From NCBI GenBank assembly GCA_010093815.1, contig ML996585.1: a stretch of DNA of 64,000 nt; one strand, written 5' to 3'. The translations under genes were made by a program, and so were the position numbers. Shown one piece after another: positions 1 to 64,000 of this stretch (positions are counted from its first letter, which is position 1; the number at the start of each line of letters is the position of its first letter). The DNA comes from Pseudovirgaria hyperparasitica (taxonomy: Eukaryota). The notes beneath the pieces are model-generated. The model did no database searches. It was not told the origin of the DNA and saw only the letters and a list, made by a program, of their open reading frames with translations.

Positions 1-566
1 GGTCGGAGCGTGGAAGTTCGGAGCAAGAGCTACGAGGCTTGGCAAAGTCAACTTTGGTTGTGCCACTGCTCAGCAGAATACTCCACTCCTGCGATGTATT
101 TATTATAGAGAAGTTGGATTCTCAGGTCGCCTGGACCTCTGGTCTACCAGGCATTGATCTGAACGACTTCTCATCCCAGCAAGCTGCCTTCAAGGTGAGA
201 CCAGCCAGTGTCACAGTCCGCGACACTTTCATTGGTCTTCACCATCGCAATTCTACGAAGTGCATCCAGGAAACTATAAATCATATATGCGATAGCATCA
301 GGTATCAAGCGAACGAATCGAGATACTTCTAATGATTGATTTTCATTCGATCTATTTGCTGTCCGTCGCAACGATATTGTCAATGGACAGAATTATAGCC
401 TTGTCCCTTCTTCACAAAGCGATAGTACAACTTTTCTATCACAACGCCGCTTGAGCATTTCCAGTCCCAGTAAGATAGAGCAACATTCTGCAATGAGGTA
501 TGGGGTTCCAGAGCTCTCTAGATATATCATACCACCTATAAAGTAATAGCTAGGCAAGCGGGGGCT

Positions 567-1974
567 TCAAAATCTGTGTCTCAGGCAATTCAAGCATGCC
601 CGAAGATTACAGTCTTGACACTCGAATATGTACCGTCTGAATAGGCTATGACATCCGCGACACTCGATAAAGTCCTTGCCATTGACAGCAAAATATCTAT
701 CAAATCTGCCTCCGTTGGGTCTGTGTTCGCAGTCCAATTGAAGAGGACTTGGCCATACCGGTGCTTCTCGAGCTCGTACATTTCCTGACCTGGAATTTGG
801 ATCCGTATAGATGATTCGGTCGACCCTCGCGTGGTCACATTGACACGTCTTCCATACCTTGCCGCATTCATAGCAGAACTGGGCACCACAGGGACATCTA
901 TAGGATTAGTGAAATGAACACAGACTGACATCTAAGCACTTACTCAATGTGATTGCATCCGGCATCGATTGCTACCATGTGCCGGCACTTCAAGCACTGC
1001 TGCCATTCCTTCTCCTGTGCCGTCGAGAGTAACGACTTGGTGTCTTTATCCTCGGGACAGAGTCCATCGTGTTGGGGGCTCTTGCATACAGCACAGGTCT
1101 TGCGGTTGCATCCCCGACAAGTACCAACACTGGCCTGTATTCTGTCTGGTGGGATGAATCGGTGGCATAGCTCTTCTGAACAGTATGTCGGATTCGGCGT
1201 CGAGAGCTCAATTCTTCGGATTTCGAATTCGGCCAAAAAGTCTCTCGTGAAAAAGTCTTGAACTGAGCTCAGAGGAATGTGACCCTTACAACAGCGAGGT
1301 GGAAACAAGCCACTGTCGGTCATCGATGCTTCAAACATCCCACGAAGACAATCACGACAGTAATTATGTGGTTCTGGCTGGCAGGAGAGCCGGATCACAT
1401 CAAAATGATGAAAGGACTCGCCACACGACGAGCATTCATGTCGGACGATCTCTTGAGCCTTTCCTTTGCCTTTCCCCAACCGTGCCATTGACGACTCTCC
1501 TTTTACAGAGTTGTCGTCGCTATGCTCGTTTTTTACCAGAATATGCGAAGCTGAGTCATCCCAGTCAAGAAGACGTAGTCCAGAAGTGATCTCAGTGACA
1601 ACACGCTCATCATCATGTACAGCAGAGATGACGAGCGCACAGTCATCAAAGAATCTAGTGGACATGTCGCGGTCTTGTACATTGACCTGCTTTCCTCCTA
1701 GGCGACACGCAAGTTCGTGGTCTTGGCTCGCGGTTCTGTCTTGTTGAACGAGGCGAATGATCTCGGTGCGATTTTGTCTTTCTTCCCGAAGAGAGTTACC
1801 AAGAAATTCAAGGGCGCATTTTCGATCATCGACTATTCGAATGTTTGCCTCGAGCTCTGCTCTAAAAGTTTCGAGAGCATTGTCAATGCCGTCACTATCG
1901 TCGGTGCTTGCAAGAATCGTGTTGATATCTTCGAGCCACAGCCTATAGGCCAACTCGATAGACGCAGGATCCAT
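567..1974 (-). CDS. RBR/IBR-domain E3 ubiquitin ligase (ariadne-like), 2 exons
   Basis: The ORF has RING1 (CSSC..HNYCRDC), IBR (YCSEELC..CRGCNRKTCAVC..H..LC) and RING2 (CLKC..GCNHI). A GTAAGT..CTAAT..TAG intron (~899-943) joins an exon reading CPCGAQFCYECGKVWKTCQC...CQDCNLRACLNCLRHRF*. Likely start is MDPASIELA at 1974. Confidence 0.85.
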
Positions 1975-2291
1975 GTTTGATGAAGGTAAGATGAATGAAA
2001 TGGATGAACAAGGCCGATCAAAAACTGCAGCCACTGCCGTTTCTCTGCCATCGCAGCACCAGCACCAGACAACAACACTATAGGACGAAGTGAACAAGTT
2101 GCAGTTCACTTGTCCTGAGACCTTAGAACAACACCGCGACACTAGCTGCCATGTTCGATGCCAAGTGATCAGAAAAGTTGTGTTATGACCTTATCTTGGC
2201 GTTAAACATCAGATAAAGTGATCCTCTAGATTGAAATAATAGTTATAACACTTGGAGCAAGTTCTTTGATTAGTGCTCAGGAACATAGAGT

Positions 2292-2883
2292 TCAGTATCC
2301 AGGACTGAAGCCCAGGGTTCTACGACCAAGGTGCAAAGAAATCTCAACCTCTCTCAAAAATATCTTCCATCCCATTCTACATGCCCTTGCTGCTCTTTCC
2401 GGCCCTGATATATCGTTAGTGAACAGTTCGAGCGGCAATATCCACTTTCTACTCACCAAGTCCATTCAACATCAATGCCAATACCACCATTAAGAAAGCA
2501 TTGCACAGTCCCAAAATAATCACCAGCCGCTTCTGCCGGTTGACAACATATTCTCTTCTGAAACCATCCACTTTCAGCTCGCAATGAATGACAAGCCTTC
2601 CCTTTCGACCTTTACCACGGCTTGTAGAAATGGTCGTGTAGCGGTCGGGCATGTGGCAGCCAGGGCACAGCATGTTGTCTTGCTTCTCGAAGTCGAGTGC
2701 TTGGAGTTCTTCGAGAGATTTGAACGCCCTAGAGGTCACGATATGCATGTGAAAGTCATGGGGTGGACCGTCCTCGAGAGGAAAAATATAGGTTGGTGCT
2801 TTCAGGGAGGTGGTCGACTTCATGACTTTGCTAGGTCCTGCGACTGCTCGCTTTTTCTCATTGGCAGATCTTGAAGGCGACAT
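2292..2883 (-). CDS. Hypothetical protein with one predicted hydrophobic/TM segment, 2 exons
   Basis: ORF MSPSRSANEKK... with CPGC and hydrophobic LVIILGLCNAFLMVVLALML. A canonical GTGAGT..CTAAC..CAG intron (~2406-2455) extends the frame to TGA at 2292. No family recognised. Confidence 0.5.
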
Positions 2884-3765
2884 GGTCGTTGCTGAAGAGC
2901 GAGAAAGGGGGTAACAAGCAAGATAGGGAGTAAAGAGCGAGAGAGGGAGCAAAGTGGAAGATGAGGTCTTGAGACCCCCTTGTTAACGTTCAATTGATAT
3001 AATTCATCTCAATTGAAATAGGGAAGGGACAGTTCTCAAACGCAGTTGTAGCATGTCATCTTTCACTCCTATATCATGGGCTATACACGCATCCTGGTTC
3101 CATGATAGCGTCCACAGTCCACCTGTTACCGTGTCGTATTCGACCCCTGTTTTCAATCTCGGGTGACTAAACTTCTCGATAATGAATACTGCGGGCATAT
3201 GGTGTAATGTTCTATGGGTCCCCGCATTGATCAAATCTGTTTTTCCATTCGAGAGTAGTGAATAAAATGTATGTGTTGATTTATCTCGAACTATATGAGA
3301 CTGCGCTTACTCCCGGGAAGGGAGACTTCAAGGTACGACAGACAGGAAAATGACAGCACCGCAACTATGTTCGCGTAGTTTGTGAGTTCCATTAGAGAGC
3401 TTACATGATGGTAAATGTCACACATCTGAAGCTAAGTATTAGTGTATGCATGGGTTTAGCACGGCTGGGCCTACGAGAAAGGACTGTTTGTTGTTCAGCA
3501 TAATGATCCTGTATTGAGTTGTGATGTAAGTCTAGTACCTTTTTTAGGTCCTCGAGTGCCTAATTCGCCCTGCGTACTGATGGTGATCAAAATCATCCTC
3601 CAGCGAAGCGGATGCCGTAGAGTTTCAGTTGACGACATCTTCTTCCCCTGGCCTACTCTATGATACCCAGTTCTTCATGAGTGTGAGTGTCATATAGTGG
3701 TATAGACATACTAGCATGTCTTCATGCCGCAAAAACGTATCGCTCTCAGTACTTTCGTCCTTCAT

Positions 3766-4197
3766 CTAGTACCGGTACCTGGTGGAATAGTCCTTTGGAC
3801 TGACTACCAGACCGCGTCCCTTCTTCGCCCCTCGATATATGGCCTCAATGATATCAATAAGCTCCTGCTTGTCCTCCAACACCCAGTTCAGCTTATTGTT
3901 GTTACCCGTGCCGAAATCACACATCATGTGTTTGTTGCGGTAGAAGAACATGATCGTCATTGGGTCGTACAGTTCGTACATTTGGTTGAAGTCGGACACT
4001 TCGTCGAGATCGCAAAGGTATACGACGGCAAAGTTCTTGACGCGGTCGGCGATTTTGTAAAGGACTTCGTCTTGTCGCATGCAGTCCGGGTCATAGTCTC
4101 GACCGAAGCGGATCACCACGAGCCGCTCCTCCTCTGACATGATGGCTTGGTCCACATGCCAGCCGGTGCGGAGATGAGGAAGAACGACAGAACCCAT
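3766..4197 (-). CDS. DIB1: U5 snRNP thioredoxin-like protein Dib1/Dim1 (TXNL4A)
   Basis: 143-aa ORF MGSVVLPHL..WHVDQAI..RFG..CMRQDEVL..KGRGLVVSPKDYSTRYRY, the characteristic Dim1 family sequence. Confidence 0.97.
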   Translation of the reverse strand: MGSVVLPHLRTGWHVDQAIMSEEERLVVIRFGRDYDPDCMRQDEVLYKIADRVKNFAVVYLCDLDEVSDFNQMYELYDPMTIMFFYRNKHMMCDFGTGNNNKLNWVLEDKQELIDIIEAIYRGAKKGRGLVVSPKDYSTRYRY

Positions 4198-4408
4198 AGC
4201 TAGCTGTGTAAGGGTCGGAAGCTGAAGGTGTTAGGAGGTTGATGGGTGTATAAAACTACTACATACTCAGCCATGTCTGAGAGTTGGATGTTATCTAATC
4301 GCACGTGACGCCAAGATTTCACGATTCTCCGCAAAAAAGTACTCGACAATCTTGCCATTTTGCGATCACCGGCCAACAAACCCACAAAGAACATTCTAAC
4401 TCGCCACC
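4198..4408. promoter_or_regulatory. Compact bidirectional promoter between DIB1 and NSA2
   Basis: Head-to-head start codons 211 bp apart; a CACGTG E-box lies near 4302. Confidence 0.6.
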
Positions 4409-5243
4409 ATGCCTCAGAACGAGTATATCGAGCGCTGGCAAAAACAGCACGGCAAGCGCCTCGATCACGAAGAGCGCAAGCGCAAACGCACTGCCCGCGA
4501 AGGCCACAAAGCCAGCAAAGATGCACAGAATCTGCGTGGCCTGCGGGCCAAACTGTACGCACAGAAGCGGCACAAGGAGAAGATACAGATGAAGAAGACG
4601 ATCAAAGCCCACGAGGAGCGCAATGTCAAGTCGTCCGATGCCGCAGAGCCCGGCACCACACCCCTTCCACAATATCTGATGGATCGTTCCAACGAGAAGA
4701 ATGCTAAGGCATTGAGCTCGGCAATCAAGCAGAAGCGGAATGAGAAGGCGGCACGGTTCAGCGTGCCACTACCAAAAGTCAAGGGCATAAGTGAGGAGGA
4801 GATGTTCAAGGTGGTCAAAACGGGTGCGAAGACGAAGAAGAAGAGCTGGAAACGCATGATAACAAAGCCAACGTTTGTCGGGCCTGATTTTACTCGTCGT
4901 CCGGTCAAGTATGAGCGCTTCATCCGGCCGATGGGTCTGCGGTACAAGAAGGCAAATGTGACACACCCAGAATTGAGTGTGACAGTCCAGTTGCCGATCA
5001 TTAGTGTCAAGAAGAATCCACAGAACCCGATGTATACGCAATTGGGCGTGCTTACCAAGGGTACGATCATTGAAGTCAATGTGTCGGAACTAGGATTGGT
5101 CACAGCTGGCGGCAAGGTGGTATGGGGTCGATATGCACAAGTCACGAATAATCCAGAGAACGATGGCTGCATAAATGCGTAAGTGATCATGCACCGATAC
5201 AATGAACTATCCCCTGACATGATATAGTCTGCTTCTCGTCTAA
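4409..5243 (+). CDS. NSA2: 60S ribosome biogenesis protein Nsa2
   Basis: [43 protein letters not shown] terminal GTAAGT..TAG intron (5179-5227) restores the conserved end NALLLV*. Confidence 0.96.
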
Positions 5244-5742
5244 ATTTTATTACGATCGGATCCACATGGTATACAGCATCGTTGGCGTCTGGTGTTCAGG
5301 ATTATGGCTGCTAAATTTGGGAGTTCAAGTCTCTCTAAAGCCACTCAGGGGTTTGAAAGGGTAAAAGGTTTCAAAATTATTGCTGCATACCAATAGCGGA
5401 TATAGATTGGCAATGAAAACTGCCTCAACTGAAGTAGTTGAAGGATGCCGTGGCAATATCGTCCACAAATGCATCGCTTTTATCCAACTCCAAACGTAAC
5501 CCGTGTGCGCTTAGTGCAAGGAATGATATGTACAAAGTTGCTACCAGAGGCTCCCCAGAACAGATCGTGGAATGATAAGAGAGAAACTGCCAGAACTATG
5601 CAGCACCGTAGCGCCATGCTCGCAGAATTCCAAGGGATGGGAGATGATACAGTGCGATGTGGACACATGCAACCACTTGTCCGGTATCATGAAACAAGAA
5701 ACAGATGAGAATCGTAAAAAGTCATCATACTTCAACAGAGCT

Positions 5743-7537
5743 CTAATCCTCATCCACAAGGTGATCTTGTAAGTCCCGGATCTTAGCATAAAAGCTTGCA
5801 GGATACTGCCGTATCTCTTCGTCGGTCGGAGGTGCCTTGTTGGGATCTCTAAATCTTAACGCGACGCGTTGAATGATTTGAGCGAGGACGTCTTGGGAGA
5901 TCCTCAAGTCTTCATTGCTATCTGGGTTCAAAAATGTATCCTGTTCACCCAACATTTCCGGAATCGTCGGTCGTTTATCCGGGTCTCGGTTCAAGCACCG
6001 CCGAAGTGTGTAACGAAGGCTGGAGGGTACGCGCACGTCACCCACGCCTCTACTAGGAAATTCAATTTTGAAGCTGTGATCGACGATTGCCATAACGCGC
6101 CGTATTTGGGATGAGATGTGAGCAAATGGAGGGCGACCATATACCATTTGGTACAAGATACATCCCATACTCCATACGTCACTAGGCTTCCCTAGCTTCA
6201 TCATTTTCCCGATGGAGGATCTGCCGGAGCCACGGTGGACTGCATTGGTGTCCTCCAAAGACTCTGGTGACATGTAGTTCGGTGTACCCACATGGCTGTC
6301 GCGGTGAACATTTACAGTGTTGTCGATGTCGATAGCGTTGGCAATGCCAAAGTCAATAAGCTTCAGTCGGCCTTGGACCAGCAGAAAATTGGCCGGTTTT
6401 AGATCTGAGTGGACGATGTCGAAATCGTGTACTGCTTGAACACATTCAAGCATTTCTTTCCAGTAGTAGCGTGTAAACGTAGGATCAAACTTTGAGCTTT
6501 CGTTGTCGAGCTTGAGACGAAGAGTTTTAGCCAGATCGGATTCACCAATCTCCATCAACTGAGAACACATCAGTAAGGCTTCATAGGAAATACTGTTCAA
6601 ATTAACATACCACACTAAGACGTTGCTTGTCCTCGTCTACTTCATAATCGAACAGTCGCACAACTCGATCGACATCTTCGAGCTTCTTGAGAAGCTGGAT
6701 CTCGCCCTTGTAGCCGCGCACAGCACTTTCATCGGCATCTTCCAGTTTGACCAGTTTCAAAGCAAACATCTTTGCATTTTCGGCCATCACTCGGTATACA
6801 TCGGAGCTTCCGCCTTTACCGATCTTTCCCATCTGAGAGTATATCTTCCCGTTCACCATGATGTGATTCTTCCGTCTTTTCGTCTTTGTGGTTGAGGCAC
6901 CACCCGCAGCAGTAGCTGTCTCTAGGACTGACATCTTCGGCGGCGGTGGGGGTGCGGGCCTCAGAGGAGTATTCGCACTTAGGGAAGCAAGAGGAACATG
7001 CCTTTCCTCCCTGGATTCCCTCGTCTCCCTTGATATTGAGTCGATCATCGCTACAGGACTGTCTTTCCTCATAGCCGTCATTGGTACATTCTCCTGATCT
7101 TGTGAAGGTGGCGCCTCGTCTTCTCCTTGCAGCGTTCGCTTCTGTCTTCGCATAGGAGCTCCCTTGACATTAACCCTCTTGATCCTCATTGACAGCGCCG
7201 GTGTTATGTGTGATTCAGGCTTTGGTGTATTCGATGCTGAAGGGTCCCTCGTAATTCGTAGCTTTGGTTCACGTCGTTGTCGTTCCGGTGAATTGATTGC
7301 GTTATGGGCGATAATCTCCTCTGCGTACTTGCTTAGACTTGGAGCTGGTCCCTCGTCGTCTGAGCTGTCACCAACGTGGATGCTCTGCAGCATAGGCGCA
7401 TTGTCCGTGAAGCCCTGCGACATGCCCAGCGCAGCCAGAGGAGACTCTCGCCTACTTTGCATCATCCGCGTTGATGCATGTCGAGTAACCCTGCCGTTGC
7501 CATATGAAGGTAGCGGTGTCGGAGACGCCGCGGCCAT
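5743..7537 (-). CDS. MPS1: Spindle checkpoint dual-specificity kinase Mps1/Mph1 (TTK family), 2 exons
   Basis: Kinase motifs IGKGGSSDVY, ALKLV, HSDLKPANFLLVQGRLKLIDFGIANAI, VGTPNYMSPE, KPSDVWSMGCILYQMVYG. Intron 6559-6610. Confidence 0.93.
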
Positions 7538-8167
7538 CGAAGCTATATTTTATGGTATATGGCGGCGCGTCGCGAAGCAAAATCCGGATAAATGAATGTT
7601 GAAGGTGTTGACTATCGGTCCATAGGATATTCGGCACCAAAGGATGTAGGTTAGCAGGCAAAAATCCAAAGTCGTCGCGTCGTGAAACATGCGGGCCCGT
7701 GAGAGGTCAGAAGTTGACATCCCTATGCGGAAGTGAAGCCAAGCTAGAGTTGCGCCAGCAACAACTCGGTGTAAACAATGGTGATTAAGCGAATATGCCT
7801 CCTGCCGTCATTAGCGTTGCGAACACGAGACTAATTAATGCTCAGCTACAGATTTACGAGTGCAGACTAATTATTCTACACATTGGTTGCAATATGTTAA
7901 TATTGAACAGTACATGGGACGATATGGACGACATGAGAACAATGTCACTCTGATGCAAATGGTCGTTTGCATTGGGCTGCAAGCCTGTCTGCAAGGACCA
8001 TATTATAGAGTGCAGTAGACCGCGAGATCCATCACTCACAAGTTTACATATACCTCATTTACTCGTCTACACACCACCCAACGAAGCCAAATGCAAAAAA
8101 AACCCAATGTAGCCGACTGCAAACGCCACCAAATGCTGTTTTGTGAGACTATGCAATCGTGGTTATC

Positions 8168-9498
8168 TCAAAGCTTGGCAGTCGATGACTCAAGCGGATT
8201 CACGGCGATGACAACGACGACACATATATCGTCAGGCTTCCCGCCATGCCATTTCTCGGCAGGATAATAACGTCGTACCTCCCTTGCGAAAGGACCGTCT
8301 CGTCTAGCGTTCAGACCCGCTCGTTTGGCCTCTTTTGTGACCGCACGAGCTATGAGAGACTGAAGCGTCTGCCTGCCACTGGCCTGCTCAGTCGCCACGC
8401 CCAATTTCTTACTGACCGTGATGCCAGCTCCAGAGTCTGTCCAAGCACCGTTGTCTATCATGTACCTACTAACGATCTCGAGCGTATCTTGAGGACTCAG
8501 ATTGTCCCATACACCGTCTGTCGCGAGAACTAGAATGTCCCCATGGCTGAGATCGTGCATAGTAACTTTCGAATCTTTCGGGTTATCTGCAAAAGCGCTT
8601 TCAGTCCCGAACATGGCCATTTGAGCCCTCATTCTTCGAGGTATCTTCGAAAGTTGGAATGGCGTGTTGAAAGCGTGGGTTTGGGCATCTGATGTAAAGC
8701 TTATCTTGCCCCGACCAATATGCACGAAGCCAGAATCTCCCAGACTGCATCAAGTCAGCTCTATGCTCTCGGTAGCCCAGATGGAACCTACTTGGCAACT
8801 TCTAGGGCCCCATTGGGATGAGCCACACCAATGCAGGCCGTACTCCCACCGGCATTGATCGTATTATCATTCATGACCTTGTCGTATCCCGATTGCATCA
8901 GATCTCTAGGCCTGATCGATTTCTTCGACTGCCCTTCCACATAGCCAGTGGCAGATATAGCCATATAATCACAAAGTGAATGGGCAAAGTCTGCAGGGTC
9001 TACTCCTGAAGTTACCCATCCCCCAACCCCGTCCACTACACCAAATGCCGTTGAGCCTGTACTGCCAACTTCTGATACAAAGAAGGAGTCTTGACCGCTT
9101 CGAGGCCGATTTTGCTTCGTCAAACGCCCGTTTGCATCTTCCAACGTAGGTTTTGTATTTATATTTTCATCGTGATTGAAGTTATTCCGGTTGAGGTCCA
9201 ATTGGGCATTCTTGGCGGAATACGATGCAGATATACGATAAGTGAGCGATGGTTCGGATCGGTCCATTGCTGACGTATGGAATGGCCTTAAAGAGGTGAC
9301 TTGCGCTGAGCAGAGCCACGGCTCTTTCGGCCATGTTGTGTAGGAATTAGGGAGGCTAATTGACCCCGATGATCGGGCAGAGGTGGCAGAGGATGATTGC
9401 GGCGCTAAGAGTAGGTGGTTGTGGTGCAACGATGAAGGAAGGAGTGAGAAAAGACTGCTCGAAAGTTGTAGACCGCGTCTCCAGTGCATAGTTGACAT
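8168..9498 (-). CDS. PTC7: PP2C-family phosphatase Ptc7/Azr1, probable mitochondrial presequence
   Basis: GQDSFF, GVVDGVGGW..GVDPADF, GGSTAC, AN|LGDSG (intron 8745-8791), FNTPFQL, ATDGVWDN, GGKPDDI. Confidence 0.9.
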
Positions 9499-10013
9499 TG
9501 AGCCTCCTTCATGCGAATGATATCAGACCAGAGCGAGCATACTGAATACAATCATAGAAGCGCCTAGGTATTCAACAGCTGTAGTGTACAGTCGCCAGAA
9601 TCATGAAAAGCCTAACAATGTCTAGTAAGCCGATGAGGCTTGAGATTATAAAGTGGACCCTGAATATATGCGAATGATAGGGATCTTGGCGGTACCTGCA
9701 TGTACCTATGATTCGGGTACTCTCTTTTGTGGGCGACAGCACAGGGAAACGCATGTCGTGTCGATACCATTATCCCTACACTGTCAAGAGATCTCTAATG
9801 CGCTGCAAATAGCTCGAACTTTGGGGCGAGCCCAAATCATATTACATACTTCCAAGGTTGTGTAGCTAGTACGCGTGCCTTAAAAGGGTATAGCGTCGCA
9901 TTGGAGACACAGGCGCCAGGCGGCCTACAGCTTCAGCTTCTAGAACTCCATGAGCTTGAAATACATCACAACGCTTTGTGTGCGCCAGTATCGCCCGCGC
10001 ACTTCCATACAGA

Positions 10014-11788
10014 ATGGTGTCTCATATCCACCCCTCGAGGCAGGCTTTTGTGGAGGAGGGATCCGATGACGACGTAAGTAGTGCCATAGCTATCAAAGCT
10101 ACATCTCCTCAAAGCACATCGTGGATTCACAAGCTTTTGCAAACAGACAGTCATCTACTTCCTCCACCCAAGCATTGCTGATCATGGATGTGAATACTGT
10201 AGGATCAAGATATGGGGGTCGAGCTGACCAACATCCGTACGTACCAAGATTGGGTTTGAAGTTGCTCTACTCACCATCTTCAGCTCTCGACCATGACTAT
10301 ACCATGCGATCCGCTGGAGGCGAAACAAGTATGCCGTCGGAAAAGGCGAGTGCCATCATGTCACAGTTCGAGCGAAAGCGCCGGGCTGCTGCCATTGCCG
10401 TACCCACTGACGATACGCGTGTCCGGGCGCGATTAAGAGAATTGAAAGAGCCAATGACCCTATTCGGAGAAGGACCCGCGGAGCGAAGAGACCGTCTGCG
10501 AGAGATATTGACGTCGATCCAAGAATCGGCTGATCACCTACAGGATGAGGTCATGCGCGATGCGACTGAGCAGCCTGACGACGAAGGTGAAGCGCAAGAA
10601 GAGTTCTATACCATAGGGACAGACGCACTACTGAATGCGAGAAAGCACTTGGCAAAATACTCTCTGGCCAAAGCTCAAGGACGAGTACTGTATCAAAAAC
10701 AGGAGGCTACCATCCCGCTCAGGTCGCACGTAAAGCACCGCGAAGACATAAAGCACGGCCTCGCGACGTTTGAACTTTTCGGCTCGCAGGTCGCCGGTGA
10801 CAGACCTGTCAGTTTAGCTCGATTCTCACCAAATGGCCAGTTGGTCGCAGCTGGCCATTGGGGAGGTGGAATCAGGATCCTAGATGTGCCAAACCTCGAA
10901 CAGAAGCATATTTTCAGGGGACATACAAGCCAGATTGGTGGGTTGACATGGTCTCCGGGTGCTACATTACCAGGAAGCAATGTCTCTACAGGATCAGTCA
11001 ATTTGGCCTCAGGGGGTGGAGAAGGACAGATACACCTATGGTCATTGGAGAAAGATGTGCCGCTAGCTACACTATCTGGACATCTCGGACGCGTATGCCG
11101 AACTGAATTCCATCCCTCGGGCAGGTACCTCGCTTCTGCATCGTATGATACCACCTGGCGCATGTGGGACGTAGAGACAACAACCGAGTTACTGCTACAA
11201 GAAGGTCATTCGAAAGAGGTATACACAGTTGCCTTTAACCCTGATGGCTCCCTCGTGGCCAGCGCCGGTCTTGACAGCATAGGTCGTGTATGGGATGTCC
11301 GCAGTGGACGCTCTGTCATGGTCCTGGACAGCCACATTAAGCCAATCTACGCTCTGGACTGGAGCATCGACAGTCATCGCATCCTGACCGGCTCCGGCGA
11401 TGGGTTTGCCAAGTGCTGGGACATCAGAAAGATCAGAGAAACAACAGCGATTGCGTCCCATCAGGGAGGTGTCACAGACCTGCATTGGTTCAAAGGCGTA
11501 GATGGCCCATATAGCGGCAAACCCCTCGCAACAGACGCAGAAGGAATGCCGGTGCCGAAGCACGCAGGCACGTACTTTGTCTCATGCGGCTTTGACAAGA
11601 AGATCAAGATATATTCATCCGACGACTGGGAGATTGTCAAGGTGCTCAGTGGTCATACTGGAAATGTTCTCAGCGTAGACGTCTCCTCGGACGGCGAATA
11701 TATTGCCAGTAGCGGCCACGACCGAACGGTGAAGATATGGAAGAGAGATTTGCCTGTGACTGAAGCTAGAGAGAACATGGAGGAGTGA
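10014..11788 (+). CDS. PRP4: U4/U6 snRNP WD40 protein Prp4 (PRPF4)
   Basis: First exon [15 protein letters not shown] followed by a GTAAG donor. PRP4/SFM motif ([34 protein letters not shown]) and 7 WD40 repeats ([30 protein letters not shown]). 5' exon structure approximate. Confidence 0.92.
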
Positions 11789-12957
11789 GACAGATGATAT
11801 TCTCCCGTATCGTGAGATATATCTCTCCTCCAATCACTCTTGAGCATAGCACATGCTTACACAGGCACAGCGATCCGAGACGTCAGCCAAGCTGGCGACA
11901 AGCTCAAGGCTCTTGAAGGAAGAGCTTCGTCGGTAATGTGAGGGACTCTACTAGTGCCGTCAGACGAACCATGCTGAAGGCAGATAGTGAGCGAAATGAG
12001 ACCATCGCTCAAGTAAGAGAGAAGTAAACTCTGGGGTTCTGCACGAAGAGGAGCGGCCAAGATACTGATACCAACAAAATGAAAAGCTTTCACATCAATT
12101 TTTTGCTGTCGACGCACCAAGCTCAAACGTGCCATCCATTTCGTACTGACACATCCGCATCTAGGTATGTAACAAATTAGACTACGATATTCCGGTACGT
12201 CAAGGGCGGTATCGACATCGTCCAACCCTTAACCCAATTGGTTCCTACAGCTTAAGCAGCTTCCCCAGATTTCACCCCGCATCCTGGTAGTGACAGTGAT
12301 CTCCCCGTAGTCATGCACATTGCAACCTCTACAGGGCATTCATCCATCACGAGCTGATATCAGTCTGCTGGACACCTGCAGGTCTTTCAACCAGCGGGAC
12401 ATGCGACCACGATGTTCTCTCGCTCTCTACACATCAGATATCCGAACTTCCCCATCTAGACTAGCCAAGCTCCCGGCAATCCGGTACCAACCACCTCCCA
12501 TCCATCCGTTCGCAGCAAAACAGTCAAAACACTGTTGATGTGCAAGGATGCAGTCGCCGGCGGGTGATTTCCATGCTCGAGATGCGCGGTCCTGGCTCGC
12601 TCTCCCTCGCGATAGTGATCACAGCATGCAGTCAGCTGGAGCGATGCCCGGCTTGTGCAACTCGAGCTCTAATATCCATTCGCATAGCAAGCATAGTACG
12701 AGGTTGGTACCGGGCTCACGATCTATTGACTACATGCCACTTACTGGAAGAGTACCAGATATTTGTCGCCTGCCATGCTAAGCAAAGGTCAGGCTTCGCG
12801 CGGCGAGCTTGCTGCTGGGCAACTGAACGGGGTGCTGAGTTGCGGGAATTATTCAAATAGGACGCGTGCGCCCGCGTGGACGAGGTGGCGCGTTGCACAT
12901 CGAACGTGGTTTCTTGTGGCTTTGTTGTGTATCTGGGTGCTGGTGCTGTACGGTGAT

Positions 12958-15310
12958 ATGCTTTCATCGTTGCTGTTGGCCGCGGCAGGCTTGCTTGTCA
13001 AGCCTACGTATAGCATTTCTCTCGAGGTGTCTACGAGTGGTGGGAACAGCTCTGGTGCACTCCCGGTGGGAATGATGTTTGAGGTAGAATATGCTAGGGA
13101 TACGCATGTTTGATATATGCTAAAGTATACATCAGGACGTCAACCACGGAGGCGACGGAGGAATCCACGGACAGCTTCTCGGGGACAATGCATTCCAGGG
13201 GACAAACGCGAGTCTGTTCCGATACGCGTCTATTGGCAACGCGACACTCTCGATTGATGACACGAACCCGTTGACTTCTGCAATAGTACGGTCACTCAAG
13301 GTCGACGTGCCAGAGGACGCTTCTGGCGAGGTTGGCTTCTCGAATGACGGCTTTTGGGGTATCAAGCTCCCACAAGGCACATATTCGACCTTCTTCTGGA
13401 TGAGCGGTGATTACGAGGGCGATGTGACAGTGAAGCTGGTGCCAAAGACCGGCTCAGGTACAGAATTTGGATCTACTACCCTTGCAATCAAGAAATCTAG
13501 CAAATGGACCAAGTATGAGGCAAAGTTCGATGTTAAGGCTGCTCCGAACGGAAACAACGTATGGGCCTTGACGTTTGACGGCTCGAAGACTGCGGGCTCG
13601 ACCTTGTATTTTACGTTGATGTCGCTCTATCTGCCGACGTATCTGGACAAGTTAGCTCTCCCGTAGGAGTCTCTGCAGACTATATACTGACTGTGGTAGG
13701 GAGAACGGTCTCAAGCCAGAGCTCGCACAGCCGCTTGCTGATATCAAAGGGCGGTTCCTAAGGTTTCCAGGAGGCAACAATCTGTGAGCAGATCCTCCTG
13801 ACTCACCACTCTGTGCTGACGATGGACAGTGAAGGCGACACAATCGATGGACGGCTGAGATGGAACCAGACCATTGGCCGTAAGTTTCAGATCGCACCCT
13901 CGCAAGTTGTGTCCAGATCTAACATCAATTCAGCACTTGAGGATCGGCCAGGTCGCCAAGGTTAGGCAGTTCAGATATTCCACTCGCTCTGCTATGTATG
14001 CTGACTGACCCGTAGATGTCTGGAGTTATGCCAATACAGACGCCATAGGTAAGCAGATCACTCGCGTTCGCTCATCTCAGCTAACGGACCTAGGCACGCT
14101 CGAATACCTCGAGTGGGCAGAATACATGAATCTTGAGCCCATGATGGACATCTTCGCCGGCCTCGCACTAAAGGGCGAAACCGTCACAGGCGACGCACTA
14201 GAACCCTACATCGAAGACGCCCTCGCCCAGATCGAAGTATGCAGCCTCCGTCCCTGGCACACCACAACGCTCATCTACTGACAAAGATCACAGTACGCAG
14301 TCGGCGACTCAAGCACGCACTGGGGCGCCATCCGCGCCTCCCACGGCCGCACCGAGCCCTTCGCGCTCAAGTACGTCGAGATCGGAAACGAAGACAACCT
14401 GTCCAACGGCTGCGCCAGCTACGTCGAGCGCTTCCAACGCTTCTACGACGCCATCCACGCCGCGCACCCATCCATCACGCTCATCGCCAGCACCGCAGAC
14501 CTCAACTGCCTCCCCAAGGACCTGCCCGGAGACGCATGGCTCGACTACCACCGCTACGACCGGCCCGACGCCTTTGTCGAGGCATTCAGCTTCTTCGACA
14601 ACATCCCGCGCACAAACAAGGTCCGTTGCCCCCTTACCATCTCTCCCACAACCCCCTTTCTCTCCTCACGTCCCAAACACTGACCCCCACCCCTACAGTA
14701 CATAATCAACGAATTCGCCGCGATATACCACAACAACGGCACGCGCGCAACATACCCAACAATGCGGTCCGCCGTCGCAGAAGCAATCTACATGATGGGC
14801 GCGCAGCGCAACTCAGACCTCGTCCAGGGCCTCGCCTACGCGCCCCTGATCGCCCACCTCGCCGCCGTGGACCTCTACAACGCCTGGACGCCCTCGCTGC
14901 TCTCCTTCCGCAACGACCCCCCTGTCACCATCCTATCGACGAGCTACTTTGTCCAGCAGATGTTTGCCCAGGCGAGTGACCCCACGGACAGGTATGTGGA
15001 TGTTGTGGCGGATGGGCCGCTTGGGCCGACGGTGTTTTGGGTTGCGTCTGTGTCGAGTGGTGGGCAGGGGGTGGTTAAGGGGGCGAATTATGCGGGGGTG
15101 GGGACGGCGTTGAGGGTGAGGTTTGCGGGAGGTGTGGAGGGGACGAAGAGGGCGAGGGTGGTGGTGTTGAGTGGTGATGCGGAGGCGAGGAATGATGAGG
15201 TTGATCCGGGGGCGGTGAGGCCGGTGGAGGGGGTGGTGGAGGAGGGGGCGGAGGGGTGGTTTGAGGTGGAGATGCCGGCGTGGTCGGTGGTTGTGCTTGT
15301 TGCGGAGTGA
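12958..15310 (+). CDS. abfA: Secreted GH51 alpha-L-arabinofuranosidase A, many short introns
   Basis: Signal peptide MLSSLLLAAAGLL; GMMFE|DVNHGGDGGIHGQLL, NDGFWGI, FLRFPGGNN, HGRTEPFALKYVEIGNED, AVAEAIYMMGAQRNSDLV..YAPL, TSYFVQQMF. About 10 GT-AG introns. Confidence 0.9.
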
Positions 15311-16495
15311 GTGTTGGGTGTACTGTAGTTGGATATACGAGATATGAATGTAGAGGTAATTTTCCTCCCTATCTACAATATCACCGAAACACGTGCAGTC
15401 TCACTCACCAACCCCCATATCAATGCCTCAGGCCCACTCCCACTCCCTCCTGCAGCAAGCAGCAGGTGAGAAGTGGAGCCGTCCCGTAGCCATTCATGCA
15501 GGCGCGACCCTACCCGCTTACTCAAACACACACACACCACTGGATATCCATAGATGCACCTCTACATACCACTCGTCAGTACTCGTCAGTATCCCATGGC
15601 ACGCCATCCGTCTCACGCGTGCAGCACATGCGTATCAGTCAATAAACACACTGTAAGTCTGTAAAAAAGCCGGAGGAAAGCCGGTCAGGAGCACAGTCAC
15701 GGATGCGGACGGACGTTGGGAGAAAATGGCCGTGATAGGGGTTATGTGATGGGAAGGGTTTGGAGGGTGGTCGGCAGTTTTGCTGTGGCTTGGCGCATAA
15801 GCATCAGTTTGTGAGGACTCTGGGAGTTATTGGCGGTGGATGCGTGGTGTTAATTTGGTACAGTTCAAGACTGCACTGCACTGCACTGCCATGGAAGAGG
15901 AGGTAAGGCGGTGCTGAAGTGATATTTGTTCGAGTGATGTGGTTCATTCTTGCTCGTGCTTATTCTGAGGTGAAAGTTGCGCGACTAGATGGATGGATGG
16001 ATGTTGAAGTTGACTCGTGGCATGGCATGGCATGGCATGGATGGAGATGAAGGAAGGATGAAACGTGGAGTGGGTCGCTGGTCTGGGATGTCGCGTCGGC
16101 AGAAGGACAGGACATGGAAGGTAATTAATTAATTGAGTAGGGCGAAGACATGTGGTTCTACGTGGCTGTATGTATGTTGTCGATGATTGAGTTAAGTGAA
16201 GAGACGACGGTCTGATAATGGGTGTATGACGGTGGAGGCGCGCGCAATGGATAGCTACAGTAGTCCAGGTACCTACTGTAGTAGCTGCTGGGTCGTAGCC
16301 GTGGTGTGGAGGTATGGACGAACGGGACGTCACCGAGGCATCTCAGGAACACAAGCACGCGTGTGCCTGGTGATAAGGGATAAAGTATATATACAGCACA
16401 CACATACGTATCAATTGTCCGGGGCTTATCGCTAATCGCGCAAGGGAATACATGTAAGTAAACCATACCAAAAAAACAACAAAAGGGCGCAGTAA

Positions 16496-16514
16496 GGGGG
16501 TGTTTGAAACCTCA
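16496..16514 (+). repeat. Left TIR of the Harbinger element
   Basis: GGGGGTGTTTGAAACCTCA preceded by TAA. Confidence 0.92.
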
Positions 16515-16869
16515 GCTGACGTTCAATTTTCGACGTTTCTGACGTTCAATTACCCGAAATCCGCCAAGTGTTTAAAATTAGATCTCACCTCCAGCTTAAA
16601 ACCCGAGCTAATAACTAGGGTATAGAAGACGGCGTAGAACTAAAGGAATATGGCTTCGGGATAGCTAAACTTGCCTATTGTAGATATAGTTAAATATTAA
16701 AGTCGACGTTTTTAAGTAGTAAGTATTTTTCGCCTATTAACGAGCTTAAATCTACTTAATCTTACTAGAACTTCGGTAAATTAGCGTTTTTCGCTATATT
16801 AGGTAACTTTATACTACTTACGTAAAAATATACTTTTTATTTTATAGTAGATTCGGACGATTTAGACAA

Positions 16870-18150
16870 TTTATAGAGTATACCTAGCTATAGATAATAA
16901 TAACTCTATTCTTACCCTCCTCCTTACCTATTAGAACTACCTATTTAGATTATATATAGAGGCTATTATTAATACCGTCGACTAGTATAATTAAGGTAGT
17001 TTATAAGTATGTGATTCGAAGGCGTTAGTTCCGTGTATTCTAGCTAAGATCTAAGATATAGATAATAATACTCGAATAAGAGGCTAGATAGATATTTAAA
17101 TAGATACCTTTAATAAGTTATTAGCTACTTTAAAGATATATAGACTAAAAAATAGATAGAAAGTTACCGTGGACGAAAAACTCTTTATTTACCTTTATAT
17201 CTACTAAACTAGGCTTTCTCTTAATAAGGCGTAATAGATCTTAGAAAGAGATACTAGTACCCTAAGTATATAAGCTATTAGTATATTAGTTATTATCTTA
17301 CCGCTAATATAAGTAGTAATAGTATCTTTAATTAGGTGACTTACGTATTATATTAGCTTTATAAGGATATTATAAAGCTTCTAAGCGATAACGCTAAAGT
17401 CTATTCTATTATAGCTATAAATCCTAAGCTATTACCGTTTAAGGGCGCTATTAGAGTAATTAATAGTACTTATATATCTATATCTATACTAGAGGATAAG
17501 TAGTTAGCTTAGTAGAATTAAAAGTAGTTTATCTTATAGAACGTACTTACCGTAGTTAACTTTAACCTTAACTTTATATTTATATACCCTAGCTAGGAGG
17601 GTTTAGCGTACAATCTATACGTCTTTAATAAGGCGCTTAAAGATAGATTAACGTGTTCTAAAGGGAGATACTACCTTACTAATACTAGGTATACTAACTA
17701 ATAATATACTATACTCCTCACGCCGTATTATAAGACGAGATACCACCTCTATAAGGTAATAGCTACTAGATAGAAGCTAGAGACGAAGGAGAAACTCTTT
17801 AACCTTCGATACTTATAGCTTCGGAACTATATTAAGCGTGTTTTTAGAGTTCTAAAGGTATACTTTAAGATACTATTAAACCCACGACCTAATAGAAGTA
17901 TTATATAGTAGTTAAACCTTATATTTACCCTTACTACCCTCTATAACTTTATAAATATCTACCGAGATAATACTCTAGATCTTTATAAGGTAGTTATTAA
18001 GGAGGATTCTACTAATTTAAGGCCTCTAAATCTCTATAATACGTTAGAATAGAATAACGATAGAGATCGTATTATAGTAGCGTACTAGAAGTAATACTAG
18101 GCGTATATAGAGTTAGAATATAAGAATATTAAGGATAAAGTCGTATAGTA
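16870..18150 (+). pseudogene. RIP-degenerated PIF/Harbinger DDE transposase (DDE_Tnp_4-like)
   Basis: 17435-17476 reads PFKGAIRVINSTYI (de-RIP PFKGAIGAIDGTHI). ~17530-17620 reads QNVL..NFDL.F....GWEGSAHD. 17669-17692 reads YYLTNTRY (YYLADAGY), then LLTPY..TRYHL. ~17798-17870 reads FNLRH..LRN.IERVFGVLK..FKI. Ends approximate. Confidence 0.88.
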
Positions 18151-19016
18151 GAGTAGGCGTATACTATTATTTAATATTCGCCTATGTAATGGATATAACC
18201 AAGGTGTTACTATAATGGTAATTAAGATATATTATAATTTAACTTAGAGAGAATAGAGATAAGCCGTATGGTTATAGCTTTAAGTATAGTCTTAAGCGAG
18301 GTCACGTGATACCCCTATACTAGTCTCTATCCATCCCGGCTCTATTATATAATACTAGAGATAAGGTAAAGCCGAAGTCCATAACATACCCTTATTCTCT
18401 AGGATTGTTCTAGGGACCGGCTTAGTGTTTTATATAATAATAACCGGCTCGGTTAGGTCTTAGGTTTACGGTCTTTATATTATACTATATAATAACCGTA
18501 GAGCTATATATTCCTTCTAGTAAGGTAGTAGCTTTTTATAGTAGTATCCTAGCGGTTACGTGGTGGAGGTTAGTTCCTTATATTACGGCGTCGTAGGTTA
18601 TATAATTATAAGATAGTAGAATCCTATAGTTGCGTCGTGGCGGTTATATAGTAAAGGTAGACTCCTTATATTATGGTGTACCGCGTTAGGTTATATAAAG
18701 GTAGGGTAGCCTACGTACGAACCGCGCGTCCTATTTTATTATTATCCGTTTTAGGACCGGCTACTCTCTAGGCTAGGGGTTATATAGTAGTAGTAGAGTA
18801 GCTTGCGCATGACCCGCGTTTATTATTATTATCGTCTATTTTAGGACTAGCTCTACCCCGGTCTATATGATTTTCCCTAACACGAGTATATAGGTTCTAC
18901 GCCTAGCGACTTTCTTCTTTCTTAACTACCCTTACGCCTACTATCTTAATACCGCGTAGTAGCTACTATAATATTAGTAAACTCGTATACCACCTCGCAG
19001 CTTCTATACTATTATT

Positions 19017-20490
19017 ATAAGCGCTCTAGGCCTAAATAGTCCTATTATAGAAGCCAGCGCCGTCTCGGCGGTGGCTATAGATACTAGAGGTTAAGACCCT
19101 AACGATTATCGCGCGCCTAGGCGCTAGGAACCAGCTAATTATACCGTGAGTAGGTCCTGTCTCTACGCCGTTCCTTATACTAACTAGATAGACTATTCCT
19201 TCTACCGTACCCCGATAGGCTAAGCCTATTCGCCGTATAGAGCTATATATTATAGAGGGTAACTCGTTAGAAGACGAGCGTACTAAGTCCGTGTACTTTA
19301 TATATTATATATATATAAAGGCCCTAGAGAAAACTAGGGTACTTAGATATATACCGTCTCTATACCGTGGCGGCGCCTACTAATCTTAGAGCGTAGCTAT
19401 AAGTCTAGCCGCGGTACTAACTATATAAAGTACTACACGTTAAAGGGGACCTACTTATAGAATACTAAGAAGCTCGCTATATACCCGGCCTTACGTAAGG
19501 CGTAGAGTCGTCTTAAAAAGTTTATACACGAGTTAGTTAATAATAACTTTAGCTATATAACGGATCGTGGTAGTCGCGGCCTAGACCTAATAAAGCCTTC
19601 GTCCGGTAAGTAGCCGTGTATAAACTCTAAGTTCTACTATCTATACGAGGACTATAAGTCTAACTTAGAGATTATCTATATCACGCGATATAATACTAGT
19701 ATTATTAGTTAGACTCCCGTAACGCCTTATCGTGGCGCCGTAACGTCGTTTAAGCCGCCGTATCACGGTAGTAGTAACCATAGCTAGATTAGTAGCGTGA
19801 TTCACTAGATAAATTAGTACATGTCCTATAATAAGGCCTAGATAGATAAGCTATATACTAGTATCGGCACCTTATAGGTATATAAGCTTTATAAGTCTAA
19901 ATACCTATTCTAACGCGTGACGTAGGGTACTATATAGTAAGTCGTGTCTAGGTTGGCCCGTCTAGCGGAGCTACTATCTCGCTACCTTATTACTTAGGTA
20001 GTTATAGAGGATAAGAAGCCCTTATTAGGTAGTAGCCGCTTACGCTAACTCTAGCCCGTAGGCCATAGAGAGTCGCCGACTCGGAGCTCTCGCTATCGCC
20101 CTATTAGGCCCCCCCGGCTCCCTATCGCCGCCCCTCCTCGTGAGTCCTTACCGCCTTATTATTAGCCCCGGACCCCTCCTCGCTACCGTGACCGCTCCCG
20201 GTCCTACGAGCGTTATAGCCGGTCCCCCGTCTACTATAATCGGTTTCCCTACTATCGTAACCGGTTATATAACCGTTAGAACTAGTCGTACGACCGTCGC
20301 CGTCACTCGGGTAGCTATTAGTACCGTTCCCGTGAGGATTATTAAGTATCGCGCCGCTATCGGTTGCTGGCCTGTCCCCGCTATAACCCTCCCGTAGATA
20401 AGTACGACTCGCCCTTACTACCCGCCTAGATTAATAGCCGCCGCTATTATTAGAAGACGGCCTAGAGAAGGACTAGGTAACTAACCTTAT
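19017..20490 (+). pseudogene. Antisense multi-intron accessory gene remnant inside Gypsy element A (Cys-cluster-like motif plus RS/RD-rich tail)
   Basis: Plus-strand GT..CTAAC/CTAAT..TAG intron-like units at ~19146-19191, ~19339-19389, ~19606-19667, ~19878-19925 and ~19998-20054. Tyr (= RIPed Cys) pattern Y-x7-Y-x2-Y-x6-Y at 19398-19454. RTPPRYRDRSRSYER-type reading at ~20170-20230. Ends approximate. Confidence 0.6.
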
Positions 20491-20619
20491 ATTAGGATTT
20501 GCGGATAAGGACGGTACCGGCCCTAGCGCCGTGTAAACCTAGGGTAGGGCTAGGTAAATAACCTTTTTATGTCTTAAGGTAGGTGTCGGTTTATTATTAG
20601 GTTATACTAGGTACTAGCG

Positions 20620-23600
20620 TTCGGTATTTATTTCTTTCTTTTCTAAAATCTCTACTCTTATATTAGGTTATTAGGGCCGCCGTGGGCCTATAATAGTAGA
20701 GTAATATTACTACTTAGGGATGCGTTAGAGTCGTAGGCCGTTATATAATTAAGCGTCGCTATATCTAGACTCGAACCGGTCTAGCGCCTTAGTATCTTCT
20801 ACGTCCTTAAGTAGGACCTATATTAGTTATAACTAACCTTTCTACTTTATAAGTACCTATTACTTATTCCGCCCCCGTGTATTTTTCGCACGTAGAATGT
20901 CCTTAATCTTATACTCCGTGACTTCCTCGTCTACTTTATTAAGCTCGAGTACTAGGCCCGGGCGGGTATTAAGCCGCTCTTGGCTAGGTAGGGGATCCTC
21001 TATAGCGCGCTTAATAAGACTTATATAGACCGTTTTATAAAGGTCTCCGGGGAGGTTAAGGGTTACTATTAAGGGGGTAGGTTAGACTATAACCCGGTAT
21101 TTTATCTATAGCTAGTCGAGCTTCCGGCTCGGGCGGTTAGTCTTTATATTCTAGAGGGAGAACTATACTATATCGCCGACCTTAAAACGCTCGGCCGGGC
21201 GTCGTAACCGGTTTACCGAGTCTTAGAAGCGCTACTCGGCCTAGGTAATAGCCGCTTAAGCTAAGGTAGTGCCGTTCTAAAGGTGTTTAAGGAAATTTAT
21301 AGCCCGACCTTTTACTAAGGTCGTAGAGGCGTTAGAGAGTGGCTACCGTGGTAATAGTTTAATATAGTATCCGTTTAGAAGTAAGTTTAGCGCTATACCG
21401 GTTACTAACGAGGTGCGGTTATTAAGGGCGAGCTAATATACTAGGAGATATTCTAGCTAGTTAGTTTACTCGAAAGTTACTATAACGCGTAGTATAGTCT
21501 ATACCTCCTAGTTCGCACGCTTAGTACCACCGTCCGTCTACGGGTGGTAGGCCGTAGAGAGGTTCTAGTGTATACCTATTATGGAGTAGAGGGTTATCTA
21601 GAACTACCTAAGCTAGTCCGAGCCCTAGTCCGTGATTATTAACTAGGGGAACCCCTAGAAACGCTACCACGTATTACGGAACCGCGTAGTATAGTCCTTA
21701 GCTACTATAGAGGTTATCGCCTCTAGCTAAATAAACTTTAAGAGCCGGTCCGTAATAATAAGAAGATATTAGAGCTAGGATAGGTCCGATTAGGGGAGGT
21801 CGGTTATAAAATCCATAGAAATTTAGGACTAGAACCGGTCTAGTGTTAGAAGAGGCTAGAGGAGACTAGGGGCCTTATATTAGTTTACGTGGGCCCCGTA
21901 GTAGTTATAGTTTCGTACGAACTACCGGATATTAGTCTATATCCGCTTCTAGTAGTACTCCCGCTAAATAGCTATATAAGTCTTATTCTTACTAGGATAG
22001 CCCGCGAGGGGGGAGGTATAGGACTTCTAGATAATAGTCGTGGTAAGAGGTTTCTACTCGGGTACCTAAATGACCCCCCGCTATATTAGTATTCTATATA
22101 CTAATATGGCGTAGTCTATAACCTATTTAGTAGTAAGCGCCTCCGGTAGAAAGAGGTGTACCCTACCTACTACGGCCCTATAGTAGACCTAGTATACCGG
22201 GACTAACTAAATAGCCTAGTTCTAGAGCTCCTAGAGGTAGAGGTCGGTAAAGATACTTCGTCTCTAGGGGAGATAGGACTCCCCGGAGCGGGTGCTTACT
22301 AGTACTATTCTAATAGTCTATAGGGTTATAAGCCGTCCCCTTAGGAGGGACTTTTTAGATAAGTTCTAGTTACGGCGGCTTAGAGTATCTAGGCGGGCCG
22401 CCTAGGATCCCGGCCGGTATACGAGGTCGTAGTTAAATAGTATAAGCTAGTCGGACTATCGTTACTACCGTAGAATAAGAAGATAAGACTTAGTAAAGTG
22501 CTTAAGGTTTTTATAGTCTATATAGACTATAAAGGGGCGGTAGACGCTTTAGAGCTTAGGTTCCTACGTCTAGAGATACTAAACTACTATAAGGAGCTTC
22601 TTATCGTGGATTATATAGTTCCGCTAAGCGGCCGTAAGGGCCGCGGAATAGTAGGCTACCGGGTACTAAATACCCCGAACCTTTTAGGATAGGTATCTAC
22701 CCGTCACGTGTCCGGAGTAATCCGCCTTAACTATTATATCGCGTATCTTATTCTAGGACTAGAGGATTAGCCTAGTAATGAAAGCGTTCTTTAGCGTATT
22801 AAACGCGTGGTCCTTAGCTAGGCCCTAGTAGAAGGCCGTCCTAGCCTTAGTAAGGGCGTAGAGCGGGGCCGCTATAGTAGAGAAGTTAGGGAGGAAGTTA
22901 TAGTAGAAGTTTATAAACCTAATAAACCGCTAGATACCCCGGACCGTAGTCGGGGGCTTCTAGTCCCGGATAGCGGCGATCTTCTCCGGGTTAGGGCGGA
23001 TTAACTCTCTAGCGGTAATAATATAACCTAGGTACTAGACCTCCTTAGTAGCGAAACGGTATTTAGTAAGGTCGTAGTAAAGGTCCGCCTTTATAAGGAG
23101 AGATAGGATAGTTTTTATAGCGGCCTAGTAGTCTTCTAACGTGCCTAGGGTATATATAAGGATATTATCGAGATACGCTATATAGGTAACCCCGAGGACC
23201 CCGCTTAGTACTCTATTAATATAGCGCTAGAAGAAGGTAGAGGCGCCGGAGAGACCGAAAGGGAGAACTATCTATTTAAAGAGGCCGAATGTAAGGAGGC
23301 GGGCTCCACGTACCAACCAACTACACTAAAAGGACCGAATCTTGAAGCTACTACTTCAAGGGTGGAGCACACTACTTATATACGACTACTACACACATAT
23401 AGAATCAACTGGCAGGCCACGTGCTCCTTACGTGCCTAACATTATCTCCCCTTTTCGAAGGCGCGTGTCCTTACGTATCGTGGGCATATTACCTTACGAA
23501 AGATGAACTGAACTAGCCGCAACGGGCCTAGTATAAACCATGTGCACACACAACGAATATTCGTAATGCCGCCTCTAGTACTAGACATACTAACTTACCG

Positions 23601-26300
23601 TAGTGACGTTACTACCATGTCATCTATTACGTGCATAAAGTACATGTAACGTGGCAAGCTAAACGGAATCGTGCGAAATTCAATAACGGTTGACTAGACC
23701 GAGAGTTGAACCCGTGACCCCGTAGTAGCTTTAAGATTATATAAGGAGGCGGGCTCCACGCACTAACTAACTATACTAAAAGGACCGAATCTTAAAGCTA
23801 CTGCTTTAAGGGTGGAGTACACTACTTATATACGACTACTACACACATGTAGAATCAACTAGCAGGCCACGTGCTCCTTACGTGCCTGATACCGAACTAG
23901 GTACGGAAGGCCGTCTTATATTCGTCCCTAGTAGCGACCTATAGTTTATAAAATACCGCCCGGATGTCTACCTTACTAAACCATGACGTATTACTAATGG
24001 TATATAGAGTCTCGTATATAAGTGGTAGCGGGTATCGGTCCTATTTAGTAATACTATTAAGGGCCCTATAGTTAATATATAGCCGCTACTTCCCTCCCGG
24101 CTTAGGGATAAGAAGTACTAGCGCCCCGGCCGCTAAGGAGCTAGCCCGTATCTATCCCTTATCTATAAGATCCGTAAGCTAGCGATAGAGCTCTACGAGT
24201 TATTCCCGAGATATAGCGTAGAGCGGTCCCTAGGGGAGGTTTATAGGGGTTCCCGCCGGTATAGACTTAATATAGATATAGTAGTTAGTATTCCCTCTAT
24301 AGGGAGGTAGCACCGACGCCTTTTCCTTATTAAAGAGATTATGGTAGGCGTATAGCGTTAACGGGAGCGGGCGTCTATCCTCTATAAGCTCGGTCGTATT
24401 CTAGTTAGGTACCGGAGGTAACTAGGGGAGCATAAGTTATAGGAGGCGGGTGACGTCGCGGATACTAGTAGTAACTACTCGCCTACGGCGGTAAGCCGTC
24501 TCTAGACCCCTAGGAATATAGCCCTTCTTAGTAAGGACCCGGATACTTATTAGACGCCTATAGATATTAATATCCCGGGCTATAAGGCCGTGGGCGCGGT
24601 AAAGCGTGATTTCGTCTATATATATATTAATAACGGCGCCGGCCTAGTAGAGCTACGGGCTCCTAAGGATAAGGTCCCGGTCTAGCCCGGGCACTATATA
24701 GACGGTAAGGCGTTATCGCTACCCCGCGATATTATACTAGATAGTAACGACTTCCGTAATCTCTAGTCCTAATACTCCGTTAGTAGTAAGAGCTACTTGA
24801 CGATGTAGGACCGAGATATACGACTTAGCCACGTCTACTATAAGGGCCGGGCTAACCACCACGAAATACTCGCACCCTATATCTACTAAGGTATCTATAT
24901 ACTTCCTATTCTAGAGGAATAGCGATATAACGGGTGGGGATCCGTCTATAATCTAAGCGGGCGCGCTATCCTCTAGGTCGGAGCCGTTATCCGGGTTGCC
25001 TATAGCTTCGTTCCTTACCGAATATAGTAACGTCCTCTAACCTAGGCTTTAGTAGAGGGCTATACTTCCCCCGCCTTAGAGTTAGAATTAGTATTATTCT
25101 AAGCTAGGGCTATAACCTTAAGCGCTCGTATATTAATAGCGTTTAGATAGCCCCGGTATTAGTAGCTAGCCTAGCCGTACCGGGTATACACGCCCGCCGT
25201 GCGGCGCTTCTAGAATAAGTCCTTCGGGATCTATAAAGGAGTCTCTTTCTTCTTAACCCCGTCTCTACCCTTTACTATTAGGGACGCGGCTCGCTTCTTA
25301 CTCTTTATCTTAATAGTCTTAATAGTAACCGCCGATATTATCGTATCGCCGTCCTTATCCTTACTAGGCCTATTTTAAGGTACGGCGCTTTACCTAGTAT
25401 AGAGCTAGAATAACTCTATATCTATACTAATATTCTAAAGGCGGCCTACGGCGGCCTTATACTAGTCTAGGAGGCCCTGGTTTAGGGCTACCGCCTAGGT
25501 CTCCTAGTTAAGGCCGTCCCGGAGCCGTATAAGCTTCTAGTCATTAGCCTAGTATATTCCCCTAGCCTTCTAGAGGGCGGTATAGAACCGCACGAAGTAC
25601 TCTATAAACGGCTCCTTTACCTTTTATATAATTATATTTAACTACTAGAGGGCCCGCTCTTTAGCATGTATGTCTCCGAACTAGAATTTAAGGTAGTCTA
25701 AGAACGCGTATAGATCCTAGTCACCGTTTAGCCCCCTAGTGGAATATATAGTACTAACCCCCCTCTATACCTTAGGCGCTAGGTTAGTCTAAATAAGGGC
25801 TATTTAGTCTCTATAGGTACCGATAAAGTCGGCGTTCTAGGTAATCTTATACTATATCGTGACGGACTATATATAGAAGAGGGCCTTAGACCCGTTATAT
25901 AGGTCGCTAAGGGGGAGGGGCTTCCTCTTAGGAGCCTAGTCGAGTATAATATACGGCGTAGAAAGTAGTAAGGCGGGAGCGCGTGTAGGAAAGGCTAGTT
26001 TAGGCCCGTATAGGCGTTAGGGCGCTACCGGGGAGGAGTCGGGCTAGGGTAGGGACGAGTTACTATAAGTTAAGGTGGCGGGAGTACGGCTATATAACTT
26101 AACGGTAAGGAGGCGGGCGTTAATATATTATAGAGCCGTATAGACGCTATGTTCGATGTTAGATATCCGAGACTCGCTTACCGCTTAGACGGCCGTAATA
26201 GACTCGTGGATAGACCGTATCTCGTCCCGAAAGCTAAGGAAGGAGTTAGAGAGTTACTATATTAGATTAGAGTCTTACGGGTTAAGACTATCTTATACTA
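20620..26300 (-). pseudogene. gag-pol of Gypsy element A (CCHC, protease, RT, RNase H, integrase, chromodomain), interrupted by the TRIM
   Basis: De-RIP readings: CCHC knuckle ~25140-25200; RT FRTQFG|LFEW.VLPFGL split exactly by the TRIM, and YLDDILIY ~23150-23180; integrase STAYHPQTDGGTER ~21520-21560; chromodomain YLIKWKGW..PTWV..EDVED ~20790-20860. Confidence 0.88.
23290..23891 (-). mobile_element. TRIM (terminal-repeat retrotransposon in miniature), 602 bp, inserted in the RT of element A
   Basis: 152-bp direct LTRs at 23290-23441 and 23740-23891. TSD CCGAA at 23285-23289 and 23892-23896. Non-coding 298-bp interior. PPT (minus-strand AAAAGGGGAGATAA) abuts the left LTR. Confidence 0.92.
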
Positions 26301-26576
26301 TAAGGCCACGTATAGGAAGAGATAATTAAAGTTAAATTAATATAATAGATATAACCAAGGTGTTACTATAATAGTAATTAAGATATATTATAATTTAACT
26401 TAGAGAGAATAGGGATAAGCCGTATAGTTATAGCTTTAAGTATAGTCTTAAGCGATGTTACGTGATACCCCTATACTAGTCTCTATCCGTCCCGGCTCCG
26501 TTATGTAATACTAGAGACAAGGCAAAGCCGAAGTCCATAATAGCCTAGTATATATAGTATATAGAATCTAGGCGTA

Positions 26577-26716
26577 TGTTAGGCACGTGCCTACCAGTTG
26601 ATTATACATGTATGTAGTAGTCATATATAAGTAGTGTACTCCACCCTTAAAGTAGTAGCTTTAAGATTCGGTCCTTTTGGTATAGTTAGTTGGTACGTAG
26701 AGCCCGCCTCCTTATA
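26577..26716 (+). mobile_element. Solo LTR (140 bp) of the TRIM LTR family, opposite orientation to the TRIM
   Basis: Reverse complement of the TRIM LTR. TSD GCGTA at 26572-26576 and 26717-26721. Confidence 0.9.
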
Positions 26717-28276
26717 GCGTAGTATATACACGTATATTATGTGGAGTTATAACCATAATAAGTATAAATATTACTAAGCACGCAGCGACTTTCTTACACG
26801 GGTTCTCTTCGGGCTATACTACCTACTAAAAGTACGTCTTTTAGCGGGTATTTTATAGATATAATAGCCTGGTAAGAGCCTGGCGGAAAAGTCGCTACGT
26901 AATACTATACTACTATATCTAATAATATTTACTATAAACGCGAAGGCTATATACTAGATAGGTGAATATATATACGTTATAGTCTAAAATAGGCACTAGC
27001 TCGCTTAGATAGGTGTAGTAAATATACGTTATTAGTATATATATATATTTTTAAATCTATTAAAATATTCTTAATACTATACTCGTATTATTATAACTAA
27101 TAGTAGACTATAACTACTATAGACGCCCTACTATAGACTTAGATACTATACTTCCTTTATCTATAGTCTATATAGCCTTCTTCTTATCCGTAACCGTTAA
27201 ACGGCTAACCTCTACTATAGGAAATAGACCCGAGGCGCTACTATCTCTCTCTATAATCTACCCTTATAAAAACTTCTTCGCTCTCTTATTACTTATACTA
27301 AGGAAGAGATTAGCTATACCGGGGTTAGCGATAATAAGGTAGGCCTTATTAAAGTCCTTGTTAGTAAGTAGAGTTAAGTACTTTAGCTCTAACTTCTTTA
27401 TAGCTACTTATATTAGATCTTATTTCTTTAAGGTATATTTTTTAAACGTCTAAGTAAACTTACTCTAAGTCTAATATATAACCTTAGTAATATTACGGAT
27501 AGCCTTACTCCTTAGAGTAACTCTATTCTTAATTTTAAGGCGCTAAGCCGTAGCCTTACTATAAAGAGTAAAGACGTGGGATAGTAGTCTAATAGTTCAT
27601 AGAGAGACATAGAAATGTATTTATAGAGTAATCTTACTCTTATATAAGGTTAATTCCTAACGAGTAGAAATCGGTTTATGCGGTCTACTTATATAGTAAC
27701 CTCGCTTAACTTAGCTAACTTAACCTAGCTCTAGCCACTACGTGGCTACATGGATTAGAATAGTCTATATAGGTCCGTTATAGTTCCCGTCCTAATAATA
27801 TTCTTCTTCTTTTTATACTTCGCCCCGAAGTACTTAAGTATATATAATCCTAAGTCTCTATAATCCATCGTATATCTATATATCTATAACTAAGTTCCTA
27901 CAACGTTATAACTATCCTTAATATAGGTGAACTCGAGATTCTAGTTTACTTTTATTAGTTTATACACGCGCTTATCTCTTACTTCGTGGCTACTGCCTAG
28001 AACACGTAATTACTACTTTAGTTAAGTATATATTTAGCTTCGCTCGCCTTTGATTTTATTCTCTAGTATATCCACCTCGCTCTTAAGGTAAGTCGTTAAT
28101 TTATATACTATCTTCCCTAGTTTAGGTCTAGAAGGGTCTATAGTAGTCTATTCTTATTAGAACCGGTCCAATATAACCTATTCGCATTATTATAGTCACT
28201 AATTTAGCTTCGTTAATCGCCGTTAAGGGTAGACGAATATTCCTTCCTTAGATCTCTAGCTAATATATATATATAG

Positions 28277-29589
28277 ATATCTAATACTAGTCCTATCTCT
28301 AAGCCTACCTCCTCCTCTCGTAAGACTTACTCTAAAGGTATTGCCTCCTCCCCGGCCACGCCGGCTAAGAAGTCTACCTATCGCGGTAGTATAAAGGCGC
28401 GCTCTAAGTCGGAGAAGAGAGTAGCTAGGGCTACTACTACTACTACCTCTACTACTAATATGGCTACTAGTCGCTCTAATCTAGGTGATTCTAGTACTAA
28501 ACTTATGGATAAAGTGGTTATAGGTTCTCCTCTCGCTCTAAAGTACACGCCGTCTACTCTACCTCCTCTAGAGAATAAAGAAGATCTTATTATAGATAAT
28601 AATCGCGAGCCCTCGCGCTCACCTACGCCGCCGCCTCGCCGCTCTTCCTTCTAGTCTAATATAGACCGATTTAGTTGCTCTAGGTCCTTTTAGGACCTTA
28701 ATATTCGCTCTAAACCCTAGCCTACTAATAATAAGGCCTAGGTTACTAAGGATACTAAACGTGGTCGTAGTTTACGCCATAGGAAAACGGTAAACTACGG
28801 TTTAATATACTATAAGTATATTAAGGGCCATACGGCCAGCTCTAAATATCTCTTTCGCTCTAACTCTAGTATTAGCTACTACTCTACTAACCGCGACGGG
28901 CCTATACGCCCTATCTTTACTCTACCTATCTACTACCGCCGCTATACTATAACTAGTAAGACTTATCTATAGGTAAGTATAATGGGCTATCTTAATCTAG
29001 TATAATCTAAAGTAGTCCGCGCTAATACATTCTTAGGTTCCTATATATATATAAGATATATATAATAACCTTCGCGTCCGCGAGACCCTTAGGGGTCCTT
29101 ATAGCCGCCTATCTATTATATAGAGGGAGTTTAGAGAGCGCTATAAGCTCTTCCTAGAGGTTATTAAAGTATAAGTTACGAGCACGTTAATTATTTTTAA
29201 TACCTATTGATTTTTCTAGCCGCCGCGAGATCCCTAGCGCCTAGGCTACCTATTCTAGGGAGTCTATTCTAGCTATAGAGGCCGTAGAGAGGATTCGCTC
29301 TATCCCTCTCTATCCGTCTCGCGCTACTAACGGATCTTATAAGAGGTCTACTATTTCTCTCTCTAAGTCGCCTCGTAAGAGGGTATATATTCCCTTCTAG
29401 ATTATTCTAGATTATATTAGCTAACTTTAGACCTAGTCGCTACGCTCTAGTACTTAAGGCTCTTCCCTCTAGGCTCTAATAGATTAGATTATTACTCTAG
29501 AGGCTAAGGTCGTCGTCCTCCGCTACTATATCGTACGGTTAGAGAGAACTATACTAGAGATTAGGACGGATAATAAGATAGAGGAGTAG
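28277..29589 (+). pseudogene. Antisense intron-containing accessory gene remnant inside Gypsy element C (Cys6 cluster-like motif, C-terminal coiled coil)
   Basis: One frame from 28277 to 28972 whose only stops are TAG (RIPed CAG/TGG). It contains Y-x2-Y-x9-Y...Y-x2-Y-x6-Y (28808-28966). Introns GTAAGT..GCTAAT..TAG (28973-29036) and ~29169-29219. Then SPRKR and a heptad reading LMDRIVALEAEVVVLRR (de-RIP) at ~29475-29545. Confidence 0.7.
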
Positions 29590-30189
29590 CTCTATAGTTC
29601 TAGCTCTATGTGTTAGCTCTATGCCTAGCTCTATATATTCTAGATCTACTATAGGTAGTACGCGCCGGCTCTGTTTACCTAGCTTTTATCCGTTTTAGTT
29701 CTTTTTAGACCGTTTAGATACCTATCGGCCAGTTTCTAGTAATTTAATTCTTAACTTAATGATATTATGTGTGCGCTCGCTTAGCTTATAACTATCGGTT
29801 TCTATATTCTAATTTTCCTTAAGTTACCTAAGTGTGGGCACCGTATATAAATTAGTTTATCTCTATGAATTCTATTAGAGCACCCGAACTAGTAGCCTAG
29901 TAGTTATTGGTTTAGGTACTCTAACCTTTTATATTTCGTGTTAAGAGTTTAATTCTATGGTAGGGTACCTTTTTTTAGGTTCTTAGTCCTATATTTTTCT
30001 CGTGTATAATGGTCTATATTAGTCTATTCTAGACTCTTCTATATTATTCTATTATAGTATATCGCGTCGCGTTTCTAAAATGGTTGTTTACGCTTTCTTC
30101 GCGTCTAGTAACCGTATAACGCTTAAATTATAGGGCTACTATATAGAGTTTTCCTAGTGCGCGTCTGGATTTCCTGGTTTAGTACTTCG

Positions 30190-33100
30190 TTCTCTACGGT
30201 ATCCTTCTTCTTTTTACGACGACTACGACGTCGCTATACTTATATTAATAATATACTATTCTATATCTTTTGCTTATACGTAGTTATTATAGAACTTAAG
30301 ATGTATACCGCTAGTTCCTAGGTATTCTTATCCTTAGTATAGTCCTTCTAACGGATTCTATATTTCTAAACACCGTCTTTATTAATTCTATATTTAATAA
30401 TATAGTCTACTTCGAACACTTCTAGTCTATCTTAGGGTATAATAGAGTATAACTATACGTTAGTACGGCCATACACGTTAGGTCGAAATCTTTTAAGTAG
30501 TAAGACGTGGAACACGTTATAGATTCTTATATCGCTTTCTAAGTCGAGCTTATAGACTCTTATACTAATGCGACGTTTGATTCGGAAGGGACCAGCCATT
30601 TTATAATTAAGCTTCTTATTTACTCGCGACGTTCGTATATTACGGACGTTAAGAAGGACCTTATCGCCCTTCTTATACGTCTAATCCTTAGCTAACCTAT
30701 TATAGTACTTCGTATACGAGTCGTTTACTTATTAGATTATAGCGTGATAGTTATGTACGGTTTCGAAGATTTTAATCGCTAATTCCTAAGCGTGGACGTT
30801 CACGTCTATTATTCGATTAAATTAGACCGTCTAAGGCTTAAAACCTATCCTTAGACTACGTCCGAGGTTCGCCTAGAAAGGTATAATATCTATCATACTA
30901 TAACGACTATTATTATATACGAACTCTACTATACTTAGTAGGGAGGCCTAGTCGTCCTACTCGAAATTATAGAATATACGTAGGTAGGCCTTAAGCGTCT
31001 AATTCTATTACTCTATCTAGCCATCCGTCTAAGGATAAAATACTATAGATATGTTTCTATTTATGCTTACTATTTCGTAGAATAACGTCTAGAATTTAGA
31101 CGTGAAGGTACTTCCTCGGTCTATAACGATCCTTTTTAGTATACTATGGACCTTAATAATCTCGTTCTAGAACACCTACGCTAGTTCTTTAGATATAATC
31201 ATCTTCTATACTAGGATATACCTAGATATCTTTATAAGTCTATCCACGATAATAAGGATAGAATTATAACTTATTCTAAGTATCTCGCTTAGAGGTAAGT
31301 TAACTATAAAGTCTATAGTAACATCTTGCTATATAAAGAGGGGGGCTGAAAGAGGCTATAAATTCCTATATAGCTTATGCCTAGGGGCCTTCGTTCTTTA
31401 ATAAATCGGATAAGTAGCTATCTATTCTTTAACGTACTTAGGTATATCTTTCTAAAAATAGTACTAACGAATTAAGCTTAGGGTACGTATATACCTAAAG
31501 TATCCTACTAGATTAGCGTTATAGTATTAGCTAACTACGTTAAATCGCGCGTTACCCGTTAGTATATAGTACTTTCTATCGTAGTAAAGTAAGCCGTCCA
31601 CGAAGGTCTACTTATAGTCTACTTTAGTCTATAATAACCTATCTTACTATATTTTACGTAACTTTAAAACTATCGGGTCTATCTTCTATAGATCCACGAT
31701 TAACTAGGCGAGGTTAATTAGATATTCATGCTAGATATTATCGCCCTTCCCGATAGCGCTAATAAACGGCCTACTAGGGACTTCGGTACTATATCTTTAG
31801 TTACCGGCTTCGGTCTTAGAGATTTAATTACTAGCATCGATGTTAGTATCTTACTAATCGCCTAATAACTTAAAATCTAACCTTATTCTTAAGAGTTAGG
31901 CCTATAGCTACTCTAGGACCCTATGGCTACTATAATCCTAGGCGCCTTCTTCATAGTTAGGTCTTCTTAATATTCTATTAGCTAGGTTTATACTTCTAGG
32001 TTAATAGTAGATTATAAAGTGAAAGTTCATAAGCTACTTAGCCTATCGGACCTATTAACGGTTTAAAACCGTCGTGCTTATAAACCCCTTTAAGTTATAG
32101 TAATTAGTTAGTAACTTAACGTTATACATAGTACCTTTAAGATAATATCGCTACTATTTAAACGACTCTACTATTACTAGTAGCTCTTAGTTATAGATAG
32201 TATATCTAGTCTTAATATCGACTATTTTACGTAAGAAGAACACAACTAGATACCATTAGACCTTTTTAGACTTAGTTAGTCTAGGCTAGAAGAGAATATC
32301 TAAGATTATAAATCCTAACGCGTCGGTTTTAACGTGGATAGGTTTAGTCGGGTCGAAGTGCACTAGTAATAGGGTAGTTATAAATACCTCTTTAATTTTC
32401 TCGAAGGAGGCCCTTTCGCCTTCTAATAATTCTATAGGCTACGATTTAATATTACGCTATTTCTATCTACTACGGACTATAATAGACGAATCTATAGTAG
32501 TAGTACGCGCGTTAAGTAGTGCTACTAGCCGGGAGAAATGCTTAACGAATTTTTAGTAGTAATTAGCGAATCTAATAAAGACATATATATCTCGAACCGA
32601 TTTTAGTTTAGGCCAGTCCACGATAGTAGCGACCCTATCCCTTTCTATAGTTATACCTTAATTAGTAATAACGAAGCTAAGGAAGTTAACGTAGTCCTAG
32701 TGGAACTCGTATTTAGATAGCTTAATATATAGCTTATATTTTTCTAGCCTATCTAGGACTACGCGTACGTGCTAGATGTGTTCTTCTTCGTTATTAGAGA
32801 AGATAAGAATATTATTAAGGTATATAATGCACGTCGTATCGAGTAGGCCTACTAGCGCGTTATTAATATACGCTTAGAAGGTTCCTAGCGCGTTAGTTAG
32901 TCTAAAAGGGACTACTATGTACTCGAAGTATCTATAACGGGTCCTAAACGCTGTTTTCTACTTATCGCCCTTCTTAATACGTAGGCGGTAGTAGACGTCG
33001 CGTAGATTAAGCTTAGTAAAGATCTTCGCGCGCTCTAGTCTATTAATAGACTTAGAGATAAGAGGTAGTAGATAACGATTCTTTCGCGTGATATTATTTA

Positions 33101-35165
33101 GGCTATAGTAGTCGATATATAGATAGAGACTCCTATCCTTCTTCTTTATAAAGAGGATTAGAGCTCTAGCTAGAGATATACTAGGCCTAATCTATTCTCG
33201 TGTAAGGTTCTTTTCGATATATTCTCGGAGAACCTATAGCTCGGGTTCTAATAGAGGGTAGATAGGTCCGTATAGGGGTTATTAACTATCTTCAAGGTTA
33301 ATAGTAAGGTCGGTAGATTAGTATTAAGGTAATTCGGACGAGTCGATCGCTAACACGATATATTAGTATATTTTATACTAATATAGTAGGTTTTCGTCCA
33401 CTTTAATACTAAGCTCTCTATTTTAAGTAAGTAAGAGGACGTAGATAGCGGAGATTATCTTTTTATAGTCCTTCTAGAATTATTCGTCGTCGACTAGCTA
33501 TACTAGGTTCTATTATAGTAGGTACATGCGCTAGCCAGCTATTTTCTAGATAAAGTCTAGTTTTAGGTTATATTTTTCGAGCCACGGTATACCGAGAATT
33601 ATATTAAAGGGACTATCTACCACGATAAAGGTTAAGTAGTAGGGTTTCTACTTCCCCCCGCTGTCCTAGATACCATATTTAATAGTATAGATACTCTATG
33701 ATTTAATAGGACCGTCGATACTATAGAAGGTAGTATCTATTAGTACTTAAATATTAACGTTAAGTTCTCGTACTCGTTAAGTCGATATAACGTTAGTAGC
33801 TAAACCGCTATTAAGTATTATAGTCTAATGTTATCCATAAGGGACCTTAATAGGTCTAGCCTATAGTTTAATATACTAGTTAGCTAGTTATCCCTCTATT
33901 TTAGTTACGTCTATAAGTCGCGAGGGTTCCTTATAGATAGTTAGTTTTTTATATTATATACCGGGTAGTTAGACACGATGTATCCTAGCTACTAGTACTT
34001 ATAGTATATAACTAACTTAGTATCTATATTAGTATTCGGTGGTTTCCCTAAGCGGTACTTAGGTACTATATAGTCTATTCTACTATAGGTATAGTAGGTG
34101 ACTTTAGGTTATTTATATAAGTCGTTTCTCGCGTCTCGATATATTAACTAGTAGAAAGATCCGTGGTACGGGCCTCGTCTTCTCGAGTTCGTAGAGTGGT
34201 AGCACCCACGAGGTATTCCGCGCGATCTATTACTAAACCGGTCCTCTTTAGACGATTTTATATCGGATTAGATTAATAGAGATAGTCATGCGTCTATATA
34301 ACCTTAGTTATTTATTATACGCTAATATTATTCTACGAGATTCGCGAGTACCTAAAGGTTAGTAGAGATAGATATTATAAGGTCGATGCGTTCCTTTACG
34401 CTCGGGTTAAGGGACCTTTTAAAGTTATCGTATTATCGAACCATGCGATCTTCCTTAGCTTCTCTCTAAAGAGGTCGGAGGTATTTAAGGAGTTATAACG
34501 GGGATTATCTCTCTCGCTATTAAGTCTTAAAGATATAGCTCTAAGTCTATTCGTGTCGCTTAGCTCTATCGCCAAAGTATTAAAGAAGGAATTTAGTAAA
34601 CGTGTCCTAGTTATACGTATCCTTAGGGTGTTTAATTCGATATACTATCTAACGTTTAGATAGTATTAGGTCTAGGTAGTTCTATATAAATCTAATCTTA
34701 TTACTATCGTTCGTGAATAGATAGAAGAATCAGCTATACTAATAAGCCTATTTATAAAAGCTTCTCCTGGTTTTACCGTCGAAGTAAGGTAGTTTCTTAG
34801 GCTAAGGTAACTAGGATAGTAATAGACTTAGTTAGACTATTTCGGCTTAAGTTAATCTATATTAGTATAGATTAGTTACTACTAGTACTAAAGCGCGTAG
34901 TACGGCTTCGAGTCTAGCGGTTTATCCTCGCGCTTTATTAAGTTTATAAAGTTACTACTCGAGCTAAGCCTAACGCTACCTCTCCGCGTATAGCTTAGTA
35001 TATATATTATTATAAGGCGTGGTTAACGTTAGTCGGTTCTAACGACTTAATTCATTAATATTAATAGGGTCTAGTCTTATAGTAAGGATGGGTCTAGTAT
35101 AGTATAAACTAGACCGCGATAGAGTATAATGGACTCCTTCCTTATTATCTAGGTAATCTTCCATA
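30190..35165 (-). pseudogene. gag-pol of Gypsy element C
   Basis: De-RIP readings: CCHC ~34050-34105; RT YLDDILIFS.NEEEHI.HVR.VL.RL ~32750-32825 and FTKLDLRDVYYRLRIK.GD.WKTAFRTRY ~32935-33025; integrase IHNVFHVSLL ~30495-30525; chromodomain FEVD.I.KHR....YRIRWKDY..D..TWEP ~30310-30418. Confidence 0.88.
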
Positions 35166-35716
35166 GTTATACGGAATACTATACTAGTTATTAATATAAT
35201 AGCCTATAGGGTATACTTATTAGTAGAGGTGGTTATAGGGAGACTATTCTCTTCGTTTAGATTTAGAGAGAGTCTCTTATATAAGGTAGTGCTACGGGTA
35301 TTATAGCGCGTAGTAGAAGCTATCTCTATAAGCTGCTATCGTGCTATATAGAGAGAAATTAAAATATAAAGAGTAAAGACGTAGGATAGTAGTCTAATAG
35401 TTTATAGAGAGATATAGGAATATATTTATAGAGTAATCTTACTCTTATACGAGGTTGATTTCTAACGAGTAGGAATCGGTTTATATGGTCTACTTATATA
35501 GTAACCTTACTTAACTTAGCTAACTTAACCTAGCTCTAGCTACTACGTGGCTACATGGATTAGAATAGTCTATATAGGTCCGTTATAGTTCCCGTCCTAA
35601 TACTTACGATCCTTAATCCGGTCCTTATTCTTATCTCTATCTTTATTAGAGTTATTATAGTAAGTCTCCTTATTACTACCCTTATTATTAATATTAATTA
35701 GCGCCTTAATAGTATA

Positions 35717-35856
35717 TGTAAGGAGGCGGGCTCCACGCACCAACCAACTACACCAAAAGGACCGAATCTTGAAGCTACTACTTCAAGGGTGGAGCACACT
35801 ACTTATATACGACTACTGCACACATGTATAATCAACTAGCAGGCACGTGCCTGACA
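35717..35856 (-). mobile_element. Solo LTR (140 bp) of the TRIM LTR family, almost free of RIP
   Basis: TGTAAGGAGGCGGGCTCC...GTGCCTGACA with TSD GTATA at 35712-35716 and 35857-35861. Retains many CpA/TpG dinucleotides. Confidence 0.92.
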
Positions 35857-36808
35857 GTATACCTAATTATTCGTAAGTAGTGGCTAGTAGCTACCATATC
35901 TCTAAATATTTACTTAAGTAACTTAAGGTAAGATAGACCTTTACGTCTAAACCTTCTATAATCCTTATACTTAGCGAAGTATCTATCTATAGCCTTAGAA
36001 TCCGTCTAGTATATCCCTAGTCTATTACTCTACTACCATCCTAATAGCGCGTTTAGGTGCTTATTCTATAGCTTAAAGGCTTTCTTCTAGGTACCGAACT
36101 TCGACTTTAGTATCGCGGTAGTTAACTTAAATAGTAAGTCCTTTTCTATCTCTATTTCTATAGCTATCTATATAGTCTTTAGAAAGGTTCTACCACTACT
36201 TTAAAGGCTAAGTTTCCTTAATAGAAAATTATAGAACTAGACCTTAATCGCCGGTGTCGTCTATATCCGCCCTTTATATTTTAGTTTCCCTCTACTAGAT
36301 ACTACCCTCTTTAGTAAAGAGATAGACACCTATAGATCTATAGTATTACTCCGCCTATATTTTAAACTAGATAATAAAGAGTTAGATAGTAATTAAATAG
36401 TATTAGTAGATAAGGGCACGTTAGAGTCCTTACTACTATCTAGTTACTACTTATATAAAAGTATACTTTTTAGTTTCTTAATAGATTTAGATGATTTAGT
36501 ACTTATAGACGATTTATCTACTAGTAGTAGAGGGTTAATAACGTCGTTAGGCGTATATATTACTATTTTTATACCTTAACTTAGTATATAAAGGTATGAC
36601 TTTATTTTTAAGGTTAGAGGTATAGTATATATACTACCCCGCCTTAAGGTTATATTACTAACTAATTACTAAGTAAGCTAACCTTTAGCCAGATTTCAAA
36701 TACCCAGTCGCTCTAGAGGTTAAACTAATATAAGACTATTAACGGGTGGCATACGGACGCCGTCTATACACTAGTAAATAAGGTTTTTTTAAAGGTTAAA
36801 AATCGACG

Positions 36809-36827
36809 TGAGTTTTCAAACACCCCC
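36809..36827 (-). repeat. Right TIR of the Harbinger element
   Basis: TGAGTTTTCAAACACCCCC followed by TAA. Confidence 0.92.
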
Positions 36828-38229
36828 TAATTATTATGTGATCCATCATGCGGACAAAATGTCGTGGTCGTCGTCTTCGGATTGACCGGGGTCCGAGTTT
36901 AGGGGGAAAAGAGAGGCTTGGAAGGAAGGGGGCGTGAACGGGTCGTGAACGGACTGTGTGTAGTAGTAGGCAGGGCAATAGTCAACGTTGACGCCACAGA
37001 ACAGCTTCGGTCGATTTAGGATGGTTGTGCGGTAGGTATGTATGGTGATGTGTTATTTATAGTGGTGGATGAATGGCAAGAGTATATGTACAAAGAACAC
37101 TGAGGTCGTAGAGGCGTGACGCACGGGCAGACAATTAATTAAGATACTTGATCCTCCCAATGCAATGCAGCTCGTTGTCGTGGTCAAGAATGAAGATGAA
37201 TGACACAGTGGGCCGGATGGAAGGTTGGAAGCCAGAATAATTGGGCCAGGCTTGACTGCATATAGTTTGGCTGGTGGGACATGGCGCGGAGGATGGCGAG
37301 ATGCGATTGGACAGGGCGAAATTGCATCAACTGTCTCTCTCTCCGGCTTATTAGTTGGAGTCGAGGCGAGTTGAGTGTTCGAGTGTCGCCTGGGAACTGT
37401 TGGAAGAAAAGAAAGAGGCGGCTGGCAGGGGAGGAGGAGGCAGCTGGGATTGCGGCTTTGGGGGGGGGCGTTTCTATGCCCATTGCCCGCCTATTAGCTG
37501 CCACTTTAGGGGGCGACGGTATACAACATACCTGCCTGTGCACTGTCGAATACGCCCACGCACGGCAGTCAACCCTACTTACTACACACCCACACTGTGT
37601 CACATCCACACACACACCACACACTCTCACACTCTCTCTCTCTCACATCTCCCTCACACACTCTCTCCCTCCCTCCTACATCCTCGTCCATTCACTCTTT
37701 TCGCTCTCTTCTGCTTTGCTACTTGCTTTGTTCCATAACACACATCTCTACTGCTTCTGCTTCTTTGCACAGTCACTCGTTATTCAACAACATCACTCAG
37801 AAAGAAGATTCCCTTCTTTCCACTACTGCGCCTCGCTCGGCCACGCTTCTTTCTGTCCATCTGCAGCTACTACCACCACTACCTAGACACGCTATCGCTT
37901 TCTCCCTTAGGCCACGTCTAAAATCGCTGTCTTTTCCCGCTGCCGATCACCACCACCACTCGCTTTTTTCGCTTTACTTGCTTTGCTCCTTCACTCCAAT
38001 CGCCCGCCCCTGCCTTCACACGCTAATTCACTCCCTCCTTCTAGAGCGGCAGTCCGTCATGTACTGCTGCTGTTCACTGTCCTTCTGATCCGACTGTCCT
38101 TCTTCGTCCCTCTCCCACCACCCCACGAGTGCGACGACAGGCCTACACCACTTTACCACGGTAGAGTTGGTAACCCTCCATCATTTCTTCTCCCTCTCGC
38201 CGCCTCCATTGTCGTCCGGACATTGGGCC

Positions 38230-41200
38230 ATGAGGAAGCTCTCCTCGCGCCTGGCCTCCAGGTCGGCCTACTTTGCGACTACGACTCTAATATCCATCAT
38301 CGCCCTATCCTCTCTTCTCGCCTCGCCCGTCGCCGCCTTCAACTTCACGCCCGCGCCCTCGTCGAACCTCAGACTCGATACCCTCGGTCGTGTTGCCTTC
38401 GCCGGTGACTTTGACGGTCTATCGCTCTTCCAATACCTCGAGCAGAATGAAGACAGCTACTATACAAACGGCTCGCAGTCGCTGCTGTCGCGCTTCCCCA
38501 ATGGCGCCTTTGCCTCCATCTCGCTCGCCGATGCGCACATCAAGGCTATGTGTCCATACTTTATAAACGGTGAATTGCAAGGTCTGGTCGTCGGTGGCAA
38601 CTTTACCAGCGTCGGAGGCATCAACTCGCAGGGCGTCGCGAACATCAACGTAGACACTGGCGAAGTCACTCCTCTTCCAGGCTTGTCGGGGAAGGTCGCT
38701 GCGCTATACTGCGATGACGATTCTGGCTACGTCTATGTTGGTGGTGAGTTCCAAGGTCTGAATTCGACAAACGCCATCATCTGGACCGGTCAATGGACGA
38801 ATATGCCTTTCCAGGGCTTCAACAAACCAGTCACCTCCATCATAAAAGCTTCAAACGGCAACTTTATCTTTGGTGGTGCTTTTGACGGTCTTGGAAACAA
38901 CAGTACTGGCACAAAGAAGAACGATACCCAGGTCATTCCAGTCGCGTCCGGTCAAGTCACTGCCACGAATTCCATCCAGCGCGACGGCTTTGGCGATCCT
39001 CGCAACATCATCTGTAAGACTGCAGATTCTGATGGTTCTGGAAACACTTGGCTTGCGGCCGACAACTCGCCCGCTACCTGGCAAGACAACTTCCGTTTTG
39101 GCTTCCAGCCATCGCTGCTTCGTCTGTACAATACCAAGATCGAGGGACGAGGGACAAAGACATGGCGTTACACTGCTCTGCCTGACACCGGCATCATGAA
39201 CTTTACATACATTAATAAAGACGGCGAACGGGCTTACTGTGACGCCACCTGCCCTCTCCCGGAAGGGAACACGACCGCCCAGGACTTTGAATTTGTCAAC
39301 ACCATTGGCATGAATGGCTTCCGTATCGACATCTCCGACTGGTATGGCCCTGGCGCCGGCCTCGCTGGGATAGAGCTGTTCCAGGACGACATTTATTCTT
39401 ACGCCATCAGCAGCTTCAACGAGCCTCAATGCGACGACGTCAGTCCCGCCGCTGCCACCGCCACTGTCACAGGCCCCTGGCTAGTCTCCCCCTCAAACGC
39501 CAACACCAATTCCGACTATCTGTCCATCCGAGTCAACGACACCATCTCTGAACAGTCCGCCGCCGGTGTCAGTGTCCAGTTCAAGCCAAACCTCGAACAG
39601 TCTGGAAACTATTCAATCAAGCTCTACACCCCGGGATGTATCCAGGACAACACTTGTAGCTTCCGTGGTCGCGTCTCAGTCTCCGCCAACACTGGCTCTG
39701 ACACGCCCGTTACTGCTGAGCTTGCGCAGACGAACAACTATGACAAGTATGACGAAATCTTCAACGGCTTCATCGATGCCAGCTCCCAGCCTTCCCTTAC
39801 TCTATCGCCAACTGCTGGTCAGACTCCTAACCTGGGATATCTTGTCTTTGTCGCACAGCGCGTACGATTCGAACTGATTGCGGCATCGACTGGAGATCTG
39901 CAAGGATTGTTCGAGTACAACCCCAATCAACAAACTGTCGATATCAACAAACTAGACTCTTCCGCTATCAACAGAGCCGGACAAGGTCTCACTAACGGTG
40001 CCATCGTAAAGGAGCTTGCCATTCAAGGCGATGATACGTTTGTTGGCGGTAACTTCACGTCCGATGCCTTTAGCAACATCTTCAAGATCAGCGGCGGCAA
40101 TGCTACGAGTCTCTCGCAAGGCGGTCTGAACAACGAGGTCATGACCTTCTACCACGATGATACCCGGCTATTTGTTGGTGGCAACTTTACTGCTACACGA
40201 AACGGTGGCACGGCTGGACTGAACGGCATCGCCCTTTACTCCATCAACGACGACTCTTGGACTGCCCTTGGCTCAGGTGTCGACGGCATAGTGCAGTCCA
40301 TCCTGCCACTGCCTCTCAATCTTACCGGGGACCAGCCAGAGACATGCATTGCCGTCAGTGGTCTCTTCTCTAGTGTATTTGCTTTCAGCAACAACGCCGC
40401 ATTTGATGCTCAGGGCTTTGCCATCTGGGTTCCTTCCGTCTCAAACTGGCTACACAATACCGACTTTGCGACAATCTCGTTACAGGGACGCCTCGACACC
40501 ATGGCCAACGTTCCCAATTCGTCCCCATTCTATTCCGGCTCCGTGTCTTCCCAGGCACTTGCTGCGTCCGGCGCTGTCGGCCTCCGCGATTCAGATGGTT
40601 TACAGCTACAACAACTGCCGTTCCGTCTGCACCCAACACCTTCTTCTCAGCAAGCTTCGCGCAAGAGAGCTGCCACCATCAACGGATTGAATGTCACGGG
40701 CGCTGCTACCGGCCTCATCTATGAAGAAAACGATCTGAATTACACCATCATCGCTGGAAATTTCAACGCTCAAGTCGATGGCACCAACATCACAAACATC
40801 CTCATAGTCAACGGAACAGACTCTGTCACGGGTTTGCATGACGAACTTCCGTCGGAATCTACCTTTGTGACGGTCGGCATTCAAGACAGGAACGGCGCCG
40901 CTCTACTTTTCGCCGGCGGTAGTGTTACTGGAACAGTAAACAACGACAATGTCAACGGTCTTGTCATCTACGATCTTCGCGCCGCAAAGCTTCACGACCC
41001 CCAGCCTGAAGGTCTGACTGCCAATGACAACGAGGCTGTCGTTCATGCAGTTGCTGTTCAAACCAACAGTGCGGATGTTTATGTTGCCGGTGACTTTGAA
41101 AGCGCCGGCTCACTTGCTTGTCCTTCAGTCTGTGTATACAGCACTGACCTCAATCAATGGAATCGTCCTGGCGATGGTATCGGAGGCTCTGTCTCGGTCA

Positions 41201-41946
41201 TGCAATGGACAACGGACACCGTGCTCATCATGGGTGGAAACATGACTTCCGGATCAAACAGGACTACCATGGTCACTTACGATACTACAAGCCGAGTCTT
41301 TACCTCTTTCCCTGGCGCAGATGCCATGCCCGGCCCGGTCACCTCACTAAGCGCAGCCAATGCCGATCGAACTCAATTCTGGGCTGGCGGCACGGCATTG
41401 AATGGGTCTGCCTTTCTACAAAAGTATGATGGTAGTCAATGGCAGTCGATCAGTCATCTCCTTGGCGAGAACACGGTCATCAGTGCGCTCCAAGTCATGC
41501 CGTTGACCGATGACCACGACAACAATGACCTGATGGAAGGCAACAGAGCCCTTCTCGTCATGGGCCAGCTCAACGTTCCCAACTACGGCAACGCTTCATC
41601 CGCCCTCTACGATGGCAGAACCTTTACTCCCTTTATCATCTCATCGAGCTCGCGCAACACTGGTGGAATCATCAGCCATGCCTTTGTGCAAAGAGATGAC
41701 TTCTTCACCAGCGACGACGGGCACCTTGCTGTTGGTTTCGTTGTGTTGATTGCGCTTGCCATAGCTCTTGGTCTAATCGCTCTGATCGTACTTGCTGGCA
41801 TTGTTGCTGAGCGCTGGCGTCGGAGGCGGGACGGCTACATGCCTGCCAACCAGAACATGATGAGTGGTGCCGGCAACATGGATCGCATCAGGCCAGAGGC
41901 TCTCTTTGGTACACTCTCGAAGAAAGATCCCTCACCGAGGATATGA
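38230..41946 (+). CDS. RAX2: Cell polarity / bud-site selection membrane protein Rax2
   Basis: About 1240-aa intronless ORF with a signal peptide, GRVAFAGDFDGLSLF, repeated VGGNFT/GGxF beta-propeller motifs, and a C-terminal TM GFVVLIALAIALGLIALIVLAGIV followed by a basic tail. Likely start MRKLSSR. Confidence 0.88.
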   Translation: MRKLSSRLASRSAYFATTTLISIIALSSLLASPVAAFNFTPAPSSNLRLDTLGRVAFAGDFDGLSLFQYLEQNEDSYYTNGSQSLLSRFPNGAFASISLADAHIKAMCPYFINGELQGLVVGGNFTSVGGINSQGVANINVDTGEVTPLPGLSGKVAALYCDDDSGYVYVGGEFQGLNSTNAIIWTGQWTNMPFQGFNKPVTSIIKASNGNFIFGGAFDGLGNNSTGTKKNDTQVIPVASGQVTATNSIQRDGFGDPRNIICKTADSDGSGNTWLAADNSPATWQDNFRFGFQPSLLRLYNTKIEGRGTKTWRYTALPDTGIMNFTYINKDGERAYCDATCPLPEGNTTAQDFEFVNTIGMNGFRIDISDWYGPGAGLAGIELFQDDIYSYAISSFNEPQCDDVSPAAATATVTGPWLVSPSNANTNSDYLSIRVNDTISEQSAAGVSVQFKPNLEQSGNYSIKLYTPGCIQDNTCSFRGRVSVSANTGSDTPVTAELAQTNNYDKYDEIFNGFIDASSQPSLTLSPTAGQTPNLGYLVFVAQRVRFELIAASTGDLQGLFEYNPNQQTVDINKLDSSAINRAGQGLTNGAIVKELAIQGDDTFVGGNFTSDAFSNIFKISGGNATSLSQGGLNNEVMTFYHDDTRLFVGGNFTATRNGGTAGLNGIALYSINDDSWTALGSGVDGIVQSILPLPLNLTGDQPETCIAVSGLFSSVFAFSNNAAFDAQGFAIWVPSVSNWLHNTDFATISLQGRLDTMANVPNSSPFYSGSVSSQALAASGAVGLRDSDGLQLQQLPFRLHPTPSSQQASRKRAATINGLNVTGAATGLIYEENDLNYTIIAGNFNAQVDGTNITNILIVNGTDSVTGLHDELPSESTFVTVGIQDRNGAALLFAGGSVTGTVNNDNVNGLVIYDLRAAKLHDPQPEGLTANDNEAVVHAVAVQTNSADVYVAGDFESAGSLACPSVCVYSTDLNQWNRPGDGIGGSVSVMQWTTDTVLIMGGNMTSGSNRTTMVTYDTTSRVFTSFPGADAMPGPVTSLSAANADRTQFWAGGTALNGSAFLQKYDGSQWQSISHLLGENTVISALQVMPLTDDHDNNDLMEGNRALLVMGQLNVPNYGNASSALYDGRTFTPFIISSSSRNTGGIISHAFVQRDDFFTSDDGHLAVGFVVLIALAIALGLIALIVLAGIVAERWRRRRDGYMPANQNMMSGAGNMDRIRPEALFGTLSKKDPSPRI

Positions 41947-43327
41947 GATGCTCAGCTCTATCAACTGTTCGATGAGCGACTACACACAAAAGGGATAAGG
42001 GCGTTTTTGGTTCTCTTTTTTTTTTAGCGCAACGCGCTGTTTTCCATTTTCTCCCTGTGCATCTTTGTGATGATCATGGGTCTGGGAGGGCATCTGCTGG
42101 CGTTTCCGTTTTCAAGACTTCTACGGAAGCTCTCGACGAGTTTTCCCCCAACTCGTCTTTTCGACAACATTCCTCTTACACTGTTCTGGCCCTGCAAACA
42201 TGCAATACTCCCCCTTGTATATTTTCCTTTTCTCTTCTTTTCGCATCATCTCCTGCTGCAAAGCAAACCCTTTTATAACTGTAACGGGCTAGTGGCAACC
42301 CGATACGGTGTCAGTTGTTCGTTTGTGTGTCTGGTCGCTGATACCACTGATGCGCCACACTTAATGTGTACTTCACTCTTGAGAACTGGGGAGGGAGAGG
42401 TGCAGAGTTGTAAATAGCCCTTGTTTATTACGTAGAACTGCAATTGTGTCTGCATTGGAGGCATCATTACAGATGCAGGCCAGGAGAAGCTGGACGTAGG
42501 AAGTAGGGGGGGGGGAATAGGGAATGTGAAATGAAAGAGAAAATTAATACATGACGTGTACTATCGTGACGAGTACTAAGTACTAATAATTAACCCAGAA
42601 CGGTTCACGTTTGAAAACGTATGAATGACATCTGGCTTCATGTCCCTGTTGTGTTTCGAGCTCGGGCTACTGGAACACCAACTGTGTCCTCTTTCCATCA
42701 CGGGTGTCAGCGGATACAGTATGTGATGATAGACAAGGACTGCTTTGTGCTTTGTTGGCCAGTACTAAGAATTACTGCTATTAATTAGCGAGATGAATCG
42801 CCGCATTAACAAAGACCTGATCATAAGAATGCAGCTAAGCTGGAAGCGGGCGTAATCCATAAACCTGGGCCAGTAATAGCTTCTGCTTCCATGTGCTTCC
42901 AAAGCAGGCTTCGGCAACTACTGACAGTATGACTACGAGTTTGCAAGAGAAAGTAATGATTTTCATGGTGAATTGATGTGAGCCCGACGACACCGTGCTT
43001 TGGTAGAATGTTTATTGCTATGAGAAGCCTTTTCACTCACTGATGTTCTAAACATTTAACAGAAGAGAGTGTGGTTTGGTATAATAACTACTATGTACCG
43101 TTGCTGAGGGGAAGGAACCAGGGATCATTGAGTGGAAAGCTTGGCGTAGCCGACGCCGAAAGCTATCGCGAACTGGACACCTGTCTACTACATTCCGGGT
43201 CCGCACAACTTAATCTACTATTAAATCCGCCCAGCCACCCAAGATCAATCCTTCTGATCTCCATATCTTCCTCTTTGGACATCTCCCCTACTATCGTCTC
43301 GTTACATAGTAGACGATTGCCTGCAAG

Positions 43328-45246
43328 ATGAGGTTTCAATCTGCTCTCTCTACTGCTCTGCCCGCTCTGCTTCTTGCAGGCGGTGCTCATGCAGAGGACC
43401 TGGAGGACAAGGTCGCCGACGCTGCCTCATCCGTCTCCTCGGCAGCTGAGTCTGCGTCTGCGTCAATCGTCTCCAAGCCGACGTTCACCGTAAGTTATTG
43501 ATTAATGCTCACCTGTCCTATGGCGCACAATCCCAAGTACTAAATACCGGCCGCCAGCCTACCGTCCTAAAAGCACCCTTCTTTGAGCAATTCACAGACG
43601 ACTGGGAGAGCCGATGGAAGCCATCGTCTGCGAAAAAGGAGAACGACAAGGAGGATTCCGAGGAGGAATGGGCCTATGTTGGTACCTGGGCAGCGGAGGA
43701 GCCTTACATCTACAAGGGAATTGAGGGAGACAAAGGTCTTGTTGTCAAGGACAAGGCCGCTCACCACGCCATCTCGGCCAAGTTCCCCAAGAAGATTGAC
43801 AACAAGGGCAAGACCCTGGTTGTGCAATACGAAGTCAAGCTCCAGAGTGAGTATTGTCATACTCCTCGTCTCCGATTCGTGCTGACAATGCGCAGATGGA
43901 CTCGACTGTGGTGGTGCCTACATGAAGCTTCTCCAAGACAACAAGGCTCTCCACGCTGAGGAATTCTCAAACGCCTCTCCTTACATCATCATGTTCGGTC
44001 CTGACAAGTGTGGTTCCACCAACAAGGTTTGTAGGAATTCGCATGTCCATTGGACCATTTTCACTAACTTGAAAAAAAAAAGGTCCACTTCATCTTCCGA
44101 CACAAGAACCCCAAGACTGGTGAATACGAGGAGAAGCACTTGAAGAGTTCTCCGTCAGCCAAGATTGTCAAGACCACCTCCCTCTACACCCTATACGTCA
44201 AGCCCGACCAGTCTTTCCAGATCCTGATTGATGGCGAATCGGTCAAGAACGGAACTCTTCTTGAGGACTTCAAGCCCTCCGTCAACCCTGAGAAGGAGAT
44301 TGATGACCCCAAGGACTCCAAGCCCGACACTTGGGTTGACGAGGCTCGTATTCCTGACCCAGAGGCCACCAAGCCCGAGGATTGGGACGAGGAGGCTCCT
44401 TACGAGATTGTTGACGAGGAGGCTGAGAAGCCTGAGGACTGGCTTGAAGATGAGCCCCTTACTGTTCCTGACCCAGAGGCCGAGAAGCCCGAGGACTGGG
44501 ATGATGAGGAGGATGGTGACTGGGAAGCCCCCAAGGTCCAGAACCCCAAGTGCCAGGAAGCATCGGGTTGTGGCAAGTGGGAATCACCTATGAAGAAGAA
44601 TCCTGAATACAAGGGCAAGTGGACTGCCCCGTACATTGACAACCCGGCCTACAAGGGTGTCTGGGCTCCCCGCAAGATCAAGAACCCCGACTACTTCGAG
44701 GACAAGGCCCCGGCCAACTTTGAGCCCATGGGTGCTATCGGTTTTGAACTCTGGACAATGTCCAACGACATCCTATTTGACAACATCTACATCGGACACT
44801 CTATTGAAGACGCCGAAAAACTGAAGGCGGAGACCTTTGACATCAAGATTGCCTCGGAGAAGGCTGAAGAGGAGGCTAACAAGCCCAAGGTCGAGCCTCC
44901 TGTCTCACCCTCTGATCTCAAGTTCATGGACGACCCAATTAAATATATCCAGGAGAAGGTGAACCTCTTCATCTCTATTGCCAAGGACGACCCACTCGAG
45001 GCCGTCAAGTTCGTTCCCGAAGTCGCTGGTGCCATCGGAGCCACCGTTGTGGCTCTCCTCCTCGCCATTGTCTCTCTATTCGCCTCCGGTGCTGCGCCCT
45101 CGAAGCAGCAGGTCAAAGACGCTGCCAAGAAGGCTCAGGACACCGCAAAGGACGCAAAGGACAAGACTGCTTCAGCGGTGGCATCTGGCGCAGAGACTGC
45201 AAAGGCAGAGCTCAACAAGCGCACTACCCGCTCGACCGCCTCGTAG
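43328..45246 (+). CDS. CNE1: Calnexin (ER lectin chaperone), 4 exons
   Basis: Signal peptide [62 protein letters not shown]-domain repeats [21 protein letters not shown], and a C-terminal TM. Confidence 0.96.
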
Positions 45247-45768
45247 GACGTGCAGCAGGCATTAATTGGGGAGAGATGAGTTATTTAACTGCGCGAGAGA
45301 GAGAGAGAGGAGGATATAAGACACAGGCGGCTTGGGGTATATTAACGTGGAAGTGAGCATGCATTTAAAACCTATTACCTGACTACTGTCTTCGGGCAGG
45401 TGCATCATTTTGGAGTGTCTGGGTGCTAAGGGTCTTGTATGATAGCGCATTGTTGTCCCCTTTTCCGAAATACAGTACACATCCTTACGGCCCTAAAGTG
45501 TGGTGAAGTCACGTGCGATCGGTGAGTGCGGCTGTCATCGGCATATGGGACCTCGGGACGTCTATATGTAATTACATCTAAACCCCACACATCGACGTAC
45601 TGGCTGGCCAGAGCGATAGCGGACACTCAGCCGACTGTCCCCACGCTACTATATGCTATTCGCGATCTTCGGTGCAGACGCAGATACTAATACGTACTGC
45701 TAGTCAATTGGTCGCTTTCTGTTGTGCCTTGCGCACTCTTCTCTTCCCTTTCTCTCTTTGCTTCGACA

Positions 45769-47625
45769 ATGATGGCTGCTCGTCGAGCTGCTGCACGAAC
45801 AATAGCCTCTCTCAGCCCGCGTACATCCATTCACCCTCGTCGAGCTATCTTATCCGCCAGAATGACTGCTCCGTCCAGCTCTTCGACTGCCAGTGGAGCT
45901 CGTCGTCTCCATGCAACGGCAAACCAGCTTCAACCGGCCGGCACAAGTACTGCTCCCTCGACCGCCAGCTCCTACCCGACCTCGCACGAACAGATCCAGT
46001 CTCCAAAAGACACGACGAACTTTATCGACAACCAATTTGTCGAGTCAAAGGCTACACAGTGGATCGACCTCCACGACCCCGCCACAAATAACCTGGTGAC
46101 TCGTGTTCCACAGTCGACGGATGAAGAGCTAAAGGCGGCTGTGGAGAGCGCCTCGAAGGCGTTCCCGGGGTGGAAGGGGACCAGTCTGCTTGCCAGACAG
46201 CAGATTATGTTCAAGTTTGTGGGCTTGATCCGCGAGCACTGGGACAGACTGGCTGCCAGCATCACGCTTGAGCAGGGCAAGACGGTTGCAGACGCCAAGG
46301 GTGACGTGCTCCGTGGTCTACAGGTCGCTGAGACTGCGTGTGGCATCACGACGCAGATGACGGGAGAGGTGCTCGAGGTTGCAAAGGACATGGAGACGAG
46401 GAGCTATCGAGAACCATTGGGCGTTGTTGCTGCCATCTGCCCATTCAGTGAGTGGACTTCACCCAGCGCGGTCGCTACGTATGAAAGGGCTCGACTGACA
46501 TGAATGTCCAGACTTCCCAGCCATGATTCCTCTCTGGTCTATCCCCATCGCGACCATTACCGGTAACACCCTCCTAATCAAGCCTTCCGAGCGCGACCCT
46601 GGCGCCGCCATGATATTGGCGGAATTGTGCGAGAAAGCCGGCTTCCCGCCAGGTGTGGTAAATATAATTCACGGCTCGGCCAAGACCGTCGACTTCATCA
46701 TCGACGAGCCGGCCATCAAGGCCATCTCCTTTGTCGGTAGCAACAAGGCTGGCGAGTACATCTACGCTCGCGGCTCGGCCAATGGCAAGCGCGTCCAAGC
46801 CAACCTGGGCGCAAAGAATCACGCTGCTGTCCTGCCCGACTGCAACAAGAACCACGCTTTGAACGCCATCGCTGGTGCGGCATTCGGCGCTGCTGGCCAG
46901 CGTTGCATGGCTCTCAGCACGCTTGTCCTGGTCGGCGAGACCAAGGAATGGGTTCATGATATTGCGGAGCGCGCCAAGGCACTCAGTGTGAATGGCGGCT
47001 TCGAAAAGGGTGCCGATCTCGGGCCTGTCATCAGCCCGCAGTCCAAGAAGCGGATCGAGGACCTGATCCAGAGCGCGCAGGACGAGGGCGCCGAGATCCT
47101 TCTCGACGGCCGCGGCTACAAGCCCGAGAAGTACCCCAACGGCAACTGGGTAAGTCACGCATGCGTGCTCTCCTGCGTGGAATATTCCTCACTGACGATA
47201 CATCAAAGGTCGGCCCAACCATCATCGCAAACGTAAAGCCACACATGAAGTGCTACACGGAAGAAATCTTCGGCCCCGTCCTCGTCTGCCTCAACGTGCC
47301 GACCATCGACGACGCCATCGCCACCATCAACGCAAACGAGTACGGCAACGGCGCCGCCATCTTCACCCGCTCCGGCGCCACGGCGGGGCGGTTCCAGCGC
47401 GAGATCGAGGCCGGCCAGATTGGGATCAACGTGCCCATCCCCGTGCCCTTGCCCATGTTCAGCTTCACGGGCAACAAGAAGAGCATTGCGGGCGGGGGCG
47501 CAAACACGTTTTACGGCAAGCCGGGTATGCTGTTTTATACGCAGCAGAAGACGGTCACGAGTCTCTGGCGCAGCGAGGATGCGACGAGTCAGCGCGGTGA
47601 GACGGTTATGCCGACGCAGGTTTAG
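45769..47625 (+). CDS. Mitochondrial methylmalonate-semialdehyde dehydrogenase (ALDH6 family), 3 exons
   Basis: [105 protein letters not shown]. Confidence 0.95.
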
Positions 47626-48435
47626 GGGCTGGGGTTGATGCATGTGAGTGTGTCCATATGTATATACATACATATGTGCTTCCTTCTCTTTGGGAACAAA
47701 TGAAGAAGAAGAAAAGGGAGAAACTTGTGATCTGTGTTGGATGATCGAACACGTGTGGGTGTGTAGTGTATACATGCGATGCCGTCGTGCAAAACAGACC
47801 ATCTTCTCTTCCGAACGAATTAGGATAAGACTATATATTTACCAACAGGAACACGCACGGCGCTCTGCTACCATTCCTACCATGTCTATCCCTACCACCT
47901 ACATCTACACCTACTACCACCTTGCATGTAAGACGGTAAGTAGGATACCAAAGGAGTGGTCTAGAGTGGTTGTCTATAGGTATATGTGTATATGTGTATA
48001 GTGTATGTATCTATACCCCGGAGCCACCTACACACTCCTCCTCCATCCCCCTCTTCATATCCAAACATACATTCTCGTATCCAAACGTACATTCTTGTAA
48101 GCAAATACATGTCCTGTCTTCTACATTTCTACATTCTCCTCTCCTCTTACATCCTCTTACATGTACATACCATACACCCACTCACCCACTCGTAACAAAA
48201 ACAAAAAGAAATCCTCAAAAGAAAGACATTGTATCAATCCCCCCTCTTCGATTCCCCATCCCCTACCTTCGCGTTTCCTCCTTTATAACTCCCCCCCTTA
48301 ACTCCTCCCCTCCCTTCCCGTTCCCGTTCCCCCCTTAACTCCCCTCCTTTATAACTCCGCCCTTCACCCCGTCGTAACCCCCTCTCCCATCTCCCATTTC
48401 CCATCCCCCTCCCTCTAACATCAAACATCCAACAT

Positions 48436-51400
48436 CTAACTCCCCCTCCGCACCCCCCTCCCCTCAGGAAACGGATCATACAACCCCCTAACAGCAGCAT
48501 GCCAATCATCACACCGAAACCTACCCAGCCGGCCCGGCGACCCCGACCCGGATCCCGAGCCCGCAGACCCCGCAGACCCCGACACCGACCCCCGTATCAT
48601 CCCCTCGCTCAGCGACGCGATAGACGAGGAAGACACGCTCGCCTTGTTTGGGATGGGGATTGGGATGGGGCGGGTTGTGCTTGTTGGTTTTGTGCTTGTG
48701 CTTGTGCTTGTGCTTGTTGGATTTGATTTCGCTGTTGATTTCGAGTTTGAGTTTGAAGCGGGGGCGGATTTCGGGTTTGAGATTGAGCTTGTTGATTTCG
48801 GGTGTGACGCAGACTTCGACACAGACTTCGACGCAGACACAGACGCCAACCCCCCCTTCCGCAACGACCCAGCCGAGCTCTTCGGCGTAGGCACAGCAGG
48901 CACCGAGCCCGGCGGTGCGCCGTATGTAGCGCTTATCGTGCGGTGGGTGTGCGGGCGGGACGATGAATTTGACGAGGTTGCAGATGCAGCCGCGGCGGGG
49001 TTGGAGGGAGAAGGAGAAGGAGGAGAGCGTGTGAGGTTCAGGGTTGTTTGTGGGGTTAGGGGGGCGGGGGCTTGGGAGGCGGTTGGGGTGGCGAAGGGGT
49101 TGGAGGGGATGAGGGAGATGTGCGAGGGGGAGGGGGGGTAGGTTCTTGGGAGGGCGATTGGGGGGGCGGGGGTGGAGGTTGTGGATGGGGTGGGAAGGGG
49201 GGGTTCTTCGTCTTCGTCCTTTGGTTCTTCGGGCTTTGTTGGGTCTTCGGGGGTGGACTCCTCAGGTTTTGGTTCCTCCGGTTTTGGTTGTTCAGTCTTT
49301 GGTTCTTCAGTCTTTGGTTCTTCGGGCTTTGGTTCTTCAGGCTTTGCGTCTTCAGTCTTTGCTTCTTCAGGCTTTGCTTCTTCCGGCTTTGGTTCTTCGG
49401 GCTTTGGTTCTTCAGGCTTTGCTTCCTCCGGCTTTGCTTCCTCCGGCTTTGCTTCCTCCGGATTTGCATCTTCAGTCTTTGCTTCTTCAGGCTTTGCTTC
49501 TTCCGGCTTTGCTTCCTCAGTCTTTGGCTCTTCAGGCTTTGGTTCTTCAGGTTTTGGCTCTTCAACCTTTGGCTCGTCAGGTTTTGGCTCCTCTGGCTTT
49601 GCTTCTTCAGCCTTCGGCTCTTCAGTCTTTGCTTCTTCAGCCTTTGGCTCCTCTGGCTTCGATTCTTCAGCCTTCGGTTCTTCAGCCTTCGGTTCTTCAG
49701 TCTTTGCTTCTTCAGCCTTTGGCTTCTTGGCCTTTGTCTTTTCAGCTTTTGGCTTCTCACCTTTTACCTTGTCACCCTGTGCTTCTGGCTTTGCAGCACC
49801 AGCCTTTTCCTCGTCCGCCTTCGCAACCCCCGACTTCACCGACGCCGCTCGACCAGAACCGGCAGACTTGACGCTGGACCCCAGCGCAGATCTCGCAGCC
49901 GACAGTAACCCAACACTCGAACCCGCCGGCGAGCCGCTCACCGACCCACCCTTCTCAGACGTCGCACTCGGCGGCACAAGAATCCTAGAATATGGCTTCA
50001 CGCTCCCCGTCTGCGAGCCTGCCGCGCTCTCCGCCCGTCCACTCCCCGACCCAACAACGCTCTCCCTCGGCGCCAGCACAGCCGTCGTACCGGCGGCCAC
50101 AGACGGCGCCCTCGACGCCACCGACACAGCCTTCTCCGGCACGATACTCTCCAGATCCAGCGTCCGGCCAAGCTCCTCCCGTCGTTCCACAATAACGTCG
50201 GAATCCTCATACAGCGCCAGCCCGCAGCTGTAAACACATCCCTTGTCATCCGCTTCCTCGTCCGTCAGCCTCATCTCCCGCGGCGTCGGCGCGCGCCGGA
50301 AGCTGGGGAATACGCGGAGCACGACTTTGGCGTCTGCATTCGCATGCGCGGGCATGTCAGGCGCGCAGCGGCTGAGGCTCACGTCGCCCTCCAGAGTAGC
50401 CGTGCTCGTGTCGTACGGCAGCCATAGAGCGGCGCCAGGAGGCGCGTCACCCATGGATGCAGTGATACAGTCGCGCTCCAGTCGCGCCAATCGCCACGTC
50501 TCTGCCGCTAGCTTGACGATCCGTCGCACGGCGGCATTGACGTCGCTCCGTGCTGCAGGCAGCGCGAACGGCTTGAGTGCGGCGGTGATGTCTTCCACGA
50601 CCGAGCCTGCGACGCTGTTGATCTGTGCCTTTGCACCGTCGCACTGGAATGCGGCTGTCAGGGTGTGCTGGCGCCAGATGGCCTCTTTCTTTGTGCTTTT
50701 GAGCTGGAGATGGGAGCTCATGGATGCGAGCAGGGTGTCGGTGGCGGTGTCGGACCGGGGTAGGCTGAAAAGGAAGGGGGAAAATATGCGGCGGGTGAGG
50801 ATTGTGGAGATCAGGTGGGCTATGTATGCTGTGCGAACGTGCTTGGCAGGGGGTGTGTTGGCGAGAAAGGGTGGGAGCTCCGAGGGGATCGTTGAAGTGG
50901 TCTCTGCAGAAAGATTTGGTGGGCAAGTGTCAAAGTGTTCGTTGGCGAGTTGCAAGGTGTGACGACAGAGTGTCTCTAGGGCATCTTTGCTAGAGGCTTG
51001 CAGTTAGTGATGAGAGCTCTGGCGGTAATTTACCAGGATCCAGTGGGCAAGGCCATGTAAGAGAAAAGATGAGCGCGTTCATTCAAGGGTATCGTACCTA
51101 ACATCTACCGAAGAATACACAATAAAGGCCAGTGTCGATGGACCAGAAGGTATAAATGCAAAACACGGAACCGAAGACCAAAGCATCACTTACTAGTACG
51201 CATCCCCCTTGCTCTTGAGATCAGTAGTCACAGACGCTGATAGAAGTTTTGACAGCCGCTCTTTCTCCGACCCAAGAGTCTCTGAAACCAGGCGAAGCTC
51301 TGAGACTAGGGCCTCCAACTTGAGCTTATCTTGATCCCAACCCTGCTGTGCAGTTGCGAGATTCTTCGTCAGCTCTTCATTCTGCTGCTGTAGCTGCTGC

Positions 51401-53418
51401 CGCTCCGTGTCCCAGCCGTTCTTGGCTTGTGTATGCTCCCCTTCCCACTCATCTCTCATCTTCGTTCGTTCCACTTCCCAGTCTTCAACTTTCGTTTGGT
51501 GATCAGCTGCTGTCTGCTTCAGCGTCTCATGATCAGCGGCCAGCTCGTTCGCCCTTTTGATCGAGTCGTCGAGCTCGCCGCGGAGTAGAGTGACTTGTGA
51601 TTCTAGCTCAGTCTTCGTCTTTGCAAACTGCTCTTCCAGCTGTTGGGTGTTGCTGTCATGGATTTGCTTCATTTCGTCCATCTTCTTCGCGAGCTCCGCT
51701 TCATGGTCTTTCTCCTTGTCAAGCAGCGCTGAGGCGATTGCCATATGCTGCGCGTCGGCTTCTTCCTTGGCCTTAATCTTCCACTCGTCAAACTCCTTCA
51801 TCAGTCGCTCGCGTTCCTCAGGTATAGCCTTGTCCAACGATGCTTTCTCCTTCTCGAGCGCAGCGATCTGAGCCTCTGACTGGGCTTTAAGTCCTTCAAG
51901 GTCCTTGCTCTTGACTTCCGCCTCCCTGATGCGATCCTGCAGCCCTCTCTGCTGGTCTTGGAAGTTGCCAAGCTCGTGCCGGAATTTATCACTGTCTGCG
52001 GCATGTAGCGTTCGAGCCGAGTCCAAGTCCCTTCGTAAGGAGTATATGTACTCATACTGGTCTCTGAGTTTCTCATCCTGTTGTCTCAAAATTTCTTCCT
52101 GCTTGGCCTCGGCCTCGCGAATGCGTTCCTCCCGCTCTCCGAGCTTGCCCTGTGTTTCGTGGTAGCGAGCCATGAGACGCTGAATCTCAGGGATAGTGGA
52201 GGACAGCTGGCCAATAATCTTGTTTGCTTCATCGCCTCCTTCAAGCAGCAGCTGCCCCGGGACTGGAGGGGGCCTGTGCAAGAAGTCCTCGTGTACATTC
52301 CCGCGAGGACCCATGGTGTCACGATAAGAGCCCTCCATGGGCGAGTAAGAGTGTCCGGAGTGATAGGGAGGCGTTGGCTGACCTCCTTGGACAGGATGCC
52401 CATAATGTCGTTGGTTGTAATATGAAGGAGGTGGATTGTGCTGCCCAACAGTTTCTGGATAGTAACGATGTGAGTGATCCGGGATCCGTGGAGCTGGTCT
52501 TACATCAGGGAACGGCTGAGCGAAACGTGCCATAGGAGATGGAGGGACTGAAGGTGCAGGGGGAGGAGGAGGATTCTGGATAGAATCCTGTAAACGACTG
52601 GTACGTAAGTGTTCTCTCTCGCGTGTATCTGCTAGAACTTCTGCTTCCGTGGTAGTGGAAGAGCTACGGTATGACTTGGTTGAACTTGTCTCATCTTGAG
52701 CATGCGAACGAGTCCCTAGAGCTTTCCAAGCAGTACCAGCGTTGATTTCCGATCGTCGTTTAAACGAGTCCGTGCTTGAGGGTCTACGTGTTGCAGTGAC
52801 TTGCGGGCCTACTGGTTCCGCTGGGGATACTGACACCGGAGCTATCTGCTGCTCCGATGCTGGCGCTGGAGTTGATGCTGAAGCTGGTGTCGGCACTGAC
52901 TGTGACTTTGACTGCGATACTGGAACTTGCTGTGGCTGAGTCTGTGGTACCGGCGATGTTACTTGGGGAGGCTGCATAGCCGACACTGAAGCCTGCGTCA
53001 CTTGTGGTTCGAAGTCTGCGGCCGGCTCTTTTGCGCTCGTCGAAGGCTCTTCTTTCTCTTCCTCTACAGTGACAGATTTCGGAATGATCGTGCTTGAAGG
53101 GTTCAGCGGAGGTCCATTTACAGATGTATCTGATACATCTGCATCGAGCTTTTGTCCTTCGTGAACCTCCGGCTGATCGACCGAGGTGGGTATGGATGAT
53201 TCCAACGAAGACGTGGGAGCGACATCTGTAGACTGGGGCTGAGATATCGGCGCGTCAACAATCTCCTCAATGATCGGACCCGGTTCTCCCAATGTCTCCT
53301 CGGATATTGGAGTATTGTTTGACACAGGACTATCTTTCTCGGCGTCCTGTGCTGGTATCTCCGTGCTCGCTGCAGCCTGTTCGGCCGTGGCTTTCTTCTT
53401 GTTGGCTTTCTTCCCCAT
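48436..53418 (-). CDS. Large hypothetical protein: low-complexity N-terminus, long coiled coil, conserved-looking central domain, KPEE repeats, S/T-rich tail
   Basis: 741-aa and 839-aa ORFs on the same strand are linked by GTAAGT-type introns in ~50956-51195 (KSKGDAYY|...LANEHF). Exact middle exon(s) unresolved. Confidence 0.7.
49255..49745 (-). repeat. Coding 15-bp tandem repeat (about 30 units encoding [AP]K[PTA]EE)
   Basis: Recurrent TCTTCAGGCTTTG[CG]T / TCTTCAGTCTTTG[CG]T units on the plus strand. Confidence 0.9.
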
Positions 53419-54464
53419 GATGTATAGAATTGTACGATTAGTGTAACAAGTCTCAAATCAGGCTATGCAACGCTTGGCAATGCAAATCGCACTTCAAAAA
53501 CACAAACGCAAGCAAGCAGGCAAAAAATCAAAGTGTGAGTTGAATTGAAAAAAAAAATCCCCAAAGCAAAGCCGAGTCGTTGGGCTTAAATATATCACAC
53601 TACGATGTCTCCTGCATGCACGCCCAGCGAAAGGTTGGACTGTGCTTGGGGGGGCCCAATGATAGCCTGCAACGAACGAGCGTCAAAGCCAGGGAGCGCA
53701 AAGGCAGACAGCTGGCAGATCCAGATAGGGCAGTCTCGTGACTCATGCTCATTATTGCGAGGGTGAGATGGATTTCTACTTTGCGAGCAGTCCTCGTATG
53801 ATTTCCCAGCTCACCAAAGGCCTGCGCTGGGACAGCTTGCGTTCGTGTTCCTTCAGAGACAGTTCTCATGCTGCGTACAGTGATAGAGAAATGACTACCT
53901 TGCTCTACCATTACTGGCTTCATCCATGGCGGGTCGCGAGGCTGAAGCGATGCGTCTGGCTGGATTTCATTGTTGATGTTGACCGTGCTCACACTTCACA
54001 AGCCCTCGCCAGCGTACGTCGAATTCGTGGTTACTCGTGATAGGCTGGAGCCGGTGTTTGCTGCAGCTGCCGAAAACCTTCGTCCATAGCTGCAGTTAGG
54101 CGTTCTTGAAGCATGAACAGGAAGCGCTGCTGATCCTCATCTCAAAACAATCGTCGAAGCTTGTGTTGATTGAATGTGCTGTGGTGCAGGTGGCATGAAA
54201 GAGATGATCAGGAGCAAAAGTGTTGGTCTTCCAGAGAGACGTGGATATCTTACATATTTTACACCGCACCTTTCTGACTAATTATAATTTACCACTATCT
54301 TGGCATCCGCTACCCCTCCACCCACTCAAGTAAGAATACAGCTTAACTCTGCCCCGCGTGCGTGTGGGCTCGCTATCTTTCGTGTTGTGTGCAGGTATAC
54401 ATACCCTCCTTGTTTTCCGACACATACACTACGAACATAGCTACAATTGACCAGGCCAGCAAAC

Positions 54465-55144
54465 ATGGCGACCGAGACACAAGCCCTGCCTCCCAAGCTT
54501 ATCATGTATTGCGGCGGTACTCTCCCTCTTTCCACCCTCCGCTGTCTCTCTCACTGACACCTGCGTAGTATGCACATTACCACCAGAAGTAGGCACGCCT
54601 CCCTCTCACACCTACCCAACGCCTCCCTAATCCCAACCCGCAGTATTGTGAATTTGGTGGTACCACCAAGAGATGCCAGGAGTGGCTGAAGACGACACAC
54701 CCCGCCATGCACGAGAAGCTGTACTCGCAAGACGCCATAGAAGCAAACTTGTCCACGCTCTCACTCGATGCGCAGAAGCGCGCCGAGAAAGACGCCGCCA
54801 AAAAGACTGCCAAGGCCGAAGCAGCAGAGGCGAAGCAGAAAGAGCTGAAGGCCGAAGCTTTCATCAAGATCAAGCGCATCTCGCGCCAGAAGAACAAGTA
54901 TGTGACGTGCGTACAAGGACTGGAGGCTCATAGCGTCGATCTGAAAAAGGCCGCGAAGGAGTTTGGCAAAAAATTCGCGACGGGGAGCAGTGTGACGAAA
55001 ATCCCCGGTGGTGGCGAGGAGATTACAGTACAGGGTGATGTCAGCGATGATCTTTTTGATTTTCTGCAAGAAAAATATCCGGATATACCCGAAGATAACA
55101 TTGAGTTGATCGAGGAGAAGAAGAAGAAGAGCTCAGCGGGCTGA
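54465..55144 (+). CDS. TMA22: Translation machinery-associated protein 22 (DENR, SUI1 domain), 3 exons
   Basis: Spliced N-terminus MATETQALPPKLIMYCG|VCTLPPE|YCEFGG..C.EWL; SUI1 domain KKFATGSSVTK..EEITVQGDV. Confidence 0.93.
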
Positions 55145-55387
55145 TGGAGATCCGGGTATTATGCAAGAATAGAGTAGAGAGGAGCGGGCGGATGCAGGAG
55201 TTCCGGCGTTGAAAATAACGATGTAGTATTGTCCATCGGAGCATAGCGCAATGGTATGCAAGATCGGGCGTAGACAGTTAACATTGCCCATGCAACATAT
55301 GTGAATTGCAAAATAGACAGCCTTGACAAGTCGCGGAACGATTTTCCTCCTGAATGCCATGGGTATCTTCAATCATCAAAGGTTTAC

Positions 55388-58036
55388 TCAGTCATCCTCA
55401 ATATCATCATCACTTAACAGGAGGGCAGCCACCTCCTCTTCGCCAACATCCTCATTCTTCGGCTTGAGGGCATCTCTTTTCACCACGGTTCTGGGATCTC
55501 TGCCCTGCTCGAAGCTCAGTATGCCTTCCGCTATCTCTCCATCCTCTGGTTCCTCGTTTGAAGGACCTTCTATTCCTTGAAACGTTGTCACTTTCTCAAA
55601 TTCCCGCGCTAGCCGATCGACCGTCGAAGAAGCCTGGTTCCGGTATATTTTCACCATATAAGGCAGTCGCTCTAGAAGCATTTCACATCGTGCAGAATTG
55701 CCACTTGCTAAGACGAGGGATCCCTCTACTTGGTCAGATTGCAGTGTTGAAGCAGGAAGGTCTGGGAACTGAGTACCGGCACGTTTCCATGTCTCGACTC
55801 CTCCGTTCATTTGTTTTGGCCGGAAATTGGGTGTTCCAGAAAACGTCAACAGAGTACCGTTCTGCGCCTTGTTGGTCCATAGATCCAATAGACCTTCTAC
55901 TTCCTCCCGTTTTCGCCATAGACGCAAGGATGTCGGCCAGAACATTTGGTGTACTTCTGCTTTACCTGACGTGCTTACACCACGGAAGCTCATACCATGG
56001 GAGACTTGTCTCTTCACAGGGTGAGGAAGGTTAAAGAGTAGTCCACGGACAGCTACCTGGAAACTTATCTCCTCTTGTCGCAGATTGTCAAGGGCCGTGC
56101 CCTGGAACGTCCTGCGTGCAAACCCACTGGTACTGAACTTTTCAGGCGACAGAATATCAGCGTCTGAGAGTGCCTCGATACTACCATCCAACGAGTCTAG
56201 AGACTCCTCGTCAGACGGGCCGTTGCAAGAAGGGGCGTAGTTTTCGTGTAAGGCGGAAATGAATGTTTGTATGTCAGTCCCAAGCTCGTCCAGCATTGTG
56301 TTGACTTGTACCTCTGGGACTTTCGATCGTCTATGCTGCGGTAGATGCCCGGGTGGTTGTGCCAGAGTGACTCTTGCATCCGACTCCAGCCTCTTGTTGT
56401 AAACGACTTTTCCGACAGAGTGAAATATTCCTAGGGTGTTCTCTCTATGTGTCACCATTGTAAGAGACTCTTCTTCCATCTTGGTAAGTGGTATGCCCCG
56501 GCTACCCTTTTTCGTTTTGGCAAAAGAGACTTTACTACCCCATCCATCTTGTTCATCTCCGCGCAGACACAGGAACTCGAGAGACGAGATTGCGCTTCTA
56601 ACATCACCAGCCTCAGCCAGTCTTTTGATGACTTGAGGACCTGGGGTCTTACGACGTCCAGACTGACGGGACTCCTTTATTACAACGAGGTCGAGCGCCT
56701 TTGACAAGATCGTAGGAGCTATAGGGTTGAATTCGATAATGGTTACGCTAGGATGGTTCAAGATACCCTGTCCAAGAAGACGGTGTGCTGTGAAGGTTTC
56801 GGCTGACACAGCGGTTGAAGATAGCAAAGTTTCGGATATGATTATCACGAGTGGTATAATGTTGTGCACAAATGATTCTGGGTCGCCAAAGAAAGAATCC
56901 ATAGGGGGTGCGTTAGCGGCTAGATACTGATTGATAGATGAGCGGAAAGCTTGCAGTGCAGAAGAAATATATGAGATGTTTGTCGGGAACTCCTCAATCA
57001 GGATTGCCTGTTTGGGTGATTTAGTATCTCGAACAGGGAATTGCATTCCGGAAGAGTTCGCAATGTCGAGACTATGGAATTTTCCTGTCCTCGACATGAA
57101 TTCCTCAAATTGAGAAGTTATTGAAACAAACCCGTCAATAGTCTGAAGAGAGTTCGTAGGATTCTTCCATTCTTGTATATCGAACTTGAGCTTTTCTGAT
57201 AGAAGCTGCAAGGTGGTGGTCTTCCCACTCCCTGCTGGTCCTTTTAGTATCAACAGTCTTTTCCTGATCCGACCTTCGAAGACATCTCTCAGCCAAGTCT
57301 GCACGTCTACAACTTTTTTCTTGTGCACTGCTAGCTCGTCCAGACTTTTAGGACCGAATCTTTCCATCCATGGGCGGGTGTCTTGTCTTGAGAGCACCGG
57401 CACGATTGAAGTTGGGATCCGGCCACGATCGGTCTTAAGAAACTTTTGACCTGTACCAAGCGGAGCTTCATTGTCGATCCGAGCAGCGTTTGACAAAGCA
57501 TCCCGACTTCTCTTCTTGACCGCCAAAGCAATAGCGGATCCGGCAACGAAACTTGATGGAGGCAGATCATCCTCATTCATTGAATCATCTTGGATGTAGT
57601 CTTCATCCTCGGTGGCTCGAACGGGTATAACGGACGCGGCGACCGCATTGGCAGCAGGTGGGGTAGTGCGATGCTGGTTCTGTTTTTGTGTTTGTCTGTT
57701 GAAGAACGAGTAAATGGCTTTATCCTTTGTCACTGGCTGATTGCCCTCCTTTTTCCTGTCCTTTTGTGGACTACTGCTGACGCTTTTTGTGGATGATTTT
57801 GGGGCAGCGCTCATTAACAGCGGATATGACGGTTCAGGCGTCACTATCTGCGGACCTCGTCGGATGTCATCGTTTTTTGATTCGATCTGTCCGTGTGAAG
57901 CCTCAGACCCTAAGATACAGCTTGTTGAAGATCGTATGTCTCGTGAGGGAGCGTGTGCGGGCACAGATATTTGGTCGTCGTCGTCATCTGAAGACAGTAC
58001 AACCGGCCTTTTCCGGGTGCCTCGCGGCTTGACCAT
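55388..58036 (-). CDS. RAD17: Checkpoint clamp loader Rad17/Rad24
   Basis: PWMERFGPKSLDELAVHKKKV, Walker A LKGPAGSGKTT, ILIEEFP, FNPIAPT, GDVRSAI, LGIFHSVGKVVYNKR. Likely start MVKPRG. Confidence 0.93.
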   Translation of the reverse strand: MVKPRGTRKRPVVLSSDDDDDQISVPAHAPSRDIRSSTSCILGSEASHGQIESKNDDIRRGPQIVTPEPSYPLLMSAAPKSSTKSVSSSPQKDRKKEGNQPVTKDKAIYSFFNRQTQKQNQHRTTPPAANAVAASVIPVRATEDEDYIQDDSMNEDDLPPSSFVAGSAIALAVKKRSRDALSNAARIDNEAPLGTGQKFLKTDRGRIPTSIVPVLSRQDTRPWMERFGPKSLDELAVHKKKVVDVQTWLRDVFEGRIRKRLLILKGPAGSGKTTTLQLLSEKLKFDIQEWKNPTNSLQTIDGFVSITSQFEEFMSRTGKFHSLDIANSSGMQFPVRDTKSPKQAILIEEFPTNISYISSALQAFRSSINQYLAANAPPMDSFFGDPESFVHNIIPLVIIISETLLSSTAVSAETFTAHRLLGQGILNHPSVTIIEFNPIAPTILSKALDLVVIKESRQSGRRKTPGPQVIKRLAEAGDVRSAISSLEFLCLRGDEQDGWGSKVSFAKTKKGSRGIPLTKMEEESLTMVTHRENTLGIFHSVGKVVYNKRLESDARVTLAQPPGHLPQHRRSKVPEVQVNTMLDELGTDIQTFISALHENYAPSCNGPSDEESLDSLDGSIEALSDADILSPEKFSTSGFARRTFQGTALDNLRQEEISFQVAVRGLLFNLPHPVKRQVSHGMSFRGVSTSGKAEVHQMFWPTSLRLWRKREEVEGLLDLWTNKAQNGTLLTFSGTPNFRPKQMNGGVETWKRAGTQFPDLPASTLQSDQVEGSLVLASGNSARCEMLLERLPYMVKIYRNQASSTVDRLAREFEKVTTFQGIEGPSNEEPEDGEIAEGILSFEQGRDPRTVVKRDALKPKNEDVGEEEVAALLLSDDDIEDD

Positions 58037-58442
58037 GCCGCTTGACTCTAGCTTCACTTCCGATCATCATCAGATTCAAAGTCTGGCAGCGTTGGATTGC
58101 GTGGACTAGAAAGACGAATGGATCTCAAGATCCCAGCAAGAGTCCTAATAAGGCTTCGGTTCTTAGGTAGCGTCGCGGTGGAGCGCACATGTAAGTGTTA
58201 CGCGAAAGCACGTGATAACGCGTTACAATGTTGAAACATTGAACGGAGTAATACAATTGAGCAAATCTGCATAGATGTGGCAAAGAATACATGTTTGTTA
58301 TTAATGTTCGAAACGCTGTTTCCATATAGGTATCATTGAGTCATTAAGCAGTAGGAATCATTTACACCACTTTACTTCAAGTATGAGACAACGAAACCCG
58401 TATATCGTTCAATTATCGTGAGCGCGTCAATGCTTATACTCG

Positions 58443-60804
58443 CTAAAATGCATCTTCAAATGGACAGGCCGTGGCATCATGTCCGTCTCTTTCGCATAAA
58501 GCACACCATCTACTTGGATCAGCAATGCTGCTTCCCTTGCCTGCGACCATAGTAGAGTCATAGGGGTTTGGCAGCGGTGCCGATGGTGCATTACCAGATA
58601 TAGACACCGCCGTCCTCTTGGGCGTCAGTGGTGCTGGTGCATTTTCGAAGTTGATTTTCTTTCGATCCAAGGGTTGCCTGTTGCTTTCACCAGAGACTCC
58701 CATTGCAGTGCAGTTCAGGATATCGTGGCCACCAGTTTCGCAAATCTCACACCAAAGGGTCCCCTGGCTCCCGTCCACAGATGATTGTGCATCAGACTCA
58801 ATCATTGGCTCTAACGGTTCAGACTTCAAATGATTTGTTTCACGCCAGCTCACTACAGTGCCTTTCGAGTCCCGTGCTGATGACCTTTTATCTTGTAAAG
58901 CAGTCCTTTCCGACAAATTGTTGCTGATGACCGAGTCGCGCTGATCAACAGTAGTAGTGCCTCTCAGACGCTCAAGCTCACGTTCGAGTTCTTCTTCTCT
59001 GTGAGATTTCCGCTCAATAAGTCCTCGAAGCTCCGTCTTTTCCCTCTCTGCCAAGTCGAGTTTAGATTGCATCGCTTTAAAATCCTCAGAATCCTTGGTG
59101 GATGCAGTAACATTACGGAGGGCTGGCGATGCTCTGGCGGAAGTATCCGGACCAGAGCTTAGCGAATGAATGATAGCCTTGAGCCCACGAATCTCATCGT
59201 CCCTCTGTGCGACTTCTCTTTGTCCATCTTGGCTCATGGGTCCGTCTATCGATGCATTCGCAGATTTCAAGGCAGCTGCAGCCTTTTCCCGTTCCCTACG
59301 AAGCTCTGATCGACCTCGCTCGACCTCGCCACGAAGGAATTCCACTTCGCCGCGCGCTTCAGCTTCACCTCTCCTAGCATCCTCCAGGCCTTCCTCGAGT
59401 TCCTGCACGAGCTCTTCCAGCTGCTTGAGTTGGGTTGCGACACTCTCGACATCCTCATCTCGTTCCTGTAGATCGGTAATTTCTTGCGTCAGGTCCGTCA
59501 CCCGCTTCTCGTACACACGGACTGTTTCCGTACTCGCCATCTCCAGGGTATCGATCGTGCTCCTGAAGTCTGCGCGGTGATTATCAAATTCGGCTGTCAG
59601 CATCGATATCTTTTCATTCTTTTCCCGTAAGAGGGCTCGAAGGGTACTGATATCGCCGTCCTCGAGAGGCCCAGGATTTCGGCTGTTGCCCTGATCTGGA
59701 AGCATGTTCTGTAGCTCTGATATGCTCGACTCCATATCAGCCAAACTTGCTGCTTGTTCCTTCAGCTGTCTATCTCTTTCCTCTAGTTTCTTGTGCAACC
59801 TGTGGACTTCTTCGTCGGAATGGCTAGAATCGAGACGACTGCGAGGACGAAACGTGCTACTTGACATAGATCCATTACTCCCACGAGCTATGCCTGTAGG
59901 AGTGCTGTCGCAGTCTTCTTCGATCGGTGGGTGTTGGCCAAGTCGTGAGTTGTTTCTCGAGTATGGCCGTGATGGCCCAGGGGTTCGTGGTTTGATCATC
60001 CCTCTACTATTGGGAGCTGGACTTGACACATAGCGTGGAGCAGCACCTATGGCGCTTCGAGAGAAAGACGCCGGACTTGCATTTGGGCCTCTGGCAGGTG
60101 GAGGCGGCAAGTTAGGTTGATTTTTCCTAAGTGGTGACTCCGGCCGTGGAAGAGACGGTCTTCCTTTTGCCTTGAATGACGGACTTGGAGCACGCACCCC
60201 AGGACCAACTGATTGTGAAAATTTTGATAGCGATGGTGTAGGAGGACTGAGTTTATTCGATGATTCGTTGTAACTTGCACCTGGTGCAAACGAGGGAGTA
60301 TTAGGGGTCGGTGGAAGATCTTTGCCATAAAGCGATGGCATTGGTGGCGCATCGCGCTTCGATGCTCGATGCAAAGGTAAGAATATGCCGGCACCAGGTA
60401 TGGTGGTGTTGAAATAGAAGGTGCTGTGATGCTTTGCTTAGTCGATGATGCACGCTGTGAGATGCTCATACATACCCATCAACATCACCATCATTCTTCC
60501 CGCGCATTGCGAACTCCTCGCTGAGCTCGACGCCGGCGAATACGCCTTTCTTGCCACGGACGCTACCCACGAACTTAATCGTGCCGTGCATACCACCTGG
60601 CACATCGACGAGGTCGCCAACCTCAATGTCAATCCCCCCAGGTAGGTCGGGAGTAGCCATACCAGTCAGTGCATTGAGGGACGCTTTGCGAGCCATAGCA
60701 GTGCTGGCAGCAAGGCCAAGGTTCGGTGAGGAAGCTGTGTTGATGGCACTGTTCGCGAGCGAAGGGCGGTTCGAAGGCAACCGCCGTGGAGTTTGGTAGG
60801 CCAT
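58443..60804 (-). CDS. CAP-Gly microtubule plus-end protein (CLIP-170/Bik1/ClipA-like)
   Basis: CAP-Gly GKKGVFAGVEL..GKNDGDVDG, an intron near 60420-60472, a long coiled coil, two CCHC knuckles (WCEICETGGHDILNC, WCALCERDGHDATAC) and terminal EDAF. Confidence 0.88.
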
Positions 60805-61594
60805 TTTTGCACTGGGCTGTCCAGTCTCCTTCACAGTTTCCTTGATTACGCTGCGCCGTGGGCGCGTACTTTCAGCAAACCAAAGACGCGGTCGCGTACA
60901 GAGGGTTCTGAGTGGTCCGCAATTCAGTGTTCAAGAACAGATCCAGACTTTGGTCAGCGTGAAGAGAGGAGAAGATCCGATGGCTTGTTCCTAGGATGTG
61001 TAAGGATATAGAAGGCGGTCAGTAGATGACGGTCAAGGGGCTGTGACTGCGGTGAGGCCTCGACCTTCGAGAAAATTGATACAGCTTGCATAACAAATCA
61101 TAGCAACCCAAAATAAGGGGACAGCACACTAAAATGCCTGCGCCCAAAAGCATTGATCCATCCGGCCAATGCTCGGACCGAGCGTGTTTCTGCTGTGCGA
61201 ACATTATGCTTGCTGGCAGGACAACTACATGTATATAAACATATATCACACGTCCGCATAAACTCGCGAGTAAAGATTGCAGTAGGCCATGGATGTATAA
61301 TAGTATCTCTAAGTCTAGCTGTAACTTAAACGCACTGACACACTCATACTGTTTACCAGTTGGATCCATGCTGCTGCTCCTGATTAAGAGGCCGAGCAGC
61401 CTGAGCGCCCGCTCTTGCCTTCAAAAGGAAGGACCTCGGCAACACATCGTTAGCAGTAGCCCTTTTCCCTGTGCCTTTCGGCATCTTGGACAGCTCCATT
61501 AGAGGGGCTTACCTGGGGTAACAAGAGTTCGGCAAACATATAATATTGACACCTCCGCTTCCCCCAATCCTCGTGCTATTCAGCAGTCACAACC

Positions 61595-62859
61595 ATGGCA
61601 GGCGAAGTGCGACAACCAATTGACACCAGGTCGTTAGAGCGCTACATTGAAGCAAATGTTCCAGAAATCAAGGTTCCGCTCAAAGTAAAGCAGGTATGCT
61701 GTTATGTACTCTGTGGAAGTCGGCGCCGGTCAGTAACGATGTCACAGTTTGGATATGGCCAGTCGAACCCTACCTATCAGCTTATCGATAAGACTGGCGC
61801 AAAGTATGTGATGCGCAAGAAGCCTCCAGGCAAGCTATTGTCTAAGGCCGCCCATAAAGTAGACCGAGAGTATCGCATCATACATGCCCTGGAGAAGACA
61901 GATGTTCCAGTACCAAAAGCATACTGCTTATGTGAGGACGACAGCATTGTTGGAACAGCATTCTATATAATGGAGTTCTTGGATGGGCGCATTTTTGAGG
62001 ATCCATCACTTCCAGGCGTTTCCTCTCAAGATCGAACGGAAATGTGGCACGACGTCGTGCGTACACTTGCCAAGTTCCACACCGTAGATCCAGACTCTGT
62101 CGGGCTCCCAACATTTGGGAAGAAGTCGGGGTTCTACACCAGACAAATCGCTACCTTTGCGATGATATCTGCGGCTCAAGCGCAAGCAAAAGACAAGGAG
62201 ACAAAGAAGCCTGTTGGCCAGATACCCCACTACGACCAGATGGTGGAGATATTTGGTAAGGAGGAGAATCAGCCAAAGGACAGGGCGACGTTCGTTCACG
62301 GCGATTATAAGGTGTTTGCATTGTTAAGAGAGACTATCCGTGATGCATACTAACGCATATAGATTGATAACCTAGTGTTCCATAAAACGGAACCTCGAGT
62401 CATTGGAATTCTTGAGTAGGTCTTCAGTCCTTGTGCGCAGCTACCATACTTATCCCTATTAGCTGGGAGATGGCTACAATAGGTCATCCATTATCCGATT
62501 TATCAAACCTTCTCATGCCGTTTGTTCTTGCAAAGTCGAGGCTTGCGGCGGAAATAGGCAAGGGCAACATGGCTTTTAAATCCGATAACCCTGATGGGCT
62601 GCCAGAACACGACCAGCTTGTACGATGGTATTCAGACGCTGCTAGATGGGATCCATCGCCTGATATGACCTTTGGTGAGGCCTTCAGCATGTACAGAGGA
62701 TCCGTGATCTTGCAGGGCATTGCCGCCCGGTACGCTCTGCGGCAAGCAAGCAGTGCACAGGCCAAGGAATATGGAAGCAGGATGGCACCGTACGGAGAAC
62801 TAGCTTGGGACCTGATACAGTTGTTCAAGAAAGAGAAGTCGTCGAAGGCCAAGTTATGA
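61595..62859 (+). CDS. APH/choline-kinase-like phosphotransferase (ACAD10/11 N-terminal domain-like), 4 exons
   Basis: QFGYGQSNPTY, RKKPPGKLLSKAAHKVDREY, FYIMEFLDGRIF, VHGDYK|IDN, ILD|WEMATIGHPLSD. Confidence 0.9.
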
Positions 62860-63067
62860 AAAATGAAGTCCCCGGTCTCGGAACAGGTCAGGGTCGCTGC
62901 TGGGAGAATTGTATAATGAGTGACGTGCTTTCATTGGTGTATGATATCGATGTTGGCATACCTTGGGGTATCTGCCGATGAAATATTAGGCAGCTGGATC
63001 TCATTTGCCCAATCCCATGAAACGCCTGTCTGCCGTTTGTCGTCATATGGCGAGTAACCATGACTGT

Positions 63068-63438
63068 CTAATGCTGTTGCATGCGCTCTCCTCGATCGTT
63101 GCCACCGATACGCTCCAGAGCCTAAGGCCCCCATTAGTGTGTATTCCACAATATCGTGGGCGCGATGCGATATACCTCAAGCATGACGACCGAATTTCCT
63201 CTTATGACCACCATACCAATTTTCACCTTCTCGCCACCAGGCTTCTCCTCCACAGCATCATCTAGGACGATGTTGAGAAAGACATCATAGCCGCGAAGAA
63301 CGCCCATCACTCGTCTGCTCCCGTTGAGCTGCACGTATAACCTCTTGTCAAGGTACTAGGTAAAAGGCTGTAAGCGCGTTCTAAGCTAGGAGTTTTGCTT
63401 CTCATTACCTTCTTGAGCTCAGGCTGTGCTTGAGGCAT
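63068..63438 (-). CDS. SMX2: Sm protein G (snRNP core), 3 exons
   Basis: MPQAQPELKK|YLDKRLYVQLNGSRRVMGVLRGYDVFLNIVLDDAVE..IGMVVIRGNSVVMLE|ALERI. Confidence 0.95.
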
Positions 63439-63793
63439 CGTAATTATGTTGCAAGTCCGTAGTTGTAATCGTAGGTAGTGGCAGGCGCAATTGTCCGTTC
63501 AGGGTTGAGCGGGTGAGTTGCGGTGTTGGGTTGTTTGTGGTGGTTGTGGCTAAGAGTTCAGACGTGGTGAGGGATGTGAGTGATGAGCAGGCGGTAATAA
63601 AACAATTAAGGTAAATTACCGGTTCGTACTGAAACTTCCACCTCGACGCACCGTTAGCGCGAAAGGTCTAGAGGTGGCCTAATTAGTGGATGAACGACCG
63701 CAACGCCTTTTGGAGCAGGCCAACTTTCGGTCATTGACGCAAGCACATCCGATGTCAGCCAGTCTCAACAATCAGCAATCAACTATACATCCA

Positions 63794-64000
63794 CTATGGC
63801 ACTAAAGAAGTCTTTATCAGCTCGGCGAGTACCCCGCAAGATCGGTAGCGATGGGGAGCAGGACGATGAGGCAATACCTGCCGACCATTCTTCGCAAGGT
63901 ATGACTTTCCCCCATAATCCTCCAGCACTGCTCTAATGTGTCCTGACAGATCGCTGATATGGTCCTTAGAATCCGCTGTAAAGAAGCCTTCCACCTCAGG
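63794..64000 (-). CDS. Probable 3' end of a gene running off the window edge
   Basis: Open frame from the window end to TAG at 63794; product not recognised. Confidence 0.35.
   Translation of the reverse strand, partial: PEVEGFFTADSKDHISDLSGHIRAVLEDYGGKSYLAKNGRQVLPHRPAPHRYRSCGVLAELIKTSLVP

What the first reader, a model, noticed from the sequence alone, without database searches (positions are those of the whole stretch)
18185..35602. Shared architecture suggests a general accessory-gene module in fungal chromoviruses
Seen: two independent elements in one locus, with different LTR sequence and length (202 vs 238 bp), share the layout 5'LTR - gag-pol(chromo) - antisense spliced gene with a C-x2-C-x6-C-ending cluster - PPT - 3'LTR. 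Inference: the gene could be driven by antisense promoter activity from the 3' LTR region, analogous to retroviral antisense regulators such as HTLV-1 HBZ. This may be a conserved but overlooked system, masked because RIP erases Cys codons and introns break naive ORF calls.
Basis: inference. Interest (0 to 1): 0.8.

Follow-up and report, generated by a model that had tools for sequence, protein, structure and literature searches.

The report
Antisense zinc-cluster gene in fungal retrotransposons
Two dead, mutation-riddled fungal retrotransposons each keep the wreck of an extra gene on the opposite strand, and intact relatives show that it is a real, selected, cysteine-cluster gene found in many fungal elements of this kind.

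Summary
The window holds two complete Ty3/gypsy chromovirus insertions. Both have gag-pol on the minus strand, 5-bp target duplications and about 2.4 kb between pol and the 3' LTR. Both are heavily RIP-mutated. Their plus-strand "genes" cannot be shown from the window alone: there were no database hits, no similarity between E1 and E2, and the Tyr-for-Cys motif sits at background density.

Intact relatives from metagenomes settle most of it. Of 35 loci with enough sequence after pol, 18 carry an antisense gene with C-x2-C-x6-C clusters.
- **Type I (16 loci):** a Zn2Cys6-like six-Cys cluster plus coiled coil, often split by a conserved intron. dN/dS is 0.09-0.31 in four of five pairs. A 155-protein family includes Pleosporales genome proteins.
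- **Type II (L001, L002; E2's nearest pol relatives):** a four-exon gene whose exon 1 ends "C-x2-C-x5/6-C-L-x" followed by a donor site.

E2 shows this architecture with Tyr for Cys and an intact GTAAGT (alignment to L002 z=6.4). E1 shows it more weakly (4 of 500 shuffles).

The antisense-accessory-gene idea is already in print (brtn of Boty, 2011). The cluster type, its breadth and the selection on it turned up in no paper I found. Promoter and function are untested.

The parts
18180..18184 (.). E1 target-site duplication GCCTA (other copy 26543-26547)
   Evidence: read
18185..18386 (-). E1 3' LTR, 202 bp, TG...CA ends
   Evidence: the repeat finder. Ends read. 14 mismatches to the 5' LTR, 13 of them transitions.
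18387..18400 (-). E1 polypurine tract (purine-rich on the minus strand)
   Evidence: sequence read
18387..20757 (.). E1 spacer between the end of pol and the 3' LTR (about 2.4 kb)
   Evidence: Pol end taken from the chromodomain-like stretch. No Pfam family in any frame.
19299..19460 (+). E1 remnant of the antisense gene's Cys cluster, read with Tyr for Cys. It runs Y-x2-Y (19299), 37 residues, then YIKYYTLKGTY-L-stop (19422-19460).
   Evidence: Local alignment to the L002 protein scores 46 against shuffles of 30.0 +/- 4.7, reached by 4 of 500. Third-ranked site of the island scan. The first Y-x2-Y lies in (TA)n-like sequence and is weak.
19606..19611 (+). GTAAGT, candidate donor ending the E1 exon
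   Evidence: inferred only
20758..20919 (-). E1 chromodomain-like end of pol
   Evidence: blastp to the C-termini of P0014 and P0013. No Pfam hit.
20758..26340 (-). E1 gag-pol, RIP-broken. Pfam-matched stretches: RVT_1 at 23897-24109 and 23017-23295, RNase H at 22459-22815, Integrase_H2C2 at 21910-22050.
   Evidence: Pfam; coordinates computed from the matched residues
23289..23887 (+). Insertion in E1 RT holding two copies of a ~140-bp repeat; it splits the RVT_1 match
26341..26542 (-). E1 5' LTR
27555..27559 (.). E2 target-site duplication CTTAC (other copy 35603-35607)
27560..27797 (-). E2 3' LTR, 238 bp
   Evidence: 15 mismatches to the 5' LTR, all transitions.
27801..27814 (-). E2 polypurine tract
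28460..28972 (+). E2 antisense gene remnant, exon 1: ATG at 28460, first knuckle YYKYIKGH at 28808-28831, cluster YRRYTITSKTY-L-stop at 28934-28972, four further in-frame stops
   Evidence: The first-knuckle pattern taken from L001/L002 occurs once in the island, here (7 of 500 simulations give one or more). Alignment to L002 scores 62 against 32.1 +/- 4.7, reached by 0 of 500 shuffles. Top site of the island scan.
28973..29036 (+). E2 candidate intron, 64 nt: GTAAGT ... CTAAT ... TAG
   Evidence: The donor lies two codons after the last cluster residue, as in L001 and L002. After splicing it reads C-L-x-x-P in E2 and C-L-A-P-P in L002.
29037..29174 (+). E2 candidate exon 2 (extent uncertain)
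   Evidence: Frame read; inferred. Later exons were not found.
30263..35364 (-). E2 gag-pol, RIP-broken. Pfam-matched stretches: RVT_1 at 32670-33149, RNase H at 32022-32417, Integrase_H2C2 at 31386-31547, SH3_Tf2-1 at 30486-30668, Chromo at 30270-30416.
   Evidence: Pfam. A gag-like stretch was read by eye, with no Pfam hit.
35365..35602 (-). E2 5' LTR

Best explanation
E1 (18185-26542) and E2 (27560-35602) are two unrelated Ty3/gypsy chromovirus insertions on the minus strand. RIP has killed both.

Between pol and the 3' LTR each carries the wreck of an accessory gene on the opposite strand. The protein type is an N-terminal cysteine cluster (C-x2-C ... C-x2-C-x5/6-C) that ends exon 1, followed by a basic stretch and a C-terminal coiled coil. 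Its intact form is the four-exon gene of the metagenome elements L001 and L002 (266 and 286 aa).

This gene belongs to a wider set of antisense cysteine-cluster genes in fungal chromoviruses. The commoner form (type I) has a Zn2Cys6-like six-Cys cluster, a coiled coil and an acidic tail, which is the layout of a small Gal4-type DNA-binding dimer.

Shown:
- the anatomy of the elements;
- the existence, splicing signals and purifying selection of the gene in intact relatives;
- the architectural match of E2, and more weakly E1, to L002.

Inferred:
- the gene is transcribed from the 3' LTR side, running towards pol;
- its product binds zinc and nucleic acid and regulates the element's own (or host) transcription.

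In this window the gene is dead.
For: **Anatomy of the elements.** LTR pairs, TSDs and RIP indices come. Pol domains are only in minus frames.

**Survey of 80 metagenome chromovirus loci.**
- C-x2-C-x6-C occurs 37 times in antisense frames within 3 kb after pol (94.8 kb). It occurs 3 times in sense frames there, and 21 times in 254 kb antisense to pol.
- Among ORFs of 90 aa or more after pol there are 32 motif matches on the antisense strand and 1 on the sense strand, in about 31,000 residues each.
- 19 of the 35 loci with at least 1000 bp after pol have the motif. I set aside 2 (L030, L050) as isolated and added L001, whose spacing is x5. That gives 18 of 35.

**Gene signals in the intact relatives.**
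- A GTAAGT/GTGAGT...YAG intron of 46-57 nt lies at the same place between the two half clusters in 6 of 8 loci examined. Splicing gives C-x2-C-x6-C-x10-C-x2-C-x6-C in the four group-A loci.
- dN/dS in the gene frame is 0.31, 0.15, 0.22 and 0.09, against about 1 in most other frames (4 of 5 pairs); the frame on the opposite strand that shares its third positions is also low, as expected. The fifth pair is inconclusive at 0.54.
- 155 database proteins match at E<=1e-3. The named ones are all Pleosporales, and UniRef calls several 'Zn(2)-C6 fungal-type domain-containing protein'.
- Five Cys columns are invariant and the sixth is conserved in at least 90% of 40 aligned members.
- Pfam Zn_clus matches 29 of 40 members at E<=1, best 5.7e-5.
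- 15 of 18 Foldseek PDB rows are Zn2Cys6 DNA-binding domains.
- LTR-bounded loci with the gene have spacers of 1402-1898 bp (4 loci). Those without have 96-930 bp (5 loci).

**Link to the window.**
- In the pol tree E2 groups with L001+L002 (SH-aLRT 93, inside a clade with support 99).
- L001 and L002 carry four-exon antisense genes with GT..AG introns of 44-79 nt.
- The E2 and E1 matches to L002 are given under parts.
- The cluster lies 1035 bp (E1) and 1136 bp (E2) from the 3' LTR edge, and about 1300 bp from the pol end in both.
Against: - The window's plus-strand frames gave nothing in databases. 445 candidates were scored with none at E<=0.01. phmmer found 0 hits among 1.84 billion representatives for one E1 frame.
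- Six-frame comparison of the two spacers gave nothing better than E 0.014, and that hit was in opposite-strand frames.
- Profiles and 120 proteins of the type I family find nothing in the RIP island, even with Tyr scored as Cys.
- The [CY] motif is at background density.
- The L001/L002-derived long pattern occurs twice in the island, but 95 of 500 simulations reach that count. Only its placement is special.
- E2 and E1 do not align significantly to L001 (56 and 151 of 500 shuffles).
- L001 and L002 themselves share no significant sequence similarity (blastp E 0.48). 'Homology' therefore rests on architecture and a few residues.
- Scoring Tyr as Cys inflates scores. Shuffling controls for composition only.
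- A second, conflicting E1-E2 alignment exists (13 of 500).
- In the island scan a minus-strand site near the E1 pol end outscored the E1 site (47 against 46).
- E1's place in the tree is unsure (long branch at the root).
- Type I and type II, and the ascomycete and basidiomycete type I groups, are not shown to be one family. hhalign gives probability 6%. The type I profile against L002 gives E 4e-4, but in a search of only two sequences.
- No transcript, zinc or DNA-binding data exist.
Confidence: 0.62

Rival explanations
1. The plus-strand 'gene' in E1 and E2 is a chance pattern. RIP makes the sequence rich in TAT/TAC, so Tyr motifs, stop-poor stretches and even a GTAAGT arise by accident. 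The long spacers are then just degraded non-coding or captured DNA.
For: - Motif density is at background.
- 95 of 500 simulations give two or more matches to the relative-derived long pattern.
- GTAAGT occurs 12 times on the plus strand of the island, so a donor near one of 21 motifs is not rare.
- There were no database or profile hits.
- Several of my patterns were shaped after seeing the data.
Against: - The only two matches in six frames of 20.5 kb fall on the plus strand of the two spacers, at matching distances from LTR and pol.
- The first-knuckle pattern taken from L001/L002 hits once, exactly at the start of the E2 match (7 of 500 simulations).
- E2 against L002 gives z 6.4, reached by 0 of 500 shuffles, and is the top site of 1020 windows.
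- The donor sits two codons after the last cluster residue, as in L001 and L002.
- E2's nearest pol relatives carry the gene.
Confidence: 0.15
2. The antisense genes are pieces of host zinc-cluster transcription-factor genes picked up repeatedly and independently by different elements. They are passengers without a role in the element's life cycle.
For: - The ascomycete and basidiomycete groups, and types I and II, share little beyond the Cys pattern.
- In the quick tree the label 'two clusters' needs at least 7 changes.
- Zn2Cys6 genes are very numerous in fungi (general knowledge).
Against: - Purifying selection acts between diverged element copies.
- Position and orientation are the same in every case.
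- The intron between the half clusters lies at the same place in three subgroups whose proteins no longer match by blastp.
- All loci with enough flank in two well-supported pol clades carry it, except L029.
Confidence: 0.15
3. The spacers hold a nested fragment of another mobile element in the opposite orientation, and the Cys motif is its gag zinc knuckle.
For: Near E2 28808 the string YYKYIKGHTASSKY loosely recalls a C-x2-C-x4-H-x4-C knuckle.
Against: - The spacing does not fit: x3-H-x5.
- There is no Pfam gag, RT or knuckle hit on the plus frames.
- No extra repeats or duplications bound the spacer.
- Intact relatives show a dedicated spliced gene there.
Confidence: 0.03

Closest known systems
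[quoted passage not shown] 2011, Virology 417:248)
   Same: A fungal chromodomain-bearing Ty3/gypsy element with an additional gene on the opposite strand between pol and the 3' LTR. This is stated in passages of PMC7264820, PMC8365987 and PMC4227169.
   Different: I could not read the 2011 paper or obtain a BRTN sequence. Whether brtn has a Cys cluster, has introns, or is related to type I or type II is unknown. None of the named hits of the type I family is from Botrytis or Sclerotinia, but that search sees only word-sharing relatives.
Antisense additional ORFs of plant LTR retrotransposons (aORF-3R of RIRE2, Grande, Retand, PvRetro13)
   Same: Same place and orientation, conserved among copies, function unknown (PMC7264820 section 5).
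   Different: The plant elements named are mostly non-chromovirus lineages such as Retand (abstract listing of PMC11963269). No sequence relation was tested. I saw no report of a zinc-cluster motif in the passages read.
Gal4-type Zn(II)2Cys6 binuclear-cluster DNA-binding domains (Pfam PF00172; Gal4, Ppr1, Put3, Leu3, Hap1, Pho7)
   Same: - Type I proteins have six Cys spaced C-x2-C-x6-C-x8-11-C-x2-C-x6-C.
- A long helix follows (AF2 helix 62-117), with an acidic C-terminus.
- Weak Pfam, PDB-sequence and fold matches point to this family and to no other zinc domain.
   Different: - The scores are weak. ORFs from the loci score 13-17 bits against a cut-off of 21. PDB hmmsearch gives E 0.27 for GAL4. 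Foldseek gives E 0.8-7.
- The proteins are only 160-330 aa and lack the fungal 'middle homology' region.
- They are encoded inside a retrotransposon.
- The window's type II spacing (x16 and x23 in L001) does not fit the family.
HTLV-1 HBZ (and HIV-1 ASP): retroviral proteins encoded on the antisense strand and transcribed from the 3' LTR
   Same: Antisense gene at the 3' end of a reverse-transcribing element, spliced, with a dimerising coiled coil and a nucleic-acid-binding type of domain. The start codon lies close to the 3' LTR (118-183 bp in L026, L038 and L071). The HBZ features are recalled from general knowledge, not from a call.
   Different: HBZ is a bZIP protein, and no zinc cluster is involved. 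Here the transcription start, the promoter and any regulatory action are untested. This is an analogy of layout only.

Membership tests
Ty3/gypsy chromovirus (Metaviridae) | LTR pair with TG..CA ends and a short target-site duplication | tested here: met
   E1 has 202-bp LTRs with TG..CA ends and TSD GCCTA. E2 has 238-bp LTRs with ends read TA..TA (consistent with RIP of TG..CA) and TSD CTTAC.
Ty3/gypsy chromovirus (Metaviridae) | pol order RT - RNase H - integrase | tested here: met
   Pfam RVT_1, RT_RNaseH_2/RT_RNaseH and Integrase_H2C2 occur in that order on the minus strand in both elements. Protease and gag are not detected by Pfam.
Ty3/gypsy chromovirus (Metaviridae) | chromodomain at the integrase C-terminus | tested here: inconclusive
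   E2: Chromo E 5.8e-4, 20.2 bits, below the 25.1 cut-off. E1: no Pfam hit, but it aligns to the chromodomain start of P0014 and P0013. The best database relatives of E2 pol carry PF00385.
Antisense additional ORF between pol and 3' LTR (aORF-3R; brtn of Boty) | coding sequence on the opposite strand between pol and the 3' LTR, kept among copies | tested here: met
   Met in intact relatives: 18 of 35 loci, with introns and dN/dS below 1. In the window only RIP-broken remnants remain.
Antisense additional ORF between pol and 3' LTR (aORF-3R; brtn of Boty) | sequence relation to BRTN itself | not testable with these tools
   The paper is not held and no BRTN sequence reached me.
Zn(II)2Cys6 binuclear cluster (PF00172) | six Cys spaced C-x2-C-x6-C-x5-12-C-x2-C-x6-8-C | tested here: met
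   Met by type I only. NOT met by type II, the form in the window: L001 reads C-x2-C-x16-C-x23-C-x2-C-x5-C.
Zn(II)2Cys6 binuclear cluster (PF00172) | match to the family profile above its curated cut-off | tested here: inconclusive
   5 of 23 locus ORFs match at 13-17 bits, below 21. 29 of 40 family members match at E<=1, best E 5.7e-5.
Zn(II)2Cys6 binuclear cluster (PF00172) | fold of the DNA-binding domain | tested here: inconclusive
   The AF2 model has mean pLDDT 70.6, with two short helices at the C-x2-C turns and a long helix. 15 of 18 Foldseek rows are Zn2Cys6 domains, with Pho7 at rmsd 2.6-2.7 A over 39 columns, but all have E>=0.77.
HBZ-like antisense retroviral regulator | transcription starting in the 3' LTR on the antisense strand | not testable with these tools
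   No RNA holder was listed for the window stretch. Only the distance from ATG to LTR is known in relatives.
HBZ-like antisense retroviral regulator | bZIP domain | tested here: not met
   No bZIP family appears among the Pfam matches. The DNA-binding-type domain is a Cys cluster.

The most novel reading that the evidence does not exclude
Chromoviruses of both Ascomycota and Basidiomycota carry one ancient, fast-evolving antisense gene family. It encodes a small Gal4-like zinc-cluster dimer and is transcribed from the 3' LTR side. The protein binds the element's own LTR, or host promoters, and sets when the element is expressed. That would make it a retrotransposon-encoded transcription factor and a fungal counterpart of HBZ. 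Types I and II and Boty's brtn would all be its descendants.
Probability: 0.2. Interest if true: 0.85.

Novelty: new variant of a known kind. Interest (0 to 1): 0.62.

Why it matters
Antisense extra genes in LTR retrotransposons have been known for decades in plants and since 2011 in Botrytis, but the review passage I read says their function is not known (PMC7264820).

A form with a recognisable DNA-binding-type cluster, a dimerising helix and an acidic tail gives a concrete hypothesis that can be tested directly: an element-encoded transcription regulator.

It is under selection and present in many fungal elements, including elements of sequenced Pleosporales. In those genomes the copies are annotated as ordinary 'hypothetical' or 'Zn(2)-C6 domain' host proteins. 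That inflates counts of fungal transcription factors and hides their transposon origin.

For this window itself, the two copies are dead relics in a RIP-mutated repeat island.

Tried and rejected
- **Own genome.** None is held, so other copies of E1/E2 could not be compared.
- **Earlier notes of this scan.** Nothing found.
- **RIP-broken plus frames against databases.** 0 hits.
- **Spacer against spacer in six frames.** Nothing.
- **Antisense ORFs of the loci against E1/E2 by tblastn.** Only pol matches.
- **Type I profiles and 120 family proteins against the island.** Tried with and without Tyr scored as Cys; nothing.
- **Counting [CY]-x2-[CY]-x6-[CY].** Background level.
- **GTAAGT proximity.** Too weak to stand alone.
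- **Patterns fitted after seeing E1/E2.** Circular. I replaced them with patterns taken from L001/L002.
- **Candidate E1 sites at 20205 and 20373, and E2 site at 29763.** I dropped them: they lie in low-complexity or non-coding-looking sequence and have no counterpart in relatives.
- **Greedy longest-ORF splice finder.** It gave wrong models and was replaced by exon ends read from the sequence.
- **E1/E2 against L001.** Not significant.
- **hhalign of ascomycete against basidiomycete type I groups.** Probability 6%.
- **Sequencing runs.** No RNA holder listed.
- **Atlas look-ups.** They gave only phylum leads: Ascomycota for P0119, Basidiomycota for the L038 ORF, at scores 0.90-0.94.
- **Terminal repeats in the loci.** Many of the 25 'LTR pairs' are contig-end overlaps of circularly assembled elements. 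I trusted only internal pairs.
- **Literature.** Searches for a zinc-cluster antisense gene in fungal retrotransposons found none in the held library. The Zhao 2011 paper is not held. The supplements of PMC8365987 that draw the extra ORFs are PDFs I could not see, and they may bear on novelty.

Full report
**1. What is in the window.**

Bases 16.5-37 kb form a repeat island with the signature of repeat-induced point mutation (RIP). TA/AT is 1.3-2.6 and (CA+TG)/(AC+GT) is 0.09-0.7 (below 0.5 throughout 17-37 kb), against 0.7-0.8 and 1.0-1.2 in the flanks.

Two pairs of direct repeats bound two elements.
- E1 has 202-bp LTRs at 18185-18386 and 26341-26542, with TG..CA ends, flanked by GCCTA on both sides.
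- E2 has 238-bp LTRs at 27560-27797 and 35365-35602, flanked by CTTAC.
- The LTR copies differ at 14 and 15 positions. 13 and 15 of these are transitions.
- E1 and E2 share no DNA similarity.

Six-frame Pfam scans with stops read as X place every pol domain on the minus strand and nothing on the plus strand.
- E1: RVT_1 in two pieces, RT_RNaseH_2, RT_RNaseH, Integrase_H2C2.
- E2: RVT_1, RT_RNaseH_2, RT_RNaseH, Integrase_H2C2, SH3_Tf2-1 and a weak Chromo.

So the left LTRs are the 3' LTRs. The purine-rich tracts sit beside them as expected.

The chromodomain is sub-threshold in E2 (E 5.8e-4). In E1 it is visible only by alignment to relatives.

About 2.4 kb lies between the end of pol and the 3' LTR in each element.

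**2. The window alone does not prove a plus-strand gene.**
- The only open frames of 100 aa or more in 17-37 kb are three short ones.
- The two spacers show no similarity in any frame pair.
- The best-looking plus frames found nothing in 5.8 billion proteins (445 candidates, none at E<=0.01).
- One E1 frame found nothing in an exhaustive phmmer over 1.84 billion representatives.
- No Cys is left in the motifs. The Tyr-for-Cys version of C-x2-C-x6-C occurs at background density across the island.

**3. Relatives.**

E2 pol, read through, finds fungal chromovirus polyproteins (99 at E<=1e-5, best 38% identity). An alignment of 16 of them (A1) pulled 80 loci from metagenome contigs. These were the best 80 of 590 confirmed stretches.

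In these mostly intact elements, the strand opposite to pol just after pol's end is full of C-x2-C-x6-C.
- There are 37 matches in 94.8 kb, against 3 on the sense strand there.
- Antisense to pol there are 21 matches in 254 kb.
- In ORFs of 90 aa or more there are 32 matches on the antisense strand against 1 on the sense strand.

Of the 35 loci with at least 1000 bp after pol, 19 have the motif.
- I set aside L030 and L050, which have isolated single motifs and no ORF context. I did not test that judgement further.
- I added L001, whose last spacing is x5.
- That gives 18 of 35.
- The other 45 loci were too short after pol to judge.

**4. Type I (16 of the 35, plus L054, which has a shorter flank).**
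- Two half clusters lie 57-120 nt apart.
- In L026, L032, L036, L075, L067 and L014 a GTAAGT/GTGAGT...YAG intron of 46-57 nt lies between them. Splicing gives C-x2-C-x6-C-x10-C-x2-C-x6-C in the four group-A loci, and six in-frame Cys in all six.
- In L068 and L079 no canonical intron was found. The donor G reads A there.
- In L038/L071 and in L021/L034/L080/L054 the cluster is uninterrupted.
- Around the cluster lie a charged N-terminal part, a basic stretch, a heptad-like helix and an acidic tail.
- In the three LTR-bounded loci where exon 1 is clear, the start codon lies 118-183 bp inside the 3' LTR edge (L026, L038, L071).
- LTR-bounded loci with the gene have spacers of 1402-1898 bp. Those without have 96-930 bp.

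Selection on the gene frame, by pair:

| Pair | dN/dS in the gene frame |
|---|---|
| L038/L071 exon 2 | 0.31 |
| L047/L058 | 0.15 |
| L036/L068 | 0.22 |
| L026/L079 | 0.09 |
| L038/L071 exon 1 | 0.54 (inconclusive) |

In the first four pairs most other frames give about 1. The mirror frame that shares third positions is also low, as expected.

A profile of the four single-exon ORFs (A2) found 155 proteins at E<=1e-3. Many lie on 6-8 kb contigs. The named ones all come from Pleosporales: Bipolaris, Pyrenophora, Exserohilum, Sporormia, Periconia and Macroventuria.

Evidence that this is a Zn2Cys6-like domain:
- Five Cys columns are invariant and the sixth is kept in at least 90% of 40 aligned members.
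- Pfam Zn_clus matches 29 of 40 members at E<=1, best 5.7e-5.
- The locus ORFs stay below the cut-off.
- A PDB sequence search gives GAL4, LAC9 and LEU3 only at E 0.27-6.
- The AF2 model (pLDDT 70.6) has two short helices at the C-x2-C turns and a 56-residue helix.
- 15 of 18 Foldseek rows are Zn2Cys6 DNA-binding domains, all at E>=0.77.

I read this as a divergent Zn2Cys6-like domain followed by a dimerising helix. I do not read it as proven membership.

Atlas look-ups suggest Ascomycota for the Pleosporales group and Basidiomycota for the L038 group. These are leads only. The two groups are not demonstrably one family (hhalign probability 6%).

**5. Type II and the link to the window.**

The pol tree is a quick IQ-TREE run with SH-aLRT support only. 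It has 62 loci plus E1 and E2. 18 loci were dropped because their pol segment covered fewer than 450 of 670 query residues in one frame, and E1 was added by hand.
- E2 groups with L001+L002 (support 93) inside a nine-row clade (support 99).
- E1 sits on a very long branch at the root and cannot be placed.

L001 and L002 carry four-exon antisense genes.

| Locus | Protein | Introns | Exon 1 |
|---|---|---|---|
| L001 | 266 aa | 44, 47, 51 nt | C-x2-C-x16-C-x23-C-x2-C-x5-C-L-E, then GTAGGT |
| L002 | 286 aa | 79, 72, 58 nt | C-x2-C ... C-x2-C-x6-C-L-A, then GTAAGT |

All introns are GT..AG. Both proteins end in a coiled coil. Both first knuckles read C-x-[KR]-C-x-[KQ]-G-aromatic.

E2's plus strand has the same layout, with Tyr at every Cys position.
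- ATG at 28460.
- YYKYIKGH at 28808.
- 38 residues further on, YRRYTITSKTY-L-stop at 28934-28972.
- GTAAGT at 28973, then CTAAT, and the acceptor at 29034-36.

Tests for E2:
- The first-knuckle pattern taken from L001/L002 hits once in six frames of the island, at exactly this place. 7 of 500 second-order Markov simulations give any hit.
- With Tyr scored as Cys, E2 exon 1 plus exon 2 aligns to L002 at 62 against 32.1 +/- 4.7, reached by 0 of 500 shuffles. The alignment shares FRSN and, across the predicted splice, C-L-x-x-P against C-L-A-P-P.
- In a scan of 1020 windows over all six frames, this site is the best.

E1 has Y-x2-Y at 19299, which lies in (TA)n-like sequence. 37 residues later comes YIKYYTLKGTY-L-stop at 19422-19460. 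The frame then continues without an adjacent donor up to a GTAAGT at 19606.
- It aligns to L002 through the cluster and 37 residues beyond, including KLAI against ELAI and NN..S..TD.
- The score is 46, reached by 4 of 500 shuffles.
- It is the third-ranked site of the scan, behind a minus-strand site near the end of E1's pol.

In both elements the cluster lies about 1.0-1.1 kb from the 3' LTR and about 1.3 kb from the end of pol.

Against this reading:
- Neither element aligns significantly to L001, and L001 and L002 do not align to each other.
- The long pattern's count alone is unremarkable (95 of 500 simulations).
- A rival E1-E2 alignment exists.

I put E2 at about 0.8 and E1 at about 0.6 for being wrecks of this gene.

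A type I profile touches L002's cluster and the acidic stretch after it (E 4e-4 in a two-sequence search). This hints, without showing, that the two types are related.

**6. How it probably works.**

Shown:
- the gene's place and orientation;
- its splice signals;
- selection on it;
- the domain layout.

Inferred:
- transcription from or near the 3' LTR towards pol;
- zinc binding;
- dimerisation;
- nucleic-acid binding;
- a role in controlling the element's own or host transcription.

I give the regulator model about 0.35. No RNA runs were listed for the window stretch, and the copies here are dead anyway.

**7. What is known.**
- An antisense gene between pol and the 3' LTR is established for plant elements and for Boty of Botrytis and Sclerotinia (passages of PMC7264820).
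- BcGypsy1 is drawn with brtn, and other B. cinerea Gypsy elements with further extra ORFs (methods passage of PMC8365987).
- A Boty-like element carries 'brtn-106' (PMC4227169).
- A Monilinia transcript is similar to BRTN (PMC5987419).

I could not read the original paper. Five full-text searches found no paper describing a zinc-cluster antisense gene in fungal retrotransposons. That covers only the held library.

**Verdict.** This is a new variant of a known kind. The claim of being 'overlooked' holds only in part.

Noticed in passing
window 23289-23437, 23739-23887, 26577-26716 (minus), 35703-35864: A repeat of about 140 bp occurs in four copies, 87-95% alike and much less RIP-mutated than its surroundings. 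Two copies, 450 bp apart, sit inside E1's reverse transcriptase and split the RVT_1 match. The other two lie just outside the 5' LTRs of E1 and E2. It may be a short non-autonomous element too small for RIP. Its translation weakly resembles the N-terminus of some type I proteins (E 0.6-1.6, not significant).
   Followed up: partly
window 49262-49728: A tandem array of 31 copies of a 15-bp unit (TCAGGCTTTGGTTCT, 81% matches). It coincides with an AT skew of -0.52, and could be an in-frame five-residue repeat in a gene.
   Followed up: no
window 20060-20430: A G+C-richer, low-complexity block in E1's spacer is open on both strands (111 aa plus, 102 aa minus). It reads as an Arg/Ser/Tyr-rich or a Gly/Ser/Asp-rich tail. 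It may be a C-terminal extension of pol or part of the antisense gene.
   Followed up: partly
window 14001-16000: A sharp GC-skew switch (-0.28 to +0.31) at G+C 0.56-0.60, right at the left edge of the RIP island.
   Followed up: no
window 16500-18184, 26543-27554, 35608-37000: The RIP-mutated island extends beyond the two elements and holds further degraded repeats, for example 16812-16877 resembling 36445-36509. The two elements are inserted into older repeat debris.
   Followed up: no
L028 10430-11035, L040 3337-3940, L041 14076-14399 (minus strand of the loci): Another chromovirus clade shares an antisense open frame between pol and the 3' LTR that has no Cys motif. The sequence is G+C-rich and open in several frames, so it may not be a gene.
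   Followed up: no
L029 (pol 3830-7147): Its pol is almost identical to those of L038 and L071, yet no antisense Cys motif is seen within 3 kb after pol. This could be a deletion derivative or a rearranged contig.
   Followed up: no
L001 introns (about 6550-6507, 6342-6296, 6153-6103, minus strand): The three introns of the L001 antisense gene resemble one another, each holding a TGGCG[CT]AAA motif followed by a CTGAC/CTAAT-type branch signal (TGGCGCAAACTGAC in intron 1). That is unusual for unrelated introns.
   Followed up: no

Follow-up and report, generated by a model that had tools for sequence, protein, structure and literature searches.

The window analyzed here, a 64,000-nucleotide stretch of contig ML996585.1 from Pseudovirgaria hyperparasitica (GCA_010093815.1), contains a RIP-mutated block at ~16.5 to 37 kb in which the TA/AT ratio is 1.7 to 2.6, compared with 0.4 to 0.9 elsewhere. 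Within this block lies element A (Table 1). A reading of this DNA made from the letters alone (the sequence-only reading) had given element A its own LTRs, and this was borne out: the two LTRs are flanked by the target-site duplication GCCTA, and the internal region has the RT-RNase H-integrase order of Ty3/Gypsy elements, with Pfam RVT_1, RT_RNaseH, and Integrase_H2C2 matched in pol when stops were read as X. About 2.3 kb separates the end of pol (~20710) from the 3' LTR, close to the ~2.2 kb noted earlier between the chromodomain and the LTR. On the strand opposite to gag-pol, this interval carries a gene of four exons and three introns (18987 to 20480), 450 codons long including the stop. 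The window's dead copy alone is an ordinary RIP relic, and its antisense gene is a dead, RIP-killed remnant.

Table 1. Features of element A and of its antisense gene, in window positions
Feature	Position	Strand	Remarks
Element A	18185-26542		RIP-mutated Ty3/Gypsy LTR retrotransposon, gag-pol on (-)
3' LTR	18185..18387	(-)	203 bp
CCG-N8-CCG pair in 3' LTR	18331		Present in other copies, damaged in window copy
Polypurine tract adjoining 3' LTR	18388..18402	(-)	From sequence
Upstream region of antisense gene	18540..18860	(+)	~88-nt repeats, variable copy number
CGG-N8-CGG / CCG-N8-CCG pairs upstream of antisense gene	18553, 18641, 18746-18758, 18847		
Exon 1	18987..19145	(+)	Start site inferred
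Intron 1	19146..19191	(+)	46 nt, phase 0, GTGAGT / GCTAAC / AG
Exon 2	19192..19346	(+)	Acidic EG-x-S-x-DE motif and Cys positions 1-2 (19303, 19312)
Intron 2	19347..19396	(+)	50 nt (49 in A2), phase 2, immediately 5' of third Cys position
CCG-N8-CCG pair in intron 2	19354		Intact
Exon 3	19397..19877	(+)	Cys positions 3-6 (19398, 19422, 19431, 19452), conserved helical / GTRG-P-GKYP-like region
Intron 3	19878..19925	(+)	48 nt, phase 0; supported by -2/+2 indels and by relatives
Exon 4	19926..20480	(+)	Short helix, then Arg/Ser/Pro tail with 7-residue repeat
gag-pol, RIP-killed	20710..26300	(-)	RT, RNase H, integrase, chromodomain-like end
Nested short element within RT	23289..23887	(.)	149-bp terminal repeats
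Further pairs toward 5' end of element A	25514, 26029, 26103		
5' LTR	26340..26542	(-)	203 bp
CCG-N8-CCG pair in 5' LTR	26487		Intact

The short element nested in the RT region has ~300 bp between its terminal repeats and a 5-bp duplication at its flanks, and it looks like a TRIM-like miniature LTR element; its repeat is also found at 26577-26714 (inverted) and 35716-35864 of the window. Host genes of the window (49149-49838 and 44300-44509) contain a 15-nt coding-type tandem array, as well as repeats whose translation resembles a calnexin/calreticulin P domain.

A genome search with the element A region gave 26 matches, 23 of which span the region: 16 copies of subfamily A1 (including the window copy), 6 of subfamily A2, and a single copy, L023, representing a third subfamily. 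A2 diverges from A1 by 5.4% transversions. Of the 13 full-length copies fetched, 11 measure 7.66 to 7.89 kb and have LTR pairs 0 to 1 transversions apart. In L023 (G000:C21:297745-302556), the 5' flank and antisense exons 1 to 3 differ from A1 by 3 to 18 transversions per 100 nt and the tail and pol by merely 0.4 to 0.9, a pattern which suggests that this copy may be a recombinant.

The gene model was built by column-by-column comparison of the natural copies. Because RIP itself generates CTAAC, TAG, and Tyr codons, the evidence was limited to signals that RIP cannot make, namely, transversions and indels; a hard stop in all copies cannot choose the frame either, since RIP saturates CA/TG sites. 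Every one of the 23 copies is RIP damaged, with 18 to 33 internal stops per copy in the antisense frame. At 18 internal codons most copies have a stop, which is TAG or TAA in every case, as expected from RIP, and TGA is seen at the terminal stop only (position 20478; TGA in 2 copies and TAA in 21). The ATG at 18987 is kept in 4 of the 23 copies and reads ATA in the window copy. For each of the three introns the acceptor AG is intact in all 23 copies, and the donor G is retained in 21, 21, and 11 copies for introns 1, 2, and 3, respectively, the splice signals of intron 3 being the weakest.

The sequence-only reading had allowed for up to five introns and had considered the exon phase across the TA tract to be beyond resolution by eye. 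Three introns hold, and the phase could be resolved, as exon 2 ends at 19346 and is followed by a phase-2 intron. The comparison of splice and branch signals across copies, which that reading had proposed as a check, showed conservation for these three introns and failed for four further CTAAC/CTAAT branch-site candidates, at 19099, 19135, 19587, and 20045. These are RIP products, because other copies read CCGAC/CCGAT at the same sites (1 of 23 copies at 19099; 13 of 16 A1 copies at 19135; 7 of 16 A1 and 6 of 6 A2 copies at 19587; and 10 of 16 A1 copies at 20045, where CTAAC is absent from A2). A CTAAC at 19417 and a GTAAG at 19606 were also rejected as intron signals; both are coding and lie in a gap-free alignment to an intact relative. 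The second check, for a reading frame joining the exons across copies, recovered the four-exon frame.

Fixed transversions between A1 and A2 fall at codon positions 3, 1, and 2 in the proportions 45/18/18 (45 of 81; P = 3e-5), and upstream of 20010 the corresponding counts are 17/8/0 (n = 25); in pol, used as a control, 41 of 44 transversions are at position 3. The third subfamily gives a similar result against A1 (20 of 36 at position 3; P = 0.005). Subfamilies differ by a 1-nt indel in intron 2, by -2/+2 changes within intron 3, by 12 nt of exon 4, and by a single nt past the stop; exon 4 is 21 nt longer in two copies. Frame-breaking indels are thus confined to introns or to sequence 3' of the stop. 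These patterns indicate purifying selection on the antisense protein, and we are nearly certain that the gene is real. It could still be argued that the whole structure is an artifact, with RIP creating the branch sites, stops, and Tyr codons and with GC-rich off-frames seeming RS-rich. That holds for the four branch-site candidates and in part for the RS composition, but as an account of the gene as a whole it is refuted by intact homologs (see below) and is at odds with the RIP-independent transversion and indel patterns, and we give it almost no credence. It has also been proposed for antisense additional ORFs generally (PMC7264820, accessible portion) that the transcript matters; here an antisense transcript would be the functional product, exerting copy-number control through double-stranded RNA or small interfering RNA, with the protein secondary. 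However, the codon-position bias, the in-frame indels, and a Cys spacing conserved across divergent elements demonstrate that selection acts on the protein, and we regard a transcript-based function as very improbable.

The sequence-only reading had recognized Y-x7-Y-x2-Y-x6-Y in what is now exon 3 and a YxxY upstream in the TA tract, taking the Tyr residues for RIP-damaged Cys; both motifs were confirmed at the Cys positions of Table 1. In the natural copies of element A, Cys itself is found at only two of the six positions (1 of 23 copies at one, 5 of 23 at the other); the remaining four rest on intact relatives. Since direct searches with the RIP-damaged protein failed (with exon 3, 0 of 6067 candidates were useful, and the single match, P0001, was repeat driven and judged spurious), the relatives were reached through pol homologs, which led to 75 metagenome loci (numbered with the prefix L, as are the element A copies). 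The pol end is present in 54 of these loci, 17 of which have at least 900 nt behind pol; in 7 of the 17 the Cys motif is found on the antisense strand, and in none is it found on the sense strand. A quick version of an integrase tree (64 rows) nested element A among L057 to L063 and L065 with SH-aLRT support of 100, and placed L064 and a Pyricularia oryzae protein outside this group. A link to the Magnaporthe element Grasshopper is conceivable.

The intact relatives have true C-x2-C-x11-C-x7-C-x2-C-x6-C, matching the Tyr spacing of element A, in L057, L061, L062, L064, and L090, and with x8 in place of x7 in L152, and they share an upstream acidic EGDS-x-DE motif. Gene structure agrees as well: a phase-0 intron precedes the acidic motif in L059, L061, and L064, intron 2 has the same phase and location in L061 and L062, and a phase-0 intron lies ahead of the last exon in L057, L059, L061, and L062. 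Exon 3 of element A copy L008 matched L061 by tblastn (E = 1.6e-9), and exon 3 of element A copies also matches L062 and L058/L059; profile-profile alignment of the exon 3 region to the relatives (hhalign) gave 96.8%. When the intact L062 exon was searched against the 35-Mb genome, it found five matches, all of them element A copies. The window copy itself matched the profile of the relatives weakly (iE = 1.1) and L152 with an E value of 8e-4, BLASTP failed to align exon 2 of copy L003 with L057, and a search with residues 1-140 of L064 returned its own downstream ORF only. Both selection across copies and intact homologs therefore support the proposal that the accessory gene is antisense, is spliced, and encodes a six-Cys motif. 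Its location between pol and the 3' LTR, a region spanned by 23 of the 26 genome matches, recurs in the relatives and is that of the known class of antisense additional ORFs.

Two of the relatives have peculiarities of their own. In L064, an otherwise open antisense exon is interrupted by a single TAG directly after the sixth Cys (~6205), which could be a mutation, an assembly error, or RNA editing. L152 is a complete fungal-type Ty3/Gypsy element with spliceosomal introns in the assembly of Tolypothrix sp. FACHB-123 (contig119), and this contig is probably a contaminant in the cyanobacterial assembly.

The consensus first loop of Zn2Cys6 proteins is six residues long. The intact relatives have the general Zn2Cys6 pattern C-x2-C ... 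C ... C-x2-C-x6-8-C, but the first loop of the clade has 11 residues rather than 6, and no member reaches the Pfam cutoff, there being no Zn_clus (PF00172) match in the clade. Pfam, PDB-sequence, and Atlas searches with the antisense protein found no named family, and the PDB sequence search matched no solved structure. A variant zinc-cluster fold is likely for the six-Cys protein. The more distant elements L102 (6281-6508, minus strand) and L087 (592-948, minus strand) also carry antisense Cys6 genes, with different spacings. L102 has the canonical x6 first loop and matches Zn_clus with an E value of 0.07 (13.6 bits against a cutoff of 21); it may possibly form a bridge to true Zn2Cys6 factors.

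The gene had also been assigned to the same class as an antisense gene in element C of the window. Position and orientation agree with this assignment; hhalign detected no homology between the two antisense proteins (probabilities 0.05 and 0.5), most Cys having been erased by RIP. The Tyr/Cys candidates of element C (28808, 28817, 28847, 28934, 28943, and 28964) are spaced unlike those of element A, and Cys is found at two of them (in 5 and 3 of 30 copies). Element C was left out of the integrase tree because its match covers 238 residues at 26% identity.

The last exon is indeed rich in Arg, Ser, and Pro, as had been read from the sequence. The tail is built from a 21-nt (heptad) repeat and is coding (28 of 56 transversions at codon position 3; P = 0.007), and it is the fastest-changing part of the gene, with 11.9 transversions per 100 nt compared with 0.6 to 2.5 in exons 1 to 3. 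With 22 R+S per 50 amino acids in the window copy and 27 to 33 in the least damaged copies, and 14 RS/SR dipeptides in exon 4 of the window copy, it falls within the definition of an RS domain (a length of 50 amino acids or more, >40% R+S, RS/SR dipeptides). It is possible to read the protein on this basis as an SR-like RNA-processing factor, the tail of which draws in the splicing and export machinery or competes with it and which might, by analogy with retroviral Rev, protect unspliced genomic RNA. The threshold for SR-related proteins, at least 70% R+S in a 20-amino-acid window, is reached in 5 of 23 copies and in 2 of 7 relatives (L057 and L061), and papillomavirus E2 offers a precedent for an RS-domain protein that regulates transcription and splicing (threshold and precedent both from the accessible part of PMC9479744). 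However, the window copy reaches 55%, chance alone takes 2 of 25 off-frames in GC-rich pol to 65% (the highest value of the off-frame null), alternating RS runs are no longer than five residues, and Pfam detected no RRM on exons 2 to 4 of the copies or on the relatives. Because an N-terminal RRM is missing, the tail fails the canonical SR definition as worded in the accessible text of PMC9479744. Among the seven relatives, the tails of L057, L059, and L061 are RS-rich, those of L064 and L152 weakly so, that of L062 is short and basic, and that of L060 is acidic. Since the tail is a variable heptad expansion in the most divergent region of a protein without RRM, an SR splicing factor seems an improbable description. 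The earlier suggestion thus stands for the RS composition, which is coded, and less well for the role in RNA or splicing; such a role of the tail is possible but does not appear to be what the family conserves.

A second line of evidence comes from short direct repeats. In L058/L059 the word CCCGAGT occurs 17 times where 1.8 would be expected, and it often forms pairs with an 11-nt spacing in introns and flanks. It was in these elements that the lag of 11 was first spotted, post hoc. In an unbiased word scan (88 words by 12 lags) over 41 nonredundant contigs of at least 5 kb, a lag of 11 or 22 was Bonferroni significant for 5 of the 10 elements with the gene and for none of the 31 others (Fisher P = 3e-4, or 1e-3 without L058), three of the 31 being significant at lags of 10 or 16. 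Because zinc-cluster factors read CGG pairs, Hap1 recognizing the direct repeat CGG-N6-CGG (PMC10954478 and PMC6265462, accessible portions), CGG alone was then tested. Outside pol, the 10 gene-bearing elements contain 99 CGG direct repeats at lag 11 and 72 at lag 22, against 26 to 45 at other nontriplet lags, whereas 18 control elements contain 11 pairs at lag 11 and 11 to 29 at other lags. Tested singly for CGG, 5 of the 10 elements with the gene gave P values of ≤0.01, as did none of the 31 others; kinship makes the elements nonindependent, and the 31 controls may include some truncated contigs. Other triplets at lag 11 gave ratios of 1.1 to 2.2, compared with 2.8 for CGG.

In element A, pooled CGG pairs at lag 11 numbered 35 in nine A1 copies and 38 in three A2 copies, against a null of 17 ± 4. 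These counts were reached in 0 of 2000 permutations, and at any lag in 2 of 2000 (A1) and 0 of 2000 (A2), with the qualification that A1 and A2 share sites and that the full-length A2 set consists of three copies. In 11 of the 12 copies taken singly, lag 11 ranked first; the exception was the more damaged window copy, in which there is no lag-11 peak (10 pairs, compared with 12 at lag 16). No peak was seen for inverted or everted CGG pairs in element A, nor at lag 11 in the host DNA of the window or in element C, which is CG-poor and offers little power. Scans of element A for 7-mers and 5-mers yielded no significant motif, the CGG test alone being significant. Element L087, initially a control, was flagged by lag 11, and a Cys6 gene was then found on the permuted contig. 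Two loci fetched as held-out loci after the lag-11 test agreed with the association: L152 has both gene and peak (18 pairs; 10 of 1000 permutations), and L153 has neither.

Pairs of element A are found in its two LTRs and in the upstream ~88-nt repeats, as well as in intron 2, the leader, and pol. The upstream repeat region is likely to be the promoter of the antisense gene. The number of ~88-nt (8 x 11) repeats at 18540-18720 differs between copies, including L017 and L018; in less damaged copies each repeat holds CGG-TCACGTGG-CGG, and GTCACGTG is also found in the LTR (18301) and in intron 3 (19914). In the other elements, where pol makes up 40 to 58% of each contig, the pairs within pol amount to 0 of 9 in L058, 0 of 6 in L062, 0 of 4 in L057, 2 of 16 in L066, 1 of 5 in L090, 4 of 10 in L087, and 2 of 5 in L127, so that these element-specific short motifs are concentrated in noncoding parts. 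The words around the CG core vary by element (CCGAG, ACGGA, CGGA, and GAGC), with GAGC in place of CGG in L066. L066 (5039-5950) and L127 (3808-4110) form a lineage of their own, in which the antisense Cys gene is split by an intron and GAGC occurs at 11-nt spacing (16 pairs in L066).

It may be that the gene is real and its product nuclear but that the 11-bp repeats serve a host transcription factor, Gag, or integrase, the Cys protein itself working by contacts with proteins or chromatin, for instance to target integration or to suppress RNA silencing. The noncanonical Cys spacing fits this possibility, as do L061 and L102, which have the gene but no lag-11 peak, and the spacer of some element A sites, which is a CACGTG box and presumably readable by host bHLH/bZIP factors. 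Gag and integrase are encoded by all of the elements, however, yet the peak was seen in 0 of 31 without the gene, and the change of the word around the CG core from element to element fits an element-encoded, coevolving binder better. We consider a different binder unlikely, though with an appreciable chance of being correct.

We favor, at somewhat better than even chances, the reading that element A carried a four-exon antisense gene, since killed by RIP, whose intact relatives encode a six-Cys protein, likely with a variant zinc-cluster fold and likely a binder of CGG-N8-CGG direct repeats in the element that encodes it. This reading draws on the gene model, purifying selection, homology at the same place, the Cys spacing, and the enrichment of repeats with gene-bearing elements. 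Against it stand the x11 first loop and the lack of a Zn_clus match in the clade or of a structure match, the absence of a peak in the window copy and in the gene-bearing L061 and L102, the GAGC word of L066, the post hoc choice of lag, and Gag, integrase, or a host factor as possible binders. Under this favored reading, the gene would be transcribed from the 3' LTR or from the repeats beside it, and its introns, being on the strand opposite to that of the genomic RNA, would not be lost in reverse transcription. The protein would bind as a head-to-tail dimer one helical turn apart, with dimerization through the helix and coiled-coil-like region. Bound at LTRs, introns, and leader, it could keep the element transcribed, either by activation or by opposing silencing, and the basic RS/P tail would be a disordered, replaceable appendage for nuclear targeting, phosphorylation, or nucleic-acid contact. 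We hypothesize more tentatively, at something short of an even chance, that many fungal Ty3/Gypsy elements encode a sequence-specific antisense zinc-cluster regulator together with self-seeded, matching direct repeats in LTRs, leader, and introns (CGG-N8-CGG or element-specific variants, one helical turn apart) that coevolve with it in each element; by analogy, such a system might do for fungal retroelements what VANC anti-silencing or a viral transactivator does elsewhere.

What is new here is the enrichment of CGG-N8-CGG repeats, a candidate target of the antisense protein; the class of antisense gene itself is known from brtn. The weight of the finding lies in the candidate target site, not in the dead copy and not in the RS tail. 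According to the accessible part of PMC7264820, what antisense extra genes do in LTR retrotransposons is unknown. The present analysis offers intact members of one such protein family, together with a specific candidate for the site that it binds, and the question of function can therefore be addressed by gel shift. If the proposed system is confirmed, it would explain how fungal retrotransposons stay active despite heterochromatin and RIP-linked silencing, and it would yield natural protein/target pairs of differing specificities.

The closest known gene is brtn of Boty (Zhao 2011, PMID 21802103, known to us through parts of PMC7264820, PMC4227169, and bioRxiv 10.1101/2021.04.13.439636). Like the element A gene, it lies in a fungal Ty3/Gypsy element of chromovirus type, antisense to gag-pol, between pol and the 3' LTR; the ~449 codons, x11/x7 Cys6 motif, RS/P tail, and candidate target repeats of the element A gene are absent from those accessible descriptions of brtn, by which alone the two are compared. 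The literature search on antisense accessory genes found no Cys6 antisense family or target; it did not extend to CGG-N8-CGG repeats in retrotransposons. DUF3716 (PF12511), as in REP9-1/2 of a Zymoseptoria transposon (PMC8232023, accessible portion), is likewise Cys-rich, fungal, and transposon carried, but the antisense protein has no Pfam match to it, and in the Atlas it is a low lead only (rank 17, score 0.80, 28% of members). SR and SR-related proteins share with the element A family an R/S-rich low-complexity tail with RS/SR dipeptides and SP sites (PMC9479744, accessible portion); the family differs from them in having no RRM, short alternating runs, and a tail that is unconserved among homologs.

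Zn(II)2Cys6 factors (Gal4, Hap1; PF00172) also have six Cys in two CxxC-led halves followed by helices, and Hap1 reads CGG pairs in direct orientation. In the present family, the first loop has 11 residues instead of 6, there is no Pfam match, the gene is carried by a retrotransposon, the spacer is N8 where that of Hap1 is N6, and binding is predicted. To our knowledge, no sequence kinship is to be expected between the element A protein and VANC. VANC, the anti-silencing protein of Arabidopsis VANDAL elements, localizes to introns and termini of its own transposon (PMC5735166, accessible portion). It belongs to a plant DNA transposon, and both its binding and its role in demethylation have been demonstrated; for the element A protein, binding and anti-silencing are predictions from sequence. 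The likeness would lie in the arrangement that both seem to share, namely, an accessory protein paired with element-specific short motifs in the introns, termini, and tandem repeats of its own element.

Follow-up and report, generated by a model that had tools for sequence, protein, structure and literature searches.

Remnant of a probable antisense accessory gene in a RIP-mutated Ty3/Gypsy chromovirus of Pseudovirgaria hyperparasitica

The stretch of 64,000 nucleotides from contig ML996585.1 of Pseudovirgaria hyperparasitica (assembly GCA_010093815.1) that was analyzed here, termed the window, contains between pol and the 3′ LTR of a RIP-mutated retrotransposon a locus which is real and dead, and which is probably the remnant of an antisense accessory gene of a known kind. 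What can be recognized is a plus-strand frame of 231 codons plus a terminal TAG at positions 28277-28972. The frame is open beyond chance, and the codon phase of its TA dinucleotides provides good evidence for some 700 nt of coding sequence prior to RIP. An earlier note on the same DNA had proposed a spliced antisense gene of three exons for a zinc-cluster-type factor; the zinc-cluster part of that model is largely refuted.

Taken together, the LTR pair, target-site duplication, polypurine tract (PPT) and gag-pol domains identify the host as a complete Ty3/Gypsy chromovirus of 8,043 nt, RIP-mutated and situated on the minus strand (27560-35602). RIP turns CA and TG into TA, and in 2-kb bins a heavily RIP-mutated block extends over about 16-37 kb of the window. 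TA/AT amounts to 1.5-2.4 per bin in this block versus about 0.6 in the flanks, and (CA+TG)/(AC+GT) to 0.14-0.76 (at most 0.43 within 16-36 kb) versus about 1.2-1.3. The LTRs are direct repeats of 238 nt, 94% identical and with starts 7805 nt apart; in the minus-strand orientation of the element, the copy at 27560-27797 is the 3′ LTR and that at 35365-35602 the 5′ LTR. Both are directly flanked by the 5-nt target-site duplication CTTAC, the left copy at 27555-27559 and the right one at 35603-35607. The polypurine tract TAAAAAGAAGAAGAATA (minus-strand letters; 27799-27815) abuts the 3′ LTR. Apart from the LTRs, self-comparison revealed no second copy of the element within the window.

With TAA and TAG translated as X, a single minus-strand frame can be read over 27597-35051, and its gag-pol part (30201-35051) is full of stops of these two kinds made by RIP. 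Pfam matches in this frame comprise RVT_1 (1.9e-16), RT_RNaseH_2, RT_RNaseH and SH3_Tf2-1 (1.4e-14); Chromo (16.7 bits) and Integrase_H2C2 (16.8 bits) both remain under the Pfam cut-off on the RIPed letters. Reverse transcriptase is encoded by about 32670-33149, and about 30270-30416 corresponds to the chromodomain, the weak Chromo match stopping at about 30270. Reverse transcriptase, RNase H, integrase and chromodomain thus follow each other in one frame in the order that characterizes chromoviruses. Among 7999 scored sequences, 152 relatives of gag-pol were found at E ≤ 1e-10 (best 2e-201), and these are chromodomain Ty3/Gypsy polyproteins. Minus-strand pol ends at about 30200, and Pfam domains and the LTR repeat confirm the earlier statement that some 2.4 kb separate its end from the 3′ LTR.

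The accessory region between the end of pol and the PPT/3′ LTR covers 2.4 kb (27798-30200). Two PPT-like 17-nt words that agree at 16 of 17 positions bracket it, namely the PPT at 27799-27815 and a second word at 30200-30216, likewise on the minus strand, at the basic tail which ends pol. Because of this bracketing, the words hint at an insertion of the accessory region between pol and PPT early in family history. Copies were sought as contig pieces of the sequencing runs X1 and X2, both from one sample, at 80% likeness over the span 27000-36200; 27,810 pieces from X1 and 10,116 from X2 were placed, and 30 of 30 bins were covered. Summed depth, which is not a copy number, was 115,065-201,970 over 27614-30376 versus 96,718-379,996 over 30377-35595, with 200-265 in the two outermost bins. 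For the accessory region it is of the same order as for pol, although one weak joint suggests a short form: a contig of X1 connects 27817 to 30234 with 15 other letters between them, its shorter side being 23 letters long. Another contig, encountered in X1 and X2, skips 28634-28952.

Almost all differing places of X1 (463 of 478) are transitions. Diverged contig pieces lie on 28285-28479, where they show 32 other letters, and on 29701-29855. Among the 40 of 530 differing places that are listed, only 29448-29449 (TA here, CG elsewhere) belongs to the accessory region and none falls within 28808-28966. A one-off capture of a host fragment, which the earlier note had considered, was looked for; since diverged contigs from elsewhere in the genome cover the accessory region, it belongs to a repeat family and is not such a capture. 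The runs X3 and X4, which carry the same species label, contain almost nothing of the stretch and have no bearing on expression.

The frame at 28277-28972 starts with ATA, possibly a RIPed ATG, immediately after an upstream TAG, and is closed by the TAG at 28970. Its four internal stops, at 28652, 28691, 28718 and 28739, are all TAG. Over the six frames of the 21-kb RIPed block, 20 stop-free runs measure at least 70 codons, and the first 125 codons of this frame are the longest of them. In first-order Markov simulations with local composition (n = 1000 each), 125 stop-free codons were reached in 0 of 1000 cases for 28100-29100 and in 3 of 1000 for 27798-30200. On average, the best of six simulated frames contained 15.2 stops versus the four seen here, and none of 1000 simulations was that low. 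The antisense frame of roughly 700 nt with TAG as its sole kind of stop, as described in the earlier note, is therefore present and open beyond chance. The minus strand is also fairly open at this place, with runs of 90 and 74 codons, and 28260-28650 is unusually open in several frames, on both strands. Local composition therefore contributes to the openness, and the strand can be given only as a probability.

A second line of evidence comes from the phase of TA. Over 28277-28969, the T of TA occupies codon positions 1/2/3 of the plus frame 18/18/76 times (p = 9e-14), and omission of the (ACT)n run at 28425-28470 still leaves 18/18/64 (p = 6e-10). Between 28250 and 28999 each window of 150 nt shows this bias, which ends at about 29000. 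As a control, the frame of pol displays a weaker bias of the same type (139/156/228 over 994 codons, p = 3e-6). The frame does contain low-complexity sequence, i.e., an ACC/ACT run and Ser/Thr/Pro codons; Tandem Repeats Finder reports only a 27-nt triplet run inside it, and tandem repeats do not explain the phase bias.

As TA is its own reverse complement, the phase does not discriminate between the plus frame and its minus-strand counterpart, whose codon boundaries coincide, and the strand has to be judged by other features. Over the 231 codons, the plus frame has 4 stops, all TAG, versus 9 in the minus frame (6 TAG, 2 TAA, and 1 TGA). Second codon positions carry 36% C on the plus strand, which corresponds to a Ser/Thr/Pro/Ala-rich product, versus 36% G on the minus strand; such a share of C is usual for disordered Ser/Thr/Pro/Ala-rich proteins, whereas such a share of G over 230 codons is unusual for proteins. 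TAR makes up 4 of the 18 TAN codons on the plus strand (p = 0.01, depleted) and 8 of 18 on the minus strand. The depletion is weak evidence because pol itself has 66 TAR versus 73 TAY. The coding strand was most likely the plus strand, antisense to gag-pol, which we consider about twice as probable as the minus strand.

Relatives of the frame were sought in several ways. A word-indexed search of 5.8 billion proteins returned 607 candidates sharing words with it, none of them at E ≤ 0.01, and phmmer gave 0 matches to the translated frame among 1.84 billion representatives. Pfam recognizes no family in it, whether TAG is read as X, W, or Q. A six-frame translation of 27798-30200 compared with 79 related metagenome loci produced four rows (best E 0.44); the C-terminal part of pol matched many of the same 79 loci, the 25 best rows having E ≤ 2e-51. 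RIP damage could hide relatives of the frame, although it did not hide those of pol. In RIP-aware alignments, all scores are inflated because the maximum is taken over possible ancestral residues. Alignment of the plus frame to a Cys-rich antisense ORF from one of the loci (L011; C-x2-C-x14-C-x22-C-x2-C-x5-C, loosely like the Tyr pattern of the frame) reached a score of 121, which was also attained by 46 of 200 shuffles over all frames and by 9 of 200 in the plus frame alone.

This Tyr pattern, Y-x2-Y-x9-Y-x28-Y-x2-Y-x6-Y, starts at 28808 and forms the C-terminal part of the frame (28808-28966). It is present as the earlier note had reported, which took it for the Cys positions of a Zn(II)2Cys6 cluster after RIP. 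When the RIPed block is translated in six frames, 8% of the residues are Tyr, and the loose pattern is found 5 times if restricted to Y and 7 times if C is admitted as well, the half pattern Y-x2-Y-x6-Y 26 times; the pattern is not beyond chance there. The canonical Zn2Cys6 arrangement was defined as C-x2-C-x6-C-x5..12-C-x2-C-x6..8-C, where each Cys could be represented by Y or C. It occurs in no frame of 27798-30270 and twice in the whole RIPed block. For Pfam Zn_clus, whose cut-off is 21 bits, no row at E ≤ 10 was obtained under any of the three readings of TAG (X, W, or Q), which on RIPed letters is a weak negative. Compared with the Gal4-type Zn(II)2Cys6 factors (PF00172), only the spacing of the second half (x2, x6) agrees, whereas the first half and the linker have the wrong spacing and no HMM match is obtained. 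With the non-canonical spacing x2-x9-x28-x2-x6, the negative Pfam result and RIP-aware alignments at null level, the Zn(II)2Cys6 identity is not upheld, and the product of the frame is not a demonstrable Zn2Cys6 protein. Canonical CCHC zinc knuckles have the spacing x2, x4, x4; for Y-x2-Y-x3-H-x5-Y, a knuckle of this type was rejected by eye on account of its spacing.

Directly after the terminal TAG, a candidate intron of 64 nt (28973-29036, plus strand) reads GTAAGT ... GCTAAT ... TTAG and is followed by codons for V-P, exactly as described before. Among the 20 GTAAGT sites on both strands of the RIPed block, 7 have a CTAAY resembling a branch point and a YAG that are spaced as in introns, and intron-like motifs are at chance frequency in the RIPed DNA. 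If a preceding YAG is required as well, the TAG/GTAAGT pattern is the only one in the block on either strand. The TAG at 28970 may simply be a stop codon. In the proposed exon 2, about 45 codons contain three stops, including two TAA; it terminates at a TGA and lacks a TA phase signal. Further on, an open stretch of 51 codons in another plus frame (29245-29397), the later exon of the earlier model, includes the SPRKR motif; it is a weak feature, and its TA phase (12/4/3 in 29225-29374) is faint. No clear codon periodicity is discernible beyond 29000. With intron motifs at chance frequency, the stops in exon 2 and the loss of periodicity past 29000, the three-exon spliced model is not supported.

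Antisense genes at this place of an LTR retrotransposon have been described before. For the fungal case, brtn, PMC8365987, PMC7264820 and PMC4227169 cite Zhao et al. 2011 (Virology 417:248). The earlier note was familiar with antisense 3′ ORFs of plant Tat/Retand elements but with no spliced Cys6-like ones of fungal chromoviruses; going by the accessible parts of PMC8365987 and PMC7264820, an antisense gene in a fungal Gypsy element is already in print as brtn. This antisense gene belongs to the Boty-like elements of Botrytis (PMC8365987, PMC7264820, PMC4227169, each as far as accessible) and is placed between pol and the 3′ LTR, with Sclerotinia named as well (accessible part of PMC7264820). 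Like brtn, the frame in the window would be an extra gene between pol and 3′ LTR on the opposite strand of a fungal Ty3/Gypsy chromodomain element, but the window copy is dead through RIP and the two are likened by position and strand, not by sequence. For plants, the accessible parts of PMC7264820 and PMC11963269 describe antisense ORFs (aORFs) that lie between pol and the 3′ LTR of Grande, RIRE2, Retand (with a TRP28 domain), and PvRetro13, and consider some of their products probably DNA-binding. The window frame shares the position of this class, lying on the plus strand between minus-strand pol and the LTR, with the plus strand favored by about a factor of two. The plant aORFs agree with it in place and orientation, are present in most copies of a family, and their products are suspected to be nuclear or DNA-binding and regulatory; in contrast, they reside in Tat/Retand-type elements and not in fungal chromoviruses, and the window frame is without a TRP28 or other Pfam match. 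Deltaretroviruses likewise encode a nuclear regulator opposite gag-pol, but they are animal retroviruses with an unrelated protein and the analogy is functional only. The antisense protein of HTLV-1 is HBZ, a bZIP. Antisense proteins of this group, i.e., APH-2 of HTLV-2 and the nuclear antisense protein of HTLV-1, are treated in the accessible part of PMC11963269.

We give about even chances to the reading that the 2.4-kb spacer holds the wreck of an accessory gene antisense to gag-pol, of the class of brtn, Grande, RIRE2, and Retand. Its recognizable part would be a single exon of about 231 codons (28277-28972) on the plus strand, with a start ATA derived from ATG. The product would have been basic, Ser/Thr/Pro-rich and probably disordered, with a Tyr-rich tail whose Tyr residues may once have been Cys or His, and it might have served as a nuclear nucleic-acid-binding regulator of the element. 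The gene may have had its own promoter in the 480 nt adjoining the 3′ LTR. As gene and genomic RNA are of opposite sense, any intron would survive retrotransposition. RIP would have killed the gene along with the remainder of the element. A bolder version, which we put forward tentatively and regard as rather improbable, takes the frame for the RIP-wrecked first exon of an unseen family of antisense nuclear regulators, Cys/His-rich before RIP and with the intron kept, which would be functionally parallel to the six-Cys gene described below. If this version were true, the acquisition of antisense regulators that bind DNA would have happened on more than one occasion in fungal chromoviruses.

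Other explanations of the locus have to be weighed against an antisense accessory gene. There may be no gene at all, and the frame may have been left open by RIP in a non-coding 3′ internal region with a C-rich, low-complexity ancestor of 3-nt periodicity. The openness of several frames on both strands in 28260-28650, the low complexity and the failure to find a protein homolog are consistent with this, as is the statement, in the accessible part of PMC11963269, that in other retrotransposons pol and 3′ LTR are commonly separated by long repeat-bearing regions. We consider it fairly unlikely, since the phase bias extends over some 700 nt, through every 150-nt window of 28250-28999 and outside the triplet run, and composition-matched simulations never have so few stops. 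Somewhat less probable still is a passenger, i.e., a piece of a host gene or of another element lodged between pol and PPT and copied along without serving the element. The PPT-like words that bracket the region (16/17), the X1 contig joining 27817 to 30234, which resembles a short form without the region but is weak with its 23 letters, and a retained intron, which would fit captured genomic DNA, all point in this direction; however, diverged contigs cover the region as fully as pol, which indicates that it spread with the family, and no host-like protein matches it. A passenger concerns the origin of the region and is compatible with a function for the element.

Coding by the minus strand, as a third sense ORF downstream of pol for an Arg/Gly-rich nucleic-acid-binding tail protein, is very unlikely in our estimation. 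The TA phase would fit equally, open runs reach 74 codons, and with 9 stops per 231 codons the frame lies below the 6.6% of pol. Nevertheless, this strand has twice the stops of the plus frame, among them a TGA, which is no product of canonical CpA-directed RIP, its 36% of G at second positions is unusual, and its TAR share of 8/18 equals the non-coding expectation. The proposal of the earlier note, a spliced antisense factor of Zn(II)2Cys6 type with three exons and Cys codons RIPed to Tyr, appears to us marginally less credible again. It does account for the terminal Y-x2-Y-x6-Y, which fits C4-x2-C5-x6-C6, and for the consensus-like TAG/GTAAGT, branch point and acceptor that begin exactly at the frame end; moreover, its architecture exists in nature as an antisense gene for six Cys plus coiled coil in related chromoviruses. 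Against it stand x9 instead of x6 and a distance of 28 residues, not 5-12, between the halves. The loose pattern arises 5-7 times by chance, Zn_clus is not found, a profile of 129 members has a best E of 18, and RIP-aware scores are at or below the null. The second exon, with its TAA stops, TGA end and lack of codon periodicity, fits poorly as well.

Extra antisense genes of LTR retrotransposons are known but poorly understood, and in the literature reached, to the extent that its papers were accessible, brtn is the only fungal case named. The window adds a second candidate for fungi, in a very abundant RIPed family. It also illustrates how a dead gene can be recognized from the codon phase of RIP-made TA where homology searches fail. 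More useful is a by-product from outside the window, the six-Cys antisense gene of related chromoviruses, to which at least 340 database proteins belong, including two from Dothideomycete genomes that are named.

This gene emerged when the region downstream of pol was examined in the 79 related metagenomic loci. The pol match reaches the C-terminus in 63 of them, and 51 have at least 500 nt beyond. For 23 loci spacer lengths were available, and in about half of these the “LTR” repeats are situated at contig ends and may be assembly overlaps. Downstream of pol, 62 antisense ORFs of at least 100 aa were encountered in 37 of the 51 loci, and one BLASTP cluster unites ORFs from 10 of the 79 (L019, L023, L026, L030, L031, L034, L043, L046, L047, and L050), nine of which were recovered by tblastn. 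The clustered ORFs encode 166-207 aa, are convergent with pol and need no intron; in all nine tblastn loci, they either overlap the end of a pol match or stop no more than about 130 nt from it. Their products have a basic Ser/Thr-rich N-terminus and six invariant Cys residues with the spacing C-x2-C-x6-C-x8/9-C-x2-C-x6/7-C (alignment A2).

A profile of the family retrieved 340 proteins at E ≤ 1e-3 among 8000 scored, and canonical spacing is present in 118 of the 120 family proteins listed. Two members come from the named Dothideomycetes Cercospora kikuchii and Sporormia fimetaria and bear the UniRef label Zn(2)-C6 fungal-type domain. Related chromoviruses carry a conserved antisense gene whose product combines the canonical Zn2Cys6 pattern with a predicted coiled coil. 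In the literature searched, no description of a zinc-cluster gene in a fungal retrotransposon was found. If the six-Cys proteins bind the LTR of their element or host promoters, they would represent a fungal counterpart of retroviral antisense regulators.

Like the ORF in the window, the six-Cys gene is small, antisense and downstream of pol in elements with a related pol, and both share a basic, Ser/Thr-rich N-terminus. In contrast, the window ORF ends at 28972, 1.2 kb from the end of pol, and has neither the six-Cys spacing nor a profile match. With hmmsearch, the six-Cys profile built from 9 members gave no match in the window, and that from 129 members a best E of 18. RIP-aware scores were 38.6 versus 40.3 ± 3.4 and 35.6 versus 42.8 ± 4.2 for a column-shuffled null, and for the spliced model of the earlier note 26.5 versus 25.3 ± 3.7. 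The concept put forward in that note is therefore realized in related elements, by a different gene at a different place of the spacer. In all seven six-Cys members tested, Pfam Zn_clus stays under its cut-off; three of the seven have E < 1, and the best value is 17.5 bits versus the 21 required. The AlphaFold model of a six-Cys protein (mean pLDDT 75.6) predicts a small N-terminal domain and a long helix at residues 65-141. A Foldseek search with this model gave no match at E ≤ 0.001, and 13 of its 19 weak matches are DNA-binding domains of Hap1, Pho7, Gal4, Lac9, or Ppr1. Proteins of the same Hap1/Pho7/Gal4/Lac9/Ppr1 type make up 7 of the 18 matches in a sequence search of solved structures.

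In metagenomic chromoviruses related to this element, pol is followed downstream by a conserved antisense gene that encodes a protein of 166-207 amino acids and whose 3' end lies near, or within, the 3' end of pol. Distinct from the frame of the present element, this gene is found in 10 of 79 related loci, and relative to the locus it always occupies the minus strand (L019, 5638-6156; L023, 6608-7171; L026, 5240-5836; L030, 272-892; L031, 5608-6126; L034, 2839-3336; L043, 6626-7171; L046, 5377-5952; L047, 4586-5119; L050, 1311-1829). Its six cysteines are invariant and show canonical Zn2Cys6 spacing, and a long coiled coil is predicted in its product. At least 340 relatives are present in databases, two of them from named Dothideomycete genomes, and no description of the gene was met in the literature searched.

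Further antisense ORFs downstream of pol form small families in L062 (9491-9970 and 10341-10694), L067 (3650-4147 and 4274-4723), L078 (6228-6722), L028 (4625-5188), and L011 (6308-7000). Their products start with a basic segment, continue with a coiled-coil-like middle and finish with an acidic tail, and that of L011 is rich in cysteine (C-x2-C...C-x2-C-x5-C). Extra antisense genes may be common among related chromoviruses.

In the Pseudovirgaria element, the polypurine tract adjacent to the 3' LTR (27799-27815) recurs at the very end of pol (30200-30216) with 16 of 17 positions identical, so that the 2.4-kb accessory region (27798-30200) is flanked by direct repeats. One contig from the same genome links 27817 to 30234 across 15 other letters, with 23 letters on its shorter side; this joint is what a short form without the accessory region would give and weakly suggests that such a form exists. 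Contigs in both sequencing runs of one sample skip 317 nt at 28634-28952 and carry nine other letters instead, and thus the Tyr-rich end (28808-28966) of the candidate antisense frame (28277-28972) is missing from at least one copy.

The element (27560-35602) is embedded in a larger RIPed block of other repeats (16000-27559 and 35603-37000), with which it shares no DNA, the only repeated DNA being that of its own two LTRs. Abrupt composition changes mark non-RIPed DNA at 14001-16000, where GC is 0.60 and 0.56 and GC skew shifts from -0.28 to +0.31, and at 49001-50000, where AT skew is -0.52.
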